From: a virus
Lineage: Duplodnaviria; Caudoviricetes
Strand: one strand, 5' to 3'
Virus record (IMG/VR): IMGVR_UViG_3300029288_004137
Coordinates: 145,975-209,974 of that record
Length of the DNA stretch: 64,000 nt
Positions 1-64,000 of this stretch are shown here, one piece after another. Numbering within the stretch: position 1 is the stretch's first letter; each line of letters begins with the position of its first letter. Below the pieces are notes generated by a model, which ran no database searches, had not been told where the DNA came from, and saw only the letters and a list, made by a program, of their open reading frames with translations. Position numbers and translations under genes: made by a program.

Positions 1-104
1 TTTCTTTCACTTTCATTTTCATTATATGATTCCAAAGAATTTTCTAATTTTTTTATCATTGTCTGAACTTCATCATTTTCTTTTTCTAATGAATTTGTAC
101 TCAT
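1..104 (-). CDS. 5' part of a hypothetical protein running off the window (MSTNSLEKENDEV...)
   Basis: ATG at 104 just after the stop of the gp14-like gene; frame open to the window edge. Confidence 0.5.
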   Translation of the reverse strand, partial: MSTNSLEKENDEVQTMIKKLENSLESYNENESER

Positions 105-118
105 TCTTTCTCACAAAA

Positions 119-604
119 TTAAGTTATATTAAAACCACCTTTTCTAATTCTAATACATGTCGCTTCAATAGAAATTTTATATTGAACCTGACCAAAAAAC
201 AATCTTGGTTCATTGAGTTCTACTATTTCATAATAATTTTTACCATAAACTACTACATCACCAACTCTAACATATAAATCTTGATCCTCTGTTATTCTTC
301 TTTCATGAAAATGTATTTTTATTGAAGATCTACGATCTACTCCTAAATCCGTTGTTTCTGTCTTATGACCTTCCCATTCAACCATAGCATATACATGCAC
401 AGGTGGTAAATATGTTTTATATATTGCTTCTCCATATAAAGAATGAAAATTTGTATGCTCAACACTTATCGGATAATAAAGAACATTTTGTCCAACAACT
501 CTTTCAACAACTTCATCAGAAATCTGTTTTGAAAAATCTCTCTCTTTCTCATTCGTAAATAAAGGAGGCGGAGGAGCTTCTGCCCTTTCCCATTCATTTG
601 ACAT
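119..604 (-). CDS. Neck/head-completion protein, T4 gp14-like
   Basis: GQNVLYY...HSLYGEA...VGDVV..GKNYYEI pattern; lies downstream of the gp13-like neck gene. Confidence 0.65.
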   Translation of the reverse strand: MSNEWERAEAPPPPLFTNEKERDFSKQISDEVVERVVGQNVLYYPISVEHTNFHSLYGEAIYKTYLPPVHVYAMVEWEGHKTETTDLGVDRRSSIKIHFHERRITEDQDLYVRVGDVVVYGKNYYEIVELNEPRLFFGQVQYKISIEATCIRIRKGGFNIT

Positions 605-2582
605 TCTTTATCCTTCTCCATATTTCATCAAGATCAAGCATCTTAAAACGATCTGATTCACTTTGATCTGTTGATGTTTTTGTTCTTGGAATATCATTAA
701 GATCAAGTGTTTGTGCCCTTTCTGATTCAGATTGATCGCTTACTGATTTTATTGGAATTTCTGTTAAATCTGCTTGAGTCCACCTGCCTTCTGCTTCTTT
801 TCTTTTATTTTCTGCATCCTTCTTTTTTTCCCACTGTTTATATACTTCATCATCTTCAATAAATGTTCCATCTACACCATTATCAAGCAAATATTCAATA
901 ATATCAAAATGACCATTTTCTAACGCTTCCCTTAAAGCATAAGGTTCAACAGTATGAATATCAGCTTTATCCTCTCTTTTATCAGAAAGCAGATATTTAA
1001 CAATATCAAAATGGCCCTCTGCTACCGCAAACCTTAAAGGATAATCATTCCAAACATGAATATCAGCACCATACTTAATGCATTCTTTAACTTTATTTAA
1101 AGAACCACTTTCTACAGCGTCTACCAATTCACGATCTAAATAGAAATCTTCTTTTAATAACTTTATTCTCTTCATAACCTCATTAAGATTAAATTTATTT
1201 ACTTCATCATCTGATATGTTTTTAAACTTTCCTTTTATTGCTTTAATTTTTACATCTTTTGATATATTTTTTTTATTTAAATTTTTAATAAAATCTTCCA
1301 AAGAAATTTCTTTATCTAATTTTCTTTTATTTTCTTGTTCCTCTTTCTTTTTTTCTATTTCTTTCCTTTTTTCTTCAACCTTTTTAAACAATTGAGAAAT
1401 TTCTTCTATTTGTTCTGGATTATTCTTCTCTATGTCTGCCTTTGCCATATTTATTAAATACTTTATATTCTTATATAATTTATCATTTTTTGCAAGAAAT
1501 TCATAATTTCCAGTATCAATCGCATTAAAAACATCCATATGATGCTCAATTAAAAACAATAATAATTCCTTATCTTTATAAACAATCTCATCAAGAATTT
1601 TATTGGCAATTTCTATTCCAGACTTCGCATGTCCATGAAAAGAAATTTTTCCATCTTTTTCTTCTCTTGTCGATAACTTACCCACATCATGCAAAATTGC
1701 TAATAATTTATATAACTCTTTTTCTTCTACTGATGTGAATTCAATTAATTTATTCATAGAATTTAACACATTTTCTGTATGCTGTGCTGTAGTTTCTCCT
1801 TTATGAAATTTTGTGTCTTCTATTGAAGATTCCATCCCTTTCCAAATATTTCCAAATATTTTTGATTTTTTTATAATTTCTTTTATCTCTTGATTTAAAT
1901 CTTTATCTTCTTTTAATAGCTTTATTCTCTTCATAACTTCATCAAGATCAAGCATCTTAAAACGATCTGATTCACCTTGATCTGATACTTTTTCTGATCT
2001 TGGAATATCATTAAGTTCAAGTGTTTTCGCTCTCTCTATTTCAGATTGATCATCGATTACTGGATCTACTGGTTTGTCCTCTAAATCCACTCTTTTCCAG
2101 TCTTTTTCTAATATTTCTTGTCTATCAGACCTTAATTGCTTTATCATCACATCAAGTCTTTCATCATGATACGATGGATTTTCTTCTTTAATATCTTCAA
2201 GTCGTTTGATAAATATTGAATAATCTTGTGATGTTATATTATCAGTTTTTTTCAAAAATTTTATAATAAATGTTAAATTGTTAAGACCATAATTTCCATT
2301 ATCAAATCCTTGTATTGCCATTGCAATCATCGTTGAAGCATCATACTTACTCTTAAAAAGTTTATGAATAAATTCCAAATTTCCTTTAAAAATAGCAATA
2401 TAAAAAGAATACTCTTTAAATTTTTCTATTTCTTTTTCTGTTATGACCCCAGTTTCTAATGAATATTTTAAAAAATGATAAAAATGAGACATGTTTACAT
2501 TTATTCTTACATAATATCTAATGTCATCTTTTGCCTTTTTATTCAAATCTACATTCATTAATTTTTCTATATAATTATTCAT
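594..2582 (-). CDS. Modular protein: unknown helical domain + HD phosphohydrolase + ankyrin repeats, separated by EVMKRIKLLKE linkers
   Basis: HD motifs (QHT...LHDVGK...HGHA...EHHM...KAD); ankyrin repeats (GADIH..YPLRFAVAEGHFDIVKYLL); linker ends at aa 225 and 478, with a third copy at the C-terminus. Confidence 0.8.
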   Translation of the reverse strand: MNNYIEKLMNVDLNKKAKDDIRYYVRINVNMSHFYHFLKYSLETGVITEKEIEKFKEYSFYIAIFKGNLEFIHKLFKSKYDASTMIAMAIQGFDNGNYGLNNLTFIIKFLKKTDNITSQDYSIFIKRLEDIKEENPSYHDERLDVMIKQLRSDRQEILEKDWKRVDLEDKPVDPVIDDQSEIERAKTLELNDIPRSEKVSDQGESDRFKMLDLDEVMKRIKLLKEDKDLNQEIKEIIKKSKIFGNIWKGMESSIEDTKFHKGETTAQHTENVLNSMNKLIEFTSVEEKELYKLLAILHDVGKLSTREEKDGKISFHGHAKSGIEIANKILDEIVYKDKELLLFLIEHHMDVFNAIDTGNYEFLAKNDKLYKNIKYLINMAKADIEKNNPEQIEEISQLFKKVEEKRKEIEKKKEEQENKRKLDKEISLEDFIKNLNKKNISKDVKIKAIKGKFKNISDDEVNKFNLNEVMKRIKLLKEDFYLDRELVDAVESGSLNKVKECIKYGADIHVWNDYPLRFAVAEGHFDIVKYLLSDKREDKADIHTVEPYALREALENGHFDIIEYLLDNGVDGTFIEDDEVYKQWEKKKDAENKRKEAEGRWTQADLTEIPIKSVSDQSESERAQTLDLNDIPRTKTSTDQSESDRFKMLDLDEIWRRIKNVK
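624..661. repeat. 38-bp exact dispersed repeat, copy 1 (others at 1938-1975 and 13839-13876)
   Basis: ttcatcaagatcaagcatcttaaaacgatctgattcac is present three times; encodes ESDRFKMLDLDE on the minus strand. Confidence 0.95.
1938..1975. repeat. 38-bp exact dispersed repeat, copy 2
   Basis: Identical to 624-661; near-identity with copy 3 continues about 50 bp further. Confidence 0.95.
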
Positions 2583-2586
2583 ACAA

Positions 2587-3867
2587 TTATCCTATATAAA
2601 TTTTTCTTGGAACACCAGATTTTATCTTTTGAACATTCTCGATCATTCCTGCTTCTCTTTCAAGAAGTTTATCGTATGTCATTTCTTTTAAATCTTCTTT
2701 AAAATTATCTTTTAATTCTTTCATCTCTGCTTGTGCTTCAGTTATTAAAGCAGCACCATCAAGAGTAGCATTATCCCCTGGAATTGGAATTGGAGAATAT
2801 TTCCTTCTTATATACCCTAGCATTTCTTTACATATTGCTAATGCATACTTTCTTATCCATCTTTTACCTATTGAATTTATCGCACTATAAGGTATATTTG
2901 TAAAAGGTAAAGTACCAAGATTATTTGCTCCACTTAATCCAGTATCATTATCTGAATCTTCTTCTGTCCAAGGATTTTTTAATATTTTAAATTCAAACCA
3001 CATCTTTTGAACATAAGAATCTCTTGGAGGTGGAAATATTCTTAATTTATTATTTCTTATCGTATATGAAAAATTAGATAATCTTGTGCTTATCGCATCT
3101 TTATACATAATTGATTGTAATTTATTCTGCCAAACAGGTACTACCTCATAAACTGTAGAATCTGCATATTGACCATAATTTGATAGATTACCTACAACAT
3201 TAACTCCACCATGATATCCATAAAAATTCCAAAAAGCAGCTTTCGTTTTATAATAAACTTTCGTAATAACAATTTTCTTTATTGATCCACTAGCACCTAC
3301 TAAACCAGCATAATCTACTCCACCTTCAGCAGAAGATTCTTCAACTATTGATTGAAGATCATAATCTTGTTTTTCATCTTCTATATTAAAAGAAGCAGAA
3401 TAAAAAGTTACATCTCCACCTATTCTTGCTTCTGACGCAAGAGTATTTCCTATCTTTCTAGCTGCCATAAATTGAATCTTAGGATACTTTAATTCAATGT
3501 TTGATCCAGATAAAGCATCCCCAACAAGCACTTGTCCATTGCCATCAAAAGATGCAGTTTGAAATCCTAATAAACTTCCAATTGTATTATATCCTTGATG
3601 AATATTCATTAAATATGAATATTCTAAACATGCTTCCTCATATGATGCATATACTTGATATTCTGTTATTTCAACATTTAATACATCACCCCCAAGTCTA
3701 TGATATACATAATTGACTTGTTCTACAGCAGCATTTTTAAAATCTGAAGAATCATACACACCAAATGGTAATGGATTTGTTGTTATATCTACATTTGAAA
3801 CTGTTCCTGTTATTGGAAGTGCTATTGCAACTGTTGTACTGACTGGACTTAACACAGGATAAGCCAT
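2587..3867 (-). CDS. Neck protein, T4 gp13-like
   Basis: RLGGDVLNVEIT and WIRKYALAICKEMLGYIRRKY..IPIPG...LDG motifs; likely ATG at 3867 (MAYPVL) with GGAG 6 nt upstream. Confidence 0.75.
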   Translation of the reverse strand: MAYPVLSPVSTTVAIALPITGTVSNVDITTNPLPFGVYDSSDFKNAAVEQVNYVYHRLGGDVLNVEITEYQVYASYEEACLEYSYLMNIHQGYNTIGSLLGFQTASFDGNGQVLVGDALSGSNIELKYPKIQFMAARKIGNTLASEARIGGDVTFYSASFNIEDEKQDYDLQSIVEESSAEGGVDYAGLVGASGSIKKIVITKVYYKTKAAFWNFYGYHGGVNVVGNLSNYGQYADSTVYEVVPVWQNKLQSIMYKDAISTRLSNFSYTIRNNKLRIFPPPRDSYVQKMWFEFKILKNPWTEEDSDNDTGLSGANNLGTLPFTNIPYSAINSIGKRWIRKYALAICKEMLGYIRRKYSPIPIPGDNATLDGAALITEAQAEMKELKDNFKEDLKEMTYDKLLEREAGMIENVQKIKSGVPRKIYIG

Positions 3868-3896
3868 TATTTTCTCCAACGATAGACTAACCTGTA

Positions 3897-3904
3897 ATAA
3901 GTAG
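3897..3904 (-). promoter_or_regulatory. Putative late promoter motif (CTACTTAT)
   Basis: Variant of the CTATTTAT motif that recurs in intergenic gaps. Confidence 0.45.
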
Positions 3905-3925
3905 TTTGTTTAAATTATAAACTTA

Positions 3926-5419
3926 TTAATGAAGAAAATCCATTATATATATATTTGATCCACATCCATATATTTTTTGAACATTTGCTTCTTCTGCTAT
4001 TTGTTTTTCAGTTTTTCCTAAAATTGACCTAAAAATAAATCGATTAAAACGATCCTTTCCATCTGTATAACCATATGATGGATTCGTATATCCAAACAAT
4101 GTAAATCCACTTTTTAAATAAACCTTTCCATCTCCATAATTCAAATCTGCATAACTTAAAATTCCACTATACCCATTGTTCTTAGACCACAAAATTACTG
4201 CTTTTAAAAGTCTAGAAAAACCTCCTCTCACAACTACATTTAATTTATTAGCAAAACGACATATCTCTATCTTCCCTTTATATTTTGTATGAAAAGGTCC
4301 CCTCAATGATAAACAAGAAACTAGTTCGTCTTTATATACCAAACCAAATGCCATTTTAGAAACAGAATAACCAGAAATATGATTATTTTCAAAAAAGTTT
4401 TTATATTGATTATTTCTAAATAATTCAACAACTTTACATTTTCTTGCATCAATCTTTGTTTCTACTTTTCCAAGTTTATATTTAATCATTGATTTAATAA
4501 TTTTTTGCTTATTTCTCCATTCATCTGAATAAATTTGGAATAAAGATATACCTTTTTCCAAACATCCTAAATATTTATCTTGATGATATCTTTTAGATTT
4601 AGTTACTTCGTTATGCCAAAATAAACCATTATATTCTATAGCAATCTTTTTTTCTGGAATGTATATGTCTAATTCTTTTGGTCTTAAAATAGTTCTGTCT
4701 CCTCTTATTATATTATATTCTTCTGCTACTGAAGAAATAAATTCATATAATTCATATTCTTCTTTTGATTTCCCAGAAAAACAATATTTGCATGAAGAAC
4801 CTTTATGTAAAGTCATTAAATTATTTTCTTGTTCTTTTCCACATAACAAACATTTAACTTTAACTGTTTGAAGTCTTGAAAAATATTCATCAAATGGAGT
4901 TAAAAGTTCTAGTTTGTTTTCTTCAATAAATTTTTGTTTATATTCATTGAATTTTTCTTCAGTTAAAGCACTTGCATTTTTTTTGCCAGATATTGATATT
5001 GAATATTTTAAAATTGATTCATTCGTTTCTTTCGTTAATCCCTTTTTCCATCCTGCATCAATTGTTTTACTTTCTATACCATCAAAACCATATTGTTTTG
5101 ACCAACTTTTTCTTCCTTCTCCAGCATGATCAAAACAAAACCTTTTAAATCCATATTTTCCTTTCACATAACTTGTCTTCTGTCCACAAATAGGACAAAC
5201 AGGACGATTTGCTTTAAAAAAATACATTTCTACATATTTTTCCATTGAAAAATTATGAAACGCTCCAACATGTCCTGCTAATCCTGCTTTACTTTTAAAT
5301 AATTTTTTGCAAATTTGACATTCAACTTTTTCTTTTTCTGTAACTTCTGCACATATATCAAAATGACCTTTGTTCCTATCCCCACTCATATCTTTTCTCC
5401 TTCTTCTATTTAAATCCAT
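3926..5419 (-). CDS. Hef-like homing endonuclease: zinc fingers + PD-(D/E)XK nuclease + C-terminal acetyltransferase-like domain
   Basis: C2H2 CQICKK..GHVGAFH, CPICG, WKKGLTKET, CLLCG..CKYC; ELDIYIPEKKIAIEYNGLFWH; GGFSRLLK..SYADL..GDGKVY..GF. Confidence 0.7.
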   Translation of the reverse strand: MDLNRRRRKDMSGDRNKGHFDICAEVTEKEKVECQICKKLFKSKAGLAGHVGAFHNFSMEKYVEMYFFKANRPVCPICGQKTSYVKGKYGFKRFCFDHAGEGRKSWSKQYGFDGIESKTIDAGWKKGLTKETNESILKYSISISGKKNASALTEEKFNEYKQKFIEENKLELLTPFDEYFSRLQTVKVKCLLCGKEQENNLMTLHKGSSCKYCFSGKSKEEYELYEFISSVAEEYNIIRGDRTILRPKELDIYIPEKKIAIEYNGLFWHNEVTKSKRYHQDKYLGCLEKGISLFQIYSDEWRNKQKIIKSMIKYKLGKVETKIDARKCKVVELFRNNQYKNFFENNHISGYSVSKMAFGLVYKDELVSCLSLRGPFHTKYKGKIEICRFANKLNVVVRGGFSRLLKAVILWSKNNGYSGILSYADLNYGDGKVYLKSGFTLFGYTNPSYGYTDGKDRFNRFIFRSILGKTEKQIAEEANVQKIYGCGSNIYIMDFLH

Positions 5420-5429
5420 AATATCATAT

Positions 5430-5437
5430 TTAAATAG
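5430..5437 (-). promoter_or_regulatory. Putative late promoter motif (CTATTTAA)
   Basis: Motif variant 10 nt upstream of the nuclease ATG and downstream of the capsid terminator. Confidence 0.4.
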
Positions 5438-5514
5438 TTTTGTTAAGGGGATTATGACTTGCTATTTATTTTTGAAAAACAACAAAGGGGTAATGACTAT
5501 ATTTTATTGAAATT

Positions 5515-5550
5515 AAAAAAATGCCCTTCAAAAGATATTGAAGGGCATTT
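5515..5550 (-). terminator. Rho-independent terminator after the major capsid gene
   Basis: Perfect 13-bp stem aaatgcccttcaa/ttgaagggcattt, 6-nt loop, U-tract on the minus strand, 25 nt after the stop. Confidence 0.9.
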
Positions 5551-5575
5551 GTGTTAGAAATTACTTAATGATTAC

Positions 5576-7360
5576 TTAACCTTGGAGATCTCTGATAATG
5601 ACAAGACCATACATATCAGGACGTACCATCTTTTTCCCGTATCTCGTCATGACTCCTTTTCTTGGTGTGAAATTCTCAGGATCGAAGATCACAGGAGTTG
5701 TTTGGAGAGGCACGTATGGTGAATAAACGTATCCACTTTCAAGGAACGAAGATCCTTTTCTACCAACAAGGATTACGTTTCTATAGAAATATGGTGATAC
5801 ATAAATATCCCATTTATTGCTAATACTACCCACCTTGATGCTTCCTGCTGATCCTTTCTCATCATCAGGTGCCGTAACGTTTGTAGAGAATCCACGAACC
5901 ATCTCAAGAATTGCAGATGTTTCAGGACCACAGACGAGGAAGTTTGCACCACCCCGAAGTGTCTTTCTATGAATTTCTGCCGATACGTCATTGATAGTTT
6001 CAAGCAATGTTTGATACCATTCAGACACGTTACCAGTGAAATCAGGAGGAGCTGTAGCACTTGTGATATCTGCACCAGTCTCTCTATTAACAAAGAGTCC
6101 AGGGCGTCTTGACCAATAATATGTCCGTGCTGTAGCACCCTTTACTAAGTCTTGAAGAATTTCACCATCGATTTCCATACCAATGTGCTCAGAAAGAACC
6201 GAAGTTAATTCTGTTTCAGCATCAGTTGAGTGATATGCTTGAAGATCTTGACCTGCTTCAGGTGTCCATACCGCCTTAAGTTTTCTTGTTTGTGCGACAA
6301 TAGGAATACTATCAACCTTAATGTTGATTTCAGGAATTGAATCCTCGTTTTCTAATTGCCAAACAGAACCTCCCACAACTGCTCCAATACCACTGCTTAC
6401 TTCAGAAATATTATCATTGATAGAGAATGACATTTCCATATCAGATGTAGCAGAAGCAGAAGACCACTTGTTTGTATCTGCATCAAAACTTGCATCCACA
6501 TTTGCAGTAGCAACTAAAAATACAAATCTAACATAAAGAGGATATGCTGAATAATCAGGTGCTCCTGCTGAGTCACAAAGACATGTTAATCTTCGTACAA
6601 GTTGTCCCATTGAAGAACTTAATGCTGTTCCACCCGTAGGAAGCAAGTTAATAGAAGAATAATCCTTTACATTGAATTGATCCCAATCTGCTGTTCCATC
6701 TGTATGAGTTTCAAATGTAGAGGTTAATGCTACAGCAACAAGAGCAGAATAACTTGCTTTTCCAATAAGATCTTCATCCCATTGAATCAACTTTCCCTGA
6801 GCGTCTGTGACTGTTCCATCAAGATCAATCGCATCAGCAACAAGAACAATAGACTCAGAAGGAACATTATTATAACCGATTGCATGAGAATAACTGTTAT
6901 TAAGATTATAGAGCCCTTTTTCTGCATAAGGATCTGTAATCGAAACACCATTGGCAATTTCAGAAGCAACTGAATCAGTACCATAAATTGAACCACCAGT
7001 GCTAAGCGGTCCTCTTGTTGAATTATATCTGAAATCCAAGAAGAATATCAGTCCTGATGGTAAACTCATTGGTTGAACAGAAACTACATCATTTGCTAAA
7101 AGTCCAGCAAATACTCTTCGAACAAGAGGAAATGCAACAGACGCAAATCCTTGAACATCCCCACCTTCCATTGTTGTTGCTTCTCTAAGTAAAGAAGCTG
7201 CTTGATTCTCTAAAAGTCTAACCACTGTATGCTTTCTATACTCATCATGATCAAGACCTTCAAGAAGTCCTGTTTTTGACCACTTTTTAACCAAACGATT
7301 CGTTTCAAGAATCATGTCCGGTCTAACGATGTCTTCCGTTAATTTCTTTAAGATACCCAT
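5576..7360 (-). CDS. gp23: Major capsid protein, T4 gp23-like
   Basis: KW..TGLLEGL, LLENQ, FPLVRRVF, VSVQPMSLPSGLIFFLDF, TRKLKAVWTPE..QDLQAYH, YSPYVPL, PRKGVMTRYG. Confidence 0.97.
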   Translation of the reverse strand: MGILKKLTEDIVRPDMILETNRLVKKWSKTGLLEGLDHDEYRKHTVVRLLENQAASLLREATTMEGGDVQGFASVAFPLVRRVFAGLLANDVVSVQPMSLPSGLIFFLDFRYNSTRGPLSTGGSIYGTDSVASEIANGVSITDPYAEKGLYNLNNSYSHAIGYNNVPSESIVLVADAIDLDGTVTDAQGKLIQWDEDLIGKASYSALVAVALTSTFETHTDGTADWDQFNVKDYSSINLLPTGGTALSSSMGQLVRRLTCLCDSAGAPDYSAYPLYVRFVFLVATANVDASFDADTNKWSSASATSDMEMSFSINDNISEVSSGIGAVVGGSVWQLENEDSIPEINIKVDSIPIVAQTRKLKAVWTPEAGQDLQAYHSTDAETELTSVLSEHIGMEIDGEILQDLVKGATARTYYWSRRPGLFVNRETGADITSATAPPDFTGNVSEWYQTLLETINDVSAEIHRKTLRGGANFLVCGPETSAILEMVRGFSTNVTAPDDEKGSAGSIKVGSISNKWDIYVSPYFYRNVILVGRKGSSFLESGYVYSPYVPLQTTPVIFDPENFTPRKGVMTRYGKKMVRPDMYGLVIIRDLQG

Positions 7361-7375
7361 TTAAAAAATCCTCCA

Positions 7376-8689
7376 TTAATTTTTCTTACTTTTTATTCCT
7401 GCCATTTTTTGCATCTTTTCTTTTAAAAGTTGTTCTTCTTTCGTTTCACCCGAAGAAGGTTTTCTATTTTTAAGAGCAAATGCAACCTCATTTAAGCGTA
7501 TTTTGTTTTCTTGTGGTTCTTCAACTGAATGATTTTCAACAATAATCTTTTTCGTTGAATTCATAAACTTTTCAAAAACACCCTTCGCTTCATTAAGGGT
7601 TTTGGTTTTATTAACAGCATCAACAAGTTCTCTCTTTTGTCGCTCATTCAAAGAGTCACTGCTTAAAACCCTATTTTCTATCATTGTCTGCGTAGTTGTC
7701 AAATTCGTTTTCTTTAATTCCTTTCCGAAAACGATAAGAGCTTCTCTTAACACGTTATTTTGCTCTTCTAAATTAGATAGTCTGTCTCTAATCAAAAAGA
7801 TATTTCTTTTTAATACTTTATTAACTTTTTTATATGATTCTTCAAGATCTTCTTCTTTTTTAGGTTTTTCTTTTCTTGAATCTTCTGCTTTTGGAGCTTG
7901 ATTTAAAATATTTGAATTCTCTTCATCTTCTAAATCATTTGTTGCTATTTTGGAAGATTCTTGTGTATTTGAATTAGCACTATAATCACCAATTATTCCT
8001 TCTGGTACTGCTTCAAAATCAATTATATCTTCTTCTTTTTCTTCATCTGCATCTAATTCTTCCTCTTCTTCAAGAAATTCTAATGTTCCTTCTTGGAGAT
8101 AAGATACATTTCCATCTTGTTCTTCTGGTTTAGATCTTTCTGCTCCTAATTGAGCATCGGTTTCTTCTTTTTCATAATCTAAACTAATATCAGGACTTTC
8201 CCCATCACCATCCTCTATATTTAATTCATCTGTTATTTCTTCTGTTTTTCCTCCATCTTCTTCTTTTGCTATTTGAGATAATTGATCCAAATCAATTGTC
8301 ATCATTTCATCTTCACCTGGAGAATCCTTACCACCTATATTTTCTCCATCTGCAAAAGATTTACCTATTTCTTTATCAGAAAAAGGTTCATTTTGAACTG
8401 GTGCTTTTGAACCTTCTGCTCCACCTTCACCAGACATTGTTTCAAGATCTGGAGATCCTTCTCCTCCTAATTCATCTACATCTCCTGTAGATCCTTCGTT
8501 TCCACCTAAAAGAAGATCCTTATCTTCTTCTTTTCCCTCTTCAGCTTCAAAAAGTTTTTTATTAATTATTCTTTTGAATTCTTTTGAATATTTTTCAATT
8601 AATTCTGATTGAGCACTTTTTTTCGCAACATCTTTAAGTGCTTCAGCATCAATGATTGCTCGCTCTAACATTTTTGATTTATCACTCAT
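7376..8689 (-). CDS. Prohead core scaffolding protein, gp22-like
   Basis: Acidic and coiled-coil; AIIDAEALK..A at the N-terminus and KMQKMAGI at the C-terminus; directly upstream of the capsid gene; ATG 8689 with GGAG. Confidence 0.75.
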   Translation of the reverse strand: MSDKSKMLERAIIDAEALKDVAKKSAQSELIEKYSKEFKRIINKKLFEAEEGKEEDKDLLLGGNEGSTGDVDELGGEGSPDLETMSGEGGAEGSKAPVQNEPFSDKEIGKSFADGENIGGKDSPGEDEMMTIDLDQLSQIAKEEDGGKTEEITDELNIEDGDGESPDISLDYEKEETDAQLGAERSKPEEQDGNVSYLQEGTLEFLEEEEELDADEEKEEDIIDFEAVPEGIIGDYSANSNTQESSKIATNDLEDEENSNILNQAPKAEDSRKEKPKKEEDLEESYKKVNKVLKRNIFLIRDRLSNLEEQNNVLREALIVFGKELKKTNLTTTQTMIENRVLSSDSLNERQKRELVDAVNKTKTLNEAKGVFEKFMNSTKKIIVENHSVEEPQENKIRLNEVAFALKNRKPSSGETKEEQLLKEKMQKMAGIKSKKN

Positions 8690-8712
8690 TTTTAACTCCA
8701 CTAAATCTAATA

Positions 8713-8720
8713 ATATATAG
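8713..8720 (-). promoter_or_regulatory. Putative late promoter motif (CTATATAT)
   Basis: Motif variant in the gap upstream of scaffold and capsid genes. Confidence 0.4.
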
Positions 8721-8736
8721 TTATTTCTGTTTTCAA

Positions 8737-9168
8737 TTAATTATTTATACCATCAAGAGTAGTTCCTAATGAAGCAGATGATAATTCATATAATTGTGGT
8801 TCTATCGATGTCATTTCTGCCGCTAAACAATAAGATCCACTTGCTCCATTGCACAACGTAGAAAGATAAATTCTATTACACTTAATATCAAATTTTATAT
8901 AAGGAACATTATTATCAAGAACATAATAATGATGATTATTCATAATAGGATTGCCAACAAGAGATCTTGAATCAAAATATAAAATAATTGGGACAGATCC
9001 ATCAAGAGTTCTAACTGTTATTGATTTAGTTAATGACGGAAAACTTATTTCTACACCATCACTTGTATCTACTGTGTCTGGTACTTCACTTCCTGTTAAA
9101 TATGGTCTGCCAGAAGATTGATATGCCGCTGCTGATCCTGGTCCTACCTTATATGTTCGTGATGGCAT
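8737..9168 (-). CDS. Hypothetical virion protein
   Basis: Beta-rich composition, in the head module, has TGS/SGS motifs. Confidence 0.5.
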   Translation of the reverse strand: MPSRTYKVGPGSAAAYQSSGRPYLTGSEVPDTVDTSDGVEISFPSLTKSITVRTLDGSVPIILYFDSRSLVGNPIMNNHHYYVLDNNVPYIKFDIKCNRIYLSTLCNGASGSYCLAAEMTSIEPQLYELSSASLGTTLDGINN

Positions 9169-9171
9169 CTA

Positions 9172-9396
9172 TTATTCTCCATTCATTTGTTGTTTACTAT
9201 CTAAATACTTTCTCACTTTTGCTCGTTCTTTTTTTTCTTTCTTGGCAACAGAAGGTTTTTTATATCTTTTTGAAAAAGCACAAGTTTCCTTTAGTTCTTC
9301 AACAAGTTTTTCCTTTTTGGTTAACCGAATAAACCTCTCAACAAAAGATAATGATGATTCCCCTTTCTCTGCTACCAATTGAAAATTAATTGCCAT
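9172..9396 (-). CDS. rpsU: Phage-encoded ribosomal protein bS21
   Basis: 74 aa, basic; GES...ERF.R..KK..LVEELK...YKKPSVAKKEK..RA matches the bS21 pattern; GAGGTGAT RBS. Confidence 0.75.
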   Translation of the reverse strand: MAINFQLVAEKGESSLSFVERFIRLTKKEKLVEELKETCAFSKRYKKPSVAKKEKKERAKVRKYLDSKQQMNGE

Positions 9397-9415
9397 ACAT
9401 CACCTCATAATAAAT

Positions 9416-9808
9416 TTATAAACCAAAAGCTTTAAGATCTACACCAGGGTCATTTGGATTTACATCTGATAGTGGTGTTCTTCCAAAAATTTCATTTTGT
9501 TTCAATTCAACAGGAGATTTAACAGGAGATAGAGGAACCGTACCTTCAAACATTTGCCCCATTCCTTTTTCTTTGAATGATTTTAATTTTTCTTCTACCA
9601 CTAAATTATTCATATTCATTCCCATTAAATTAAGTCTTTTAGGAGTCTTAACAGGACTTGCTTGTTTCTTTTCAACTAAAAATTCTTTATCACTAAAACC
9701 TTTAAAAACTTCAGTAATTACTTTTGATAACAATCCATCAAAAAGCATTTCATTTACACATTCTTCAATAATCGGTTTTAGTATCTTTTTTAATTCTGAT
9801 TTCTTCAT
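9416..9808 (-). CDS. Hypothetical head-associated protein
   Basis: N-terminal MKKSELKKILKPIIEECVNE; overlaps the protease stop codon. Confidence 0.6.
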   Translation of the reverse strand: MKKSELKKILKPIIEECVNEMLFDGLLSKVITEVFKGFSDKEFLVEKKQASPVKTPKRLNLMGMNMNNLVVEEKLKSFKEKGMGQMFEGTVPLSPVKSPVELKQNEIFGRTPLSDVNPNDPGVDLKAFGL

Positions 9809-10428
9809 TTTTCACCTTTATATAAAATACTATTTAAAATACGATTTATTTTGTCACTTCTTGTAAAATATAAACTCGTTTTTTGCTTGGATTCTTTCAT
9901 CAAAAACGCATCAACAGTTGATGGTTCAGTTACTATATCAAAACAAATTAATTGAAAATCATCTTCAACAATTATATCTTCCCCTTTCTCATGAACAGAA
10001 CCAAGTCCTCTAGAACTTATACCTATCTTTATGCCATCATTGATTAATGACTTTAAAATTTGTCCAGATGGGCCACTTAATACTTTTAATTTTCCATATA
10101 AATTTTTGCCTTCCCACCACAATTTCTTAATAACATGAGAAAGATTTTTTGCATCAATTTCTGAAGAATCTGGATGGTTTAATTCTCCTACAGAACGATT
10201 CTCTCTTATAAGTTTTTCATAGTTCTTAACCTCTGATTCTAATACCTCATAAGGATATATTCTTCCATTTTGGTTTTTTTCATCAGCTTTCTGAAATATT
10301 CCTGAAAGATATAAAGCACCATTATCTCTGATATCTTTTTTTTCTTCTTCTGTCAAGAGGTCCTGACAAACCCCATCTGGACATAAAGAAAAATACTCTC
10401 TAAGAATATATTTTTTATTATTTTCCAT
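9805..10428 (-). CDS. gp21: Prohead protease, T4 gp21-like
   Basis: NQNGRIYP, GELNHP, IGISSRGLGS, FDIVTEPST. Confidence 0.95.
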   Translation of the reverse strand: MENNKKYILREYFSLCPDGVCQDLLTEEEKKDIRDNGALYLSGIFQKADEKNQNGRIYPYEVLESEVKNYEKLIRENRSVGELNHPDSSEIDAKNLSHVIKKLWWEGKNLYGKLKVLSGPSGQILKSLINDGIKIGISSRGLGSVHEKGEDIIVEDDFQLICFDIVTEPSTVDAFLMKESKQKTSLYFTRSDKINRILNSILYKGEK

Positions 10429-10840
10429 TTTTTTTGCTTTCTACTAATCCCTTGTATATTTCTTTATAAATTTTGTTTTCATAAAGTCCATTAGGTAAAT
10501 CAAATGGATCATACATAGGATCTACATTAGGATCTTCTGTCCCATCCATTTCAAAATCTCTTTTTCTTGAATTTGCATAATCCATTTTTGTTTTTCCAGA
10601 ATATTTAGGATCTGGATTTAATCCTTCTACATCCCCAAATTCTTCATAGTTTGGATCTTCATTATAAAGTTCCTCTTCCTCAGGCATTTCTTCTTCATAA
10701 TAAGATTCTTCTCCAGCATCAAAACCTTGTGGATCATTATCCCAATAATCACTAAAATCTTCATTTAATTTTGATCCTTTCAATGCTCTTTTTACTTCTT
10801 CTTTTACAATCTTTTTTAAAGTATTCACTTTAATTTTCAT
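10418..10840 (-). CDS. Acidic hypothetical protein with LKKIVKEEV leader
   Basis: GGAG RBS; leader shared with neighbouring genes. Confidence 0.6.
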   Translation of the reverse strand: MKIKVNTLKKIVKEEVKRALKGSKLNEDFSDYWDNDPQGFDAGEESYYEEEMPEEEELYNEDPNYEEFGDVEGLNPDPKYSGKTKMDYANSRKRDFEMDGTEDPNVDPMYDPFDLPNGLYENKIYKEIYKGLVESKKNGK

Positions 10841-10854
10841 CTCTATTTCTCCAA

Positions 10855-11136
10855 TTAATAATCTAATAAAAATAATAAAACTTGTTCAATTTCTTCTCTG
10901 TTTTTCGAATAAACAGTCTGTAATAAATAAGTTTTTAACTGTTCATCACTTAATTTATCAAATTTTTCTTTCAATTCACACGAAGAACACTGCTCTTGTG
11001 GTTTATTCTTTGGATTTGTTTCGTAAGGATCAAGTTTCCCCTTCCCACCAGAAGCTAAAATATATGATTCTTTTTTAAGAATAGAATCTACTTCTTCTTT
11101 AATAATCTTTTTTAATAACCCTTTTTTTATTTCCAC
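10855..11136 (-). CDS. Hypothetical protein with LKKIIKEEV leader
   Basis: GTG start, shared leader, CSSC motif. Confidence 0.55.
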   Translation of the reverse strand: MEIKKGLLKKIIKEEVDSILKKESYILASGGKGKLDPYETNPKNKPQEQCSSCELKEKFDKLSDEQLKTYLLQTVYSKNREEIEQVLLFLLDY

Positions 11137-11211
11137 CTATGACCCCTTACAACAATGTGCCACTCTACGAATTGTAAACCTTTTAAATATTAAATTTTTT
11201 TCAATTCTCAT
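11137..11211 (-). CDS. Small 24-aa ORF MRIEKNLIFKRFTIRRVAHCCKGS
   Basis: AGGTGATG RBS and upstream CTATTTAT motif; fills the gap; missing from the ORF track. Confidence 0.5.
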   Translation of the reverse strand: MRIEKNLIFKRFTIRRVAHCCKGS

Positions 11212-11246
11212 ACATCACCTATTATTAAATCAATAATAACTCCATA

Positions 11247-11254
11247 ATAAATAG
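11247..11254 (-). promoter_or_regulatory. Putative late promoter motif (CTATTTAT)
   Basis: Consensus copy in an intergenic gap. Confidence 0.5.
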
Positions 11255-11267
11255 ATTAATAATTTTA

Positions 11268-12425
11268 CTATTGTACTTTTTCTTTTTCTACCTTTGAATA
11301 ATGTTTAACAAAAGTATCTTCTAGTAATTCTGCCATTTTATATAGTTCTCTTCCATATGATTTACTATCACAAAATACAGTCTTTTCTCTATAATCTTCT
11401 TTTGATACTAGCATACCTCTGTGCTTGCCATCTTTATAATGTCCAGAACCTACAATTGTTCCAGTCTTTATTATAAATCCAGTTAATCGTATTTTTTTAA
11501 GATCTTGAATTGATATAAAAATCTCTGTGTAATAAGCATTAATTTCACGATCATTATAACAGTATATAAAATGAGGAGAATCTGTTTCAACAAATTCATA
11601 ACTAAATTGAGCAAGAACTCTCTCCGTAATACTAATAAATTGCTTCTTTTTATCGTATTTTTGTTTTTCTGTTTGATTAGAAAGTTTAAAGGTAACATCA
11701 TCTGATTCTTTAGCACTTTCTTTAAGTTTTATTCTTCTCCATACTTCATCAAGATCTATCTTTTTTGGATCTAATAATCCTTCAGGAGTAGATCGTTTGA
11801 ATTTTTCTCTTTCATAATCTATTTTATTCGGATCTCTTATTCCTCCAGGAGTAGACCAATTTGTCTTTTCTCTTTCACCCTTTTCATATGGTTCTATTTT
11901 AGAAAATCTATCAGATGCATGATCAGATTTTATATTTCTTAACTTATTTAACACATTATTAATTTCTTCTTGCTCTTTTTCTTTTCTTTTGTTTATTTGA
12001 TAAAGATTTGTTTCTGGAGTATCTAAATCACCATAGTCTCTTTCTGATGCTGAAACAAACTGAATGCTTTCTTCCCCATAAATTTTATTAAGAAATTCAT
12101 CATTATACCCAAATTCATTAAGTTCATCTCTAGAAAAAATTTCTCTTACCTTTCTGTTATAATCCCAATTCCAATTATCACACAAATTTTTTAATGTTTT
12201 CATAGCATTAATAAATTGTTTCATGGAAGAACCATATTCATTATAAATTAATATACTGTTTTTACTTGTATTATCTCTAGCCTCTATATAATCTTCATAC
12301 ATAAGTCTCATTAATCCTTTAATATGCTGTGTTAAATGACCCCCCATACCTGCTGGCATTTTTGCAGATTGACCACTTACCAGATATTTAACATAGAGCA
12401 TTTCTTGTTCACTTAGTTTTTTCAT
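11268..12425 (-). CDS. Two-module hypothetical protein with internal IDLDEVWRRIKLKE linker
   Basis: Linker shared with 594-2582 and 12723-15040; duplicated EREK..STPxG..DPxKID unit just before it. Confidence 0.75.
   Translation of the reverse strand: MKKLSEQEMLYVKYLVSGQSAKMPAGMGGHLTQHIKGLMRLMYEDYIEARDNTSKNSILIYNEYGSSMKQFINAMKTLKNLCDNWNWDYNRKVREIFSRDELNEFGYNDEFLNKIYGEESIQFVSASERDYGDLDTPETNLYQINKRKEKEQEEINNVLNKLRNIKSDHASDRFSKIEPYEKGEREKTNWSTPGGIRDPNKIDYEREKFKRSTPEGLLDPKKIDLDEVWRRIKLKESAKESDDVTFKLSNQTEKQKYDKKKQFISITERVLAQFSYEFVETDSPHFIYCYNDREINAYYTEIFISIQDLKKIRLTGFIIKTGTIVGSGHYKDGKHRGMLVSKEDYREKTVFCDSKSYGRELYKMAELLEDTFVKHYSKVEKEKVQ
11728..11760. repeat. 33-bp exact repeat, copy 1 (other at 12733-12765)
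   Basis: tttattcttctccatacttcatcaagatctatc; encodes IDLDEVWRRI. Confidence 0.95.
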
Positions 12426-12730
12426 TAGTTTTCTCTCTTATTCAAATTTATTTTTATTCCATTATCATCAATTAATTGACACAAAAAATATGATGTTCCA
12501 CTACTTAAACATCCCATAACAAATATATCTAAATAAGTATTCGTTATATTAAATATACTTAATATATTTAAAAAATCACAAAACGAAAATATTATTCCAA
12601 CCCAAAAACCAATGCACATTGGACAATGAAAAAAATTATACTTTGGCCTTATTTTATTAAAAATATCACCATAAACAAGAATTTGTGTGCATCCATAACA
12701 TATAAATATAAAAAATAATAAATTAAGCAT
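12425..12730 (-). CDS. Small membrane protein with CxxC (DUF1360-like)
   Basis: Hydrophobic segments and HCPMCIGFWVG. Confidence 0.6.
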   Translation of the reverse strand: MLNLLFFIFICYGCTQILVYGDIFNKIRPKYNFFHCPMCIGFWVGIIFSFCDFLNILSIFNITNTYLDIFVMGCLSSGTSYFLCQLIDDNGIKINLNKREN

Positions 12731-12732
12731 TC

Positions 12733-12765
12733 TTTATTCTTCTCCATACTTCATCAAGATCTATC
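12733..12765. repeat. 33-bp exact repeat, copy 2
   Basis: Identical to 11728-11760. Confidence 0.95.
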
Positions 12766-13838
12766 ATATCAAGTTGACTTCTTTTTGATACATCTTCTGG
12801 TGATTTAACTTGTGGATACTTTTTCTTTGCGAATTCTACCCACTCATCCCAAGCACTTAAAATCTGCTGTTCTGTCACCATATAATATGGATTTTTTTTG
12901 TTCTCTTTTCTTTCAATTTCAATCCGATCTTTTTCAGCATAAAAAAGATCTTTCATCACATCATATAAATTTCTTTTTAACATTTTTGCTTTTTTATAGC
13001 AATCAGCAACAAATGCTTCAACTTCTTTAGGTTCCTTTAAATATTCTGTTACATCTTTAAAATCTTTAAAATTTTTAGGATCATCTATGTTTTCTTCATT
13101 TCTTTTATGCTGTCTCGTATGCGTTAATTCGTGTGTTAATGTAGATTTAAGTTCAACAACAAATTCAACCGCTAAAGCTAAAGTTCTATATTTACCATTT
13201 TTAGATTTACCATATAATTCAGGTGGTATTATAATTTCTACTTCAACCGTCTTTAAAAACCTTTTTGGATTATCAAGAATCTCATCAATTAAATTTTTTG
13301 GTACATAAGGAGCATAGTTAATAACTATATTTTTCATCAAACTCTTTTTTTCTGTTTCATAATAAGATACCAAAAACAATTCTACCTTTTTTAAAAGACT
13401 TTCATCTCTGGTATTTAAATAAATTCCAAGAATATCCAAAATATCAGATGTTGCACTTTCTGAAAGGTACTTATCACAAAATTCTGCTAATCCAGCTAAA
13501 TTTCCAATATTTTCTGGTACTTCTCTAAGAAAATTTATTACTTTTTCTAATGTTTTCTTTAAAGAATTTTCCACTTGAACTGAATTTAAATAAGATGTCG
13601 CACCACTACTATATATTTTTGAAATTTCTTCAGATTCCTTAACTTTAACACACAAAAAATCTACATCAAATCTATCATTTCCAGGAATTTCGTCTTTTGT
13701 AAAAAGAATATATTCCTGTACTGGCTCATGATTTTTTATTAAATCAATTACTTTTTGAACCACAATTCTTGATATCGCTGTTGTTGTATAATCGGTTACA
13801 CTTTCATTCAATAACATTTTAAATTTGTTTTCTTTGCT

Positions 13839-13876
13839 TTCATCAAGATCAAGCATCTTAAAACGATCTGATTCAC
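13839..13876. repeat. 38-bp exact dispersed repeat, copy 3
   Basis: Identical to 624-661 and 1938-1975. Confidence 0.95.
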
Positions 13877-15052
13877 TCTGATCTGATACTTTTTCTGATC
13901 TTGGAATATCATTAAGTTCAAGCGTTTTTGTTCTTTCTGATTCAGATTGATCATTTGCTGATTTTATTGGTATTTCGTCTAAATCTACTTGAACCCACCT
14001 ATCTTCTACTTGTTTTTTCTTCCACTGTTTATATACTTCGTCGTCTTTAATTGCTGTTTCATCTACACCATTATCAAGTAAATATTCAATAATATCAAAA
14101 TAACCATAAAGTGCTGCACTTGTTAAAGCATAATAATCAAGAACATGAATATCAGCACCATTTCAACAAGATATTTTACAATATCAAGATAACCGTATTT
14201 TACTGCCCAAAATAAAGGACCCTCCTTAAAAACATGAATATCAGCACCATGCTCAACAAGATATTTAACCATATCTAAATCACCATTTTCTACTGCCAAC
14301 CGTAAAGTGCAATCATTAACAGCATGAATATCAGCACCATGCTCAACAAGATATTTAACAATATCAAAATAACCACGTTTTGCTGCAATTCGTAAAGCAT
14401 GATCACGTTCAGCATGAATATCAGCACCTTGCTCAATTAAATTTTTAACTTTGTCTAAATCACCTTTTTTTGCTGCATCCATTAATTCTAGATCTAAATT
14501 TCTATCTTCTTTTAATAATTTTATTCTTCTCCGTACTTCATCTAGTTCAATCATATCAATTTGATTTCTTTTTGGTTCTTGTGTTTTCTTTTGTTTTATT
14601 TCACCTTTGCCATTAAAAATATATCTTAATAAATTTCTATATTCTTCAAATAAAAATTCATAATTTCTTTGTATATCTTCTTGTGTAGCATTAACAGGAA
14701 CAACTTTTCCATCTTCAAAAAAAGAATATGAAGTTAATTTACCAGTTTGCATATTAAACGACAATGTTGCTGGCTCTGCATTTTTTCTATGTAAATTTCC
14801 ATCTTTTTCCCAAAACAAAACTAATTCCTTGTTAAAATCCATATAAAATATCTTTGATGGTATTTTTTTAGGAGGTTCTATACCAATCCATCTAATTGAA
14901 TAAATACCATTTTCTGTTCCTTTTATAAACTCAATTCTTGCATTCCCAATATAAACAAATATTTCATCTTTTTTATATTCTTTTATGCCATCAGCATTTA
15001 TACCAATACTCTTTAAATAATTTATAATACGTCCTTTCATTATATCTCCAAA

Positions 15053-15610
15053 TTACCAAGTATATCTATTTGGTATATATTTTGGAATTGTCCCTTTATA
15101 TTCCTCTTGAGATATTTTTCCTAATTCTGTTGTCTCTTCATCTTCTGGATCTGTTAACCATTCTTCAAATTCATCTTTCATTCTTTTTAAGAATTCAAAT
15201 TTTGGTCTCTCATTTTCAATAAATTTTGCAATAACAAACACTATCACTTGAACTGGATCTTCATCTCCTGATATTTCTTCTTTTTTAGGAAACTTGGCTT
15301 CCATCGCTCCATATATATTACCACCTTTAACACTTTCTGGGTATATTACACCTTTCTTTTGAAGATATTGAAATAATAAATCTTGAATTTGATATACTTG
15401 ATCGTTTAAATCTTCCTTTGGAATCGCTATAACCTTGTACTCTCTCAAATCCAAAATTATATCTATATTTGGATGATCCCTAACAACAAGATTTCCATCT
15501 AACGTTTTCCTTATATTTAATTTTACCTTAACACCTAAAGATTCTTCAGGCAACTTCTCTTCTTCTTGTTGTTCTTTTTGTTCTTCACCTACTCTTACTT
15601 CAATTGCCAT
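15053..15610 (-). CDS. Hypothetical head-module protein
   Basis: Clean ORF in the operon; IRKTLDGNL..DHPNIDI, GGNIYGAMEA. Confidence 0.6.
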   Translation of the reverse strand: MAIEVRVGEEQKEQQEEEKLPEESLGVKVKLNIRKTLDGNLVVRDHPNIDIILDLREYKVIAIPKEDLNDQVYQIQDLLFQYLQKKGVIYPESVKGGNIYGAMEAKFPKKEEISGDEDPVQVIVFVIAKFIENERPKFEFLKRMKDEFEEWLTDPEDEETTELGKISQEEYKGTIPKYIPNRYTW

Positions 15611-16424
15611 CTCTGATCTCCCGAACTAACTCCTGTATTTTTAATACTTCTTGAATAAAATTTTTATCAATTTTCTTTTTATTACTATCGGTAAGATTGT
15701 TAATCACTTGCTTTGTTTTTTCTACAAGAATATTATCTTTACTTATTTCTTCTAATAATATTAATTTTGATAATTCTTCTTTTAATCTTTTGATTTCTTC
15801 ATTTAAAAAGATCTTAAGATCTATATCAGAATTTTCTCCTTCAAATGCCAAAACATATCTTTTCAATAAATCTTTTTGTTCTTCATGCAATAAAGAATAT
15901 TCTTCATTAAATTTTTTCAAAAATGTTTTAAATACAATATTATCAATAGGTACTATCTCCTTTTCTTTTTCTGCTTCTACTAACATATTTTTAATAATCT
16001 TCTCTTCTAACATAACTTTGTCAGATATCTCCAATGATTCATTTAATATTAAACAAATTGTTGCCATTTCTTTATAATTTGAAACAAAATTTTCAAATAA
16101 TTCAGGACCAAACAATGTATTAATTTTTTTAATTAATTTTGATTGTTGCTTGTATAAATCTTTTCTATTTACAAATTCTTTCTCTTTTTTAATCTCTAAT
16201 AAAACACGATTTGCTACATTATTTGTCAATCCTTTTGATTCAATTAAAACACGATATAAAGACAAATCTTTATTTAAAACTGTTCCTTTTTTAAAAAACT
16301 CTTTAATAATTGAAAGAATAGTATCTTTTTTTTCTTTTTTTTCATCCATAGATGATTTCACACTTTCTATTATAAGAATTTCATAGAGAAACGCAGTATT
16401 CCTTTTTTTATTATGTTTGATCAT
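15600..16424 (-). CDS. Hypothetical protein downstream of the portal, possibly prohead core
   Basis: KHNKKRNTAFLYE N-terminus; helical; probable ATG at 16424. Confidence 0.6.
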   Translation of the reverse strand: MIKHNKKRNTAFLYEILIIESVKSSMDEKKEKKDTILSIIKEFFKKGTVLNKDLSLYRVLIESKGLTNNVANRVLLEIKKEKEFVNRKDLYKQQSKLIKKINTLFGPELFENFVSNYKEMATICLILNESLEISDKVMLEEKIIKNMLVEAEKEKEIVPIDNIVFKTFLKKFNEEYSLLHEEQKDLLKRYVLAFEGENSDIDLKIFLNEEIKRLKEELSKLILLEEISKDNILVEKTKQVINNLTDSNKKKIDKNFIQEVLKIQELVREIRDGN

Positions 16425-19400
16425 CAATTTGTTCTTCCTCATCTTTTTTTATCAATTTTTCAATAAGTTTTATCTTTGAATCAATATTCTCTTGCTGTTC
16501 AAAAATTGCTCTAACTCTTCTTGGATAATTAGTTTTATCAATATTAAATATTGAATTGTCACCAGAAAACATATTCTTTAAATTAGGAATCGCTGTTTGT
16601 TTCTTTGTTAAACCCATCTGTTTTCTTGAAGATGGACGTTGAGACATATTACCCTGAGATCTCATACTATGAGATATTTCTTTGTGCTTGGGATTTATAA
16701 CACGTAATTCGTGATTATGCTCTTTATCTGTTGAATGCTCTTTGTACTTGCCTAAAGAAGTTTTTCCAACACTCCTTCTACCCGGTGCTGCTAAAAGCGT
16801 TTCATCCTCATCCCCTCCTTCCTTACTTTCTCCACCTCCACCACCCAACAAATCCTCTCCACCTCCTTCTTCACCTTCACCCTCTCCTCCCAATGAATCT
16901 TCATCACCCTCTCCACCTAACAAATCTTCATCAGATCCAGATATAGGAGCGCCCATATCACCACTACCACCTTCTAGCATTCCTTCAAGAACTGATTGTA
17001 ATTTACTATCTGCAAACAATTCCGCTCTGATACGTTTTTGTTCATCACTTGAAAGTTGTTTGATATTTTCATCAACCCATCTAGTAGACATACCAGAAGA
17101 TTTCGCTGCCTCTACAGCATCAAATCTTGTTTTCCACAATTCAATTTCTTGAAGTTCAGAAATCTTAGAAGGATTATTAAGAATAATTTCATAAGAAACT
17201 AAATCAGCATTCTTATATCCCATTGCAGCTAAATGTATCCTTGCTACTTTTTCTAATTCGGTCACAACTGCATTTTGTAACCTTTGTATTGTTCTAGCAA
17301 AACGAATATCTTTTTGTGAAAGAGAAGATTTATCATCATCACCCGCTTCAGCAGTTAAATAAGAAGCAGGTATCTTGATTGCTGAAAACATTTTATCTCT
17401 AAAATATTTAATATCATCTACATCACCAGTATAAGATCCACCTGCTAATGTTTCAATTTTTGTATTATCTTCTTTTCCTCTTACTGGAATTATATAATCA
17501 TCTTCAATAGATGTAGCACTATATCTTTGATCTACTCGTCCTGTTAAATGATCGACAACTTGATTTTTCTTTAAAGTCATTCTAAATTCTTCAACATAAT
17601 TTTCTTCTTCTTCTGCTGGTATGCCACCCATATCCAAATAAAAAACTCTTCTTTCTGGTGATCTGACTATACGATAACTCATTACTGCATCTTCTAACAT
17701 CGTATTATGAGAAACAATTCCATTCGCAACAAAGTTATGAATTTCATTATCTACTTGTAAATCATATGTATCTACTAATTTTTCTTCATCTATTATATGA
17801 GATACGTTTTCAAAAGAAATATCTGTATCGTCTATATCATCTAAATTTATATATAATCTATATGAATCTTTTCTTGTTATAGTCCCAAACGTTTTATCCT
17901 CATAAACACCTGCTTTCTTACTTAATTTTATTTCATTGCCTACTGCAACACCACATTGCTGACATAAAATCTGGACATCATTCATTAATTCATAATTTGA
18001 CAAACTTAATCTTTTATCTTTTTTACTTCCATCTGCATCCATTAATCCACGTAATAATTCAATTTTATTTACTTTACTTAAAGAATAAACCCACGATGGT
18101 ATTCTTTTATTTTCAAATCCACTTATAAATCCAAGTTTTTTAAATAAAGAAATACATTCTTTTGACGAAATATTTACCTGTGCTCCTTTATTCTTTTGTG
18201 CTTCAGTTAAACACATCTTTTTTTCTGGAGAAAACAAACTCTCCATTAAATTAATATAATACTGATTTTGTTCTTCATATATACCTAAAGCAAAACCAAT
18301 ACTTTTACGATCTTCATTAATCCATCCATCTCCTAACATAAATCCAAATAATCTCATAAACTCTGGGTTTGTTTTAAATATGTGATCTGTACTTAAGAAA
18401 GATTTTTTATGTATTTTTCCATTTCCAAAATAAAGATCTTCGTCTAATTTTATTTCATAATAATCTTTTGTAGTTTCCCAATTATTAGGAAGAACTAATT
18501 TGTCTGCATTTTTTGCCTTTGATCCACCATCTCCGTCACTCACTATTAAATCTTTTGCTTGTTTATATACAAACTTTCCATTTTTATCATAAACTAACAA
18601 TCCGTGATTTGGAGTAACTTCTATTTGTCTATGTGAAGTAACCACCTTAATAACTCGTTGCTTTCCCATATTCCTGCATTCTTTTACTTTAGATTCAATA
18701 AGTTTATTATTATCGAAATCATAAGATAATATTATGTCATCAGAGTGTATATCCTTTATTTGTTTATACCCTTTGTCTTTTGTCCAAAGGGGAGTATGAC
18801 TCGCACAACACAATTGCCTCCAAATCCTCCGTGCTGGATCTAGTACAGCTGTACCATATGGAGAATATTTATCATTTCCAAGCAATCTAAAATGTGCTAT
18901 TTGAAAGTTTTCAAAGGTTAAACCCCCTGAATTCCACTGAAACTGAATATATAGTGGATTATCGGAATCTTGTCCTTCTAATCTTTCTATTTCTTCTTGT
19001 GGTAATGGAATCACATTTCTAATTCCTTTTCCGTCCTTTACATCTAAAAATAGAAAAAAATCACCAAATTTACATAGAGATCTAACCCAATAAAACAAAT
19101 TAAACTCAACATTTAAAATATTATAAAAAAGATTATCTAAAACCTCTTTGATTTCATAGTTTTTACATTTTATTCTTATAATTGGACTCATCATAGAAAA
19201 CGTAGTTATTTCATCTGCATATATATCTAACGCAGATGCTAACTCTGGCATGTATTCCATTTGTTCAAAATCTTGATATCTTTCAAATCTCCACTGACTT
19301 GCCATTTGATTTGTATTAAGATTGGCAAATGGATCGTATGTATATCTTTTAAATTTTTTCCCAGAAGTTGAAGTAAATTTAAATTTATTTAAATTCTTTC

Positions 19401-19524
19401 TTCTATATTTAGAAACTGCTTGTGTCCTATAATTTACTATTGGACCAGAAAATAATTTAGTTAGTCTTTTAAATAAAGAAGTTCCAACTGTTTCATATTT
19501 TCTACCTATTGATGGTTTTTTCAT
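16411..19524 (-). CDS. gp20: Portal protein, T4 gp20-like, containing an intein
   Basis: SALDIYADE, HFRL..PYG..VL..ARRIWRQL / TMLEDA..YRIVRSPERRVFYLDMG, EDDYIIPVRG, IETLAGG. Confidence 0.95.
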   Translation of the reverse strand: MKKPSIGRKYETVGTSLFKRLTKLFSGPIVNYRTQAVSKYRRKNLNKFKFTSTSGKKFKRYTYDPFANLNTNQMASQWRFERYQDFEQMEYMPELASALDIYADEITTFSMMSPIIRIKCKNYEIKEVLDNLFYNILNVEFNLFYWVRSLCKFGDFFLFLDVKDGKGIRNVIPLPQEEIERLEGQDSDNPLYIQFQWNSGGLTFENFQIAHFRLLGNDKYSPYGTAVLDPARRIWRQLCCASHTPLWTKDKGYKQIKDIHSDDIILSYDFDNNKLIESKVKECRNMGKQRVIKVVTSHRQIEVTPNHGLLVYDKNGKFVYKQAKDLIVSDGDGGSKAKNADKLVLPNNWETTKDYYEIKLDEDLYFGNGKIHKKSFLSTDHIFKTNPEFMRLFGFMLGDGWINEDRKSIGFALGIYEEQNQYYINLMESLFSPEKKMCLTEAQKNKGAQVNISSKECISLFKKLGFISGFENKRIPSWVYSLSKVNKIELLRGLMDADGSKKDKRLSLSNYELMNDVQILCQQCGVAVGNEIKLSKKAGVYEDKTFGTITRKDSYRLYINLDDIDDTDISFENVSHIIDEEKLVDTYDLQVDNEIHNFVANGIVSHNTMLEDAVMSYRIVRSPERRVFYLDMGGIPAEEEENYVEEFRMTLKKNQVVDHLTGRVDQRYSATSIEDDYIIPVRGKEDNTKIETLAGGSYTGDVDDIKYFRDKMFSAIKIPASYLTAEAGDDDKSSLSQKDIRFARTIQRLQNAVVTELEKVARIHLAAMGYKNADLVSYEIILNNPSKISELQEIELWKTRFDAVEAAKSSGMSTRWVDENIKQLSSDEQKRIRAELFADSKLQSVLEGMLEGGSGDMGAPISGSDEDLLGGEGDEDSLGGEGEGEEGGGEDLLGGGGGESKEGGDEDETLLAAPGRRSVGKTSLGKYKEHSTDKEHNHELRVINPKHKEISHSMRSQGNMSQRPSSRKQMGLTKKQTAIPNLKNMFSGDNSIFNIDKTNYPRRVRAIFEQQENIDSKIKLIEKLIKKDEEEQIDDQT
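17704..18810 (-). mobile_element. 369-aa intein with LAGLIDADG homing endonuclease
   Basis: Begins CCASHT; block B VTPNHGLLV; LFGFMLGDG and LLRGLMDADG; ends YDLQV..HNFVANGIVSHN followed by Thr. Confidence 0.93.
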
Positions 19525-19528
19525 TGCT

Positions 19529-21127
19529 TTACCCCATATAAACTTTTAAACTTCCTATTTGCTTTTTCTTAGGATTATTTCTTTCCTTTATATCAAAAAT
19601 ATCATTATCTCTATTATATCCGTTCATACCATTTATAGTGGTATTCATTGTTTTTGATATTTTTCTAAAAGAAGAAAGAAAAGCCATTCGATGCGCATAA
19701 TTCTTTTTATTATTAACCATAACTGTTTCTCTAATCCAACAAGAAATAGACATCGCAAGTATTAAATCATCATTTGAACCCTTTTCAGGTTGTAATTTAC
19801 CATTTTTCCATATAAATGTTAGCATCTCATTTAACAATCTAAAAGATCTTATCACTATTAAATCATTACGTATATATTCCTCAAATTTTGCTAAAATTAA
19901 AGGTCTTGTAGATACAGATGTACTAAATCCAGGAATAGCATTGCTTGTTTTTCCGTGAAAAGAAGGTTTCAATATGTTTGATTCTTTTACCGAATAATAA
20001 ATATTTGAATATTCAAGTTCTTCTAATTTTTTAGCAACAGAAAAACCTAAGTTGTTATTTTCAACAACAATTAAACACCCTCCATATATTCTTCCAAAAT
20101 CACATAATAATTTTGCAAATTTATCAGGATCAATTTTTCCTTGGTATTCTGCAACCTGCTCAGAATTATTATTATCTATAATATGAAATACTGAATAATC
20201 TTCACCATCTCCTCTCGCTACATCAGCAGATATAATATAATTTATGTTTGGATCATAATCTTTCCAAATATAAACATTACCATCAAAACCTGTTCTATAT
20301 AAAGGTTCTCTTATTGTTTTTCTTGTTTTTTCTATGTCAGCACTATCTATAAAAGTTCCACCTGATTCATTGAAACTACACAAATATTCTTGAGCAATTT
20401 GTTTTTTAGGCAAATTTGAAGTTTCTTTTACGAACCAATCTTCATCTCTATCTGGTCTTGAATCCCATGGCAAAGATATAGCATTAAAGTCATTTCTTTT
20501 CGATAATGCATCAACATACATTCTGTGAAAAAAATTGCCTACCCCTTTTGGAGTAGAAATAACTATGCAAGATCCTCCTGTACTTAATGTAGGATAAACT
20601 GCTGCCCACATTCCATCATCTCCATCAAGTCCTTCAACTGTAGCAGCTTCATCAACAATTAACAAAGACAACGATTCAGAACGACCTGAATCTGGACTTG
20701 TGGATTCCGCTTTTATAAATGATCCATTAGAAAACTCTAATTCTGTTTTTGTATCTGTTGTTACCTTAACAGCTTCCATAAACCAATCTGGAAGCATTTT
20801 ATATTGCTGTTTAACCTTCTTTGTAAAGTTTGCTGCTGTAGCTCTTTTAGTTGCTACAACTAAAGACATGAAAGATTTATTAAACAACATCTTCCAAAGA
20901 ACATATGAGGCAGTTAATGTTGAAATACCTAATTGTCTCGCCTTTAAGATTATATTAAAACGATGTAACTCATATTGTTTAATTGTATCTGCTTGATATC
21001 CCCATAAGATAAATGGAACATAAGCACTTTTTGTTGTAGATATTTTTATGTATGTATTTATGAAATATTCAGGACTAACCTTACATCTCACTAACTCTCT
21101 TTTCTTCTGTTCCTTTGTGAGTATCAA
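19529..21127 (-). CDS. terL: Terminase large subunit, T4 gp17-like
   Basis: KARQLGIST Walker A, LLIVDEAA Walker B, ISTPKG, ADVARGDGEDYS nuclease motif, NDDL. Confidence 0.96.
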   Translation of the reverse strand: MILTKEQKKRELVRCKVSPEYFINTYIKISTTKSAYVPFILWGYQADTIKQYELHRFNIILKARQLGISTLTASYVLWKMLFNKSFMSLVVATKRATAANFTKKVKQQYKMLPDWFMEAVKVTTDTKTELEFSNGSFIKAESTSPDSGRSESLSLLIVDEAATVEGLDGDDGMWAAVYPTLSTGGSCIVISTPKGVGNFFHRMYVDALSKRNDFNAISLPWDSRPDRDEDWFVKETSNLPKKQIAQEYLCSFNESGGTFIDSADIEKTRKTIREPLYRTGFDGNVYIWKDYDPNINYIISADVARGDGEDYSVFHIIDNNNSEQVAEYQGKIDPDKFAKLLCDFGRIYGGCLIVVENNNLGFSVAKKLEELEYSNIYYSVKESNILKPSFHGKTSNAIPGFSTSVSTRPLILAKFEEYIRNDLIVIRSFRLLNEMLTFIWKNGKLQPEKGSNDDLILAMSISCWIRETVMVNNKKNYAHRMAFLSSFRKISKTMNTTINGMNGYNRDNDIFDIKERNNPKKKQIGSLKVYMG

Positions 21128-21142
21128 AAAGTGTCCCCATTT

Positions 21143-21676
21143 TTATGATAATTTATCAATTTCTCCTTGAGATAAGAAATCTTTAAATTTCTTTTGTCTT
21201 TCTTTAAAATCCTTTGGAGTATCTGTGAGGTTATCTGTATATTCTTTAATATTGCTAATTATATATGTTCTTTTTGCTTGATACCACGCTCTAACCATTG
21301 ACACTAATTGCACTTTAATATCCATATCACCTTCTTCTTTTAAATTAAGTTCTTTCTTTGTGATATCTTTAAATTGTCTTTTGAGATGTTTTATGACTTG
21401 ACTAAATTTTCTCTTTATATTATTTTCAAATCCAGTTTCATGTGCTTCTTTCATTGCAACTTCTTCATGAATTAAAATACAAAGTTTATTTCCACTCATT
21501 TTAACAGACCACGGAATATAAACATCTTCATCTATTACTGGAACTTCTTCTCCGTTTTTTAAAGTGCCACTTCCTTTGAATCCATTTTCATAAGCTACTT
21601 GATTTATCGCTTGAATAACCTCAAGTACTTCAATTCCACCAGATTTTTCTTTTTTATCAGACATTTCTTTCTCCAT
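21143..21676 (-). CDS. Hypothetical protein
   Basis: ORF in the operon directly upstream of the terminase. Confidence 0.6.
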   Translation of the reverse strand: MEKEMSDKKEKSGGIEVLEVIQAINQVAYENGFKGSGTLKNGEEVPVIDEDVYIPWSVKMSGNKLCILIHEEVAMKEAHETGFENNIKRKFSQVIKHLKRQFKDITKKELNLKEEGDMDIKVQLVSMVRAWYQAKRTYIISNIKEYTDNLTDTPKDFKERQKKFKDFLSQGEIDKLS

Positions 21677-21998
21677 TTATATAACATTTTTTGCAACATT
21701 TATATTTATTCATATAAAAATCATCTTCTGAACTAAAAGACAATTTTTTACAAATAATACAAGTTCTTTCAATACTTTCTCTATTAAGTAGTCTTTCAGA
21801 GTATAAGCATCCATTTATTACAATATGGGTATTTTTTTCCTTTTTTTTATATTTTTTTTTAAATTCTTTTAATTGTTTTTGATATTCTTTTTCTTTCTCT
21901 TCATCCCATTGCGATAACGGAACTTTTATTGTTTCTTCCCCATACTTAGAAGCAATTTCTCTTTCTATTCTAGCAACTTTTGTTAGATTTTCTTCCAT
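21657..21998 (-). CDS. Hypothetical zinc-binding protein
   Basis: CIIC...CCKKC; likely start MEENLTK at 21998. Confidence 0.55.
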   Translation of the reverse strand: MEENLTKVARIEREIASKYGEETIKVPLSQWDEEKEKEYQKQLKEFKKKYKKKEKNTHIVINGCLYSERLLNRESIERTCIICKKLSFSSEDDFYMNKYKCCKKCYINGERNV

Positions 21999-21999
21999 A

Positions 22000-22446
22000 T
22001 TAAATCTGTGTATAAAGATAAACACTTAATAGCACAACAACAACCCCAGACCCAAATCCAATGATTCCTGATGTTAATGGAGAAATAAGTGGTTTATTTT
22101 GTTCATAATTTTTCATCAAAAAATCTAATTCTTTTTGATATGAATTTTCAAGAGCAACAATTTTCTTTTCAAGAAACTCCTTTTCAACTACAACATTTTT
22201 GATATCTAAATGTAATTCAGCTATCTCTTTTTGAGACTTTAGTTTATTCGATAAATAATCTTCAACTTTTATTAAATCTGCACTGGCTAAAATAATTCCT
22301 AACGCTTCTGCATTTAAAAGAATTCCTTCAAATGGCGCTACTTCATTTATCTTAATATTATAAAATACAGGTTCTATCTTTTCTTGTGCTATTAAAAAAC
22401 TACTATTAAAAAGAAGAATAAATACAACATACCAAATACTTTTCAT
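22000..22446 (-). CDS. Exported/membrane coiled-coil protein, spanin-like
   Basis: N-terminal signal peptide, coiled coil, C-terminal hydrophobic segment. Confidence 0.45.
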   Translation of the reverse strand: MKSIWYVVFILLFNSSFLIAQEKIEPVFYNIKINEVAPFEGILLNAEALGIILASADLIKVEDYLSNKLKSQKEIAELHLDIKNVVVEKEFLEKKIVALENSYQKELDFLMKNYEQNKPLISPLTSGIIGFGSGVVVVLLSVYLYTQI

Positions 22447-22856
22447 TTTTTATATTCCTTAATACCAAATTTATTCATTAAAAATTTAGCAACATTGTCT
22501 GGTTCTTTTTTATACATTTCTACATATTTTTCAGCAGCAACTTTCTTTTCTTCTTCAATCTTTTGCTTCTCTTTTAACAGATCATTTTCTATCTTTTCCA
22601 GTTCCTTTTTATATTCTTCTAATGCTTTCTTTTCTTGTTCTTCTTTTTCTTTACGTATTTTTACTAAATCATCAAAAGTTGCTTTCTTCATTATACGCAT
22701 TTCTGAAAAAGTTTTTAACATCGTTTCAGTTACTTCTCCACTTTTTTTTCTTAAAACAAAATAAAGAATTAAAGACAAAATTGAAATAATTCCCGTAGAA
22801 ACTAAATACCAATACTTCTTTATATAAAAATAAAATTTTTGAAAAAAAACTTTCAT
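22443..22856 (-). CDS. Membrane-anchored coiled-coil protein, i-spanin-like
   Basis: One N-terminal TM helix followed by an E/K-rich coiled coil. Confidence 0.45.
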   Translation of the reverse strand: MKVFFQKFYFYIKKYWYLVSTGIISILSLILYFVLRKKSGEVTETMLKTFSEMRIMKKATFDDLVKIRKEKEEQEKKALEEYKKELEKIENDLLKEKQKIEEEKKVAAEKYVEMYKKEPDNVAKFLMNKFGIKEYKK

Positions 22857-23101
22857 TGCTTTAACTCTTTAAATTTATAAAATAAATCTAATAAAGCAAC
22901 ACTTCCTATATAAACCATAGAAATATTTGACCAAGTATCTGGATCTAATGTCCCCATAAACAACGCTGCTGTAGCTGTAAGCCAAACAATAAGTTTACGA
23001 GACATTATTCTTTGTAAAAAAGAATCAACTTTTCCTGGATTGTCTGTTTCGAAATCTGAACTTTCTGGAGAATTCTCTGGAGTTTTGTTTTCTTCTTCCA
23101 T
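22853..23101 (-). CDS. Putative holin
   Basis: 82 aa with SRKL followed by two hydrophobic segments. Confidence 0.5.
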   Translation of the reverse strand: MEEENKTPENSPESSDFETDNPGKVDSFLQRIMSRKLIVWLTATAALFMGTLDPDTWSNISMVYIGSVALLDLFYKFKELKQ

Positions 23102-23160
23102 TTTATGTGCCTCATATAAATCTATTCATCCTAATTAGATTTTAAAAGCACAAAAGGAAA

Positions 23161-26100
23161 CTAACAATTTACAAATGCATTACCACCAACATTTTCAATA
23201 TTAATCGTAATGTCTGCACAATCTTTTAACTCATCAAGATGTGATATTAAGAAAATTATATCAAATTTTTCTTTCATTACTTCCAAAACATCAACAAAAG
23301 AACTAAGATTTTTCTTATCTAAAAAGACTGCTGGTTCATCTAATATAAAAATGTTGCTTTTTGGAAGTGACGATATTTCTATAAAAGACAACCGTATTGC
23401 CATTGCAGCAATAGTTTTTTCTGCTCCAGAACAATTCTCAATAGGACATAACTTATTATCTCTTTTTAAATAAACATTTAAATCCTTATCACAAATATCT
23501 AAAAATATTTCAAAATCAACAATTTTAGATAAAAAGTTATTTATCTCATTATTAATAATATCAATATTCTTTTTAATAATCATAGAAGGAATACCGTTTG
23601 GATGAACTGCATTTATAAATGTTTCATAAGCAAAGAAATTATAATAAGTTTCTTCATATTTTTTCTTTTTTTCTCGTAGGTCTTTGATTCTTTGATCAAT
23701 TATTGCTTCCTTCTCTATTTGTTGTTTCTCTAAAATAGAAATATACCCTAATCTTGTTTCACACTTATTAATCTGCTCTTCAATTTCAGCTTTCTTTCTT
23801 ACAGAATCAATACTCAAATTATAATCATCAATTTTTGTGTATAAATCTGCTATCTCACTATTTAATTCTTTTTTCTTTTCATTCTTTTCATCTATTTTAG
23901 ATAAACTAATAGCATTATCTAATTTATATCTATTATATTTATCTTTACTTTCTTCATACACATTAATTTTCTTAACCAAATCTTCATAATCTATATTTTC
24001 AATGCTTTTTTCTAAATTTTGCTTTTGTTTTTTTATTTCTAATAAAGATTCATCAATAACTTTCATTTTATCTTTTGAATCAAAAGCATTTTTTATAAAT
24101 TTGCAATGCTTATAATTTTCTCCACAAGGCACTTCATTTAAAAGACTTATATTGTGCTCTAAAATAGTCATTTCTTTATTTTTAAAAGAAATACTACTAT
24201 CAATTTTTTCTATTTCATCAATAATTCCTCTATAATTTTTTTCTTTTTCTCTAAATTTATCAATTTCAAATAATAATACAAATTTTTCAAATTTTTTAAT
24301 GAAAATCTCTTGATTTGCTATATTTTTTTGAATTGTTTCTATTTCTTGATTAAAAATAACTATTTTTTCATCTTTCTTTTTAATATTTTTCTTTATCTCA
24401 TCAATTTCATCAAGACTTGGAATCGTTAAACCTTCAAAACTCTTAAGTTCAATCTTAGAATTTAATAGTTTTTTCTCTATTTCTTTCTTTTCAGAAATTT
24501 GTAAAATATCAACAGTATTCCCATTTTTCTTTTCTATTTCTTTCTCAATCAAAAGATCATAGTTTTCTTCAAATTCTTTTAAAAGAGTCTTATATTTTAA
24601 ATATTCCGGTTTTGCTGCTTTCAATTTAATATTGAAAATATCTAAATCAAGAAATTTAGCTAAAATCTCTTTTCTTTTAGTTGATCCTTCTCTTATAAAT
24701 GATAAAGCATCTAACTGCGATGATAAAGATGTTAATAAAAAATCTTCCATCGTACCAAATTCATACATAATATTCTTATCAGTTTCTACCCTTGTATCAC
24801 CATTCAAACTTGTTCCATTTTTCATGAAATCTAAAACCGCTGATGAATTATCACCTTTGCCTTTAACTAACTTTCTATCTATAGAATATTCATCATCTTC
24901 AGATTTTAAAAAGACCTTTCCAAACCCATATTTAGCATTGTGATTTATTATATCATAATTTTTAAGATTCCCACGAGAAGTATTATTAAAAATTGTTTTT
25001 ATAAAAGAATCTATAAAACTAGACTTCCCTGTATAGTTGTCACCAAATATTCCTATTATCCCTCTCTTCTTCCCCAAATCTATTGTATTCCCTACCCCAT
25101 AATTAAATAAATTATCCCAATTAAATCTTTCTATACTCCATTTGATATTATGCCTTTTATCACCCTGTAATAAGATGTCACCACTAGTATCACCATTTAT
25201 AGAATATAACCTCTCTAAGACGATTTGTGGAAGTTTAAATGGTGCTGAATACTCTCTTAGTAGATCTCTCTGAACTGCTTCAGATCTAATATCTAAAATA
25301 GAAGAATTACAACTTAATTCCATAAATGTTTTTTCATATTTTTCTTCTACAGTCAATAAAATTGGAAAGCAAGTTCTTTTGATATTTAATTTGATTTCTT
25401 CTAATTCTTCTTTTAAAATCTTTTCTTTCAAAATTAAACGAATTCTTGATCCCTTCTTTATTTTTGAAATATCATCATTAATTTCAATAGTTATAAAAGG
25501 AAATTCACGTTCTATTTCAACAAATTCAACAGAGAAATCACTTTTATCTTTAATATCCCAAACAAGAAAACCCTTTTTTTCATCTTCTCCAAAATTTTGT
25601 TGAATAAACGATCCAGCATATCTAATTTTGCCTTGTTTATCCATAATTTGATTAGATTTATGAACATCACCTAACAAAACATAATCACAATCTTTAAAAT
25701 CTTGTATAGAAACCTTTCCAGATAATTCATATTCTTTATCATTTTTTGCACCATCAACAATACCATGATACAACCCAATAACAATATCATTCGATTTATC
25801 GTTTTTTATATTCCACCCTTCCTCATCATAAATAGAAAATACTTTTAATACAAATCTTTTATCTAATTTTCCTTGAATTCTTTCTAAACAAGAATTCTTT
25901 AAATAAAATATTGAAGACATTTTAAGCGTATGAACAATTGGTTCAATAGCATCCATACGATTAGATCTTATATTACCGTCATGATTACCTGGAATTATAT
26001 ATGTATCACACTCGTTACCTAGTTTCTTTAAAAGATCTGATGCTAATTTATAAGCTTCTGGTGATATATTTGTTTTTGAATGAAATATGTCTCCTGTTAA

Positions 26101-26232
26101 AATTATAACAACATTATCATTTCCATTTTTAATTTCTTTGACCCTATCATAAAGATTTACAAAACATTTTTGATACTCATCTTGATATTGAAAATTTCTT
26201 ATATGCAAATCAGAAATATGAATTATCTTCAT
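23161..26232 (-). CDS. Fused SbcD/Mre11 nuclease and SbcC/Rad50 ATPase (T4 gp47+gp46-like)
   Basis: SDLH, TGDIFH, GNHD, LGDVH; GDNYTGKSS, coiled coil, CSGAEK, FILDEP, ISH. Confidence 0.92.
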   Translation of the reverse strand: MKIIHISDLHIRNFQYQDEYQKCFVNLYDRVKEIKNGNDNVVIILTGDIFHSKTNISPEAYKLASDLLKKLGNECDTYIIPGNHDGNIRSNRMDAIEPIVHTLKMSSIFYLKNSCLERIQGKLDKRFVLKVFSIYDEEGWNIKNDKSNDIVIGLYHGIVDGAKNDKEYELSGKVSIQDFKDCDYVLLGDVHKSNQIMDKQGKIRYAGSFIQQNFGEDEKKGFLVWDIKDKSDFSVEFVEIEREFPFITIEINDDISKIKKGSRIRLILKEKILKEELEEIKLNIKRTCFPILLTVEEKYEKTFMELSCNSSILDIRSEAVQRDLLREYSAPFKLPQIVLERLYSINGDTSGDILLQGDKRHNIKWSIERFNWDNLFNYGVGNTIDLGKKRGIIGIFGDNYTGKSSFIDSFIKTIFNNTSRGNLKNYDIINHNAKYGFGKVFLKSEDDEYSIDRKLVKGKGDNSSAVLDFMKNGTSLNGDTRVETDKNIMYEFGTMEDFLLTSLSSQLDALSFIREGSTKRKEILAKFLDLDIFNIKLKAAKPEYLKYKTLLKEFEENYDLLIEKEIEKKNGNTVDILQISEKKEIEKKLLNSKIELKSFEGLTIPSLDEIDEIKKNIKKKDEKIVIFNQEIETIQKNIANQEIFIKKFEKFVLLFEIDKFREKEKNYRGIIDEIEKIDSSISFKNKEMTILEHNISLLNEVPCGENYKHCKFIKNAFDSKDKMKVIDESLLEIKKQKQNLEKSIENIDYEDLVKKINVYEESKDKYNRYKLDNAISLSKIDEKNEKKKELNSEIADLYTKIDDYNLSIDSVRKKAEIEEQINKCETRLGYISILEKQQIEKEAIIDQRIKDLREKKKKYEETYYNFFAYETFINAVHPNGIPSMIIKKNIDIINNEINNFLSKIVDFEIFLDICDKDLNVYLKRDNKLCPIENCSGAEKTIAAMAIRLSFIEISSLPKSNIFILDEPAVFLDKKNLSSFVDVLEVMKEKFDIIFLISHLDELKDCADITINIENVGGNAFVNC

Positions 26233-27182
26233 TAGATTCCCTCCAACATTTGTAACAATACATGATCTCTTTCTACTTTTTTTGCTTTTTCCTTTTTTAT
26301 TAAAAATTGTTTATGACTCATCTCTCCTACGTCCTTGAAAGGAGATACATCTATAATATAAGGACAAATACCATATTTCATAAGCAAAGAAACAATTTTA
26401 GTTTCCTTTTTCTTTGCATCTGAATCTAATGCAAGATATATATTACCTTTGCAATCAAGAATCTTATTGAATAACAACCCCTTAGAACTAAGAGTTGAAC
26501 CAAGAAGCGGAATTGAATTTCTACCAGATTTTATTGCATCAAATATTCCTTCAACAATAACAATATCTTTATCCCAATCCAAATACAAATCATTAAAAAC
26601 AATATTCTTATTGTTTTGAGGATTCAAATATTTAATATTGCTATCAACATATGTTCTTGCTATATAAAAATTAATATTACCATTGATATCAACAGATGGA
26701 ACAATTATTCTACCGGAATATTGACCCTCAACTGCATATCCAATTTTCCAATCAATTATATCTTGTTTCGTTAAACCACGATCTTTTAAGTATTTTCTAG
26801 ATACTAAAGAATTAAATAAAATTTTATTTCCAATAAGAGTCCTAAACTCTTTTGGAAGTTCAAAGATTTTGTTTTCATCTTCTACTTCTACCTTTTTAAA
26901 ATAATCCTCAAAATCAACAATTTCAGAAACTTTTATATCATATTTTTTCCATTCAGTAATATCATATCTTTTTCCAAACTTATAAATAAGATATGCTATA
27001 GATTTACCATGAAATTCACAAATCCAACATTTAAAAACGTTCTTTTCTATGTTTATTGAAAATTTTCTTTTATGATGATCACAGTTTGGGCAATAAAATA
27101 AAAACTCTTTCGAAGAACTTTTATGTTCATATCCTCCTAATACCCTTTCGAGAATATCTACTTTTTTTTCTAAATTTTCCAT
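26232..27182 (-). CDS. dnaG: DNA primase (zinc finger + TOPRIM)
   Basis: CPNC..H..CWIC; RIIVP; KYLNP; IVEGIFDA; LDSDA. Confidence 0.9.
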   Translation of the reverse strand: MENLEKKVDILERVLGGYEHKSSSKEFLFYCPNCDHHKRKFSINIEKNVFKCWICEFHGKSIAYLIYKFGKRYDITEWKKYDIKVSEIVDFEDYFKKVEVEDENKIFELPKEFRTLIGNKILFNSLVSRKYLKDRGLTKQDIIDWKIGYAVEGQYSGRIIVPSVDINGNINFYIARTYVDSNIKYLNPQNNKNIVFNDLYLDWDKDIVIVEGIFDAIKSGRNSIPLLGSTLSSKGLLFNKILDCKGNIYLALDSDAKKKETKIVSLLMKYGICPYIIDVSPFKDVGEMSHKQFLIKKEKAKKVERDHVLLQMLEGI

Positions 27183-27210
27183 AAATTTCCTTACTTAAAA
27201 TATTAATCCT

Positions 27211-27219
27211 ATTTTAGCA
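27211..27219 (-). promoter_or_regulatory. Possible extended -10 promoter (TGcTAAAAT) upstream of primase
   Basis: TGn+TAAAAT in an intergenic gap that lacks the CTATTTAT motif; weak in an AT-rich background. Confidence 0.25.
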
Positions 27220-27235
27220 AATAAGATCTTAAAAT

Positions 27236-27814
27236 TTAATTTAAAGATTTCAAGTAAGACATAGCAAGAACGAATGCATCAGCCATATCAGCATATCCTT
27301 TGCAGATATTACCAGAAACAGTTCTTTTGATAACAAACCCACAATTTTCAAAATATTTTATAACTTCATGTTTCGGACCTTTCTCTTCATTTCTGACTAT
27401 CCCTAATATTTTTCTAGCAGTTCTAGCTTCCGTAAATTTTAATTCACAATCAAAAACCTCTAAAGCAATATAACTAACCAAAGCATTAAATCTTGTCAGT
27501 TTAATAATAGTATTCATTGAAGTTCTTCCATATAAAAAACTATTCAAAGAAGCTTCAACAACAATTTTATCTATTTTTTCATCACCAAGTCTTTCTTTTA
27601 AATTCCTAAAATACTCTTTAACCTTATTCGCTCTTAAAAACAACTCCATATAATTTTTCTTAGGAATCTTTTTTTTCTTCTTTTTAAAATCTGTAGTTTT
27701 TTCTTTTTTAGCACTAAAAAGATTAATAAATTCTGAATATTTTGATATTCCATTATAATCTAAAACACACACACCCAAAATAGTTGTAGAAATATCTAAA
27801 CCTAAAATCATCAT
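27236..27814 (-). CDS. RuvC-like Holliday junction resolvase
   Basis: ILGLDISTT..G, IVVE, DMADA catalytic pattern. Confidence 0.8.
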   Translation of the reverse strand: MMILGLDISTTILGVCVLDYNGISKYSEFINLFSAKKEKTTDFKKKKKKIPKKNYMELFLRANKVKEYFRNLKERLGDEKIDKIVVEASLNSFLYGRTSMNTIIKLTRFNALVSYIALEVFDCELKFTEARTARKILGIVRNEEKGPKHEVIKYFENCGFVIKRTVSGNICKGYADMADAFVLAMSYLKSLN

Positions 27815-27819
27815 ATCAC

Positions 27820-28986
27820 CTATATATCTAATTTTAATTTTATTATTATATCACGATTTTCCACTTTTTTAACCGGTGTTGCTAATTTAGCAACTGCAAT
27901 AGGAGATTTATTTTCATCATATATCACAACTTTACTTATCCATGTCTGTTTTTTAAAAGATTCAGAAAAATTAGGATATATAGATTTAGCAGTATTGAAA
28001 ATTTCTCTTGTATCATTTTCTGCATATATGTATGTGCCTGAATTAAAATAATCTGTTTGATCATATCCTACATAAGTAGGATTGTTTGAATGATTTAATT
28101 CTCCTCTTTCCGCTTTTGCTAACATTGTTAAATGCGGAATATATGTCGTTCCTTCAAAATTTATAAGAAAACTTGACCCTGTTACTTCATTTATATTTGT
28201 TCCCCAATAAATCCATCTTGGTTGATCAGCAGCTCCATCCCTATACTGTTCCGTAAAAGCGGAATTTAATGACCAAGTACCATAAAGTAAAATTATTCCT
28301 TCTCTATATAAAACAACTCCAGCACAATTATCTATAAAAGTTAATTCAGACCTTTCTGGATATGTTTGAATCAAACATCCATTTTGCTTATAATCTTGTA
28401 TTTCTGCTGCTAATGTTCCAGTTATATAAAACTTTAAAGATATACTCCCTTTACGAATTTCAGAACCATAAAAAATAGAAGGAATATCGACAAGAGTTAT
28501 AGCATCTGTTTCTTTATTATTCGTATCTGCATCCCAATAATAATTGGAACTATAAGTATAATAACTTTTTAAAGCATTCTTAAGTGACCAAATTTGAGGT
28601 CTTGTTACATGTTCTCCAGTATATAAAGATGGATCTGTACTACCATAATATTGCTTAACACTCATTGTTGCTGTTAATGGATATGATCCTGTTATAACTG
28701 TGCCATATAGATCTGTATTAAAATCTGTAGAAGAAACTGTACTAAAAGAGTTTAAAGAAGAATCTTTGACAACAAAAGGATAAATCAAATTATCTGGTGC
28801 TCTATCAATATTCATTTCATCCAAACTAACCTCACCAGGATGAATTATCTTAATATTGCTTTGGGAACCTGTAAAAATTGGATCATTATTGAAAAACTTT
28901 TCCTTCTTATAAAGAAAAAATTTGCACTTAGGATAAGCTTTTATTGTATTAATAAATACATCATTTCTTTCAAATTTTTTAAGCAT
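27820..28986 (-). CDS. Virion structural protein, paralog of 29391-30476
   Basis: C-terminal NHSNNPTY..ISKVVIYDEN..IAVAKLATPVKK..KLKLDI. Confidence 0.6.
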   Translation of the reverse strand: MLKKFERNDVFINTIKAYPKCKFFLYKKEKFFNNDPIFTGSQSNIKIIHPGEVSLDEMNIDRAPDNLIYPFVVKDSSLNSFSTVSSTDFNTDLYGTVITGSYPLTATMSVKQYYGSTDPSLYTGEHVTRPQIWSLKNALKSYYTYSSNYYWDADTNNKETDAITLVDIPSIFYGSEIRKGSISLKFYITGTLAAEIQDYKQNGCLIQTYPERSELTFIDNCAGVVLYREGIILLYGTWSLNSAFTEQYRDGAADQPRWIYWGTNINEVTGSSFLINFEGTTYIPHLTMLAKAERGELNHSNNPTYVGYDQTDYFNSGTYIYAENDTREIFNTAKSIYPNFSESFKKQTWISKVVIYDENKSPIAVAKLATPVKKVENRDIIIKLKLDI

Positions 28987-28987
28987 A

Positions 28988-29335
28988 CTACCATGCCAAA
29001 AGATATATAATACCAGAAGTTATTACACCAACCATTATACCAACACAAATCTTTTTAAAAATATTATACATGTTTTCTTTTTTTATTTTTAGAGTTTCTT
29101 GTAATTTTGAATTAATATATAAACTTCTTACAACTGGTATTGTTTCTTCCTGTTTATCATTTAACTCAATTATTTTTATTTTCGATCTCTCAATATCAAT
29201 TGACATACAATCCATTTTATTGTTTATATCCTTGATATTTTCTTTTATTTCTTTAAAATCATCTCTTATTATTTTTCTATCTTCTTTAATAAAATCAACA
29301 AGTTCTTTATAAGAATCCATAGTGTCATTCTCCAT
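28988..29335 (-). CDS. Coiled-coil protein with C-terminal TM helix (XhlA/holin-like architecture)
   Basis: Heptad pattern followed by ICVGIMVGVITSGIIYLLAW. Confidence 0.45.
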   Translation of the reverse strand: MENDTMDSYKELVDFIKEDRKIIRDDFKEIKENIKDINNKMDCMSIDIERSKIKIIELNDKQEETIPVVRSLYINSKLQETLKIKKENMYNIFKKICVGIMVGVITSGIIYLLAW

Positions 29336-29362
29336 ACTACATTATTAATGACATATCCTAAA

Positions 29363-29370
29363 ATAAATAG
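29363..29370 (-). promoter_or_regulatory. Putative late promoter motif (CTATTTAT)
   Basis: Consensus copy in an intergenic gap. Confidence 0.5.
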
Positions 29371-29390
29371 TTAAAGTTAATATGTTTATT

Positions 29391-30476
29391 TTAATAATCT
29401 AAACGAACTCTTAAATTTAATTCTGTTGTCGGATCTTTCTTTAAAGGTTCTGACAATTTTGCTACTGCTAAAAGTTCATTTTGAGCAGAATATAATCCTA
29501 CTGTTGTAATATATGATACAGGAGCATCTCTTGAAATATTTTTAACCACCATTTTACTACCAGAAATATATGTAGGATTAGATGAATAGTTAAACTCATT
29601 TGATCTCAATCTACAAAAATAAATCGTAGAATTTAATTCAGTTGTATTATTAAAAGAAATATTATAAACTCTATGTAAAAATGCATCGCAATTAGATTCT
29701 ATTGATCTAGTAGTAAAATAACCAAGAACAGAATCAGTTGTATCCGCACTCATTGAACAAGGACAATATCCAGTATCAATAAATCCATCACCAGCAACAT
29801 TCATAAAAATAGAAGATGTCAAAAGAACAACTCCTGCTTGATAAAATACAAAACCACACTCTCTATCTGTATCAGTAGAATATTTTGATCCAGTTACATA
29901 AAGCAGTCCAAACTCTCCAGCAGGAGAATTTGTTCTATAGTTTGTATATCCATTTTTATCTGTAATATATGCTAAATCTGATGTTCCACTAAAAAATGGA
30001 TCGTCATGATCATCTCTAACACCTAATATTACTGAAACTGTCCCCTTCTTAATTTCATCTTTATAAAGCAATCTTGAAAAATTTAATGCATAGAAATCAC
30101 GCATTAATAACGCAGATGAAGGATCTGTGAAATTACCACTTGCTTCAAATTCACAAATATCCCCATCAGAATCATATCCAGCAAGCAACTGAGCATATTC
30201 ATTATAAATGTTTGTTTTCTTTGTATTAAATGTATCAGCAGTGTTAACATAAATAGAATTTACTGAATGCCCTACGGTCAAATCAAATAAATTATTTGCT
30301 GATGAACTCAAATATGGATAATCAAATACAGTTTTGAACATACCATGAGAATATGTTTTTACACTATCTGTATATGTTCCTGACACTAATGTTCCAGTTA
30401 CAGGAATTGATTCATGCAATAAAGTTGTACTTTTTGCAATATCATCATTAACAAAAGATTTAAAAGTTGTTGCCAT
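29391..30476 (-). CDS. Virion structural protein (tail/baseplate)
   Basis: EFNYSSNPTY..YITTVGLY..NELLAVAKLSEPLKK..RVRLDY. Confidence 0.6.
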   Translation of the reverse strand: MATTFKSFVNDDIAKSTTLLHESIPVTGTLVSGTYTDSVKTYSHGMFKTVFDYPYLSSSANNLFDLTVGHSVNSIYVNTADTFNTKKTNIYNEYAQLLAGYDSDGDICEFEASGNFTDPSSALLMRDFYALNFSRLLYKDEIKKGTVSVILGVRDDHDDPFFSGTSDLAYITDKNGYTNYRTNSPAGEFGLLYVTGSKYSTDTDRECGFVFYQAGVVLLTSSIFMNVAGDGFIDTGYCPCSMSADTTDSVLGYFTTRSIESNCDAFLHRVYNISFNNTTELNSTIYFCRLRSNEFNYSSNPTYISGSKMVVKNISRDAPVSYITTVGLYSAQNELLAVAKLSEPLKKDPTTELNLRVRLDY

Positions 30477-30495
30477 CTCTGCTCCTTACTTAATA

Positions 30496-31401
30496 TTAAA
30501 CTATTTTCATAAAATAAACTGGTACATCAGTTGAATATCCTGTTGTTCCGCCTGTTATCCGAACCGTAGTAGGAATTACATATACTGTAGATCCTTCAAA
30601 CGTGATTTGATATCCTAAAGTCGTAAACAAATAATCTGAATTTGTTAAATCTAAAGAAGATTTGATTGTAAATTCTAAAATAGTTCCTCTTGGCCCTGAA
30701 ATAATCTCTGTGTTTGCTAATAATGCTGTTTTTGTATTTTTGCTTACAAGTTTTGTATGAACACCTAATGAAAAGAAATATGAAGCTACTTCATCATCAT
30801 CAATATAAGAATAATCAGCAACTACACCATCTTTACTTGCTATAGATCCCAAACGACTATCCATCTCAAGAATATATTGAGTTTCTAACAAATCTGCATC
30901 TAATGTATAATCAGGTGGTATTTCTGTTGTATTTAATCCTTGATCAAGTCTTATATAATTTCCACCAGACTTTAAATCATATCCTACAATACCACCTTTC
31001 TTTTCTGTAGCAGTAGAAACACTATCATATGTATCTTTATCTACCATAACATAAAAACCGTTTAATCCTGCATTTTTTTCACAACTTCCAGCAAAAATAG
31101 TATTAAGTTGAATAACTGGTAAATACAAAAGATTTGTTCTTGGTATAGACATTAACTTACTCTTTAAAGAAGACATGTTATTTGTAAAAGCTTCAAATAC
31201 AGGTGTTTGCAGAATAGATAAATCATAATATGCAGATCCACTTGAATTTGTTTTATCATACAAACCATAATTTATTTCATCATCACCTAAAGCAAATTTA
31301 GCGATTTTAAAAGAACCATCTCCTTTCGCAAGTCTCATCCTTCCTGTATCTGTTAATACAGCATCAAGAATAATATCACCACTATTATCTAAAAATCCCA
31401 T
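30496..31401 (-). CDS. Virion structural protein (tail/baseplate)
   Basis: MGFLDN..ILDAVLTDTGR..LAKG..FKIAKFALGDDEINY; GGAGG RBS. Confidence 0.6.
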   Translation of the reverse strand: MGFLDNSGDIILDAVLTDTGRMRLAKGDGSFKIAKFALGDDEINYGLYDKTNSSGSAYYDLSILQTPVFEAFTNNMSSLKSKLMSIPRTNLLYLPVIQLNTIFAGSCEKNAGLNGFYVMVDKDTYDSVSTATEKKGGIVGYDLKSGGNYIRLDQGLNTTEIPPDYTLDADLLETQYILEMDSRLGSIASKDGVVADYSYIDDDEVASYFFSLGVHTKLVSKNTKTALLANTEIISGPRGTILEFTIKSSLDLTNSDYLFTTLGYQITFEGSTVYVIPTTVRITGGTTGYSTDVPVYFMKIV

Positions 31402-31429
31402 TAGAAGCCTCCGTTTACAAATTTCTAAT

Positions 31430-31437
31430 ATAAATAG
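31430..31437 (-). promoter_or_regulatory. Putative late promoter motif (CTATTTAT)
   Basis: Consensus copy in an intergenic gap. Confidence 0.5.
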
Positions 31438-31456
31438 TCTTTTAAAAATTAATTTG

Positions 31457-34318
31457 TTATTTCTTCAAAGTTTCATTATTAAATGATTTATCAACACCAA
31501 AATCAAATTCTAATACTTTCCCTGTTTTTTTAGATGTAATTCTGATTTTAAAATCTTGCCCAAAAACCGATTTATCTTGCCTACCAAGTTTAACTTCTAC
31601 TTCATCTTTAACAGTTTCCTTATCAACTTCATTAATAAAAGTTTGTTCAAAAGAAGGAACTATTTGTAAATATCTCCTAAAAGATTTAGATAAAACCTTG
31701 TTTTTTTCAGAATCAAAATCTACTACTTTAATTCTAGGCAAAACTATTCCTTCTTGTTTAAAAATTTCAACTTCATATACTGGAGATGGATTAGAATAAT
31801 TTTCGTGCTCATCTTTTACTCTAAAAATATAATAATATTTTTTATTTGGTTCTATTGTATCTTCTGTTGATACAGAAGAACATTTTGTACCATTTATTAT
31901 AGAACTTAATGTTATATATTTCTTGTCAATAAAATCAAAATAACTCTTAGGTTTCTCATCTAATCTAAAGATTTCATATAAAATAGGTATATCGTCACTT
32001 GCATAAATTAATTTATCTTCTGTTTTTCTTTTTTGAGATTTTGCTATCTTTGAAATAAATTCTAAATCTTTAGGATCTGATGTCAAAATAATTGGGTATT
32101 GCTCTATTTGCCCAACATTATTAGATAAATTGATTAATACTTTATTATCTACTTTTCCATAAGGAACAATTTCAATATTTGGAGAAATAGGAGGAAAATC
32201 AAACATATAATTTTCTTCCTCAAAATAAGGAACTTCAATTATCCTAAATGCAGGTTTATGCTTTACTAAAACTTTTATATTACTTGTTTCTTCATCGAAA
32301 ATACTTTTTTCATATGAATATGAAGTGCCCATTACCATTTGATATGCAAACACTTTATAAGAATATTTTTTTCCATATTTAACTTGTGTATCAATATATT
32401 CAAAAACATCCAATTCACTACAATTTGGAACATAAATATTTTGGTGTTTAACACCATTAACACTCTTTTCAATACGATATAATATTGTTTCCGAATACGC
32501 TGTTTTTCCTTCTAACATTTCTCTGAAAGTTCTATAATATTTTCTGGTGTAATCTTTTAACTTCCCAAAAAAAATCATAGTCATAAAACTTTTATATAAA
32601 TTAAACTCTTCTCCTCTACCTACCGATTCTTTATTTTCTTCTACAGTATTTAAAAATATTCCTTCATCAAACTCAATATTAACATCTAATGAAACATCTC
32701 CTGTCGAAATTAAATTATTCATCCAAGTTTCTAATGAAAAAACTCTATATTTTCCTTTAGAAACAGAAGAAGAAAACTTTTCATTAGTTTCACTGCAAAC
32801 AATTCCAGTAGAAATATCATACATATCTATATCGGGATTAGTCTTATCAATTTGATTGATTAAATAAAAAGACAAAGAATCAGACAGACCAGATTCTTTG
32901 AATAAATCAGAAAAAATAGTAGATTTGTCTGTTGTAAACTTAACTTTCATATTCATTGGAAATAAAGAAGAAAATTCATTTTTTCCAATTAATTTAATTA
33001 TATTTTTTGAAGAAAATACAATTGTCTTATACCCATCAGTTATATCAGAATCTTTTACCTTGTTTGAAAAAAGATCACAATATTTCTCTGGTATTTCTTT
33101 TTTTTCTTCGTTTGAAAGCAAATAAGTATAAAAATTTGGTAAAGAATATTCTTCTACTTCTTGACTAGCAATTGCTTTTTCATAACTTTCATGATAATAA
33201 TTATAACACGTTTCTGCATCTGCTATTCTATGAGAATAAGATTCATAACAACTTAAATCATCTGTTGTGTATGGTATTGGGATATTCATAGAATAATTAA
33301 AATATTCTTTTTCTCTGGTTAACCAAAGCATTGTAGCATCTAAAACCCATAACTCTTGACTAAAAATAGATGAATTAACACCTCCTTGTAAAGAATATTT
33401 CTCCTTAATAGGTTTTAATAATATTGCTTCTTCAGTTAAATCTTTATCAATAAGAGAAGTTTGATTAGAATTATTAACTAAACTTTCAGAAACAATCTCA
33501 TATGGAATATCAAAATATATTTCAATCTTTCTTAAAGCATCTAAATCATTGTTTGATGATAAAAGACAATAATCTTTTTCAACTTTTGTCCAATAATATC
33601 CAGACAATCTCCTTATATAATCTTTTATTTCTTCTTTACCCGTTTGAGAATATACTTCATCTAATTTATCAAAATAATCATATCTCGTTATAAACTTTGA
33701 CTTATCACAAAAAATAGAATAAGAAGTCGGTCTTTCCCAACTTTCTTTTTTTTCTATTTTTCCTACAGACATCATTGGTGGAAAAACAGATTTTTTTGCT
33801 TCTTTGGCAACTTCCATAAATTGAGTATCATCAAACTTTTTAGATTGATCTTCTATAAGTTTATCCATAGAAACAATATTATCATTAACTATTTCTTCTG
33901 TATATTGTTGTCCAGTATTAAAAGCAACACCTTGCTGAACATTCTGATTTGGCAAACCAGGCACACCATCAAATTTTTGTATCTCTTTACCTGGATTCCA
34001 ATATTTGTCTGTTTTTACTTCAGAATTTGTTAATTTTTCATCTGTTTTCTCAAGAATCTTTAATTCTGCTTTTGCAGTTGCTTTTGCTTTTTCTTGATCA
34101 TTCTTAATTTTTGATTGTTCCGCTTTTAATTTTTCTTGATCGTTCTGATTCTTTTTTGTATTTGTATTTGATAAAGGTACATAAGCATCATATTTAACTT
34201 TACTAAGTTTATGCGCAATCTTTGCATGATCATACATTGCATCTATACTTTTTAATTCTTTTGAACATACTTTACATTTATAAACAGGAAGAGATCCTGG
34301 TTTTTTACCTTTATCCAT
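31457..34318 (-). CDS. Large hypothetical virion protein: N-terminal C2H2 finger, C-terminal FN3-like beta domains
   Basis: CKVC..HAKIAH; YIDTQVKYGKKYSYKV; DTIEPNKKYYYIFR..SNPS. Confidence 0.55.
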   Translation of the reverse strand: MDKGKKPGSLPVYKCKVCSKELKSIDAMYDHAKIAHKLSKVKYDAYVPLSNTNTKKNQNDQEKLKAEQSKIKNDQEKAKATAKAELKILEKTDEKLTNSEVKTDKYWNPGKEIQKFDGVPGLPNQNVQQGVAFNTGQQYTEEIVNDNIVSMDKLIEDQSKKFDDTQFMEVAKEAKKSVFPPMMSVGKIEKKESWERPTSYSIFCDKSKFITRYDYFDKLDEVYSQTGKEEIKDYIRRLSGYYWTKVEKDYCLLSSNNDLDALRKIEIYFDIPYEIVSESLVNNSNQTSLIDKDLTEEAILLKPIKEKYSLQGGVNSSIFSQELWVLDATMLWLTREKEYFNYSMNIPIPYTTDDLSCYESYSHRIADAETCYNYYHESYEKAIASQEVEEYSLPNFYTYLLSNEEKKEIPEKYCDLFSNKVKDSDITDGYKTIVFSSKNIIKLIGKNEFSSLFPMNMKVKFTTDKSTIFSDLFKESGLSDSLSFYLINQIDKTNPDIDMYDISTGIVCSETNEKFSSSVSKGKYRVFSLETWMNNLISTGDVSLDVNIEFDEGIFLNTVEENKESVGRGEEFNLYKSFMTMIFFGKLKDYTRKYYRTFREMLEGKTAYSETILYRIEKSVNGVKHQNIYVPNCSELDVFEYIDTQVKYGKKYSYKVFAYQMVMGTSYSYEKSIFDEETSNIKVLVKHKPAFRIIEVPYFEEENYMFDFPPISPNIEIVPYGKVDNKVLINLSNNVGQIEQYPIILTSDPKDLEFISKIAKSQKRKTEDKLIYASDDIPILYEIFRLDEKPKSYFDFIDKKYITLSSIINGTKCSSVSTEDTIEPNKKYYYIFRVKDEHENYSNPSPVYEVEIFKQEGIVLPRIKVVDFDSEKNKVLSKSFRRYLQIVPSFEQTFINEVDKETVKDEVEVKLGRQDKSVFGQDFKIRITSKKTGKVLEFDFGVDKSFNNETLKK

Positions 34319-35277
34319 TATTTATCCTCTATCTTTTTTTCAATAGAATCATCTAAACTTATTGTAAACACAGAACCTAAATTCGTTGAAGGTCTTAAAG
34401 AATCACTTGAATCTTGAAACAATTCAGGATCTTTAACTTGATCTAATTTTGCAATTATTTCTCCTCCAAGAGATTTATAAGATTCTAAACGCTCAATCGT
34501 CAAAGATTCCCAAATAGGTCTTTTCATATTTACATTTCCCAACCCATCTTTTTCAAATCCAGATAACATTTTAACATTCATCATGTTTTCTTTCTTTATT
34601 GTTGACCCATCTGAAATCAATTCATTAACTTTTTCTGAACTTTTTTTCTTGTCATCTACTGTTTTATATGTTCCTTTTTTACTCAAAGAAATCCTAGATT
34701 TACCGTTTATTCTAAATCTTTTATCTGGTATTATTTTTTCTGAGAATCTCTTTATATTCTCATCAGAGATAGTACATCCTGTTTCTTTTCTATTATTTCT
34801 GTTCATAATTTCTTTAGCAGAATCTACGACATCACTTGTTTTAACTGTAGTTTCAGAATCTTCAGCAGACAAAGAGTCTTGTGTATAAATAACATTATCA
34901 GATCTAACTGCTTTTGATAATTTTCTAGTTTTCATTTTTATTGAAAATCCTAAAGATTTGTTAATACAGTCTAATTGCGCTATCACTTCTGTTGAATTTT
35001 CTCTCAAAAATTCTTCATTAATACCTGCTTTTTTCATAATGACTCTTGTGCTAAGTTCATCATTAACCTTTTTATTTTCTATATAAGATTCCTCTTTCTT
35101 TATAACACTTTCAGAATTACTACCTGTTTTAATCCTATCTGGTGTTAAAATTATTTCTGCATTATTATCTGTAATTCCCATTGCCTTAAATAACTTATTT
35201 ATAGTAGTTTTATCAAAAACTTCTACCGAAAGATCTTCGTCTTCGTTTATAGATGAATCTATCTGAGAATAAAACAT
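34318..35277 (-). CDS. Hypothetical protein
   Basis: ORF with GGAG RBS in the tail operon. Confidence 0.6.
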   Translation of the reverse strand: MFYSQIDSSINEDEDLSVEVFDKTTINKLFKAMGITDNNAEIILTPDRIKTGSNSESVIKKEESYIENKKVNDELSTRVIMKKAGINEEFLRENSTEVIAQLDCINKSLGFSIKMKTRKLSKAVRSDNVIYTQDSLSAEDSETTVKTSDVVDSAKEIMNRNNRKETGCTISDENIKRFSEKIIPDKRFRINGKSRISLSKKGTYKTVDDKKKSSEKVNELISDGSTIKKENMMNVKMLSGFEKDGLGNVNMKRPIWESLTIERLESYKSLGGEIIAKLDQVKDPELFQDSSDSLRPSTNLGSVFTISLDDSIEKKIEDK

Positions 35278-35286
35278 TAATTCTCC

Positions 35287-37068
35287 TTAAAATATATCAT
35301 AAATGTTTTCTACATTTTCTTCTAAATGATCCAAAACATATACGTCTTTATTAAACCACGCTTCACATCTTATTATACCCTTAAGAATATTTGAAGATTT
35401 GTTGTTGCTCATAGGTAAATATTCACCTGATCTTTCAGAACTCCCAGAATCATTATTAAATATAGTATTTGTTACATTCATATAAAAATTTCTCATAATA
35501 TTCAACGTTTTTTCAACACCTTCTATATTTCCAGTTTCAGGATCACTTATCTTTGATAATAAATCAAGTAGATAAGTTTGGTTATGATTAAATGAATTTT
35601 CTCCAAATAAACTAAAAATAGTTTGAAAAAAAGAATTAACATTTACAATCCACGGAGAATCGTGACCATATTTTTCTCTCGCATGTTCTGCAAATATTTT
35701 AGTAAAAGAATTAGTGTTTGAATCTATATATCCTGATGTTTTTTTTATTTTTATGTCTTTTTCAAATCCCATATCTATATGAGGATTCTGATAACCTTCT
35801 TGAATTGATGTAATTGGCATAGAATTAGCAAACTTATAATATTCTTCAAATTTAGTTAAATCTTTTTGCATAATTTCTATAAATCCATTTATAAATTTAA
35901 AAATTGGATCTTCTATAACTAACTTAACCCCATATTGATATATACCATTTTTATGATTTTTCATTTCTTTATCTTGTACTTTAAAAATACGAAACCTAGT
36001 ATCAGATAAAAAACCAACATTAGGATTATCTGCTTGATAAATACAACCAAATACTGAATGAACAATCTTTACTTTATTTGTTGTATTATCAGAAGCAGTT
36101 ATTATTAACGATAAAGGTGATTCGCTCGTATTTTTACTATTCCAATTTTCTAAATAAGGAGTATCACACTTGTTTAAAGAGTTTTTAACTTCAATTCTTC
36201 TTCTAAGAATCTCTATATAATAAATTTTTGTATTCTCTATTAAAGGTTTTAAAGTACTACCAGAAATTTCAAATAATTTGGGATATGCAGAGTTTTTTTG
36301 TAAAATCTGCTGCATATCTAATATAAAATCAAAAAGTATAAGTTCATTTACGTTTTTCGTTAAAGATATATCAGATGGAACAAAATCAGATTTCCATTTG
36401 TTTTTATATTTTTCTATAACTTCTGTATTGAAAGAACTAAAAAAATTTGTTTCCAAATTAATAAAATCTTTTGTTAAATTCATTGTATCTAAACTTTTTT
36501 CAACTTTTCTATAATCTTCAACACGACTATCAACTGGAGTTCCTTTGACGAGAACATCAAAAAAATAAATACTAGAATGAGATATAGGATTGTTAGAATC
36601 AAAAGCAAACCCAAATTCTTCTGTCATTGCCTTTAAATCAAATCTAACTACATAAAACAATGTAACATTCTGCTTTATACTAGGAACATCAAATTCTTTC
36701 AAGAAAGAAGTTCTATATATATTTTTGCCATCTTTTCTGTCTAAAACAAAATTTAATATATTTGAATTAATATCCAAACTTATAATTTTAATATTTGAAT
36801 TTTCTTTTTCTAATTTAAGAATCGCACTAGGATCTTTTTTAAAAATATCCATCCCATCTGTATATTGATTGAACAATACCAATTTCAAATATTTAAATAT
36901 CTTTTCATTACCAATAAAATTTGCAATTGTATTAGTTGTAAACTGTTCTTCTATTGAAATAAGATATTGAATCTTTGATGTCACACCATCACTATATATC
37001 GATACTCTATCAATAGAGACTGATGGGAAAAATGAATCTATAATTTGTTGCTGTGTCATTTTTTCCAT
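35287..37068 (-). CDS. Hypothetical virion protein
   Basis: Long ORF in the tail operon; GIYQYGVKL.IEDP; ATG at 37068. Confidence 0.55.
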   Translation of the reverse strand: MEKMTQQQIIDSFFPSVSIDRVSIYSDGVTSKIQYLISIEEQFTTNTIANFIGNEKIFKYLKLVLFNQYTDGMDIFKKDPSAILKLEKENSNIKIISLDINSNILNFVLDRKDGKNIYRTSFLKEFDVPSIKQNVTLFYVVRFDLKAMTEEFGFAFDSNNPISHSSIYFFDVLVKGTPVDSRVEDYRKVEKSLDTMNLTKDFINLETNFFSSFNTEVIEKYKNKWKSDFVPSDISLTKNVNELILFDFILDMQQILQKNSAYPKLFEISGSTLKPLIENTKIYYIEILRRRIEVKNSLNKCDTPYLENWNSKNTSESPLSLIITASDNTTNKVKIVHSVFGCIYQADNPNVGFLSDTRFRIFKVQDKEMKNHKNGIYQYGVKLVIEDPIFKFINGFIEIMQKDLTKFEEYYKFANSMPITSIQEGYQNPHIDMGFEKDIKIKKTSGYIDSNTNSFTKIFAEHAREKYGHDSPWIVNVNSFFQTIFSLFGENSFNHNQTYLLDLLSKISDPETGNIEGVEKTLNIMRNFYMNVTNTIFNNDSGSSERSGEYLPMSNNKSSNILKGIIRCEAWFNKDVYVLDHLEENVENIYDIF

Positions 37069-38018
37069 TAACAAACATCTCCAAATGTTTTATCACTTTG
37101 AACAACTTTATATTTGTTATTTTGTTGTTCTTTGATAGTTGATAATAAAATATCCGAATCAACTTCTCTATCTACATACAAATCAAAATAATAATCTATG
37201 TTTTCTTCATCTAAATTTTCTTTAATAATAAAACTATTTTCTGTATCCTTCTTAAAATATAAAGGAATTAATTCTTCTTTCTCTACATTATTAACTACTG
37301 TTAATTCTTTCCTAAAAACTTCTATATCAAAATTATCACTATCAAATGAAACATTTTTTTCTTGTATATCTAAAAGAATAAAATCACTTTCTATTTCTAA
37401 AAATGTTCCATCCTTATATGTCTTTGATCTTGCTGATGAATCATTTGATTCTACATCTAAATCATCAGTCCATATTTCTTTTTCAGATCTTTCTTTTATA
37501 GATCCATATCCTTCTTTAACATACGTTCTATAAATTATATCTTCCATTGTTATCTGAGGTTTCTTTAAACAGAAATTTGTATATTGAGAAGATGTTTGAA
37601 CTGAACTTATTTTTCCCTTCCTTGCCAAAACTCTCCATGCAGGATAATACACATTTCCTAAATCTGAACTTCCTAGTGGTTTAGAAAGGAAATCCGTCAT
37701 TTCTACAGGTATTCTCTTAACTACATCATTCAATGTGCTATTACTACTAAGCATTTGTTGTGTAGCTTTTCTTATTCTATCTTCAGAACTTTCAAAATCA
37801 TATAAAGATTTTATTCTTATAGTTTCATCAAAAATTCTATCTTCGATATCATTCTGAAGTTCTACAGAAGAACCAGACAAATATCTAATGTCATAAATTA
37901 TATCATCATCAAAAAAACTATAATATGACGGTTTAAACAACCCTTGAGAAATAAGATGCTTACCATAAGGTGTTAATTGAAAATCAATAACTTCTTCTTT
38001 ATTATCAAACAAAGGCAT
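37068..38018 (-). CDS. Virion structural protein; N-terminus related to 30496-31401
   Basis: FDNKEEVIDFQLTPYGK.LISQG.FK..YYSFFDDDIIYD. Confidence 0.55.
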   Translation of the reverse strand: MPLFDNKEEVIDFQLTPYGKHLISQGLFKPSYYSFFDDDIIYDIRYLSGSSVELQNDIEDRIFDETIRIKSLYDFESSEDRIRKATQQMLSSNSTLNDVVKRIPVEMTDFLSKPLGSSDLGNVYYPAWRVLARKGKISSVQTSSQYTNFCLKKPQITMEDIIYRTYVKEGYGSIKERSEKEIWTDDLDVESNDSSARSKTYKDGTFLEIESDFILLDIQEKNVSFDSDNFDIEVFRKELTVVNNVEKEELIPLYFKKDTENSFIIKENLDEENIDYYFDLYVDREVDSDILLSTIKEQQNNKYKVVQSDKTFGDVC

Positions 38019-38021
38019 ACA

Positions 38022-41000
38022 TTATTCCTCTTCTATATCAAAATCATATTCTTTATTCATATATACCTTCTGATTTTCATCTGGTTTTTTATCAATTATC
38101 AATTGCCCATCAATTTTTACTGATTCAACTAAAGAACAAAAATCATAAGGCCAATTATAATTATATTCCAATGTTGAAAAATCTTGCATATTTTTAAATT
38201 TAAATTTAAAACGATTATCATCAAAAGAATCTGCTGTAACTTCATAATAACTCTTCAAAGCTTTTTGCTTTACTTTAAAGATTAACCATCTTAAATCTTT
38301 AGGTAATTTCTTACCATGAAAAAACTCTTTTTTAGACAAAGGATGAGTTATAACATACTCATCTTTTTGTGCAACTTTTGCAATATTAGGCATTTGTCCT
38401 TGCCAAATATTTTTCAAATCATTTTTACTAAAAACATGATGAAAATCAAAAACATACATAACAAAAGGAACAATATCATGATATCTAATAAAATCTAATT
38501 CAGGAGGGAAATTGAATAAACTCATTTTAGAAATTAAAGCAGATATAGATGTTGAAATATTTGTTTCACTTTTTGCTTTATTAAATTCTTCTTTATCTAT
38601 TTTAATAAAATGTTTCCCTACAATCTCTGTTGTTTCTACATATCCAGGTTCATTAAATGAATAATCTAAAAATGGTACTAAAACAACCGCTTCCGACATT
38701 ATCGTGTTCTCTGCTAATTTACCTACTTGCTCTTGTTTCTTTTCAAACCCAACTAAATCAATTAAACTCTTATAAAGAATTTCATTCTCAGTTTTAATAT
38801 TTAAATCTTTTATAGATAAAAAGATACCTTCTTTATTATTAGGAATTTGTCCATATCCACCCCACATACCAACACCATTAACAACTTTAATAGTTTCCCC
38901 ATTAATATAAGCAGATTCAAACCCCTCATTGTCTTCATTGTTAAAATTTAAAACAGGACATTCTGCTTTCAAATAAATTGCCCATCTATCATTCTCGTTT
39001 GATGTTGTATCTTTTATAGCAACAGGACCACCATTATCATTGTATTCTACTTCTTTTTGTCTTACCAACCCCTTAAAATTAACAGAAGCCGATAAAGACA
39101 TTTTTTCTAAATATGCTAATGTGGTTAAATAATTGTTTGGATTCGGTGTAGCATCTGGATATGCTGAATAATAAGTTTTAAAATTAGTTTCTTGTTCTCT
39201 ATTCATTTCAACAAATTGTAATTCAGAAAATATTTCACTTAATGTATATTTTTTATTTTCTTTTGCTTGAAAAAAGAAAGCAATTTCAGAAGTACCATAA
39301 AAATATGGAGGACAATAAGGCGCATACATCGGGTCCGTATTGATTTGAACTGGTGAAGGACTACTAGAAGAATATGCAAATTTACAAGGAGGACCAAAAT
39401 AAGAACCAGATGTACCAGAAATATAATTTTGAATAAACATATCAAAACCGTTTGTTTTTTTCAAATCAACCAAAGAAATATAATAAGTCCCCGATTCACA
39501 TACCTGAAACTCATTTTGCTTCTTAGATAAAAATGTTGTATATCCTCTTTTTTCTAAAAAGAAATTAGCAGTCTCAGCTAAAAAGTTATTAATAGCCATC
39601 GTATAAAGTGGTAAATTATGCCCTGTCCAAGTAAAATATGGATATTTATTAACATATTGAGATGTATTATGATGAAGATTAGTAGGATTTAAATAAAGTA
39701 TTTGACTTTTTTCATCATCATTCTCATGCAAGGATGAATCATAACTATTCCCTTTCTTTATCATATAATTTTCTGGATTTATTAAAGCTTCAAAAGGAAA
39801 TCTATGATTTGATCCACTTTCAAGTATATAAATATAATTTTGATTCTGCACGTCTGCATCTACTAAATAACTTTCTGTCAAATAACTTTGCATAGAATTA
39901 CTATCGGATGGAACTTCTGATCCTGTATAAAACATCCAATCAACCGCAACCCCAGATTTAATAAAATTATAAAAAATTCCAGGAGCAAAAAATGGTTGCA
40001 ATAATGATTGTTTTGTTAATGCTCTGTCCGAAGTAGATGATTGCCATGATCCACTCCCTTCAACATATGGAAAATAAGAATCATAAAACAACTTAACTAA
40101 TTGAATACTTCTATCCATTGGATAAAATCCATTATATGGTAAAAGTTTTTTAATAGCACTAACCTTTAAAGAAAAAATCTTTTCGCCATACCCTTTATAA
40201 TCTTCTTCCACTTTACTTAAATTTTTAAATAAATCAGAATGAGCATATAAATCAAAAAAATCTTCATCATAATTTATATAATCATCTGAACTACAAGAAA
40301 CTCTCGAAATAAATCCTCCACCTTTCACTTCTAAAAATTTTTTGTTATTTGTTCTAAAATTTCCACCATTGTTAATAATATAATATTCCATATGATTTGA
40401 AATATTAAACTCTGGTATTATACCATAATTTTGACCTATTGGTTTTGTATCAGATGAATAATCTGAATAACTGTCATACCATTTTTTTTCACCAGAAATT
40501 AAATCTGTAAAATATGTTATTCCAAGATCCACCCATGAATATCCAGACATCTTATTTAAATTATGTGAATAACAATACAAAGGTCCAGCCATACAATCTA
40601 CTGAAGCAGCACCAATCACATCATACATATACCACGTATCGAATAAAAATCCTAAATCTCCACGAACAAATCCTAAATTATCATAGTCATATGTTGTATC
40701 CATAGAATTAAATGAATTATTAAAACCTCCCCACCCTGGCATCTGCCAAACATAACTTGCAGTAGCACATTCATCAATACAAGTTAATGAATCTTCTGGT
40801 CTCTTCCTTTCAACAAGTTCATCTCTCCAAATCGTTCTTAATAATGCAGAATTAATACTTTTTTCACCTGTTTCTGTTGTTTCCCCATAATATATTCTAT
40901 CTCTATTATACCAAGAACCTACATGTATATGTTTTGGATATATTGTTTCAATATAAGAAATATAATCAAATTCAAATTCATCTGTTTCGTCTTTTACTTT

Positions 41001-41738
41001 ATAATAAAAACTATCATACACTAAATCTTTATTTAGTTCTAATTGTAATGCCTCATTTATTTCTTCATTAGCAAATTTTTGTTCTTCGTTAAAATAAGAA
41101 TATAAAACACTGGCATTAAAATATTGTTCTGGATGCAAATCTTTTATCGGTATTTGTTTTACACCAGGAATAGAAGGATCTACTCTAACAATAAATCCTT
41201 GTTCTACAGGGTGATTCCACGATACTACTGGTTCTATATATGTTGAAGTAGAATCAAAAACACCTTTAATCCCAGAACTCTCATCTATTTTAATTCCATC
41301 ACGAATTGACATATAATTATATCGTCTATTCCATTTATTTTCATACATATCACCAACTCTAACCTGTTTCCACGATGGATATGTATAATGATTATGTGGT
41401 AATATAACACAAGTTGGATTGTTGTTTTGCATAACTAATTTTGGAATACCAACAGAATTTGTATTCCCTATTACAGAAACATAATCTAAATTTGGATAAT
41501 CCGTTTCATAAAAACTTATCCTTTCCCCCTCAAAGTCATCAAAAGAAGAATCATCAATTGAAGCAGTCATCCAAGCATATTGAATATCAGATCTAGGTAT
41601 TTGATGTTGAACAAAATAATTATCATAACAACTTTTTGTAGAAACAGATAAAGAACCAGAAGCAAACTTAATATATCTATTTCTATTTATTTTACTTGTT
41701 GGAACACTTTGAGTTATTACTGTTATAGTTATAGGCAT
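38022..41738 (-). CDS. Large virion structural protein (baseplate/tail)
   Basis: 1238 aa, rich in aromatic residues and Ser; follows the LamG wedge gene. Confidence 0.55.
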   Translation of the reverse strand: MPITITVITQSVPTSKINRNRYIKFASGSLSVSTKSCYDNYFVQHQIPRSDIQYAWMTASIDDSSFDDFEGERISFYETDYPNLDYVSVIGNTNSVGIPKLVMQNNNPTCVILPHNHYTYPSWKQVRVGDMYENKWNRRYNYMSIRDGIKIDESSGIKGVFDSTSTYIEPVVSWNHPVEQGFIVRVDPSIPGVKQIPIKDLHPEQYFNASVLYSYFNEEQKFANEEINEALQLELNKDLVYDSFYYKVKDETDEFEFDYISYIETIYPKHIHVGSWYNRDRIYYGETTETGEKSINSALLRTIWRDELVERKRPEDSLTCIDECATASYVWQMPGWGGFNNSFNSMDTTYDYDNLGFVRGDLGFLFDTWYMYDVIGAASVDCMAGPLYCYSHNLNKMSGYSWVDLGITYFTDLISGEKKWYDSYSDYSSDTKPIGQNYGIIPEFNISNHMEYYIINNGGNFRTNNKKFLEVKGGGFISRVSCSSDDYINYDEDFFDLYAHSDLFKNLSKVEEDYKGYGEKIFSLKVSAIKKLLPYNGFYPMDRSIQLVKLFYDSYFPYVEGSGSWQSSTSDRALTKQSLLQPFFAPGIFYNFIKSGVAVDWMFYTGSEVPSDSNSMQSYLTESYLVDADVQNQNYIYILESGSNHRFPFEALINPENYMIKKGNSYDSSLHENDDEKSQILYLNPTNLHHNTSQYVNKYPYFTWTGHNLPLYTMAINNFLAETANFFLEKRGYTTFLSKKQNEFQVCESGTYYISLVDLKKTNGFDMFIQNYISGTSGSYFGPPCKFAYSSSSPSPVQINTDPMYAPYCPPYFYGTSEIAFFFQAKENKKYTLSEIFSELQFVEMNREQETNFKTYYSAYPDATPNPNNYLTTLAYLEKMSLSASVNFKGLVRQKEVEYNDNGGPVAIKDTTSNENDRWAIYLKAECPVLNFNNEDNEGFESAYINGETIKVVNGVGMWGGYGQIPNNKEGIFLSIKDLNIKTENEILYKSLIDLVGFEKKQEQVGKLAENTIMSEAVVLVPFLDYSFNEPGYVETTEIVGKHFIKIDKEEFNKAKSETNISTSISALISKMSLFNFPPELDFIRYHDIVPFVMYVFDFHHVFSKNDLKNIWQGQMPNIAKVAQKDEYVITHPLSKKEFFHGKKLPKDLRWLIFKVKQKALKSYYEVTADSFDDNRFKFKFKNMQDFSTLEYNYNWPYDFCSLVESVKIDGQLIIDKKPDENQKVYMNKEYDFDIEEE

Positions 41739-41775
41739 TATTTCCTCATACTTTTACATTATATAATATATATCA

Positions 41776-44700
41776 TCAACTTAAAAAATATCCATCAGAT
41801 CCACAAGGTTTAGATAAATCTTTATCTAAAGCATCAATAACTTTCATATTTCTCCAAGGCATAGCGTTATACGGAGAATATTCTAAATAATTTAAATCCA
41901 AACTTCTTTCGGGAATTGTATATATATCGCCTGGAGCTGAAAATCTATTGAAAATTATGGATCTTTTATTTGGCATATACTCAGGATTAACAGATTGTAA
42001 ATATGATTTTAAAGACACACAAGTCCCCGTTAATGAAGATAAATTTGTATGTATTATATCAAAATATATTGAAGAAAACGCATTCAATACATTTTCTGTT
42101 GATATCCCATATATATCACATACTGCATTTGTTATATCTTTAAACCAAAGATTATGTTCTTTTACACCACAAGTTTGCAAAATTTCATAATTATTTTCAT
42201 AATTTCCAACAAAAGAAGAAGTTGTTGTTAAAATATTTTCAATATTCACAAATCTTTTTATCATGTCTCCTCGATAATATCGATCTGCTGGTCTGTGAAT
42301 ATTGTCATCACTAACATCTTGTATGATATAATCATTTCCAGATTTATAATAATGAAACATTTCTTCTCTTGATAATGCATCATCTGTACCAACATTTACA
42401 TGAAGATGTTTGTGTCTGAATCCACCAACATGTTGATTTGTAAAAGTTCCTTGAAGAGGAATTTCATTATCAACATAACTATCATTTGTTTCAAGAATAA
42501 TATAATCTGGATCTTGAGTTTTGTCAGTAGATCCATTATTGTAAAGAAAAGTCAATGGGAACATAAAATCATGTTTCAAAGTATCCTCATAAGAATCACC
42601 AGATAATACAGTATTATTATCTTCTCCGGTTAATTTTATTGTTCCTTTAAGACTTTCTCTTTCATTTAAATCATCACAATAAGCTTCTTTAGAAAAATCA
42701 AGATTTGTTTGATATTTGTTATTTCTAACACCACCAACACATAAATTTCTGATAAAATTAGATTTTTTATTTAAATAAGTTGGATTCTTACCACCATGAA
42801 GAATTTTTGAAACTTCAGTTTTTAAATCATAAATTTTTGACAATCTTCTTGTAGCATATGTTGAACCTGCTACATTCCTTGTTATGATTGTACGATAATC
42901 ATCTCTAACTGTTCCATCTTCACTTCTTTCTTTCCACCAAAAACAATTATCTGTTTCCAATCCACTCACAGGAGCATGACCAGTTTTCCAATTATATAAT
43001 AATTCTGCTATACCTCTTATATTGTTTTGAATAATACCACTTTTAAACTCTATTGTTGGAAATTTATTCCAATACTTATTTCTCTCTAAAACATGACTTT
43101 CAACAATATTTTTTATTCCATCTGCAAAATCAGAAGAAGCAGGAATTAACTGTTGAAGCATTATATCTAATGAAGTATCTATCCATTTATAAAATTCAAC
43201 AAATTTTTCAAAACTTGGAATATTCTTAATTCTCTTTTTGAAAAAAACTCTTCTTAAAAATTCTAAATCTTTATAATTCATTCTATATCTATTCACAGGA
43301 CTACCAACAATATTATCAAATTCGGATAATGTCGCAAACATATTCAACATTTCTTCAGAAATATTCTGATACATATTCTTTTCAAACATATAGAAATAAC
43401 TTATTGGTTGAGCATCTCTCTTAAAATAATAATCATCCTTTTCAAGTATTTTAACAGAATTTGATTTAAAAACAGTATCAGGAACTTCTTGTTTTGCAGT
43501 ATGTATATACTCTATATTTACAACCTGATCATCATCTTCAGGAAAGAATTCACCATATCCAGGAACACTCCATTGATAATTAAATGCAGATTGATTTATT
43601 GGTGTCGTCTGATCTAAATTAATTGTTCCAGACGACACATCTAATACATCAAATACCCCCAAACTATCAGAAGTTGTAATAGTCTGAAAATCCCAAAATA
43701 ATGCTAAACTTTCTTCTTCTGGGAGAAACTGCTTTCCTGTTGTTATTCTATTAAAATATGGAAAACGAGTTGGATATTTTACACCATAATTATAAGGATC
43801 TCTTGAATGAGCTTTCATTGTATCTAAAGATAAATCACTTTTATAAATTCTTAAAGAACCTACTTTTACATCACTATAAACTAATGCTGTTCCAGTAACA
43901 TTAGTTCTACATGCTCCAATGTATGGTATAAAAGGAATAGAATCAAATGAACCTGTTATTGACTTATCCAAAGAAGATGATACCTCAAAACTATTTATCG
44001 TCTCATCTCCCAACGTATTAACACCACAAAAAACAATCTTATAGTTTGGTTCTGAAGATGCTCTATCATATAATTCTGGGGTTTCTCTTAACAACTTCGC
44101 TGATAAGATCCACCTTTCATTATCATATAAGTTATGATAATAAGAACTTGTTAAATTAAATCCATAACCACCAAAATCAGAAGATGTCAAAATAAATTGA
44201 GCACTGCTTCCTTCTTCTTCTTCACGAACTGTATAAATATTCCATTTATTTTCTTCTACAGCAAAAGTTCCACTCTTAAAAAAAATACCACCAATCGACG
44301 ATGTTATAGAAGTGTAATTCCTAAATAAAGTTGAAGTTATATTAAATTTCTTAGGAAATATAACATCTACTTCATAAACTAAATCATCATATTTACTTGC
44401 TAAACAATATCCAAATGTTCCAGAACTATAAACCACTCCTTCTTTTCTATCTATATCATTAAAATCAATATATTTTTTTCTTCTTGACGTATATGAATAT
44501 TTATCTTCAAATGTGAATACATTATCATTTGAATAAACATTCAATTTTATTAATTCATCATCTATACCAAAACAACGAATTAAGTTCCTAAATGAATCTT
44601 CTGTACCTTTCTTCTTATAAATATTTGAAAGATTATTATATATGTTTTGATATATATAATTTTTAACATTACTTATGTTTTCTTGAAGAGAATTATTATC

Positions 44701-46431
44701 TCTGATAACAGAAAGTTCTTCAGTTAATTTTCCATCAATGAACATTTCTGGAGCTACCATCCCTAAATCTTCTACAAGTTTCTTAGAATACGGAAATGGT
44801 TTTTCATAGTCTTGAATATAATTCAAATCTTTTATTTTTTGAACATGTCCTATTTGCAGATGCAGTGAATCAAAATAATTTGAAATTACTTGCATCAATT
44901 CTAATATAGTTTTTCTGTCTTTGTCTTGATCCTCTTCTAAAATCCATGCTGGCAATAAATGATACATACTCGATATATTGTTTATGTCATATTCTTTTCC
45001 TTCTGCTTCTTTTTCTGCAAGAAGATCAACAACATCAGAATGATTTGAATACATGATCGGATCTTCTTCCTCATCAACATCAAAATAACCAGAATCGTTT
45101 ATAGAAGACCCTGTAGATCTTCCTGCTGATAAATAACCATACCAAAATCCATCAGATATCCTTCCAGAATAATCTAAAACTTTACAATCATAAGAACTAC
45201 TACCTAAAACTCCTTCATTAAATTTATAATAAACACCTAGTTCAGTATTAGCGTCATCCGTGTTTGATCCACCATTAACGTTTCTAAACCAATTTTTTCC
45301 TATTTGATCTCCAGTCCTTAAAGATTTCCAGTATCTAAACTCATCAATTGAAGCTGATAATTTACACCATCCTCTAGCAGATGATCTGGGCATCTCTTCT
45401 TCTACAATTTGACCTACTGTAGATCCTATTGTAGCAATCATAGCACCACTAACTGTTCCCGATGGAATGCCAGTTGTTATTGTTTCTCTTCCTTTATATT
45501 CTCCATCATAATATACATCTATATAAAAATTTGCTTCATTTACTATTGAAGAAAAAGCATAATGGTGCCATTCATTATCATAAATTTCACTCTTTTTAAT
45601 TAAAATATTAGATCCAGATCCTAAAGATGTAAAAAACATATCAGAACCAGAAACAGCATTAACCATAAATGTAGGCACTTCATCTTCATCAGGAACACCC
45701 CATGGCACTATATTAAATTCTGAAACCAAAGCAATTGAATACCTTCCATAAGCAGAAGAATCAATTGTCTCGTTGTTATATAAATCAAATATATATTCAA
45801 TCATTGAAGATCCAGAACCAAGAGAAACTATTGGTTTTTTCATCCAAAACTCTACTGTATTACCATCTTCAAACGATAAATAAAGATTTGAAAGTCTATT
45901 GTATTCTGCATCATATATATTTGATTTGTCAAAAGAATAAGAATTATTTAAACTTCCTGTATTTGGTCCACCTTTTATAAGAATATACTCTTTAGTTGAG
46001 GGTTCTCCAAAAAATCCACCAACTATCGTTCCACTTGTATAAGAAGAACTAGATTCTTGCACACCCCAACCATCTGATGAAAAAATAGCAAATCCTGTAG
46101 ATTTTGGATATAAATAATCAAACACATAATTATCAAAATAGCTTGAATTATTTCTCCACTGTAATTTATCTTTTTTTGATCCATCAAAAGGATAATTTTG
46201 ATATATATTTGTTATTGAATCTTTGTAATATTTCTCTCCAGATCCATAAAAACAAAAATTTTTTAATTCAGAAAAATCTACATAAGGAATTATTCTATTT
46301 TTATCCTTTACATGTTCAAGCAAATACCCTTCAGACTCTATATTATTCTCTATGTCATCTTTATTCTGAGATTCAAAAATTTGATAATTCTTTCTTTCAA
46401 GTAATTCATTTTGATCTATTCTTTTACTCAT
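41776..46431 (-). CDS. Baseplate wedge-like protein with LamG/concanavalin-A domains
   Basis: TVEFWMK, DNEWHHYAF, SIDEFRYW, YYKFNEG; wedge-type IYKKKGTEDSFRNLIRCFGI. Confidence 0.65.
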   Translation of the reverse strand: MSKRIDQNELLERKNYQIFESQNKDDIENNIESEGYLLEHVKDKNRIIPYVDFSELKNFCFYGSGEKYYKDSITNIYQNYPFDGSKKDKLQWRNNSSYFDNYVFDYLYPKSTGFAIFSSDGWGVQESSSSYTSGTIVGGFFGEPSTKEYILIKGGPNTGSLNNSYSFDKSNIYDAEYNRLSNLYLSFEDGNTVEFWMKKPIVSLGSGSSMIEYIFDLYNNETIDSSAYGRYSIALVSEFNIVPWGVPDEDEVPTFMVNAVSGSDMFFTSLGSGSNILIKKSEIYDNEWHHYAFSSIVNEANFYIDVYYDGEYKGRETITTGIPSGTVSGAMIATIGSTVGQIVEEEMPRSSARGWCKLSASIDEFRYWKSLRTGDQIGKNWFRNVNGGSNTDDANTELGVYYKFNEGVLGSSSYDCKVLDYSGRISDGFWYGYLSAGRSTGSSINDSGYFDVDEEEDPIMYSNHSDVVDLLAEKEAEGKEYDINNISSMYHLLPAWILEEDQDKDRKTILELMQVISNYFDSLHLQIGHVQKIKDLNYIQDYEKPFPYSKKLVEDLGMVAPEMFIDGKLTEELSVIRDNNSLQENISNVKNYIYQNIYNNLSNIYKKKGTEDSFRNLIRCFGIDDELIKLNVYSNDNVFTFEDKYSYTSRRKKYIDFNDIDRKEGVVYSSGTFGYCLASKYDDLVYEVDVIFPKKFNITSTLFRNYTSITSSIGGIFFKSGTFAVEENKWNIYTVREEEEGSSAQFILTSSDFGGYGFNLTSSYYHNLYDNERWILSAKLLRETPELYDRASSEPNYKIVFCGVNTLGDETINSFEVSSSLDKSITGSFDSIPFIPYIGACRTNVTGTALVYSDVKVGSLRIYKSDLSLDTMKAHSRDPYNYGVKYPTRFPYFNRITTGKQFLPEEESLALFWDFQTITTSDSLGVFDVLDVSSGTINLDQTTPINQSAFNYQWSVPGYGEFFPEDDDQVVNIEYIHTAKQEVPDTVFKSNSVKILEKDDYYFKRDAQPISYFYMFEKNMYQNISEEMLNMFATLSEFDNIVGSPVNRYRMNYKDLEFLRRVFFKKRIKNIPSFEKFVEFYKWIDTSLDIMLQQLIPASSDFADGIKNIVESHVLERNKYWNKFPTIEFKSGIIQNNIRGIAELLYNWKTGHAPVSGLETDNCFWWKERSEDGTVRDDYRTIITRNVAGSTYATRRLSKIYDLKTEVSKILHGGKNPTYLNKKSNFIRNLCVGGVRNNKYQTNLDFSKEAYCDDLNERESLKGTIKLTGEDNNTVLSGDSYEDTLKHDFMFPLTFLYNNGSTDKTQDPDYIILETNDSYVDNEIPLQGTFTNQHVGGFRHKHLHVNVGTDDALSREEMFHYYKSGNDYIIQDVSDDNIHRPADRYYRGDMIKRFVNIENILTTTSSFVGNYENNYEILQTCGVKEHNLWFKDITNAVCDIYGISTENVLNAFSSIYFDIIHTNLSSLTGTCVSLKSYLQSVNPEYMPNKRSIIFNRFSAPGDIYTIPERSLDLNYLEYSPYNAMPWRNMKVIDALDKDLSKPCGSDGYFLS

Positions 46432-47839
46432 TATGAGAATCCACTCTGAATTTAAATGTTTCTCTGTTCTCTACTAAATTGCTATTTATATACTGCGCAG
46501 TTTTTATACCATACATATATCCAGGTTCCAAAATAGACATGTCTAATTCAAAATAACTGCCAGACACATCATAAGACATTTTAGTATATGGAATAGAACC
46601 TGTACCATAATTTATAATATCTAAATCATCTGCCAATCTGAATACTTTCCAATACATATCTCTTATTATAGAATTTTCTATTTCTTTTGAAGCTTTGCTA
46701 TAAACAGTTGGACTCCAATCTTCTTCTCTAACAAAAAATCTAAATTTACCATATTCATAATCATAATAATCATTTTTTAAATTTGTAAGTTTCGTTATAT
46801 ATTTTTTTCTATCTGCTGAATATTGTTGTAGTTGCCTTGTTTTTACAGACAAAGTTCCCGTATAATAACAAGTTGTTGTTCCTGTAATAGACCACATATC
46901 GTACAAAGTCCCAGAAAGTGTATTTGCTACAAAACTCGCAGTATAAATACCAGTTTCTTTTCTGCCTACAGATGTTCCCTCTGATACTTCAACACCACCA
47001 GACAAAGCATCATATAACTTAACAGATAAACTTTCATTAGGAAGATTTGTAAAATTACCATCATAAAAATTATAAAGATATAAAGTGTTTGAATTGTTTG
47101 ACAAAAAACTACAACTTGCATAAAATTTTCCACGATCATCTCTTTTAGAATCATCCCATCTTGCTTCAATTATTGGTCTTTTAAACCAATATTCACTTCC
47201 GCGCGCAAAGAATTTCTTTGTGTAATATGACTGTAATTCACTTCCATCTTCATTTGTTCCACTCAACCTTAATACAACACCATAATCAGACTTTGTACCA
47301 TCTACCCATTGTTCCACAAGATCACTTATATTAATAGATAAATCCTCATCCCCATCATCAAAATATTGACTGTAGACATCAGTATGATAATCACTTCCAG
47401 TTAATGTCCATTCTGTACCTGTTGTAGCATAAGTCCAAGTAGCACCACTTCCATCTTCTCCCCACCCTTCATCTACATATCCTTCCATATCCAATCCATT
47501 GCCTTCATCCCAATCCCTTGTCAAAGGATATACATTTATAGTAAATTGTCTTGGTAATGTCAATGGATGCTTAGCATTATACATTTTTAAATAAAATTCA
47601 ACACTCCCAGAAGTCCCTATTAAACCACTAGATCTATCACTTATAATATCACTTACTGGAAATCCAACTAATATTCTTGATTTTTCTACTGAATCACTAG
47701 TAGCTTGTGCATATATAGAGAAAATTTCAAGAGAATCTGATGCTCCCATATTACTACCAGTAGCAAGAGTGATTAAATCTTGTTTATATGCATTTGTTAT
47801 TGTAGTATCTTTATCTGCTATATATCTTTTAATTGCCAT
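46424..47839 (-). CDS. Virion structural protein, DNRLRE-like domain
   Basis: ADKDTTI, SRILVGF, PLTRDWDEG.G, W...GSD, RP.IEARWDDS; follows gp6. Confidence 0.55.
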   Translation of the reverse strand: MAIKRYIADKDTTITNAYKQDLITLATGSNMGASDSLEIFSIYAQATSDSVEKSRILVGFPVSDIISDRSSGLIGTSGSVEFYLKMYNAKHPLTLPRQFTINVYPLTRDWDEGNGLDMEGYVDEGWGEDGSGATWTYATTGTEWTLTGSDYHTDVYSQYFDDGDEDLSINISDLVEQWVDGTKSDYGVVLRLSGTNEDGSELQSYYTKKFFARGSEYWFKRPIIEARWDDSKRDDRGKFYASCSFLSNNSNTLYLYNFYDGNFTNLPNESLSVKLYDALSGGVEVSEGTSVGRKETGIYTASFVANTLSGTLYDMWSITGTTTCYYTGTLSVKTRQLQQYSADRKKYITKLTNLKNDYYDYEYGKFRFFVREEDWSPTVYSKASKEIENSIIRDMYWKVFRLADDLDIINYGTGSIPYTKMSYDVSGSYFELDMSILEPGYMYGIKTAQYINSNLVENRETFKFRVDSHNE

Positions 47840-49638
47840 TAACTTAAAGCCCCCTTGATATCTATCTTAGGATATTTAACCTCAAATATAACATTCCCTT
47901 GACTTAATAACGTTCTTCCATCTGGAGATAAATTTTCTTCAATATTATAAGAAAAATCTGAATAATTTCCTCCAACCTTTCTTACTAATTCTACTTTCCC
48001 AACATCTATCACATGTTTTGATTTTCTAATTTGTTTAAAAACATCTATTATAGAAAAATTTTCTCCTATATTTTGTTTTCTTGAAAAATAATCCTGTAAA
48101 ATATTCATTATATCTTCAAATGCTTCATATTTTGAAACATCTCTATTAATAATTGCTGTAAACTCTATACCAATATTAACAATAAAAGCATCAAGTATAT
48201 CTATTGTATCTGAAATCATTTTTTTACTTTCTAACCAAATTTTTAAATTCTTTTTAAGTGTCTCAGTTGGTTCTGCTAAATAACCTTTTTCATCTTCTGC
48301 TACTATATAAAGATTCAAATTTCTTTTAAGAGAATCTAAATCTTTTACAATTTTGGCTCTTTTTATATTTCCAAATCTATCAGGCATTGCATAACAAAGA
48401 GCTTCGTAATCGTTTGTTGTAACAGCTCTGTTTTGGGCTGCATAGTTGCTATAAATTCTTTGTTTTAATTCATCTATTGTTGGTAATGTTACATCTCCAA
48501 CAATAGGATCTTCATTAAAAGATTGAAGACTCTTTTTTACAGAATTTATATCAGAATTATTTAAAGATTTTACATCTTTAAAAGAAAAAACAGGCAAAGT
48601 AACCTTTGTTAATGTTCCTGCTGCGGTATTAACTATGTCTTGAGTGTTTTCTCTATATGTAATTAACAAACTTGTATTTGAAGGTGATATGCCAAATTTT
48701 TCAGAAGTTATCAGTTGATATGGATCAAAAGAAGTATCACTAATATAAGATTTGCCATGCATATCCAAAACAATATTCGTAGGATCTATAAAATAATCTT
48801 CTTCTGAAGAAATATCAGAACTTGCACCAAATTGAAGATATGATCTTCTTCTTTCATCTTTCTCAAAAACAAAACGTCTTGGAACTATAAACGTTTTTAA
48901 TATTTCTGGAACTGAAGCAAAATCATCTGATGAATTTTCTACAGATTTATATATTGTATTCTGTGATAAATGCTCTACTTCGTAATATTCATTTCCCTCT
49001 GCATCCACTACAGAAATTATATCACTTATATTAGCACTATCAAGATATACTTTTCTATACTTTTCAAAAGAACCTATTGAAACAATTTCTTGCATAATCT
49101 TACCAGAAACTACATCTCCATATGCTTTAACAACATAAGAAGTTGGAAGTCCTGTTGTTGGATCTACTGTCGCTACTCTTACTTCATTATTTGGGTTATC
49201 AAATCTAATATCATTGTTTAATAAAAATCCTATTCCAGATTTAGTAGAAAATTCACTTCCTTTTTTTAGCACAGGAAGGTAAGCTGTATTAGGAGAAGTA
49301 CCAACAGTATTTGCTGGTATTGTTATATAAAATGATACAGTACCAAAAGAAGAAGGATTCCCTCTAAATTTAAAACCCAATGGTCTACTTCTTTTTATAA
49401 TATTATTATATTCCATTGCTGTTTCAGAGAAACTTTCATTAACACTATAATCAAGATAAAAAGATAAAACATCCCCAATATAAGCAGTAATATCAAACAT
49501 TAATGATCCAAAACTTGCTTCACTAAAATCTTTGTATGTTGTTGGATAATATCGTTTTACATATTCTACAAGATCATTTTTAATACCATCAAAATCACGA
49601 GACGTATAGTTAATAGGAACTATTTTTTTCTCTACCAT
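47839..49638 (-). CDS. gp6: Baseplate wedge subunit, T4 gp6-like
   Basis: INYTSRDF..IKNDL..Y..DFSEASFG, AQNRAVTTNDY; ATG 49638 with GGAG. Confidence 0.9.
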   Translation of the reverse strand: MVEKKIVPINYTSRDFDGIKNDLVEYVKRYYPTTYKDFSEASFGSLMFDITAYIGDVLSFYLDYSVNESFSETAMEYNNIIKRSRPLGFKFRGNPSSFGTVSFYITIPANTVGTSPNTAYLPVLKKGSEFSTKSGIGFLLNNDIRFDNPNNEVRVATVDPTTGLPTSYVVKAYGDVVSGKIMQEIVSIGSFEKYRKVYLDSANISDIISVVDAEGNEYYEVEHLSQNTIYKSVENSSDDFASVPEILKTFIVPRRFVFEKDERRRSYLQFGASSDISSEEDYFIDPTNIVLDMHGKSYISDTSFDPYQLITSEKFGISPSNTSLLITYRENTQDIVNTAAGTLTKVTLPVFSFKDVKSLNNSDINSVKKSLQSFNEDPIVGDVTLPTIDELKQRIYSNYAAQNRAVTTNDYEALCYAMPDRFGNIKRAKIVKDLDSLKRNLNLYIVAEDEKGYLAEPTETLKKNLKIWLESKKMISDTIDILDAFIVNIGIEFTAIINRDVSKYEAFEDIMNILQDYFSRKQNIGENFSIIDVFKQIRKSKHVIDVGKVELVRKVGGNYSDFSYNIEENLSPDGRTLLSQGNVIFEVKYPKIDIKGALS

Positions 49639-49665
49639 CGTTAGCTCCAAAAATCACTTCTTTTA

Positions 49666-50070
49666 TTAATTAGTTGTTCCATTAAGTATTTGAAAAACTT
49701 CTAAATAGTCAGAAACATTTAAAGGTATAATTTTATAATGAATTGATATACCCAAAGAATCTGTAGGGAATGTAGTATAATCTACAACACCTTTCACAAA
49801 TTTTATTTCTTTTATTTCTATAAAAGGCATATATTGATTTACTTGCTCAAAAATTTTTGCTCTTATTTCACCTTGAGTTTGTTCATTATTCATTTGGAAT
49901 AAAAATCTTTTTAATCCAACTCCAAAACTTGAATCCATTATACGCTCACCTGGAGATGTTAAAATAAGATTTTTAAAATTTTGATTAATAACTTCTTTAT
50001 ATGTTGTTAAAGAAGAATACCCTGTCCCTTCTGATCTTTCTAAAGGTAATTTTGGAGCAAATCCAACCAT
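49666..50070 (-). CDS. gp25: Baseplate wedge/sheath initiator, T4 gp25-like
   Basis: NFKNLILTSPGERIMDSSFGVGLKRFLF...YMPFIEI. Confidence 0.92.
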   Translation of the reverse strand: MVGFAPKLPLERSEGTGYSSLTTYKEVINQNFKNLILTSPGERIMDSSFGVGLKRFLFQMNNEQTQGEIRAKIFEQVNQYMPFIEIKEIKFVKGVVDYTTFPTDSLGISIHYKIIPLNVSDYLEVFQILNGTTN

Positions 50071-50079
50071 TTCTTTCTC

Positions 50080-53000
50080 CTATTTTATATCTTCACACTC
50101 ACCGTCTAAAACCTTTCCAGATCCACCACCATCCAACCCCAAAGAATCTTCCAATGCATCAGATATCGCATCACCTAAATTAAGAGCAAGATAAGCAAAA
50201 CCTAACCCACTTAACGGAGGACCAATTCCAAAAGGCGGAGGAATTAAATTAATAGGCAATAATCCTAAAGAAATTGGAGGAACTGGCAAACAAACCCCAG
50301 ATAATTTACCCATATCCGCAATGATTTTGGCTATCTTAATATTTGGATCTATTAATTCTGCTAATCCTTTCAAAATATAAAATGGTGCTTTAAATGCAAA
50401 TTTAGCAGAAATACTTGGGATTTTTAATCCACCACATCTTTTAACAAGTTCTGTGGCATTCTCTAAATCTTGTTTCCAGTCTTTATTATTAGAATCCTCT
50501 TGAACATAGTCATATCCATTACCATTTGTAAGCATATCAAAATCTCTAACAAGTTTTTCTTTGGTATCATAAAAGATTTTATCTATTCCTGGTATAGACA
50601 TTATTGATAAACAACAATACATAGTAACCAAAGAAGATATATCATTAATATTAACGCAATCATTGAATATAACATTATACACATCTTTTTTTTCTAGTTC
50701 TTTTAAAAGAAAAACAGATTTTTCTTTATAATCTTCTGACAAATGTACTTGAGAAAATCTTTTATCCATTCCTTCATAATCCTGTTCAAATGAACAAACA
50801 GGTATAGTATACCAAGGACGATAAGGTAATGAATCATTTGCAACAAATGTTTCTTCCAAATTAAAACACTTTTCTTTCATAGAAATAGATTCGTCATCAT
50901 ATTCTATAAATGTTATTGGGATACTTTCCTCTTGCTTTGGCATTAAATAAACAAGTCTCATCCCAAATTTTATATTCTTAAATATTTGATTTAATTTAAA
51001 ATTTAAAAAATAATCGCCATGATCATTTTTTTTTAAATAATTAATATAGTCACTAAAAGACTCTATATTACACACATTTTTTAAATAATCATTTCTTAAA
51101 GAGTTATTTATTTCATCCCAAAACACATTAACATAATCAAGATTTTCATTATTCTTTAAAAATTCTTCTTTTGAATAATCATCAACTCTAATATATCTTT
51201 CTATAAAGAATTCACCATTTTTTACAGAGAAAGTATTTTCTGAATTTAAATGAAACTGCCCAAATCTTTTTTCATCTTTATTCTTAGGAATCTCAATAAT
51301 ATTTATTTTTTTACTGTTATAAATATCTTCAACATACTTAGGAGATAATTTAATAACTCTTTCAAATTGTTTCAAAAAATCTGGTATTAATAATTTAACA
51401 TACACTTCTAGCACTTCTTCCCCAGACAAAGATTTATCTTGAGTTTCACTTATATATAACTTCAAAATCTGAGATAAAAACTTTGTTTTAAATCCTACCT
51501 CTATGTTTTCTAAATCCATAAGCATATGATCTTTTATAAAATTAGTTAAAATAACTTGATGATCATTACTAATTCTAAACGTAGAAGAAGGCATTAAAGC
51601 AAGAATATAAAATTCTGCAATATAAACCTTTGTTAATGTTAATAAAACACCCATCATTAAAGATTTTTCTATTGGTGACATATCTTCTGATAAACCACAA
51701 TCATTCTTAATTTCAGGAGGACAACTGCTATTATAATTATTCATAACAGCTTTTTTCAAATTATTAATATTCAAAAGACTCGGATCTATTCCACATTTTG
51801 CTTGTTCTATAGAAGGTTGTGGAGTAAAATTAACAAACTCTATAAAAGCATTTTTTTGTTTCATATAATTTGGTATTTCAATTGTAGAATCATTTAATTG
51901 ATTTGTATTTTCTTTCATTTTAAAAAATACTGATTTTGCTGCTTCTTTTGTAAAAATTGAAATTATATCACCAAACACTTTATTAAAAACCTTTTCTTTA
52001 AAATAATTTTCTTGAACAAATCCAGGATGCGCCCCAAGCGCTTTCCATCCATTTATCATTACCTTAGAAAAAACTTCTTCTTGCTTTGAATGATAAGATT
52101 GCTTAGATACATCAGATAAATAATAATCAAAATATGCTGAAAAATTATTAGAATCTATTTTTGTAGAAGAATACAAAATTGGTTCGGCAATTCCATCATA
52201 ATACTTCAAAATATTAATTTTGTATTTTGTTTCAGAATTATATATTGCTGGAAAACAAAAATCAATTCTCCAAGGATTACTCATTGATAAATCTTTTCCA
52301 GTAACTTTTTTTATACTCTCTTTTTGCTTATCATTTATCTGTATCGGTATATCAAATGAATATTTGATATAACCCGCTTCTTTATCATAACTTCTACTCC
52401 AAAATCCATCTTTCTCAAAAGAAAATAAATTATCATATAATATAGGAAGAACTTGACGATCTGTAATTTGTACCTCATAAGTTTCCTTCCAATCATCATC
52501 ATTTTTTAAATCTTCTTCATCAAATTCACCATTAGCAATTCTTCTCTTTAATTCAGGATTAATTCTATTATTAACTAAAACTGGTATTGAAATCTTTTCT
52601 TCTACATCTTGAACAAAAAATTGTGAAATATCCTTAACCTCTGAATTAAATGACATGTGAATTGGATCTAACATAGTATTGACTGTCCTTTTAACCATAA
52701 AATCTAAAGAAGGATGCGACTTGCCCATTATTCCTTCTGTTTTTGATCCATCACTATTTGTTTTACAAAAATATGGAGGTAAATTCTTTTTAACAGGATC
52801 TTTTAATAACTCCTTCAAATCCTCTGCCAATTTATCTCTTCTATCATTTGCTTTTTGAACTTGTTCGTTTATATCCTCTTCAGAAATGTTTTTCATATTT
52901 AACCAATTTCTTCTTAAATCTTCTCCAGATTCACAAAGACAATTTTCACCACCAACCGATCCTACTGTATATACAGAGATTTTTGAACACATTTCCTTAT

Positions 53001-55344
53001 CAATATTATCACCTATATATTTTAAAATATCTTCTAACCCATTTTCATGATATATAAAAAAATCTAATGTTTCTGAATATTTGGTTTTCAATATAGATAT
53101 AATAACTTCTTTTATTTCTTGCGTCATTTTTCCAGTAACAAGATCACATAATTCTTTTAAAGTTAATAAACTAGATACATCTCTAAAAAATAATCCCAAA
53201 TCTTCTTTTATTGCTTGTTGCTTATCACTTGTTTGATCATTGGCAAATAAATTTGTTACCATGTTCTTCATATGATCTGACTTGCTTTCAGACATAAAAC
53301 TTTCTAAATTTTCTTTACCAAAATTAAATAAATCACCTGGAAAATCTATGCAATCAAACTTTATTGCATCTAAAAGATTATATATTATTTGCATAATTAC
53401 ATCTTTTATCATTTCCATACCCAACTTTTCTAGTGCTATAACAAAATCTGCCAACCAATCAGAAATTGAAAGATTGTCTGGTAATTCTAACTGAGGAACT
53501 GTAGGTAGTTTTACATTTAATCCTATATCAAATCCACTTTGTGCAAGACAAGCTAGAGCAACTTTGGCTAAATTTTCTATACCATATTTGTTTAAAAATT
53601 TACCATAAGCATCTTTTAACATACCATCAATTTCTTTACTAAATTGTTCCCCTTGAACTTTATTAAAATCATCTATTTTTCTTCCAGCATCTTTAAAAAG
53701 ATTATGAATACCTTTTCTAAATCCTGTATCAGTTAATTTATCCCATTCTTCTTGAACTGATTTTCTAGTTTTATAAGTTTTTTTAAGTAAATCATCATAC
53801 AATCCAGTAAAATATGATCCTTTCGCAAGTTTTTCTGTATCTGATTCATACTCATCATCTATTATACCAAGTATAGAATCTTTTAAACTTAATGAATAAG
53901 AAGAATATCCATCACTCCCACCATCAAAACTAGGATCTGTATAAAGAATAACCGGATCAGGATAAATATATGTATTTATAAACTTTTCAAATTTAAGAGA
54001 ACTTTCCAATATTTCATCTATATGAAAAATATATGTCAATATTTTTTTATCATTCATTGGAACTTTGCTTCTTAAACTAGATAATCCTACCTTTAAATCT
54101 TTAAAATATCCACATCTATTAAACGAAATATGCGTTATTTTATCAACACCTGTTTTTTGATCTGGACCTAAAGACAAAGACCCATCTTTTAAATATTTTT
54201 CGTATTTTTCTCTTCCATAATCTACATATTGTTTCGCTTTTTCATATTCTGATCTATTTTCTGAAAGAAAAATATAAATTTCTTTATATTGTTGCTGCTT
54301 ATTTAAATCAATTGTTTCACTTCCGTATGCAACACCATGATCATAATCGAGATTAACATCTTTTTCTATATAATCAATAAATTTTTGATCAATCTGTTTT
54401 TCTAAACTAAGAAGAAATTCATGTTGCTGCTCATATGTTTCTACAAAAGAAAGATTGTTTTCATATTCATTAACATTGAAAGAAGCATCTTCCAATAACT
54501 TTTCAAAATCTGTTTTTCCATAAACATTTGTTTTGAATCCTATTTCTATCATATCTTCTCTGCTATCATCAAAAATATATCCATTAAACTCAATAAATTT
54601 AATTATATTGTTCTTAAACTGTTCAAGACGATCTATATCTCTTTGAGGATTATAATCATTTATGAATCCAAAAAAAGATTCATAATCACTCTTATATTTT
54701 ATAAATAAATTTTGTAATTCATTTATTTTTTTAGAAAAATATGAAGTATTAAAAATTTTTATATTCGGTTCTTCATTATCTATCTCTTCTTCATTTTCTT
54801 CAAATTTTTGAAATTTTAATTTAAAATTTTCATCAGTTATACCAATAAGAAATTTTATTTTTGCAGTTGGTCTTGGAGGAATATAAAATTCATAAGCATT
54901 AAATATACCACTACTTAACACATCTTTTATATTATCCTTTTTTTTATTGTAGAAATCAAAAAATATAGAAACACCATCTTGTAATGCTTCAAATCTAATC
55001 TCATCTTTTTTTTCACCAAATGTTTCGTATTCTGTCAAAATAGATACAAAATACATTTTTAAACTACCATCATAATAAACCTCTTCAATATTTTTCTTTG
55101 TCCAATCAATCGATGGATATTTTTCTGTACCAAAATTTATTTGTCTTTGCTTTTGTAAATCTTCAAATGAAAGAGTTGAAGATTTCTTAACTGTTTCTAT
55201 TTGTGGAAAAAACTGATTCTTCCATGGTTGAAAAAAATCAGGATTCAACATACCTTGAATAAAATCTTCAGAAGAAAAATCTGTTTCTATATCTTTAAGA
55301 TCACCATCTAAATTATTCTGAATTATAGAATTAAAATTTGGCAT
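50080..55344 (-). CDS. Very large hypothetical protein (baseplate region)
   Basis: 1754 aa between spike-like genes and gp25; no motif recognised. Confidence 0.6.
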   Translation of the reverse strand: MPNFNSIIQNNLDGDLKDIETDFSSEDFIQGMLNPDFFQPWKNQFFPQIETVKKSSTLSFEDLQKQRQINFGTEKYPSIDWTKKNIEEVYYDGSLKMYFVSILTEYETFGEKKDEIRFEALQDGVSIFFDFYNKKKDNIKDVLSSGIFNAYEFYIPPRPTAKIKFLIGITDENFKLKFQKFEENEEEIDNEEPNIKIFNTSYFSKKINELQNLFIKYKSDYESFFGFINDYNPQRDIDRLEQFKNNIIKFIEFNGYIFDDSREDMIEIGFKTNVYGKTDFEKLLEDASFNVNEYENNLSFVETYEQQHEFLLSLEKQIDQKFIDYIEKDVNLDYDHGVAYGSETIDLNKQQQYKEIYIFLSENRSEYEKAKQYVDYGREKYEKYLKDGSLSLGPDQKTGVDKITHISFNRCGYFKDLKVGLSSLRSKVPMNDKKILTYIFHIDEILESSLKFEKFINTYIYPDPVILYTDPSFDGGSDGYSSYSLSLKDSILGIIDDEYESDTEKLAKGSYFTGLYDDLLKKTYKTRKSVQEEWDKLTDTGFRKGIHNLFKDAGRKIDDFNKVQGEQFSKEIDGMLKDAYGKFLNKYGIENLAKVALACLAQSGFDIGLNVKLPTVPQLELPDNLSISDWLADFVIALEKLGMEMIKDVIMQIIYNLLDAIKFDCIDFPGDLFNFGKENLESFMSESKSDHMKNMVTNLFANDQTSDKQQAIKEDLGLFFRDVSSLLTLKELCDLVTGKMTQEIKEVIISILKTKYSETLDFFIYHENGLEDILKYIGDNIDKEMCSKISVYTVGSVGGENCLCESGEDLRRNWLNMKNISEEDINEQVQKANDRRDKLAEDLKELLKDPVKKNLPPYFCKTNSDGSKTEGIMGKSHPSLDFMVKRTVNTMLDPIHMSFNSEVKDISQFFVQDVEEKISIPVLVNNRINPELKRRIANGEFDEEDLKNDDDWKETYEVQITDRQVLPILYDNLFSFEKDGFWSRSYDKEAGYIKYSFDIPIQINDKQKESIKKVTGKDLSMSNPWRIDFCFPAIYNSETKYKINILKYYDGIAEPILYSSTKIDSNNFSAYFDYYLSDVSKQSYHSKQEEVFSKVMINGWKALGAHPGFVQENYFKEKVFNKVFGDIISIFTKEAAKSVFFKMKENTNQLNDSTIEIPNYMKQKNAFIEFVNFTPQPSIEQAKCGIDPSLLNINNLKKAVMNNYNSSCPPEIKNDCGLSEDMSPIEKSLMMGVLLTLTKVYIAEFYILALMPSSTFRISNDHQVILTNFIKDHMLMDLENIEVGFKTKFLSQILKLYISETQDKSLSGEEVLEVYVKLLIPDFLKQFERVIKLSPKYVEDIYNSKKINIIEIPKNKDEKRFGQFHLNSENTFSVKNGEFFIERYIRVDDYSKEEFLKNNENLDYVNVFWDEINNSLRNDYLKNVCNIESFSDYINYLKKNDHGDYFLNFKLNQIFKNIKFGMRLVYLMPKQEESIPITFIEYDDESISMKEKCFNLEETFVANDSLPYRPWYTIPVCSFEQDYEGMDKRFSQVHLSEDYKEKSVFLLKELEKKDVYNVIFNDCVNINDISSLVTMYCCLSIMSIPGIDKIFYDTKEKLVRDFDMLTNGNGYDYVQEDSNNKDWKQDLENATELVKRCGGLKIPSISAKFAFKAPFYILKGLAELIDPNIKIAKIIADMGKLSGVCLPVPPISLGLLPINLIPPPFGIGPPLSGLGFAYLALNLGDAISDALEDSLGLDGGGSGKVLDGECEDIK

Positions 55345-55352
55345 ATGTTTCC

Positions 55353-56279
55353 CTAATTTGTATTATTATATCTGCTGTTTATATATTTAGATCCAGCAGG
55401 ACTAAAATAATTTAATTTAAAATTAATTAAATTCTGTTTTATTGATAATATAGATGTTTTCGCTTTCGTAGTAAAATCCATCATGGTTTTCAAACCTGCT
55501 GTTTGAACTGGAAAAGAAGGAGAAGTCATAAGTCCATAAAAAGGAGAAATATGAGTATGGTTTGTAACTGCTTCATTCATTTTCATTTGTGCCATTAAAA
55601 TAACATCTACAATACTTACAAGTTTATCAACATGAAAAACAAGTCTTTCTAAAGATTCTGCAAGACTATCTCCTTTAGGAATTGGTTGCATATCTGTATC
55701 GTCATTTCCAGCAATTAAATCTATACCATTAACTGCATATATCGGCTGACCAGCAGAATTTTTAACATCAGTCCTTGTTACTAACTTAATTCCTTCTCTA
55801 CCTATAATTCTTATAGAATCAGCCTTAATAGCTACTGAGGATTTAGCATTAACTTTTCCCACTTTTCCAGCAACTATTTCAAAATTTTTATCGACATCTG
55901 ATTTTTGACTTATCTGAATTCTTGCTGCATCTTCTTTAAACGAAGGATCTGCATATATTGTATTTCCTTCATTATCAACTTGAATTGGATTTTGACTCAT
56001 CCTCCCAACAATCAAATCAATACTTCCTGCTCCTGTATGTCCCTTTCCACCATAACCACTCAATTTACTTGCTGGTCTATCTCTACCTAATACTATCCAT
56101 GAATTATTTTTTCCTTCAATGACAATTTCACAAGGCGCAGCATTATATTTTGGAAATGGTTCTTGAAATATATCATTTGCTATACCACGCTTTTCAACTT
56201 GTTTATCTAAGGATAATTTCTGGATCGATTGTTCAATCACAGGCTCAAGTCCAGTTATTTTTATTTCTTTATCTGGCAT
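55353..56279 (-). CDS. Baseplate spike-like protein (gp5 C-terminal type)
   Basis: IVLGRDRP, AIKADSIRIIGREGIKLVT beta-helix-like region, NHTH metal-binding tip motif. Confidence 0.55.
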   Translation of the reverse strand: MPDKEIKITGLEPVIEQSIQKLSLDKQVEKRGIANDIFQEPFPKYNAAPCEIVIEGKNNSWIVLGRDRPASKLSGYGGKGHTGAGSIDLIVGRMSQNPIQVDNEGNTIYADPSFKEDAARIQISQKSDVDKNFEIVAGKVGKVNAKSSVAIKADSIRIIGREGIKLVTRTDVKNSAGQPIYAVNGIDLIAGNDDTDMQPIPKGDSLAESLERLVFHVDKLVSIVDVILMAQMKMNEAVTNHTHISPFYGLMTSPSFPVQTAGLKTMMDFTTKAKTSILSIKQNLINFKLNYFSPAGSKYINSRYNNTN

Positions 56280-56291
56280 TTTTACTCCTAT

Positions 56292-57665
56292 TTAACCAGA
56301 AAACATTCCACCACCCCAAACCTTCTTCAATATTCCTTCTGGAACTTGATTAATTGTACTTTCAGGATGTACTTGTGCTAAAAAGTCTCTATAAGTTTGC
56401 CCTTTTTCTATTGGTCTTTGTTCATAATGCCACCATTCAGAATATTTTGTTTCACCTTTTACAAAAAATCTATCTTTTCCATTAATTCTAAAAAATCCAA
56501 AATCAGAAAATATTTTTGTTAAATCTACAAAAATACCTGTAACATTAATTATTTTAAGTTCTTTTGGATTTTTTGTTTCCACAATTTTTCTTACAGATAT
56601 AGCATCCAATGTTTTCTCTTCAACTATATATCCTTTATATGATGTCCCAACTGTTTTGTTAGATCTTGCATAAACATAAAACTTTCTAGGTCCATCTCTT
56701 ACAACAACATATTCATCTTTTTTAGGATCATGAGGCCAATCATAAGGTCCAGATCCTAGATATAGATCTATTGCTACACCTCCTAAATGCAAACTTGGGC
56801 AATCCAATCCTTTACCTGGAGAATCTGCTGATGTTCCAGATGAGCAAAGCACACATCCTAAATTATTTAATATATCTTTTATTTTAAAAAAAGCATCTGC
56901 TGTATCTTCTCTCAATTTTGCATCAGGATATGGTCCTACTACAGAAGCACCTACATTTTTTGTAGCAGCACCAAATCTAGGCATATCAAAAGTAACTTTT
57001 ATCAATTTATATTTTTTAGATGAATTTGCCTCTGTCCCTTTTACCTGAACATTAAAAGATTCCAAAGTTACAGGACTGGCTTGACCTGTTTGATCTCCCA
57101 ATGCTATTTCATTATTTGCAGTATTTACCTGAACGTACTTACCACTTCCAACATCATAATTGGCAAATACATCTATATATACTGGATCTGTTAAATTCTT
57201 TCTATTAAGAAAATCAACAACTACTATATCACCTGGCATTGCCTCTGACAATCCAGGTTTAGTTTCATAAAAAGTAGGATATAAATCTATTAAATTTTGT
57301 ATCTCTTTATCACTTTCTGAGGAGTTAGAAGTTATTTTATCAAAAAGTTCTTCAGGATATGGAAGCCAAGAATGTAATTCTGGTATTCTAACTTTATATC
57401 CTTTTAATTCTGGTATGTCTTTATTAGAACCAAAGAACACAGGGAAAATCCATGACGCAGGATTTGATAATTGTCCTCCTATTGATCGTTCTCTTCTTAA
57501 AACTATTCCTTTAAATGGACCTAAGGAATCTAAAGAATTAGGTGTATATACTTTTTTCGCTATTTGTCTAATTGTAGTAAAAAAATCTGTATCTTTTAAA
57601 ATTGATTGAGTTTTAGAAACTTTTACTGGATTTAATGCCCCAAATCCATGTTCTTTGTTTGACAA
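56292..57665 (-). CDS. Baseplate hub-like protein with C-terminal M15-family peptidoglycan peptidase
   Basis: N-terminal KVRIPELH..P.GDIVVVDF (gp5 OB-fold-like); SLHLGGVAIDL and EWWHYE zinc-peptidase motifs. Confidence 0.7.
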   Translation of the reverse strand: MSNKEHGFGALNPVKVSKTQSILKDTDFFTTIRQIAKKVYTPNSLDSLGPFKGIVLRRERSIGGQLSNPASWIFPVFFGSNKDIPELKGYKVRIPELHSWLPYPEELFDKITSNSSESDKEIQNLIDLYPTFYETKPGLSEAMPGDIVVVDFLNRKNLTDPVYIDVFANYDVGSGKYVQVNTANNEIALGDQTGQASPVTLESFNVQVKGTEANSSKKYKLIKVTFDMPRFGAATKNVGASVVGPYPDAKLREDTADAFFKIKDILNNLGCVLCSSGTSADSPGKGLDCPSLHLGGVAIDLYLGSGPYDWPHDPKKDEYVVVRDGPRKFYVYARSNKTVGTSYKGYIVEEKTLDAISVRKIVETKNPKELKIINVTGIFVDLTKIFSDFGFFRINGKDRFFVKGETKYSEWWHYEQRPIEKGQTYRDFLAQVHPESTINQVPEGILKKVWGGGMFSG

Positions 57666-57667
57666 AA

Positions 57668-57970
57668 TTATTCTCCATTGCTTTGAGAATCTAATTCATC
57701 AAGATCTTTTTGAGAAAGTTTTTCATCTTCTTTTACACTTTTTTTATCTAATATTTGAACTATTTTGACCAATTGTTCATTGCTTCTTTGTAAGGTTTCT
57801 AACAACTTTGAAGCAACAATTCCATTTTCTTTAAATGAAGCACCACCTTGTGATTTCATTTCTTGAATTAAATTGTGTAATATGTATGAAGCGTTGCCTC
57901 TATCTTCATCTATATTATCAAGTGCATTTTTCAAATACTCTTCTGTCTTCTCATTTCTATTCATTGTCAT
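57668..57970 (-). CDS. Hypothetical protein
   Basis: Helical ORF; LETLQRSNEQLVK. Confidence 0.6.
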   Translation of the reverse strand: MTMNRNEKTEEYLKNALDNIDEDRGNASYILHNLIQEMKSQGGASFKENGIVASKLLETLQRSNEQLVKIVQILDKKSVKEDEKLSQKDLDELDSQSNGE

Positions 57971-58664
57971 ATTCCTTCTTCATTTTACCATATTTATCTC
58001 GTATTTTATTCAAACACAAAACAATTTGTTTTGTATTTAATCCCGTTAATTCTCTAAGATATAAATAAATAGCCTTCTTATTAAAAATATCTATGCTATC
58101 TGATTTTTGAAAAAGAATTCTTATTCCATCACAAACTTTTTCTTCATTTATTGAAGTTCCTTCATCTTTCCACTTTAAAAAATTTTCCCAAAGTATATCA
58201 TTAAACTCTTTTTTTTCTCTTCGTTCTTCATATTCATTGGAAAAACTAACAAATTCCTCTTCATCTTTTCTAGAAATATCTTCTATACATTTTGCTTCTT
58301 TAAATGATTTTTTAACTTTTTTAGTTTGATGAATAAACCAATTCTTGGTTATTACAGAAAAATAAGAAAAAGCTTTCTTACCTTTTGTATGATCAAATTT
58401 CTCTAAAATTGTTGTTAACCATATTTTACACTCTTCTTGAAGTTCTTCTACATTAGGTAATGTCACAAATTTATATGTATATACTATTTTATCTACCATT
58501 TCATTAAATGCTGGCTCTATGATCTTTATATAAATCTGTTCTTTCTTTTTTCTATCTGTTGATGATACATATTCTATTATTGCATCTTCATGCAACTGCG
58601 TAAAATACATCTTATTTATTTCTTCTTTATTCTTTTTCTTCAAGTTCTTCTCCTTCATCCTCAT
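57957..58664 (-). CDS. Late-transcription sigma factor, T4 gp55-like
   Basis: YFT..HEDAIIEY; region-2-like KFDHTKGKKAFSYFSVITKNWFI; FNKKAIYLYLRELTGL. Confidence 0.7.
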   Translation of the reverse strand: MRMKEKNLKKKNKEEINKMYFTQLHEDAIIEYVSSTDRKKKEQIYIKIIEPAFNEMVDKIVYTYKFVTLPNVEELQEECKIWLTTILEKFDHTKGKKAFSYFSVITKNWFIHQTKKVKKSFKEAKCIEDISRKDEEEFVSFSNEYEERREKKEFNDILWENFLKWKDEGTSINEEKVCDGIRILFQKSDSIDIFNKKAIYLYLRELTGLNTKQIVLCLNKIRDKYGKMKKEYDNE

Positions 58665-58944
58665 TAGATTTTTCTATAAAAGAATTCATATTAACTACTG
58701 TTTCTAAAAAATTCGATATATATTCAGTTTTATTAATTAATTCTTTTACTTTTAAATCATCCGAGGGAAGCACTTTTTTGAAGAGTTCATCGATGTATAT
58801 ATAGTATTCCCTAATTGCGTCTAGAACCTCTTCAAACTCAATTACGGACCTCTCCTGCTTAATCATAACCCTTCTTATGAACCATACAAGAATAACATTT
58901 ACTAATACCGATAGAAAAAATAATAACAACAAAACATAAATCAT
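58627..58944 (-). CDS. Membrane-anchored hypothetical protein
   Basis: N-terminal TM helix. Confidence 0.55.
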   Translation of the reverse strand: MIYVLLLLFFLSVLVNVILVWFIRRVMIKQERSVIEFEEVLDAIREYYIYIDELFKKVLPSDDLKVKELINKTEYISNFLETVVNMNSFIEKSNEDEGEELEEKE

Positions 58945-59201
58945 TTATTCTCCTTTTCACCCAATTTTAAAGTTTTTTTAGAATTATTTAATTTTTCTTT
59001 TGAATAATCAATTGCCTCTCTTATTTTCTTATCTTTATTCTTTTTTTTGTATGTTGTTGCTTCACTTTTTCTATTCCAAATTCTAGATAAGTTCCCATCA
59101 ACTTTACAATTTAAACAAATTGTAGGTTCTTTGTCATTAAATAAAACATTGTATTCTTTAGTTTGTTCACAACTTGAACAAAAATAATCAATCTTTGGCA
59201 T
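58941..59201 (-). CDS. FmdB-like zinc-ribbon protein
   Basis: MP..DYFCSSC...CLNC...LSRI. Confidence 0.65.
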   Translation of the reverse strand: MPKIDYFCSSCEQTKEYNVLFNDKEPTICLNCKVDGNLSRIWNRKSEATTYKKKNKDKKIREAIDYSKEKLNNSKKTLKLGEKENK

Positions 59202-59209
59202 TTTATTTT

Positions 59210-59437
59210 TTAATTAATCTCGCCGTTTCCTGGAACGAGGAAGTCATTCTCTAAAGACGTTTCAATTGGCGATTTAATTACATGAGGATTTGTAACAACA
59301 AGTCCATCGGGTGAATTTTGTAATTCATACTCCATCAATAATTCAGTCATATCACAATCTTTTTCTTCTGCTGCTAACAAAAGACTCTTTTGAATCGCCA
59401 TCATAATTGCCCCAACCGCTTGAATCGAAAGTTTCAT
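59210..59437 (-). CDS. Hypothetical protein
   Basis: GGAG RBS and clean ORF. Confidence 0.6.
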   Translation of the reverse strand: MKLSIQAVGAIMMAIQKSLLLAAEEKDCDMTELLMEYELQNSPDGLVVTNPHVIKSPIETSLENDFLVPGNGEIN

Positions 59438-59451
59438 TTTTAATCTCCAAT

Positions 59452-60237
59452 TTAATTAAATAAATAAAAATCAGTATCAGACAACTGTTTTATGGTTTCA
59501 ATATGAAAATCTTTTTTAATAATTTTAATTGCATCTTCTATTAAATAAGAAGTTGGATTATAAGGATTTTTTGAAAAAGCAATTAAAAAATTCTTACAAT
59601 CAAACCAGTTTTTACTTTTAACATACTCTAAACAAAGAGGAGAACTTTCTGTTAAAGCCCAAGTAGTTATAAAAGAATCACACTTTAACTCTATCTCTTT
59701 TAGCATATCTACACTAATAAGATTTATGCAATGTTCTTTAATTAATTTTGTATCTTTAAACATATTGACTTCAAACCAACTTGATAAGTATCTTTGTTGT
59801 ATTTTATTCATCTCTTCAAAATCTATAATAATATATGTTACATTTTTTTTATCTCTATTTATAATTTTACATAAACCTCCAAAACCACCACCCCATTCTA
59901 TAACCCTATTGTTATCATTTACAATTTCCTTCTTCATTCTTTCAAAATATCTGAACAAATGAAAATTATGATGTATAAATGAAAAGTTTGTTTGTACTCC
60001 TTTTTCTGTAAAAATTGGATTACCAAAACATGAATCTTCTTTTAATTTATTTAAAAACATCTCTCTCGGCATATTCTTAAATAAATAGTCAAACTCATAT
60101 TCGCCCCAAGGAGCTCTCCCAGATACCATCATTGATGCTATTTTAGGATCTGCCATAAACCTGTCAATAATATTATCCATATTTTTTTCAAGATATTTCA
60201 TAATATTAAACCAAGTATCCGTCATGTATTCTTTCAT
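59452..60237 (-). CDS. Putative SAM-dependent sugar O-methyltransferase
   Basis: VIEWGGGFGG, YIIIDF....IQQRYL, FITTWALTE. Confidence 0.7.
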   Translation of the reverse strand: MKEYMTDTWFNIMKYLEKNMDNIIDRFMADPKIASMMVSGRAPWGEYEFDYLFKNMPREMFLNKLKEDSCFGNPIFTEKGVQTNFSFIHHNFHLFRYFERMKKEIVNDNNRVIEWGGGFGGLCKIINRDKKNVTYIIIDFEEMNKIQQRYLSSWFEVNMFKDTKLIKEHCINLISVDMLKEIELKCDSFITTWALTESSPLCLEYVKSKNWFDCKNFLIAFSKNPYNPTSYLIEDAIKIIKKDFHIETIKQLSDTDFYLFN

Positions 60238-60980
60238 ATTTTTTTCTCCATTGCTTTAAAAATTTCTTCTGCATTTAAAATTATATCTATATCAGAATCT
60301 TTAAATTGACAATCATATAATTCTTTTTCGTAAGAAGATTTTCTTAAATCAGAATTAAAATTTATATTCTTATTGAAAAACCTTCTTATATAATCAATAG
60401 AAACCGAATTTGAACATAAATTATAAGTTAATGATTTTTTGCTAAAACCATTTTTATTAACTTCTCTATGTATAATATTAAATAAATCATCAATTCTAAC
60501 AAAACGCAAATAGCTATCTTCTGTTAAATATACTTTTTTATCGTTAATAATATCATAAATTAAACCTTTTTTCATATCATTCCCTAAAACACTTGCACAT
60601 CTTATTATAGTACATATTTTATTGTTTTGTTCACAGTAATTTAATAAAATATTTTCACCAATCTTTTTATGTAACCCATAAAAAATATTCAATTTATAAA
60701 TTGAATCAATTGAAGAAATTAATATATATTTATCAAACTTTATCTCTGTTATCCTTTGTTCTAATTCTATAACATTTTTTTCATAATCATAAACATGATC
60801 ATTTAATGATAAATATTTTTTACTATTACCAGCACAATCTATAACAACTTCATAATCTTCCTGTATCATTTGTTTATAGTTTTTTCTTGTAATACCATAA
60901 ACATCAAAACTTCCTTTCTTTAATAAAAGAAATAACTCAGAACCTATAAATCCATTACTTCCTATTACAGCAATCTTCAT
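60234..60980 (-). CDS. NAD-dependent epimerase/dehydratase (extended SDR)
   Basis: GSNGFIG, ISS, YGLHK (YxxxK). Confidence 0.85.
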   Translation of the reverse strand: MKIAVIGSNGFIGSELFLLLKKGSFDVYGITRKNYKQMIQEDYEVVIDCAGNSKKYLSLNDHVYDYEKNVIELEQRITEIKFDKYILISSIDSIYKLNIFYGLHKKIGENILLNYCEQNNKICTIIRCASVLGNDMKKGLIYDIINDKKVYLTEDSYLRFVRIDDLFNIIHREVNKNGFSKKSLTYNLCSNSVSIDYIRRFFNKNINFNSDLRKSSYEKELYDCQFKDSDIDIILNAEEIFKAMEKKI

Positions 60981-62188
60981 TTTTTATTCCATTCTTCAGT
61001 AAAAGATTTCAACTTATTTCTTTGTTCTCTTAATAAGAAAGAATCTCTATCATTATATTCAACAGTTGGCATCCAACTAAACTCTTCTTTATTCTTTCCT
61101 ACAGAATGTTGATAATTATCATAATTACTATTAAACTGTTTAATGTTATATTTTTTAGGATTTTTCCATATATCTGTCCCTGGGTAAGGAACCAACGTGA
61201 ATAAACTAACTTTTGTTGGTTGTGTTTCTTTAATAAAAGAAATTGTATTTTCAACAATATTATCTGATTCAAATGGCAATCCAGATATCAAAAACAATTT
61301 TACTCCCAATCCTTTATCTTTAATCTTTTTAATAACTTTTTTAGCATCCTCAATATTTAACTTTTTTGATATCGAATCCAAAACCTTTTGTTCTACAGAT
61401 TCAATTCCCAAATTTATAAATGTACCACCATTATTTACCATAACATCAAGCATATAATCTGTGATACTATCAACCCTTGATTCACAAAACCATTTTATGT
61501 CTAATTGTGAAATCTTTTCAGAAACATTCTTAAAAAACTTTTTATTAAATGGAAAAATATCATCAATAAACTTATAATGCTTTGTACCATATGTATCTTT
61601 TAAATATTTTATTTCATCAAAAATACTATCTGGATCTCTAAAAACCACATCTCTTCCCCATATCACATTAGAAGCACAAAATGCACATTTATATGGACAC
61701 CCTCTTGAAGCCATTAATGAACAAGATTTAACACCATCCATATATGTTTCATATTGAATCCTATTCCAAATTTTTCTTTTTGGAATAGGAATCAAATTTA
61801 AATTTTCATTTTTTGAATAATAAATTGTTTTTTCTTTTATATTATTTAAAATCTTTTGAATGACCAATTCTCCTGGACCTTTTACAACTATATCAAAATC
61901 TTTTAAACATTCTTCTGGTAATGCACTAGCATGAGATCCACCTAAAACTTTTATAGATTCTTTTGATAAAGTACTTAACAATTTCACTGTATTATTATAA
62001 TGAATTGTTGCTCCTGTAAAAAAATATACATCTGCTTCTGGTATAATTTTATCAAAAGATAAATCTACCATTTCATTTTCTATCCCCAAATTGTCTAAAA
62101 CACCTTCTAAATACATCAATCCTATTGGCTCTGCCATTTTAGGATTTGATAAAAACTTTTGTGAAGGTGAAACTAAAACAATCTTCAT
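60977..62188 (-). CDS. B12-binding radical SAM enzyme (class B methyltransferase-like)
   Basis: PIGLMYL, VLGGSHAS..PEE, SRGCPYKCAFC, GIES, PYPGT. Confidence 0.88.
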   Translation of the reverse strand: MKIVLVSPSQKFLSNPKMAEPIGLMYLEGVLDNLGIENEMVDLSFDKIIPEADVYFFTGATIHYNNTVKLLSTLSKESIKVLGGSHASALPEECLKDFDIVVKGPGELVIQKILNNIKEKTIYYSKNENLNLIPIPKRKIWNRIQYETYMDGVKSCSLMASRGCPYKCAFCASNVIWGRDVVFRDPDSIFDEIKYLKDTYGTKHYKFIDDIFPFNKKFFKNVSEKISQLDIKWFCESRVDSITDYMLDVMVNNGGTFINLGIESVEQKVLDSISKKLNIEDAKKVIKKIKDKGLGVKLFLISGLPFESDNIVENTISFIKETQPTKVSLFTLVPYPGTDIWKNPKKYNIKQFNSNYDNYQHSVGKNKEEFSWMPTVEYNDRDSFLLREQRNKLKSFTEEWNKK

Positions 62189-62208
62189 CCACTACCTCCT
62201 AGAATCTC

Positions 62209-63306
62209 CTATGGAAAATATCTACACATCTTATCTTCAATAAAAATATTTTCCACAAACTCATTATAAGGTCCAAAAGTACATCTCGGACAATCTTCAA
62301 CTTTAATATTCCTCATAATTTCCTTATGTCTTTCTGAATTCCAGTGTTTTAATACTTCTTTTGGATCTGGATAATGAGAACAAAGAATTAAATCTTTTCT
62401 GCCTCTCATATCAAAACAAAGATGACAATTCCCATCTGCTCCAAATGTTAAAACAAGCGGAGCTGCCCAACATCTCTTAAAAGGAACATTTCTTTGAAAA
62501 TCTTCTTTAAATTTATGACGAACCCCGTAAAAATGAAAATCATCAGTTTCCAAAAGAAGACTTTGTTCAATTTCTTTATTAATTAAATCATACTTATCTG
62601 TATAATCTATTTTCCCCTTGTTTTTGGTCTTTGGAACATTATCCCATCCTACAGGTCTTAGATGAAAATCCTTAACACCAATCTGTTTTGCTAATTGTGC
62701 TGCTACATATATATCTTCAGCATTATACGGAGAAAACAGATATTTATACGCTAAATCACAGTTATATCCTGTTCTTTTAATTTCTTTTGCTAGTTTTTCA
62801 ATATTACGAATAACTACATCAAATAAATTACTATTTTTTATTCCTTTAACTTTTATATATGTATCGGGAGTTCCAGCATCTACTGACACACCAACCCATC
62901 TGCAAGTTTTTACTATAGTTTCTATTAATTCATCATTCAAAAGAGAACCATTTGTAATAAGTCCAGCCGCAATATTATTGTTATTTAATCTTAACAAAAA
63001 ATCTTTTAAACCAGGATTCAATAAAGGCTCGCCCCCTCCGGCTAAACAGGAACTTTTTACACCCCACTCTGCATAAAAATCTGCTAATTTAATTAAATGA
63101 TCTTTAGGAATAACTGCATTTTTCTTATCTTCCATATACTGCATAGCATTACACCAAATCCAATCATAATTACAACTGTTTGCTGGATCTGTATCAATTT
63201 GTATTGGTACAAGATAATCCTCTTTTGCAAATCCTTCAAACCACTCTCTCCACATTAACCCTTTCCAAGAATTAAATGCATTGTATTTATTATTCCATTC
63301 TTTCAT
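62209..63306 (-). CDS. Radical SAM protein with SPASM/twitch domain; cluster motif altered
   Basis: CNYDWIWC in place of CxxxCxxC; GGGEPL, ITNG, VSVDA; C-terminal CWA..ADG.CHLC..CPRC. Confidence 0.85.
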   Translation of the reverse strand: MKEWNNKYNAFNSWKGLMWREWFEGFAKEDYLVPIQIDTDPANSCNYDWIWCNAMQYMEDKKNAVIPKDHLIKLADFYAEWGVKSSCLAGGGEPLLNPGLKDFLLRLNNNNIAAGLITNGSLLNDELIETIVKTCRWVGVSVDAGTPDTYIKVKGIKNSNLFDVVIRNIEKLAKEIKRTGYNCDLAYKYLFSPYNAEDIYVAAQLAKQIGVKDFHLRPVGWDNVPKTKNKGKIDYTDKYDLINKEIEQSLLLETDDFHFYGVRHKFKEDFQRNVPFKRCWAAPLVLTFGADGNCHLCFDMRGRKDLILCSHYPDPKEVLKHWNSERHKEIMRNIKVEDCPRCTFGPYNEFVENIFIEDKMCRYFP

Positions 63307-64000
63307 ATTTTTTCCAATCCATTTCAGTTAATATTTCATAAACATTTTTTATTTGTTCTTCTTGTAAAAACATAGAAGAAGGAAGATAAATAACTGTATC
63401 ATAAATTTTCTGCGCTACAGGAAAATTTCCTAAATTTTTAAATTGTAAATGATCTGTTATTGGATGATATAATTTACTTATTTCACAAAATGTTTGTGTT
63501 TTTGAATTTGCAAAACGATAAAATTCTTTATCATGTATCAATGCTGCCATTGCTGTTATTTCTTGACCAAAATCAAATAATTTTATATATTTTCTATATT
63601 CATCAAAAATTCTCTTTTTTTCTTTTTTTATATTTTCTAAATCATTTAATTGAGAAAGTCCTAAACAAGCTAAAATATCATTAAATTTAAAATTTAAACC
63701 TATTTCTTTATGGATTTTAGTTTCTCTCCAATTTCCACCTTGATCTTTCATATTACAACAAGAATCATAATATTCTTCATTATCTGTTAATATAGCGCCT
63801 CCCTGTCCTGTTGTTATCATTTTAGGAGTAGAAAAAGAAAAAATAGAAATATCTCCATATTTACCAGCACCATCTAAACCTACTGATTGAGCACTATCTT
63901 CTAACATTAATGTATTATATTTCGTGCACATTTCTCTCACTTCTTTGACATCTTTACCAAGATATCCATTGTGCTCCACAAACATAGCTATTTTTTCATC
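63290..64000 (-). CDS. DegT/DnrJ/EryC1/StrS PLP-dependent sugar aminotransferase (5' end outside the window)
   Basis: LEDSAQSVG, FSFSTPKMITTGQGG, GLNFK, LGLSQL, YLPS. Confidence 0.92.
   Translation of the reverse strand, partial: DEKIAMFVEHNGYLGKDVKEVREMCTKYNTLMLEDSAQSVGLDGAGKYGDISIFSFSTPKMITTGQGGAILTDNEEYYDSCCNMKDQGGNWRETKIHKEIGLNFKFNDILACLGLSQLNDLENIKKEKKRIFDEYRKYIKLFDFGQEITAMAALIHDKEFYRFANSKTQTFCEISKLYHPITDHLQFKNLGNFPVAQKIYDTVIYLPSSMFLQEEQIKNVYEILTEMDWKKYERME

Follow-up and report, generated by a model that had tools for sequence, protein, structure and literature searches.

The window analysed here, the whole stretch of 64,000 nucleotides, comes from the 210-kb genome of an uncultured T4-related phage that is known here from sequence alone. 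Among the portal, capsid and sheath genes of its head module lie genes that share a short repeated peptide, hereafter called the tag (Table 1). The core of the tag reads LDLDEVWRRIK and is usually followed by LLKE. The tagged genes, four in number, are lineage-specific insertions within an otherwise syntenic structural operon.

Table 1. Tagged genes, tag copies and neighbouring head genes, with positions counted from the first letter of the window unless a locus prefix is given.
Feature	Position	Strand	Remarks
662-aa polyprotein	594..2582	minus	Pfam Ank and HD, HDIG matches
Long linker 3 and C-terminal tag 3	597..791	minus	LDE present (653)
Tag copy (tag 3)	597-638	minus	
Tag 2, short form, at HDIG/ankyrin boundary	1149..1193	minus	LNE at 468, LKE at 478
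Long linker 1 (residues ~160-225)	1908..2105	minus	Tag 1 at end; LDE at 215, LKE at 225
Tag copy (tag 1)	1908-1952	minus	
gp23-family major capsid protein	5576..7360	minus	L-R-E at residue 60
gp22-like scaffolding protein	7376..8701	minus	LLKE at 425-428, near C-terminus
130-aa protein	9416..9808	minus	N-terminal peptide ending IIE, then E
gp21-type prohead serine protease	9805..10428	minus	Pfam S77 and phrog_207
140-aa acidic core-like protein	10418..10840	minus	N-terminal basic peptide ending VKE, then E
93-aa protein	10855..11136	minus	N-terminal basic peptide ending IKE, then E
385-aa protein	11268..12425	minus	Two modules joined by 20-aa tandem repeat and tag
Tag copy, 385-aa protein	11718-11759	minus	
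Frameshifted gene, second part	12723..14162	minus	Rest of ankyrin array, long linker and degenerate tag
Tag copy, C-terminal, frameshifted gene	12726-12764	minus	
Degenerate tag copy	13803-13856	minus	
Frameshifted gene, first part	14123..15040	minus	N-module of no assigned family, tag, start of ankyrin array
Frameshift point	14161..14163	minus	A-run one base short
Tag copy, frameshifted gene	14507-14551	minus	
254-aa ankyrin protein	L001:15318-16079	minus	Just outside the window; two tag copies
gp20-family portal protein	16411..19524	minus	Intein with LAGLIDADG domain; upstream end of head module

In the 662-aa polyprotein, a helical N-module (residues 1-160) is followed by an acidic linker with tag 1, an HDIG module (residues 226-465), tag 2, an ankyrin array and a further acidic linker with tag 3, where a stop codon takes the place of the second Glu. 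The HD hydrolase proposed by a first-pass annotation of this DNA was confirmed as an HDIG domain (TIGR00277, 39.9 bits against a cut-off of 27.6; Pfam HD, 28.8 bits against a cut-off of 22), and its nearest solved relative was the HD domain of an A-adding enzyme (4e-6). The modules of the 385-aa protein had no family match in profile searches, and the domain described before as LHR..PA matches no family. In the second part of the frameshifted gene, a module bearing an HExxH motif lies downstream of the degenerate tag and is followed by the C-terminal tag. The 254-aa ankyrin protein bears one tag near its N-terminus, ending in LLKE, and the other at its C-terminus. Three tagged ankyrin modules were counted in all, where two arrays had been reported.

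The 210-kb genome contains nine copies of the tag, six internal and three C-terminal, in five ORFs belonging to the four genes. No N-terminal tag is present in the polyproteins. The seven copies listed by the first-pass annotation were all found again at their positions on the minus strand, and two more were added outside the window. It had also proposed a linker-profile scan of the genome. Searched with a profile of eight copies, the complete set of 2,758 six-frame ORFs in the genome yielded eight matches at 25.7-37.2 bits, all within the five head-module ORFs. The runners-up scored 7.1 bits (the degenerate ninth copy) and 5.8 bits, and no other ORF exceeded 8 bits. The tags are thus confined to the head module, and their recurrence is far above chance expectation.

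Each copy has a first potential cut site at the start of its basic part, where L-[DN]-E (LDE or LNE) is found in nine of nine copies, the terminal ones included. In the internal copies, a second L-x-E follows 9-12 residues further on. Each tag is therefore a basic peptide of 9-12 residues bounded by one or two candidate cut sites. The earlier claim that internal copies end in L-x-E was borne out. The terminal copies, described before as devoid of a cut site, lack the second site only. The core of the basic peptide follows the pattern hydrophobic residue, R/K, R, I, K; in the degenerate copy this core is lost and both sites (LDE and LNE) are kept.

Four of the tag copies sit within a paralogous acidic linker of ~65 aa, and these long linkers share 77-91% nucleotide identity among themselves. 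The five short tags are embedded in unrelated sequence without DNA homology, so that similarity between non-paralogous modules is restricted to the tag. Pairwise comparison of the codons in the five invariant columns gave 42 synonymous and 7 non-synonymous differences. This excess indicates that the peptide is conserved, and a DNA or RNA motif as the conserved element was rejected on these grounds.

These patterns bear on the possibility that the tag is a linker spread by recombination, or an oligomerisation helix, in late cytoplasmic proteins that are neither packaged nor cut, its L-x-E motifs being incidental. The identity among the long linkers would fit recent duplication or gene conversion, self-pairing is possible between the acidic and the basic half of the tag, and L-x-E motifs are frequent throughout the AT-rich proteome, with about 1-3 per 100 residues. 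However, the short tags keep their peptide in unrelated sequence despite synonymous changes, and the degenerate copy retains its cut sites but not its core. The position of the genes as insertions in the structural operon also speaks against this explanation, as do the ankyrin paralogs described below, and we consider it unlikely.

Of the roughly 30 ankyrin ORFs in the phage, the three of the head module are the only tagged ones. In the 27 paralogs encoded elsewhere, the protein begins with the repeat itself and ends in a different tail; they form a natural control set within the genome. The predicted cut after LKE would fall ~6 residues before the start point of these free paralogs. The tag is therefore an add-on, as judged from these comparisons. 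It is not an integral part of one domain fold; had it been one, this would by the first-pass annotation's own terms have been fatal to its proposal. In a single-sequence structure model (mean pLDDT 51.6), the tags appeared as short isolated helices in low-confidence coil, outside the confident ankyrin fold. Linker 1 was modelled as coil at pLDDT 30-34 followed by a short helix (213-222), and tag 2 as an isolated helix (467-477) of low pLDDT.

The gp21 homolog reported in the head module was verified by Pfam PF03420 (S77; 4e-35, 121.5 bits against a cut-off of 27) and phrog_207 (3e-57). In an alignment with Tequatrovirus gp21 and three relatives, the columns of the catalytic T4 residues His85 and Ser140 (numbering of PMC12991175) were invariant, and an N-terminal L-R-E of the protease aligned with T4 L-I-E-9. 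T4 gp21 prefers to cleave at I/L-x-E (PMC12991175), and the propeptide of the T4 capsid protein comprises 65 residues (PMC5694885). The L-R-E of the capsid protein of the present phage aligns with the T4 L-T-E-65 maturation cut (after Glu65).

The small core proteins, as well as many proteins of related phages, start with basic peptides ending in hydrophobic-x-Glu. The 130-aa protein is an ortholog of small proteins that adjoin the protease in these relatives, where large or paralogous head-region proteins start with MKFKLLKE-type peptides. From 19 N-termini of phage LR756508.1 a profile was derived, which placed the 140-aa protein first and the 93-aa protein second genome-wide. The polyprotein tags did not score with this profile, so that their likeness to the N-terminal peptides of relatives rests on short hand-made comparisons. 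In relatives, the profile of N-termini returned no internal copies.

T4-type heads are known to carry repeat proteins, Hoc-like decorations among them. With this precedent, and with the genes located in the head module, the tag could be imagined to anchor its proteins on the capsid exterior as a decoration, displaying the ankyrin arrays for adhesion, with no internal cargo. We give this very little credence. A surface would be an odd place for a phosphohydrolase and a peptidase-like module, the tag is similar to the N-terminal peptides with which the acidic core-like proteins adjoining the protease begin, and cut sites lie on its flanks.

Taken together, five independent lines of sequence evidence agree with targeting and processing of the tagged proteins by the head protease, a proposal that is partly supported by them. 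Tags occur only in late head-module genes; the catalytic residues of the protease are kept; the capsid L-R-E lies at the T4 cut; similar N-terminal peptides are seen on core proteins and in relatives; and the 27 ankyrin paralogs are untagged. The explanation towards which we lean somewhat is that the tag is an internal or C-terminal version of the T4 capsid-targeting and processing system, acting on multi-domain cargo. It is probable that the tagged proteins enter the capsid and are cleaved into their modules inside it.

According to this scheme, the products of the four genes would be multi-domain cargo proteins that a T4-superfamily phage expresses late. The tag, as a short basic amphipathic peptide, would work like the T4 capsid-targeting sequence and dock the precursor onto the scaffolding core during prohead assembly. 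Cleavage by the gp21-type protease, at one or both of the Glu residues on the flanks of the tag, would next separate the HDIG hydrolase, the three ankyrin arrays, the HExxH module and four modules without a family. The C-terminal copies would be trimmed off, much as T4 Alt is shortened at its two ends. Once free, the modules may remain in the head until they exit together with the DNA, and may then act on the host. When the scaffold (11-row alignment) was co-folded with a 38-residue tag segment, the score was 0.00, which speaks neither for nor against binding.

In the polyvalent proteins (PMC5512222), as here, several unrelated domains (in this phage HDIG, ankyrin and others) are joined in one polypeptide encoded beside virion genes, and delivery with the DNA and release by proteolysis are predicted. 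The tagged proteins might then be polyvalent proteins (Iyer et al. 2017) that are processed by their own embedded HExxH metallopeptidase, before or after delivery, and not by the prohead protease. Polyvalent proteins often depend on such peptidases (PMC5512222), and the HExxH motif sits in a helix-like context of the 12723-13856 product, with a weak match to Pfam Tox-MPTase2 (E = 4.8). Of the zincin previously assigned here, the HExxH motif itself stands; no homolog, PDB relative or significant family match was found for the module, and its structure model (mean pLDDT 38.8) was too poor for a fold search. Self-processing seems highly improbable to us, given that the motif is present in one gene out of four, that the module has no significant family or structure match, and that the junction residues fit the gp21 preference and the cut sites of the phage's own capsid and scaffold proteins. 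The release of polyvalent proteins is attributed to zincin peptidases embedded in them, whereas release in this phage is predicted from a morphogenetic protease at a repeated linker. They also have a characteristic domain set, and none of its hallmarks (ART, ArdC-N, DdrB-ParB and others) was detected in the tagged proteins by profile search.

Targeting and processing by the head protease finds its closest parallel in T4, where IPI, IPII, IPIII and Alt have a capsid-targeting sequence and are processed by gp21 (Mullaney and Black 1996; PMC9026906, PMC3012670, PMC5694885). In the T4 targeting sequence, which has 10-19 residues, the positions for targeting differ from those for processing (PMC9026906); the cuts in Alt fall at ITE-6 and LTE-619 (PMC5694885). 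Both systems have a gp21-family protease, variable cargo behind a constant tag, and a short peptide ending in I/L-x-E that is common to unrelated proteins near the head genes (here nine copies in four genes); C-terminal trimming, predicted here, also occurs in T4 Alt. In T4, however, the tag is strictly N-terminal and each cargo is one protein, whereas the polyprotein tags lie between unrelated modules or at the C-terminus, are bounded by two sites and have an acidic LDLDE lead-in. In the present phage, N-terminal peptides of this style are confined to the three small proteins beside the protease. Sequence homology between the two tags could not be demonstrated.

Many head proteins of the giant phages phiKZ, 201phi2-1 and SPN3US are likewise cut after Glu by a gp21-related protease; their propeptides may contain several sites, and the propeptide termini are conserved among paralogs (PMC5694885, PMC10052503). 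Unlike the present tags, these propeptides are N-terminal, with a C-terminal one on the protease itself, and their length is often 100-250 residues; joints between separate functional modules are not described for these phages (PMC5694885, PMC10052503).

A bolder proposal, which we put forward tentatively and think rather less probable than not, is that the tag is a new position-independent capsid-loading signal, a basic decapeptide that works internally or C-terminally and is excised on both sides. In that case, strings of unrelated effectors could be loaded by one docking event per string, and modules could be exchanged by recombination at the linker. If the explanation favoured above holds, T4-type phages would go beyond an N-terminal address on single internal proteins, and the joints of multi-module cargo would be address-plus-cut-site cassettes. 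Such an arrangement would account for the delivery of ready-made enzymes and binding proteins by large uncultured phages upon infection. It would also provide a simple sequence rule to find injected proteins in metagenomic phages, and a natural design for bringing several proteins into T4-based capsid vehicles from one construct.

Relatives of the tag were sought in several collections. A degenerate DNA pattern gave chance matches only in IMG/VR, a regular-expression scan of 21 related head loci and a back-translated search of JGI metagenome contigs found nothing, and the only matches of an exhaustive profile search, which covered 1.84 billion proteins, were two proteins of this phage itself. 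The tag is thus without a relative in any database searched, and its conservation is visible within this one genome only. Beyond self matches and generic HD or ankyrin matches, no whole-protein homologs of the 662-aa and 377-aa products were found; the 305-aa product had no record elsewhere, and the region had no megablast match among phages. The 662-aa gene is found on one further contig, which belongs to the same phage and contains a scaffold gap of 10 N; neither variation nor the frameshift can be judged independently from it. The phage is also present in JGI 3300037067. The first-pass annotation had described the cargo platform as swappable; the identity among the long linkers backs this within the present genome only, since no related phage carries the tag.

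The frameshifted gene described earlier is real in the assembly, with one A apparently missing. Programmed frameshifting was set aside, because this point has no slippery heptamer and the -1 frame contains a TGA a short distance upstream; a deletion or an assembly error is the more likely origin of the missing A. Reading in the -1 frame from there restores the ankyrin repeat, and the ORF is then open to position 12723.

The 64-kb window is the terminal stretch of a single 209,974-bp contig (G+C about 28%) and carries a head module of the T4 superfamily. The nearest database phage, LR756508.1 (484 kb, uncultured and unannotated), shows 38.6% capsid-protein identity, and the protease is 41-52% identical to those of IMG/VR relatives. 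The portal intein has a LAGLIDADG domain (Pfam Intein_splicing, 6.8e-19) and has a counterpart at the matching site of the closest IMG/VR relative. A homing-endonuclease-like ORF (phrog_3339, 1e-80) separates the capsid gene from the next structural gene.

Head-module features in the window
Feature	Description	Position	Strand
Head module	T4 superfamily	1-19,524	all minus
Tagged gene	662 aa	594-2582	minus
Homing-endonuclease-like ORF	497 aa	3926-5419	minus
Major capsid protein	gp23 family, 2.6e-70	5576-7360	minus
Scaffold	gp22-like	7376-8701	minus
Prohead protease	gp21 type, Pfam S77 4e-35	9805-10428	minus
Tagged gene	385 aa	11268-12425	minus
Membrane protein	101 aa, Cys-containing	12425-12730	minus
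Tagged gene	frameshifted	12723-15040	minus
Protein adjoining the portal	280 aa	15600-16442	minus
Portal	gp20 family, with intein	16411-19524	minus

The modules of the candidate head-cargo polyproteins are joined by a short tag with the core LDLDEVWRRIK, usually followed by LLKE. All seven copies listed in the first-pass annotation were found in place, and a genome-wide six-frame search revealed two more, both within a 254-aa ankyrin protein that lies immediately upstream of the window, bringing the number to nine. When a profile of eight copies was run against the full genome, those copies scored 25.7-37.2 bits, while the next best scores among 2,758 ORFs were 7.1 bits, for the degenerate ninth copy, and then 5.8 bits. 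The motif is thus exclusive to five head-module ORFs (four genes). In four of the nine copies the tag ends a paralogous acidic linker (about 65 aa) built as a degenerate 20-aa tandem repeat, and these linkers are 77-91% identical in nucleotides; the other five are short tags within unrelated sequence. BLAST similarity of non-paralogous modules was confined to the tag. At its five invariant residues, pairwise codon differences were 42 synonymous against 7 non-synonymous; conservation thus acts on the peptide and not on a nucleic-acid element. The observation of a shared linker is confirmed and extended. The tag was not found in other phages by an IMG/VR DNA-pattern search, in JGI metagenome contigs or by a profile search of 1.84 billion proteins, and no description of address-like linkers between modules was found in the literature.

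Comparison with the closest, syntenic relative shows that the head-completion and sheath genes are conserved and that the 662-aa and 254-aa genes stand among them as lineage-specific insertions. The two remaining tagged genes lie between portal and protease, a place taken in that relative by large variable proteins of its own. The membrane protein encoded between these two genes is kept at the matching place there (L003 4346-4642). The phage is uncultured, and one tagged gene is frameshifted in the sole independent-looking assembly available. JGI sample 3300037067 contains the same phage as a 3-kb scaffold, which differs by one SNP plus a 10-N gap; the gap leads gene callers to break the 662-aa gene into two.

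Among the modules, the HD hydrolase proved to be an HDIG domain, and CCA/A-adding enzymes have a related HD domain. Ankyrin arrays are present, three in number and not two as first described. The proposed zincin amounts to an HExxH motif only, with an insignificant Tox-MPTase2 match. The other four modules gave no match in family-profile and PDB-relative searches.

The first-pass annotation considered that the linker might prove to be an integral part of one domain fold. An iterative search found 31 ankyrin ORFs in the genome, of which only the three of the head module are tagged. The untagged ORFs have the first repeat at their very start and close with a different conserved tail, and the predicted cut after LKE falls about six residues ahead of the start point of these free paralogs. 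When the 662-aa protein was modelled by AlphaFold2 from its single sequence (mean pLDDT 51.6, poor overall, with a confident ankyrin array), the tags came out as short isolated helices (213-222, 467-477 and 652-656) amid low-confidence coil. The tag is an add-on and not a fold component. About 27 untagged ankyrin ORFs with a distinct shared C-terminal tail are located outside the window, at 35-49, 70-76 and 110-111 kb of the genome.

In all nine copies, the three at C-termini among them, the basic part begins directly after L-[DN]-E, which is itself an I/L-x-E triplet, the site preference of T4 gp21 (PMC12991175). Internal copies have a second site, LKE or LNE, 9-12 residues downstream, and C-terminal copies have a stop codon in place of the second Glu. 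The claim that terminal copies lack L-x-E thus holds for the second site, but not for L-[DN]-E. The basic core is gone from the degenerate copy, which retains both sites. This pattern indicates that the tag is a basic amphipathic peptide of about 10 residues with two candidate cut sites if internal and one if terminal.

The protease, correctly recognized at first pass as a gp21 homolog, was aligned with Tequatrovirus gp21. His85 and Ser140 of T4 gp21 (PMC12991175) are invariant, and an N-terminal L-x-E occupies the position of T4 LIE-9 (PMC9026906). L-R-E-60 of the capsid protein aligns to the maturation cut L-T-E-65 of T4 gp23, whose propeptide has 65 residues (PMC5694885). The scaffold has LLKE close to its C-terminus, with similar triplets there in relatives. 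The protein adjoining the portal is kept beside it in all relatives and contains 17 I/L-x-E triplets. Their density, 6 per 100 residues, is unmatched in the module and is what one would expect for a degraded core protein.

In the proposed mechanism, the precursors would dock onto the scaffolding core via the basic peptide. The protease would then cut at the flanking Glu residues, freeing the modules and trimming the C-terminal copies, and the freed modules may travel along with the DNA. The scheme is modelled on the precedents of T4 internal proteins and Alt (PMC9026906, PMC3012670, PMC5694885), and polyvalent proteins (PMC5512222) are similar in concept. The head-cargo interpretation is partly supported.

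Three small proteins flanking the protease each start with a basic peptide that closes with VKE, IKE or IIE, then Glu, and dozens of LR756508.1 head-region genes start with such peptides. A profile built solely from 19 N-termini of LR756508.1 ranked two of these three proteins first and second genome-wide. In relatives, large or paralogous head-region proteins start with MKFKLLKE-type peptides, which resemble the RIKLLKE end of the tags; such motifs occur there at N- or C-termini, not between domains. The resemblance of the polyprotein tags to these N-terminal peptides, by short strings, is suggestive only, since the tags gave no score with the LR756508.1 profile.

At LR756508.1 151958-193517, the head genes are surrounded by at least 19 ORFs that share nearly the same N-terminal basic peptide (consensus KKLRKIIREEL), and several paralogs start with MKFKELLKE-type peptides; judged from sequence, this region appears to encode address-tagged proteins in very large number. 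In the closest relative, the interval from portal to protease encodes a 985-aa protein (L003 4651-7608) that has an N-terminal MKFKLLKE and, 15 residues ahead of its stop, a similar basic motif, and appears to be tagged at both ends.
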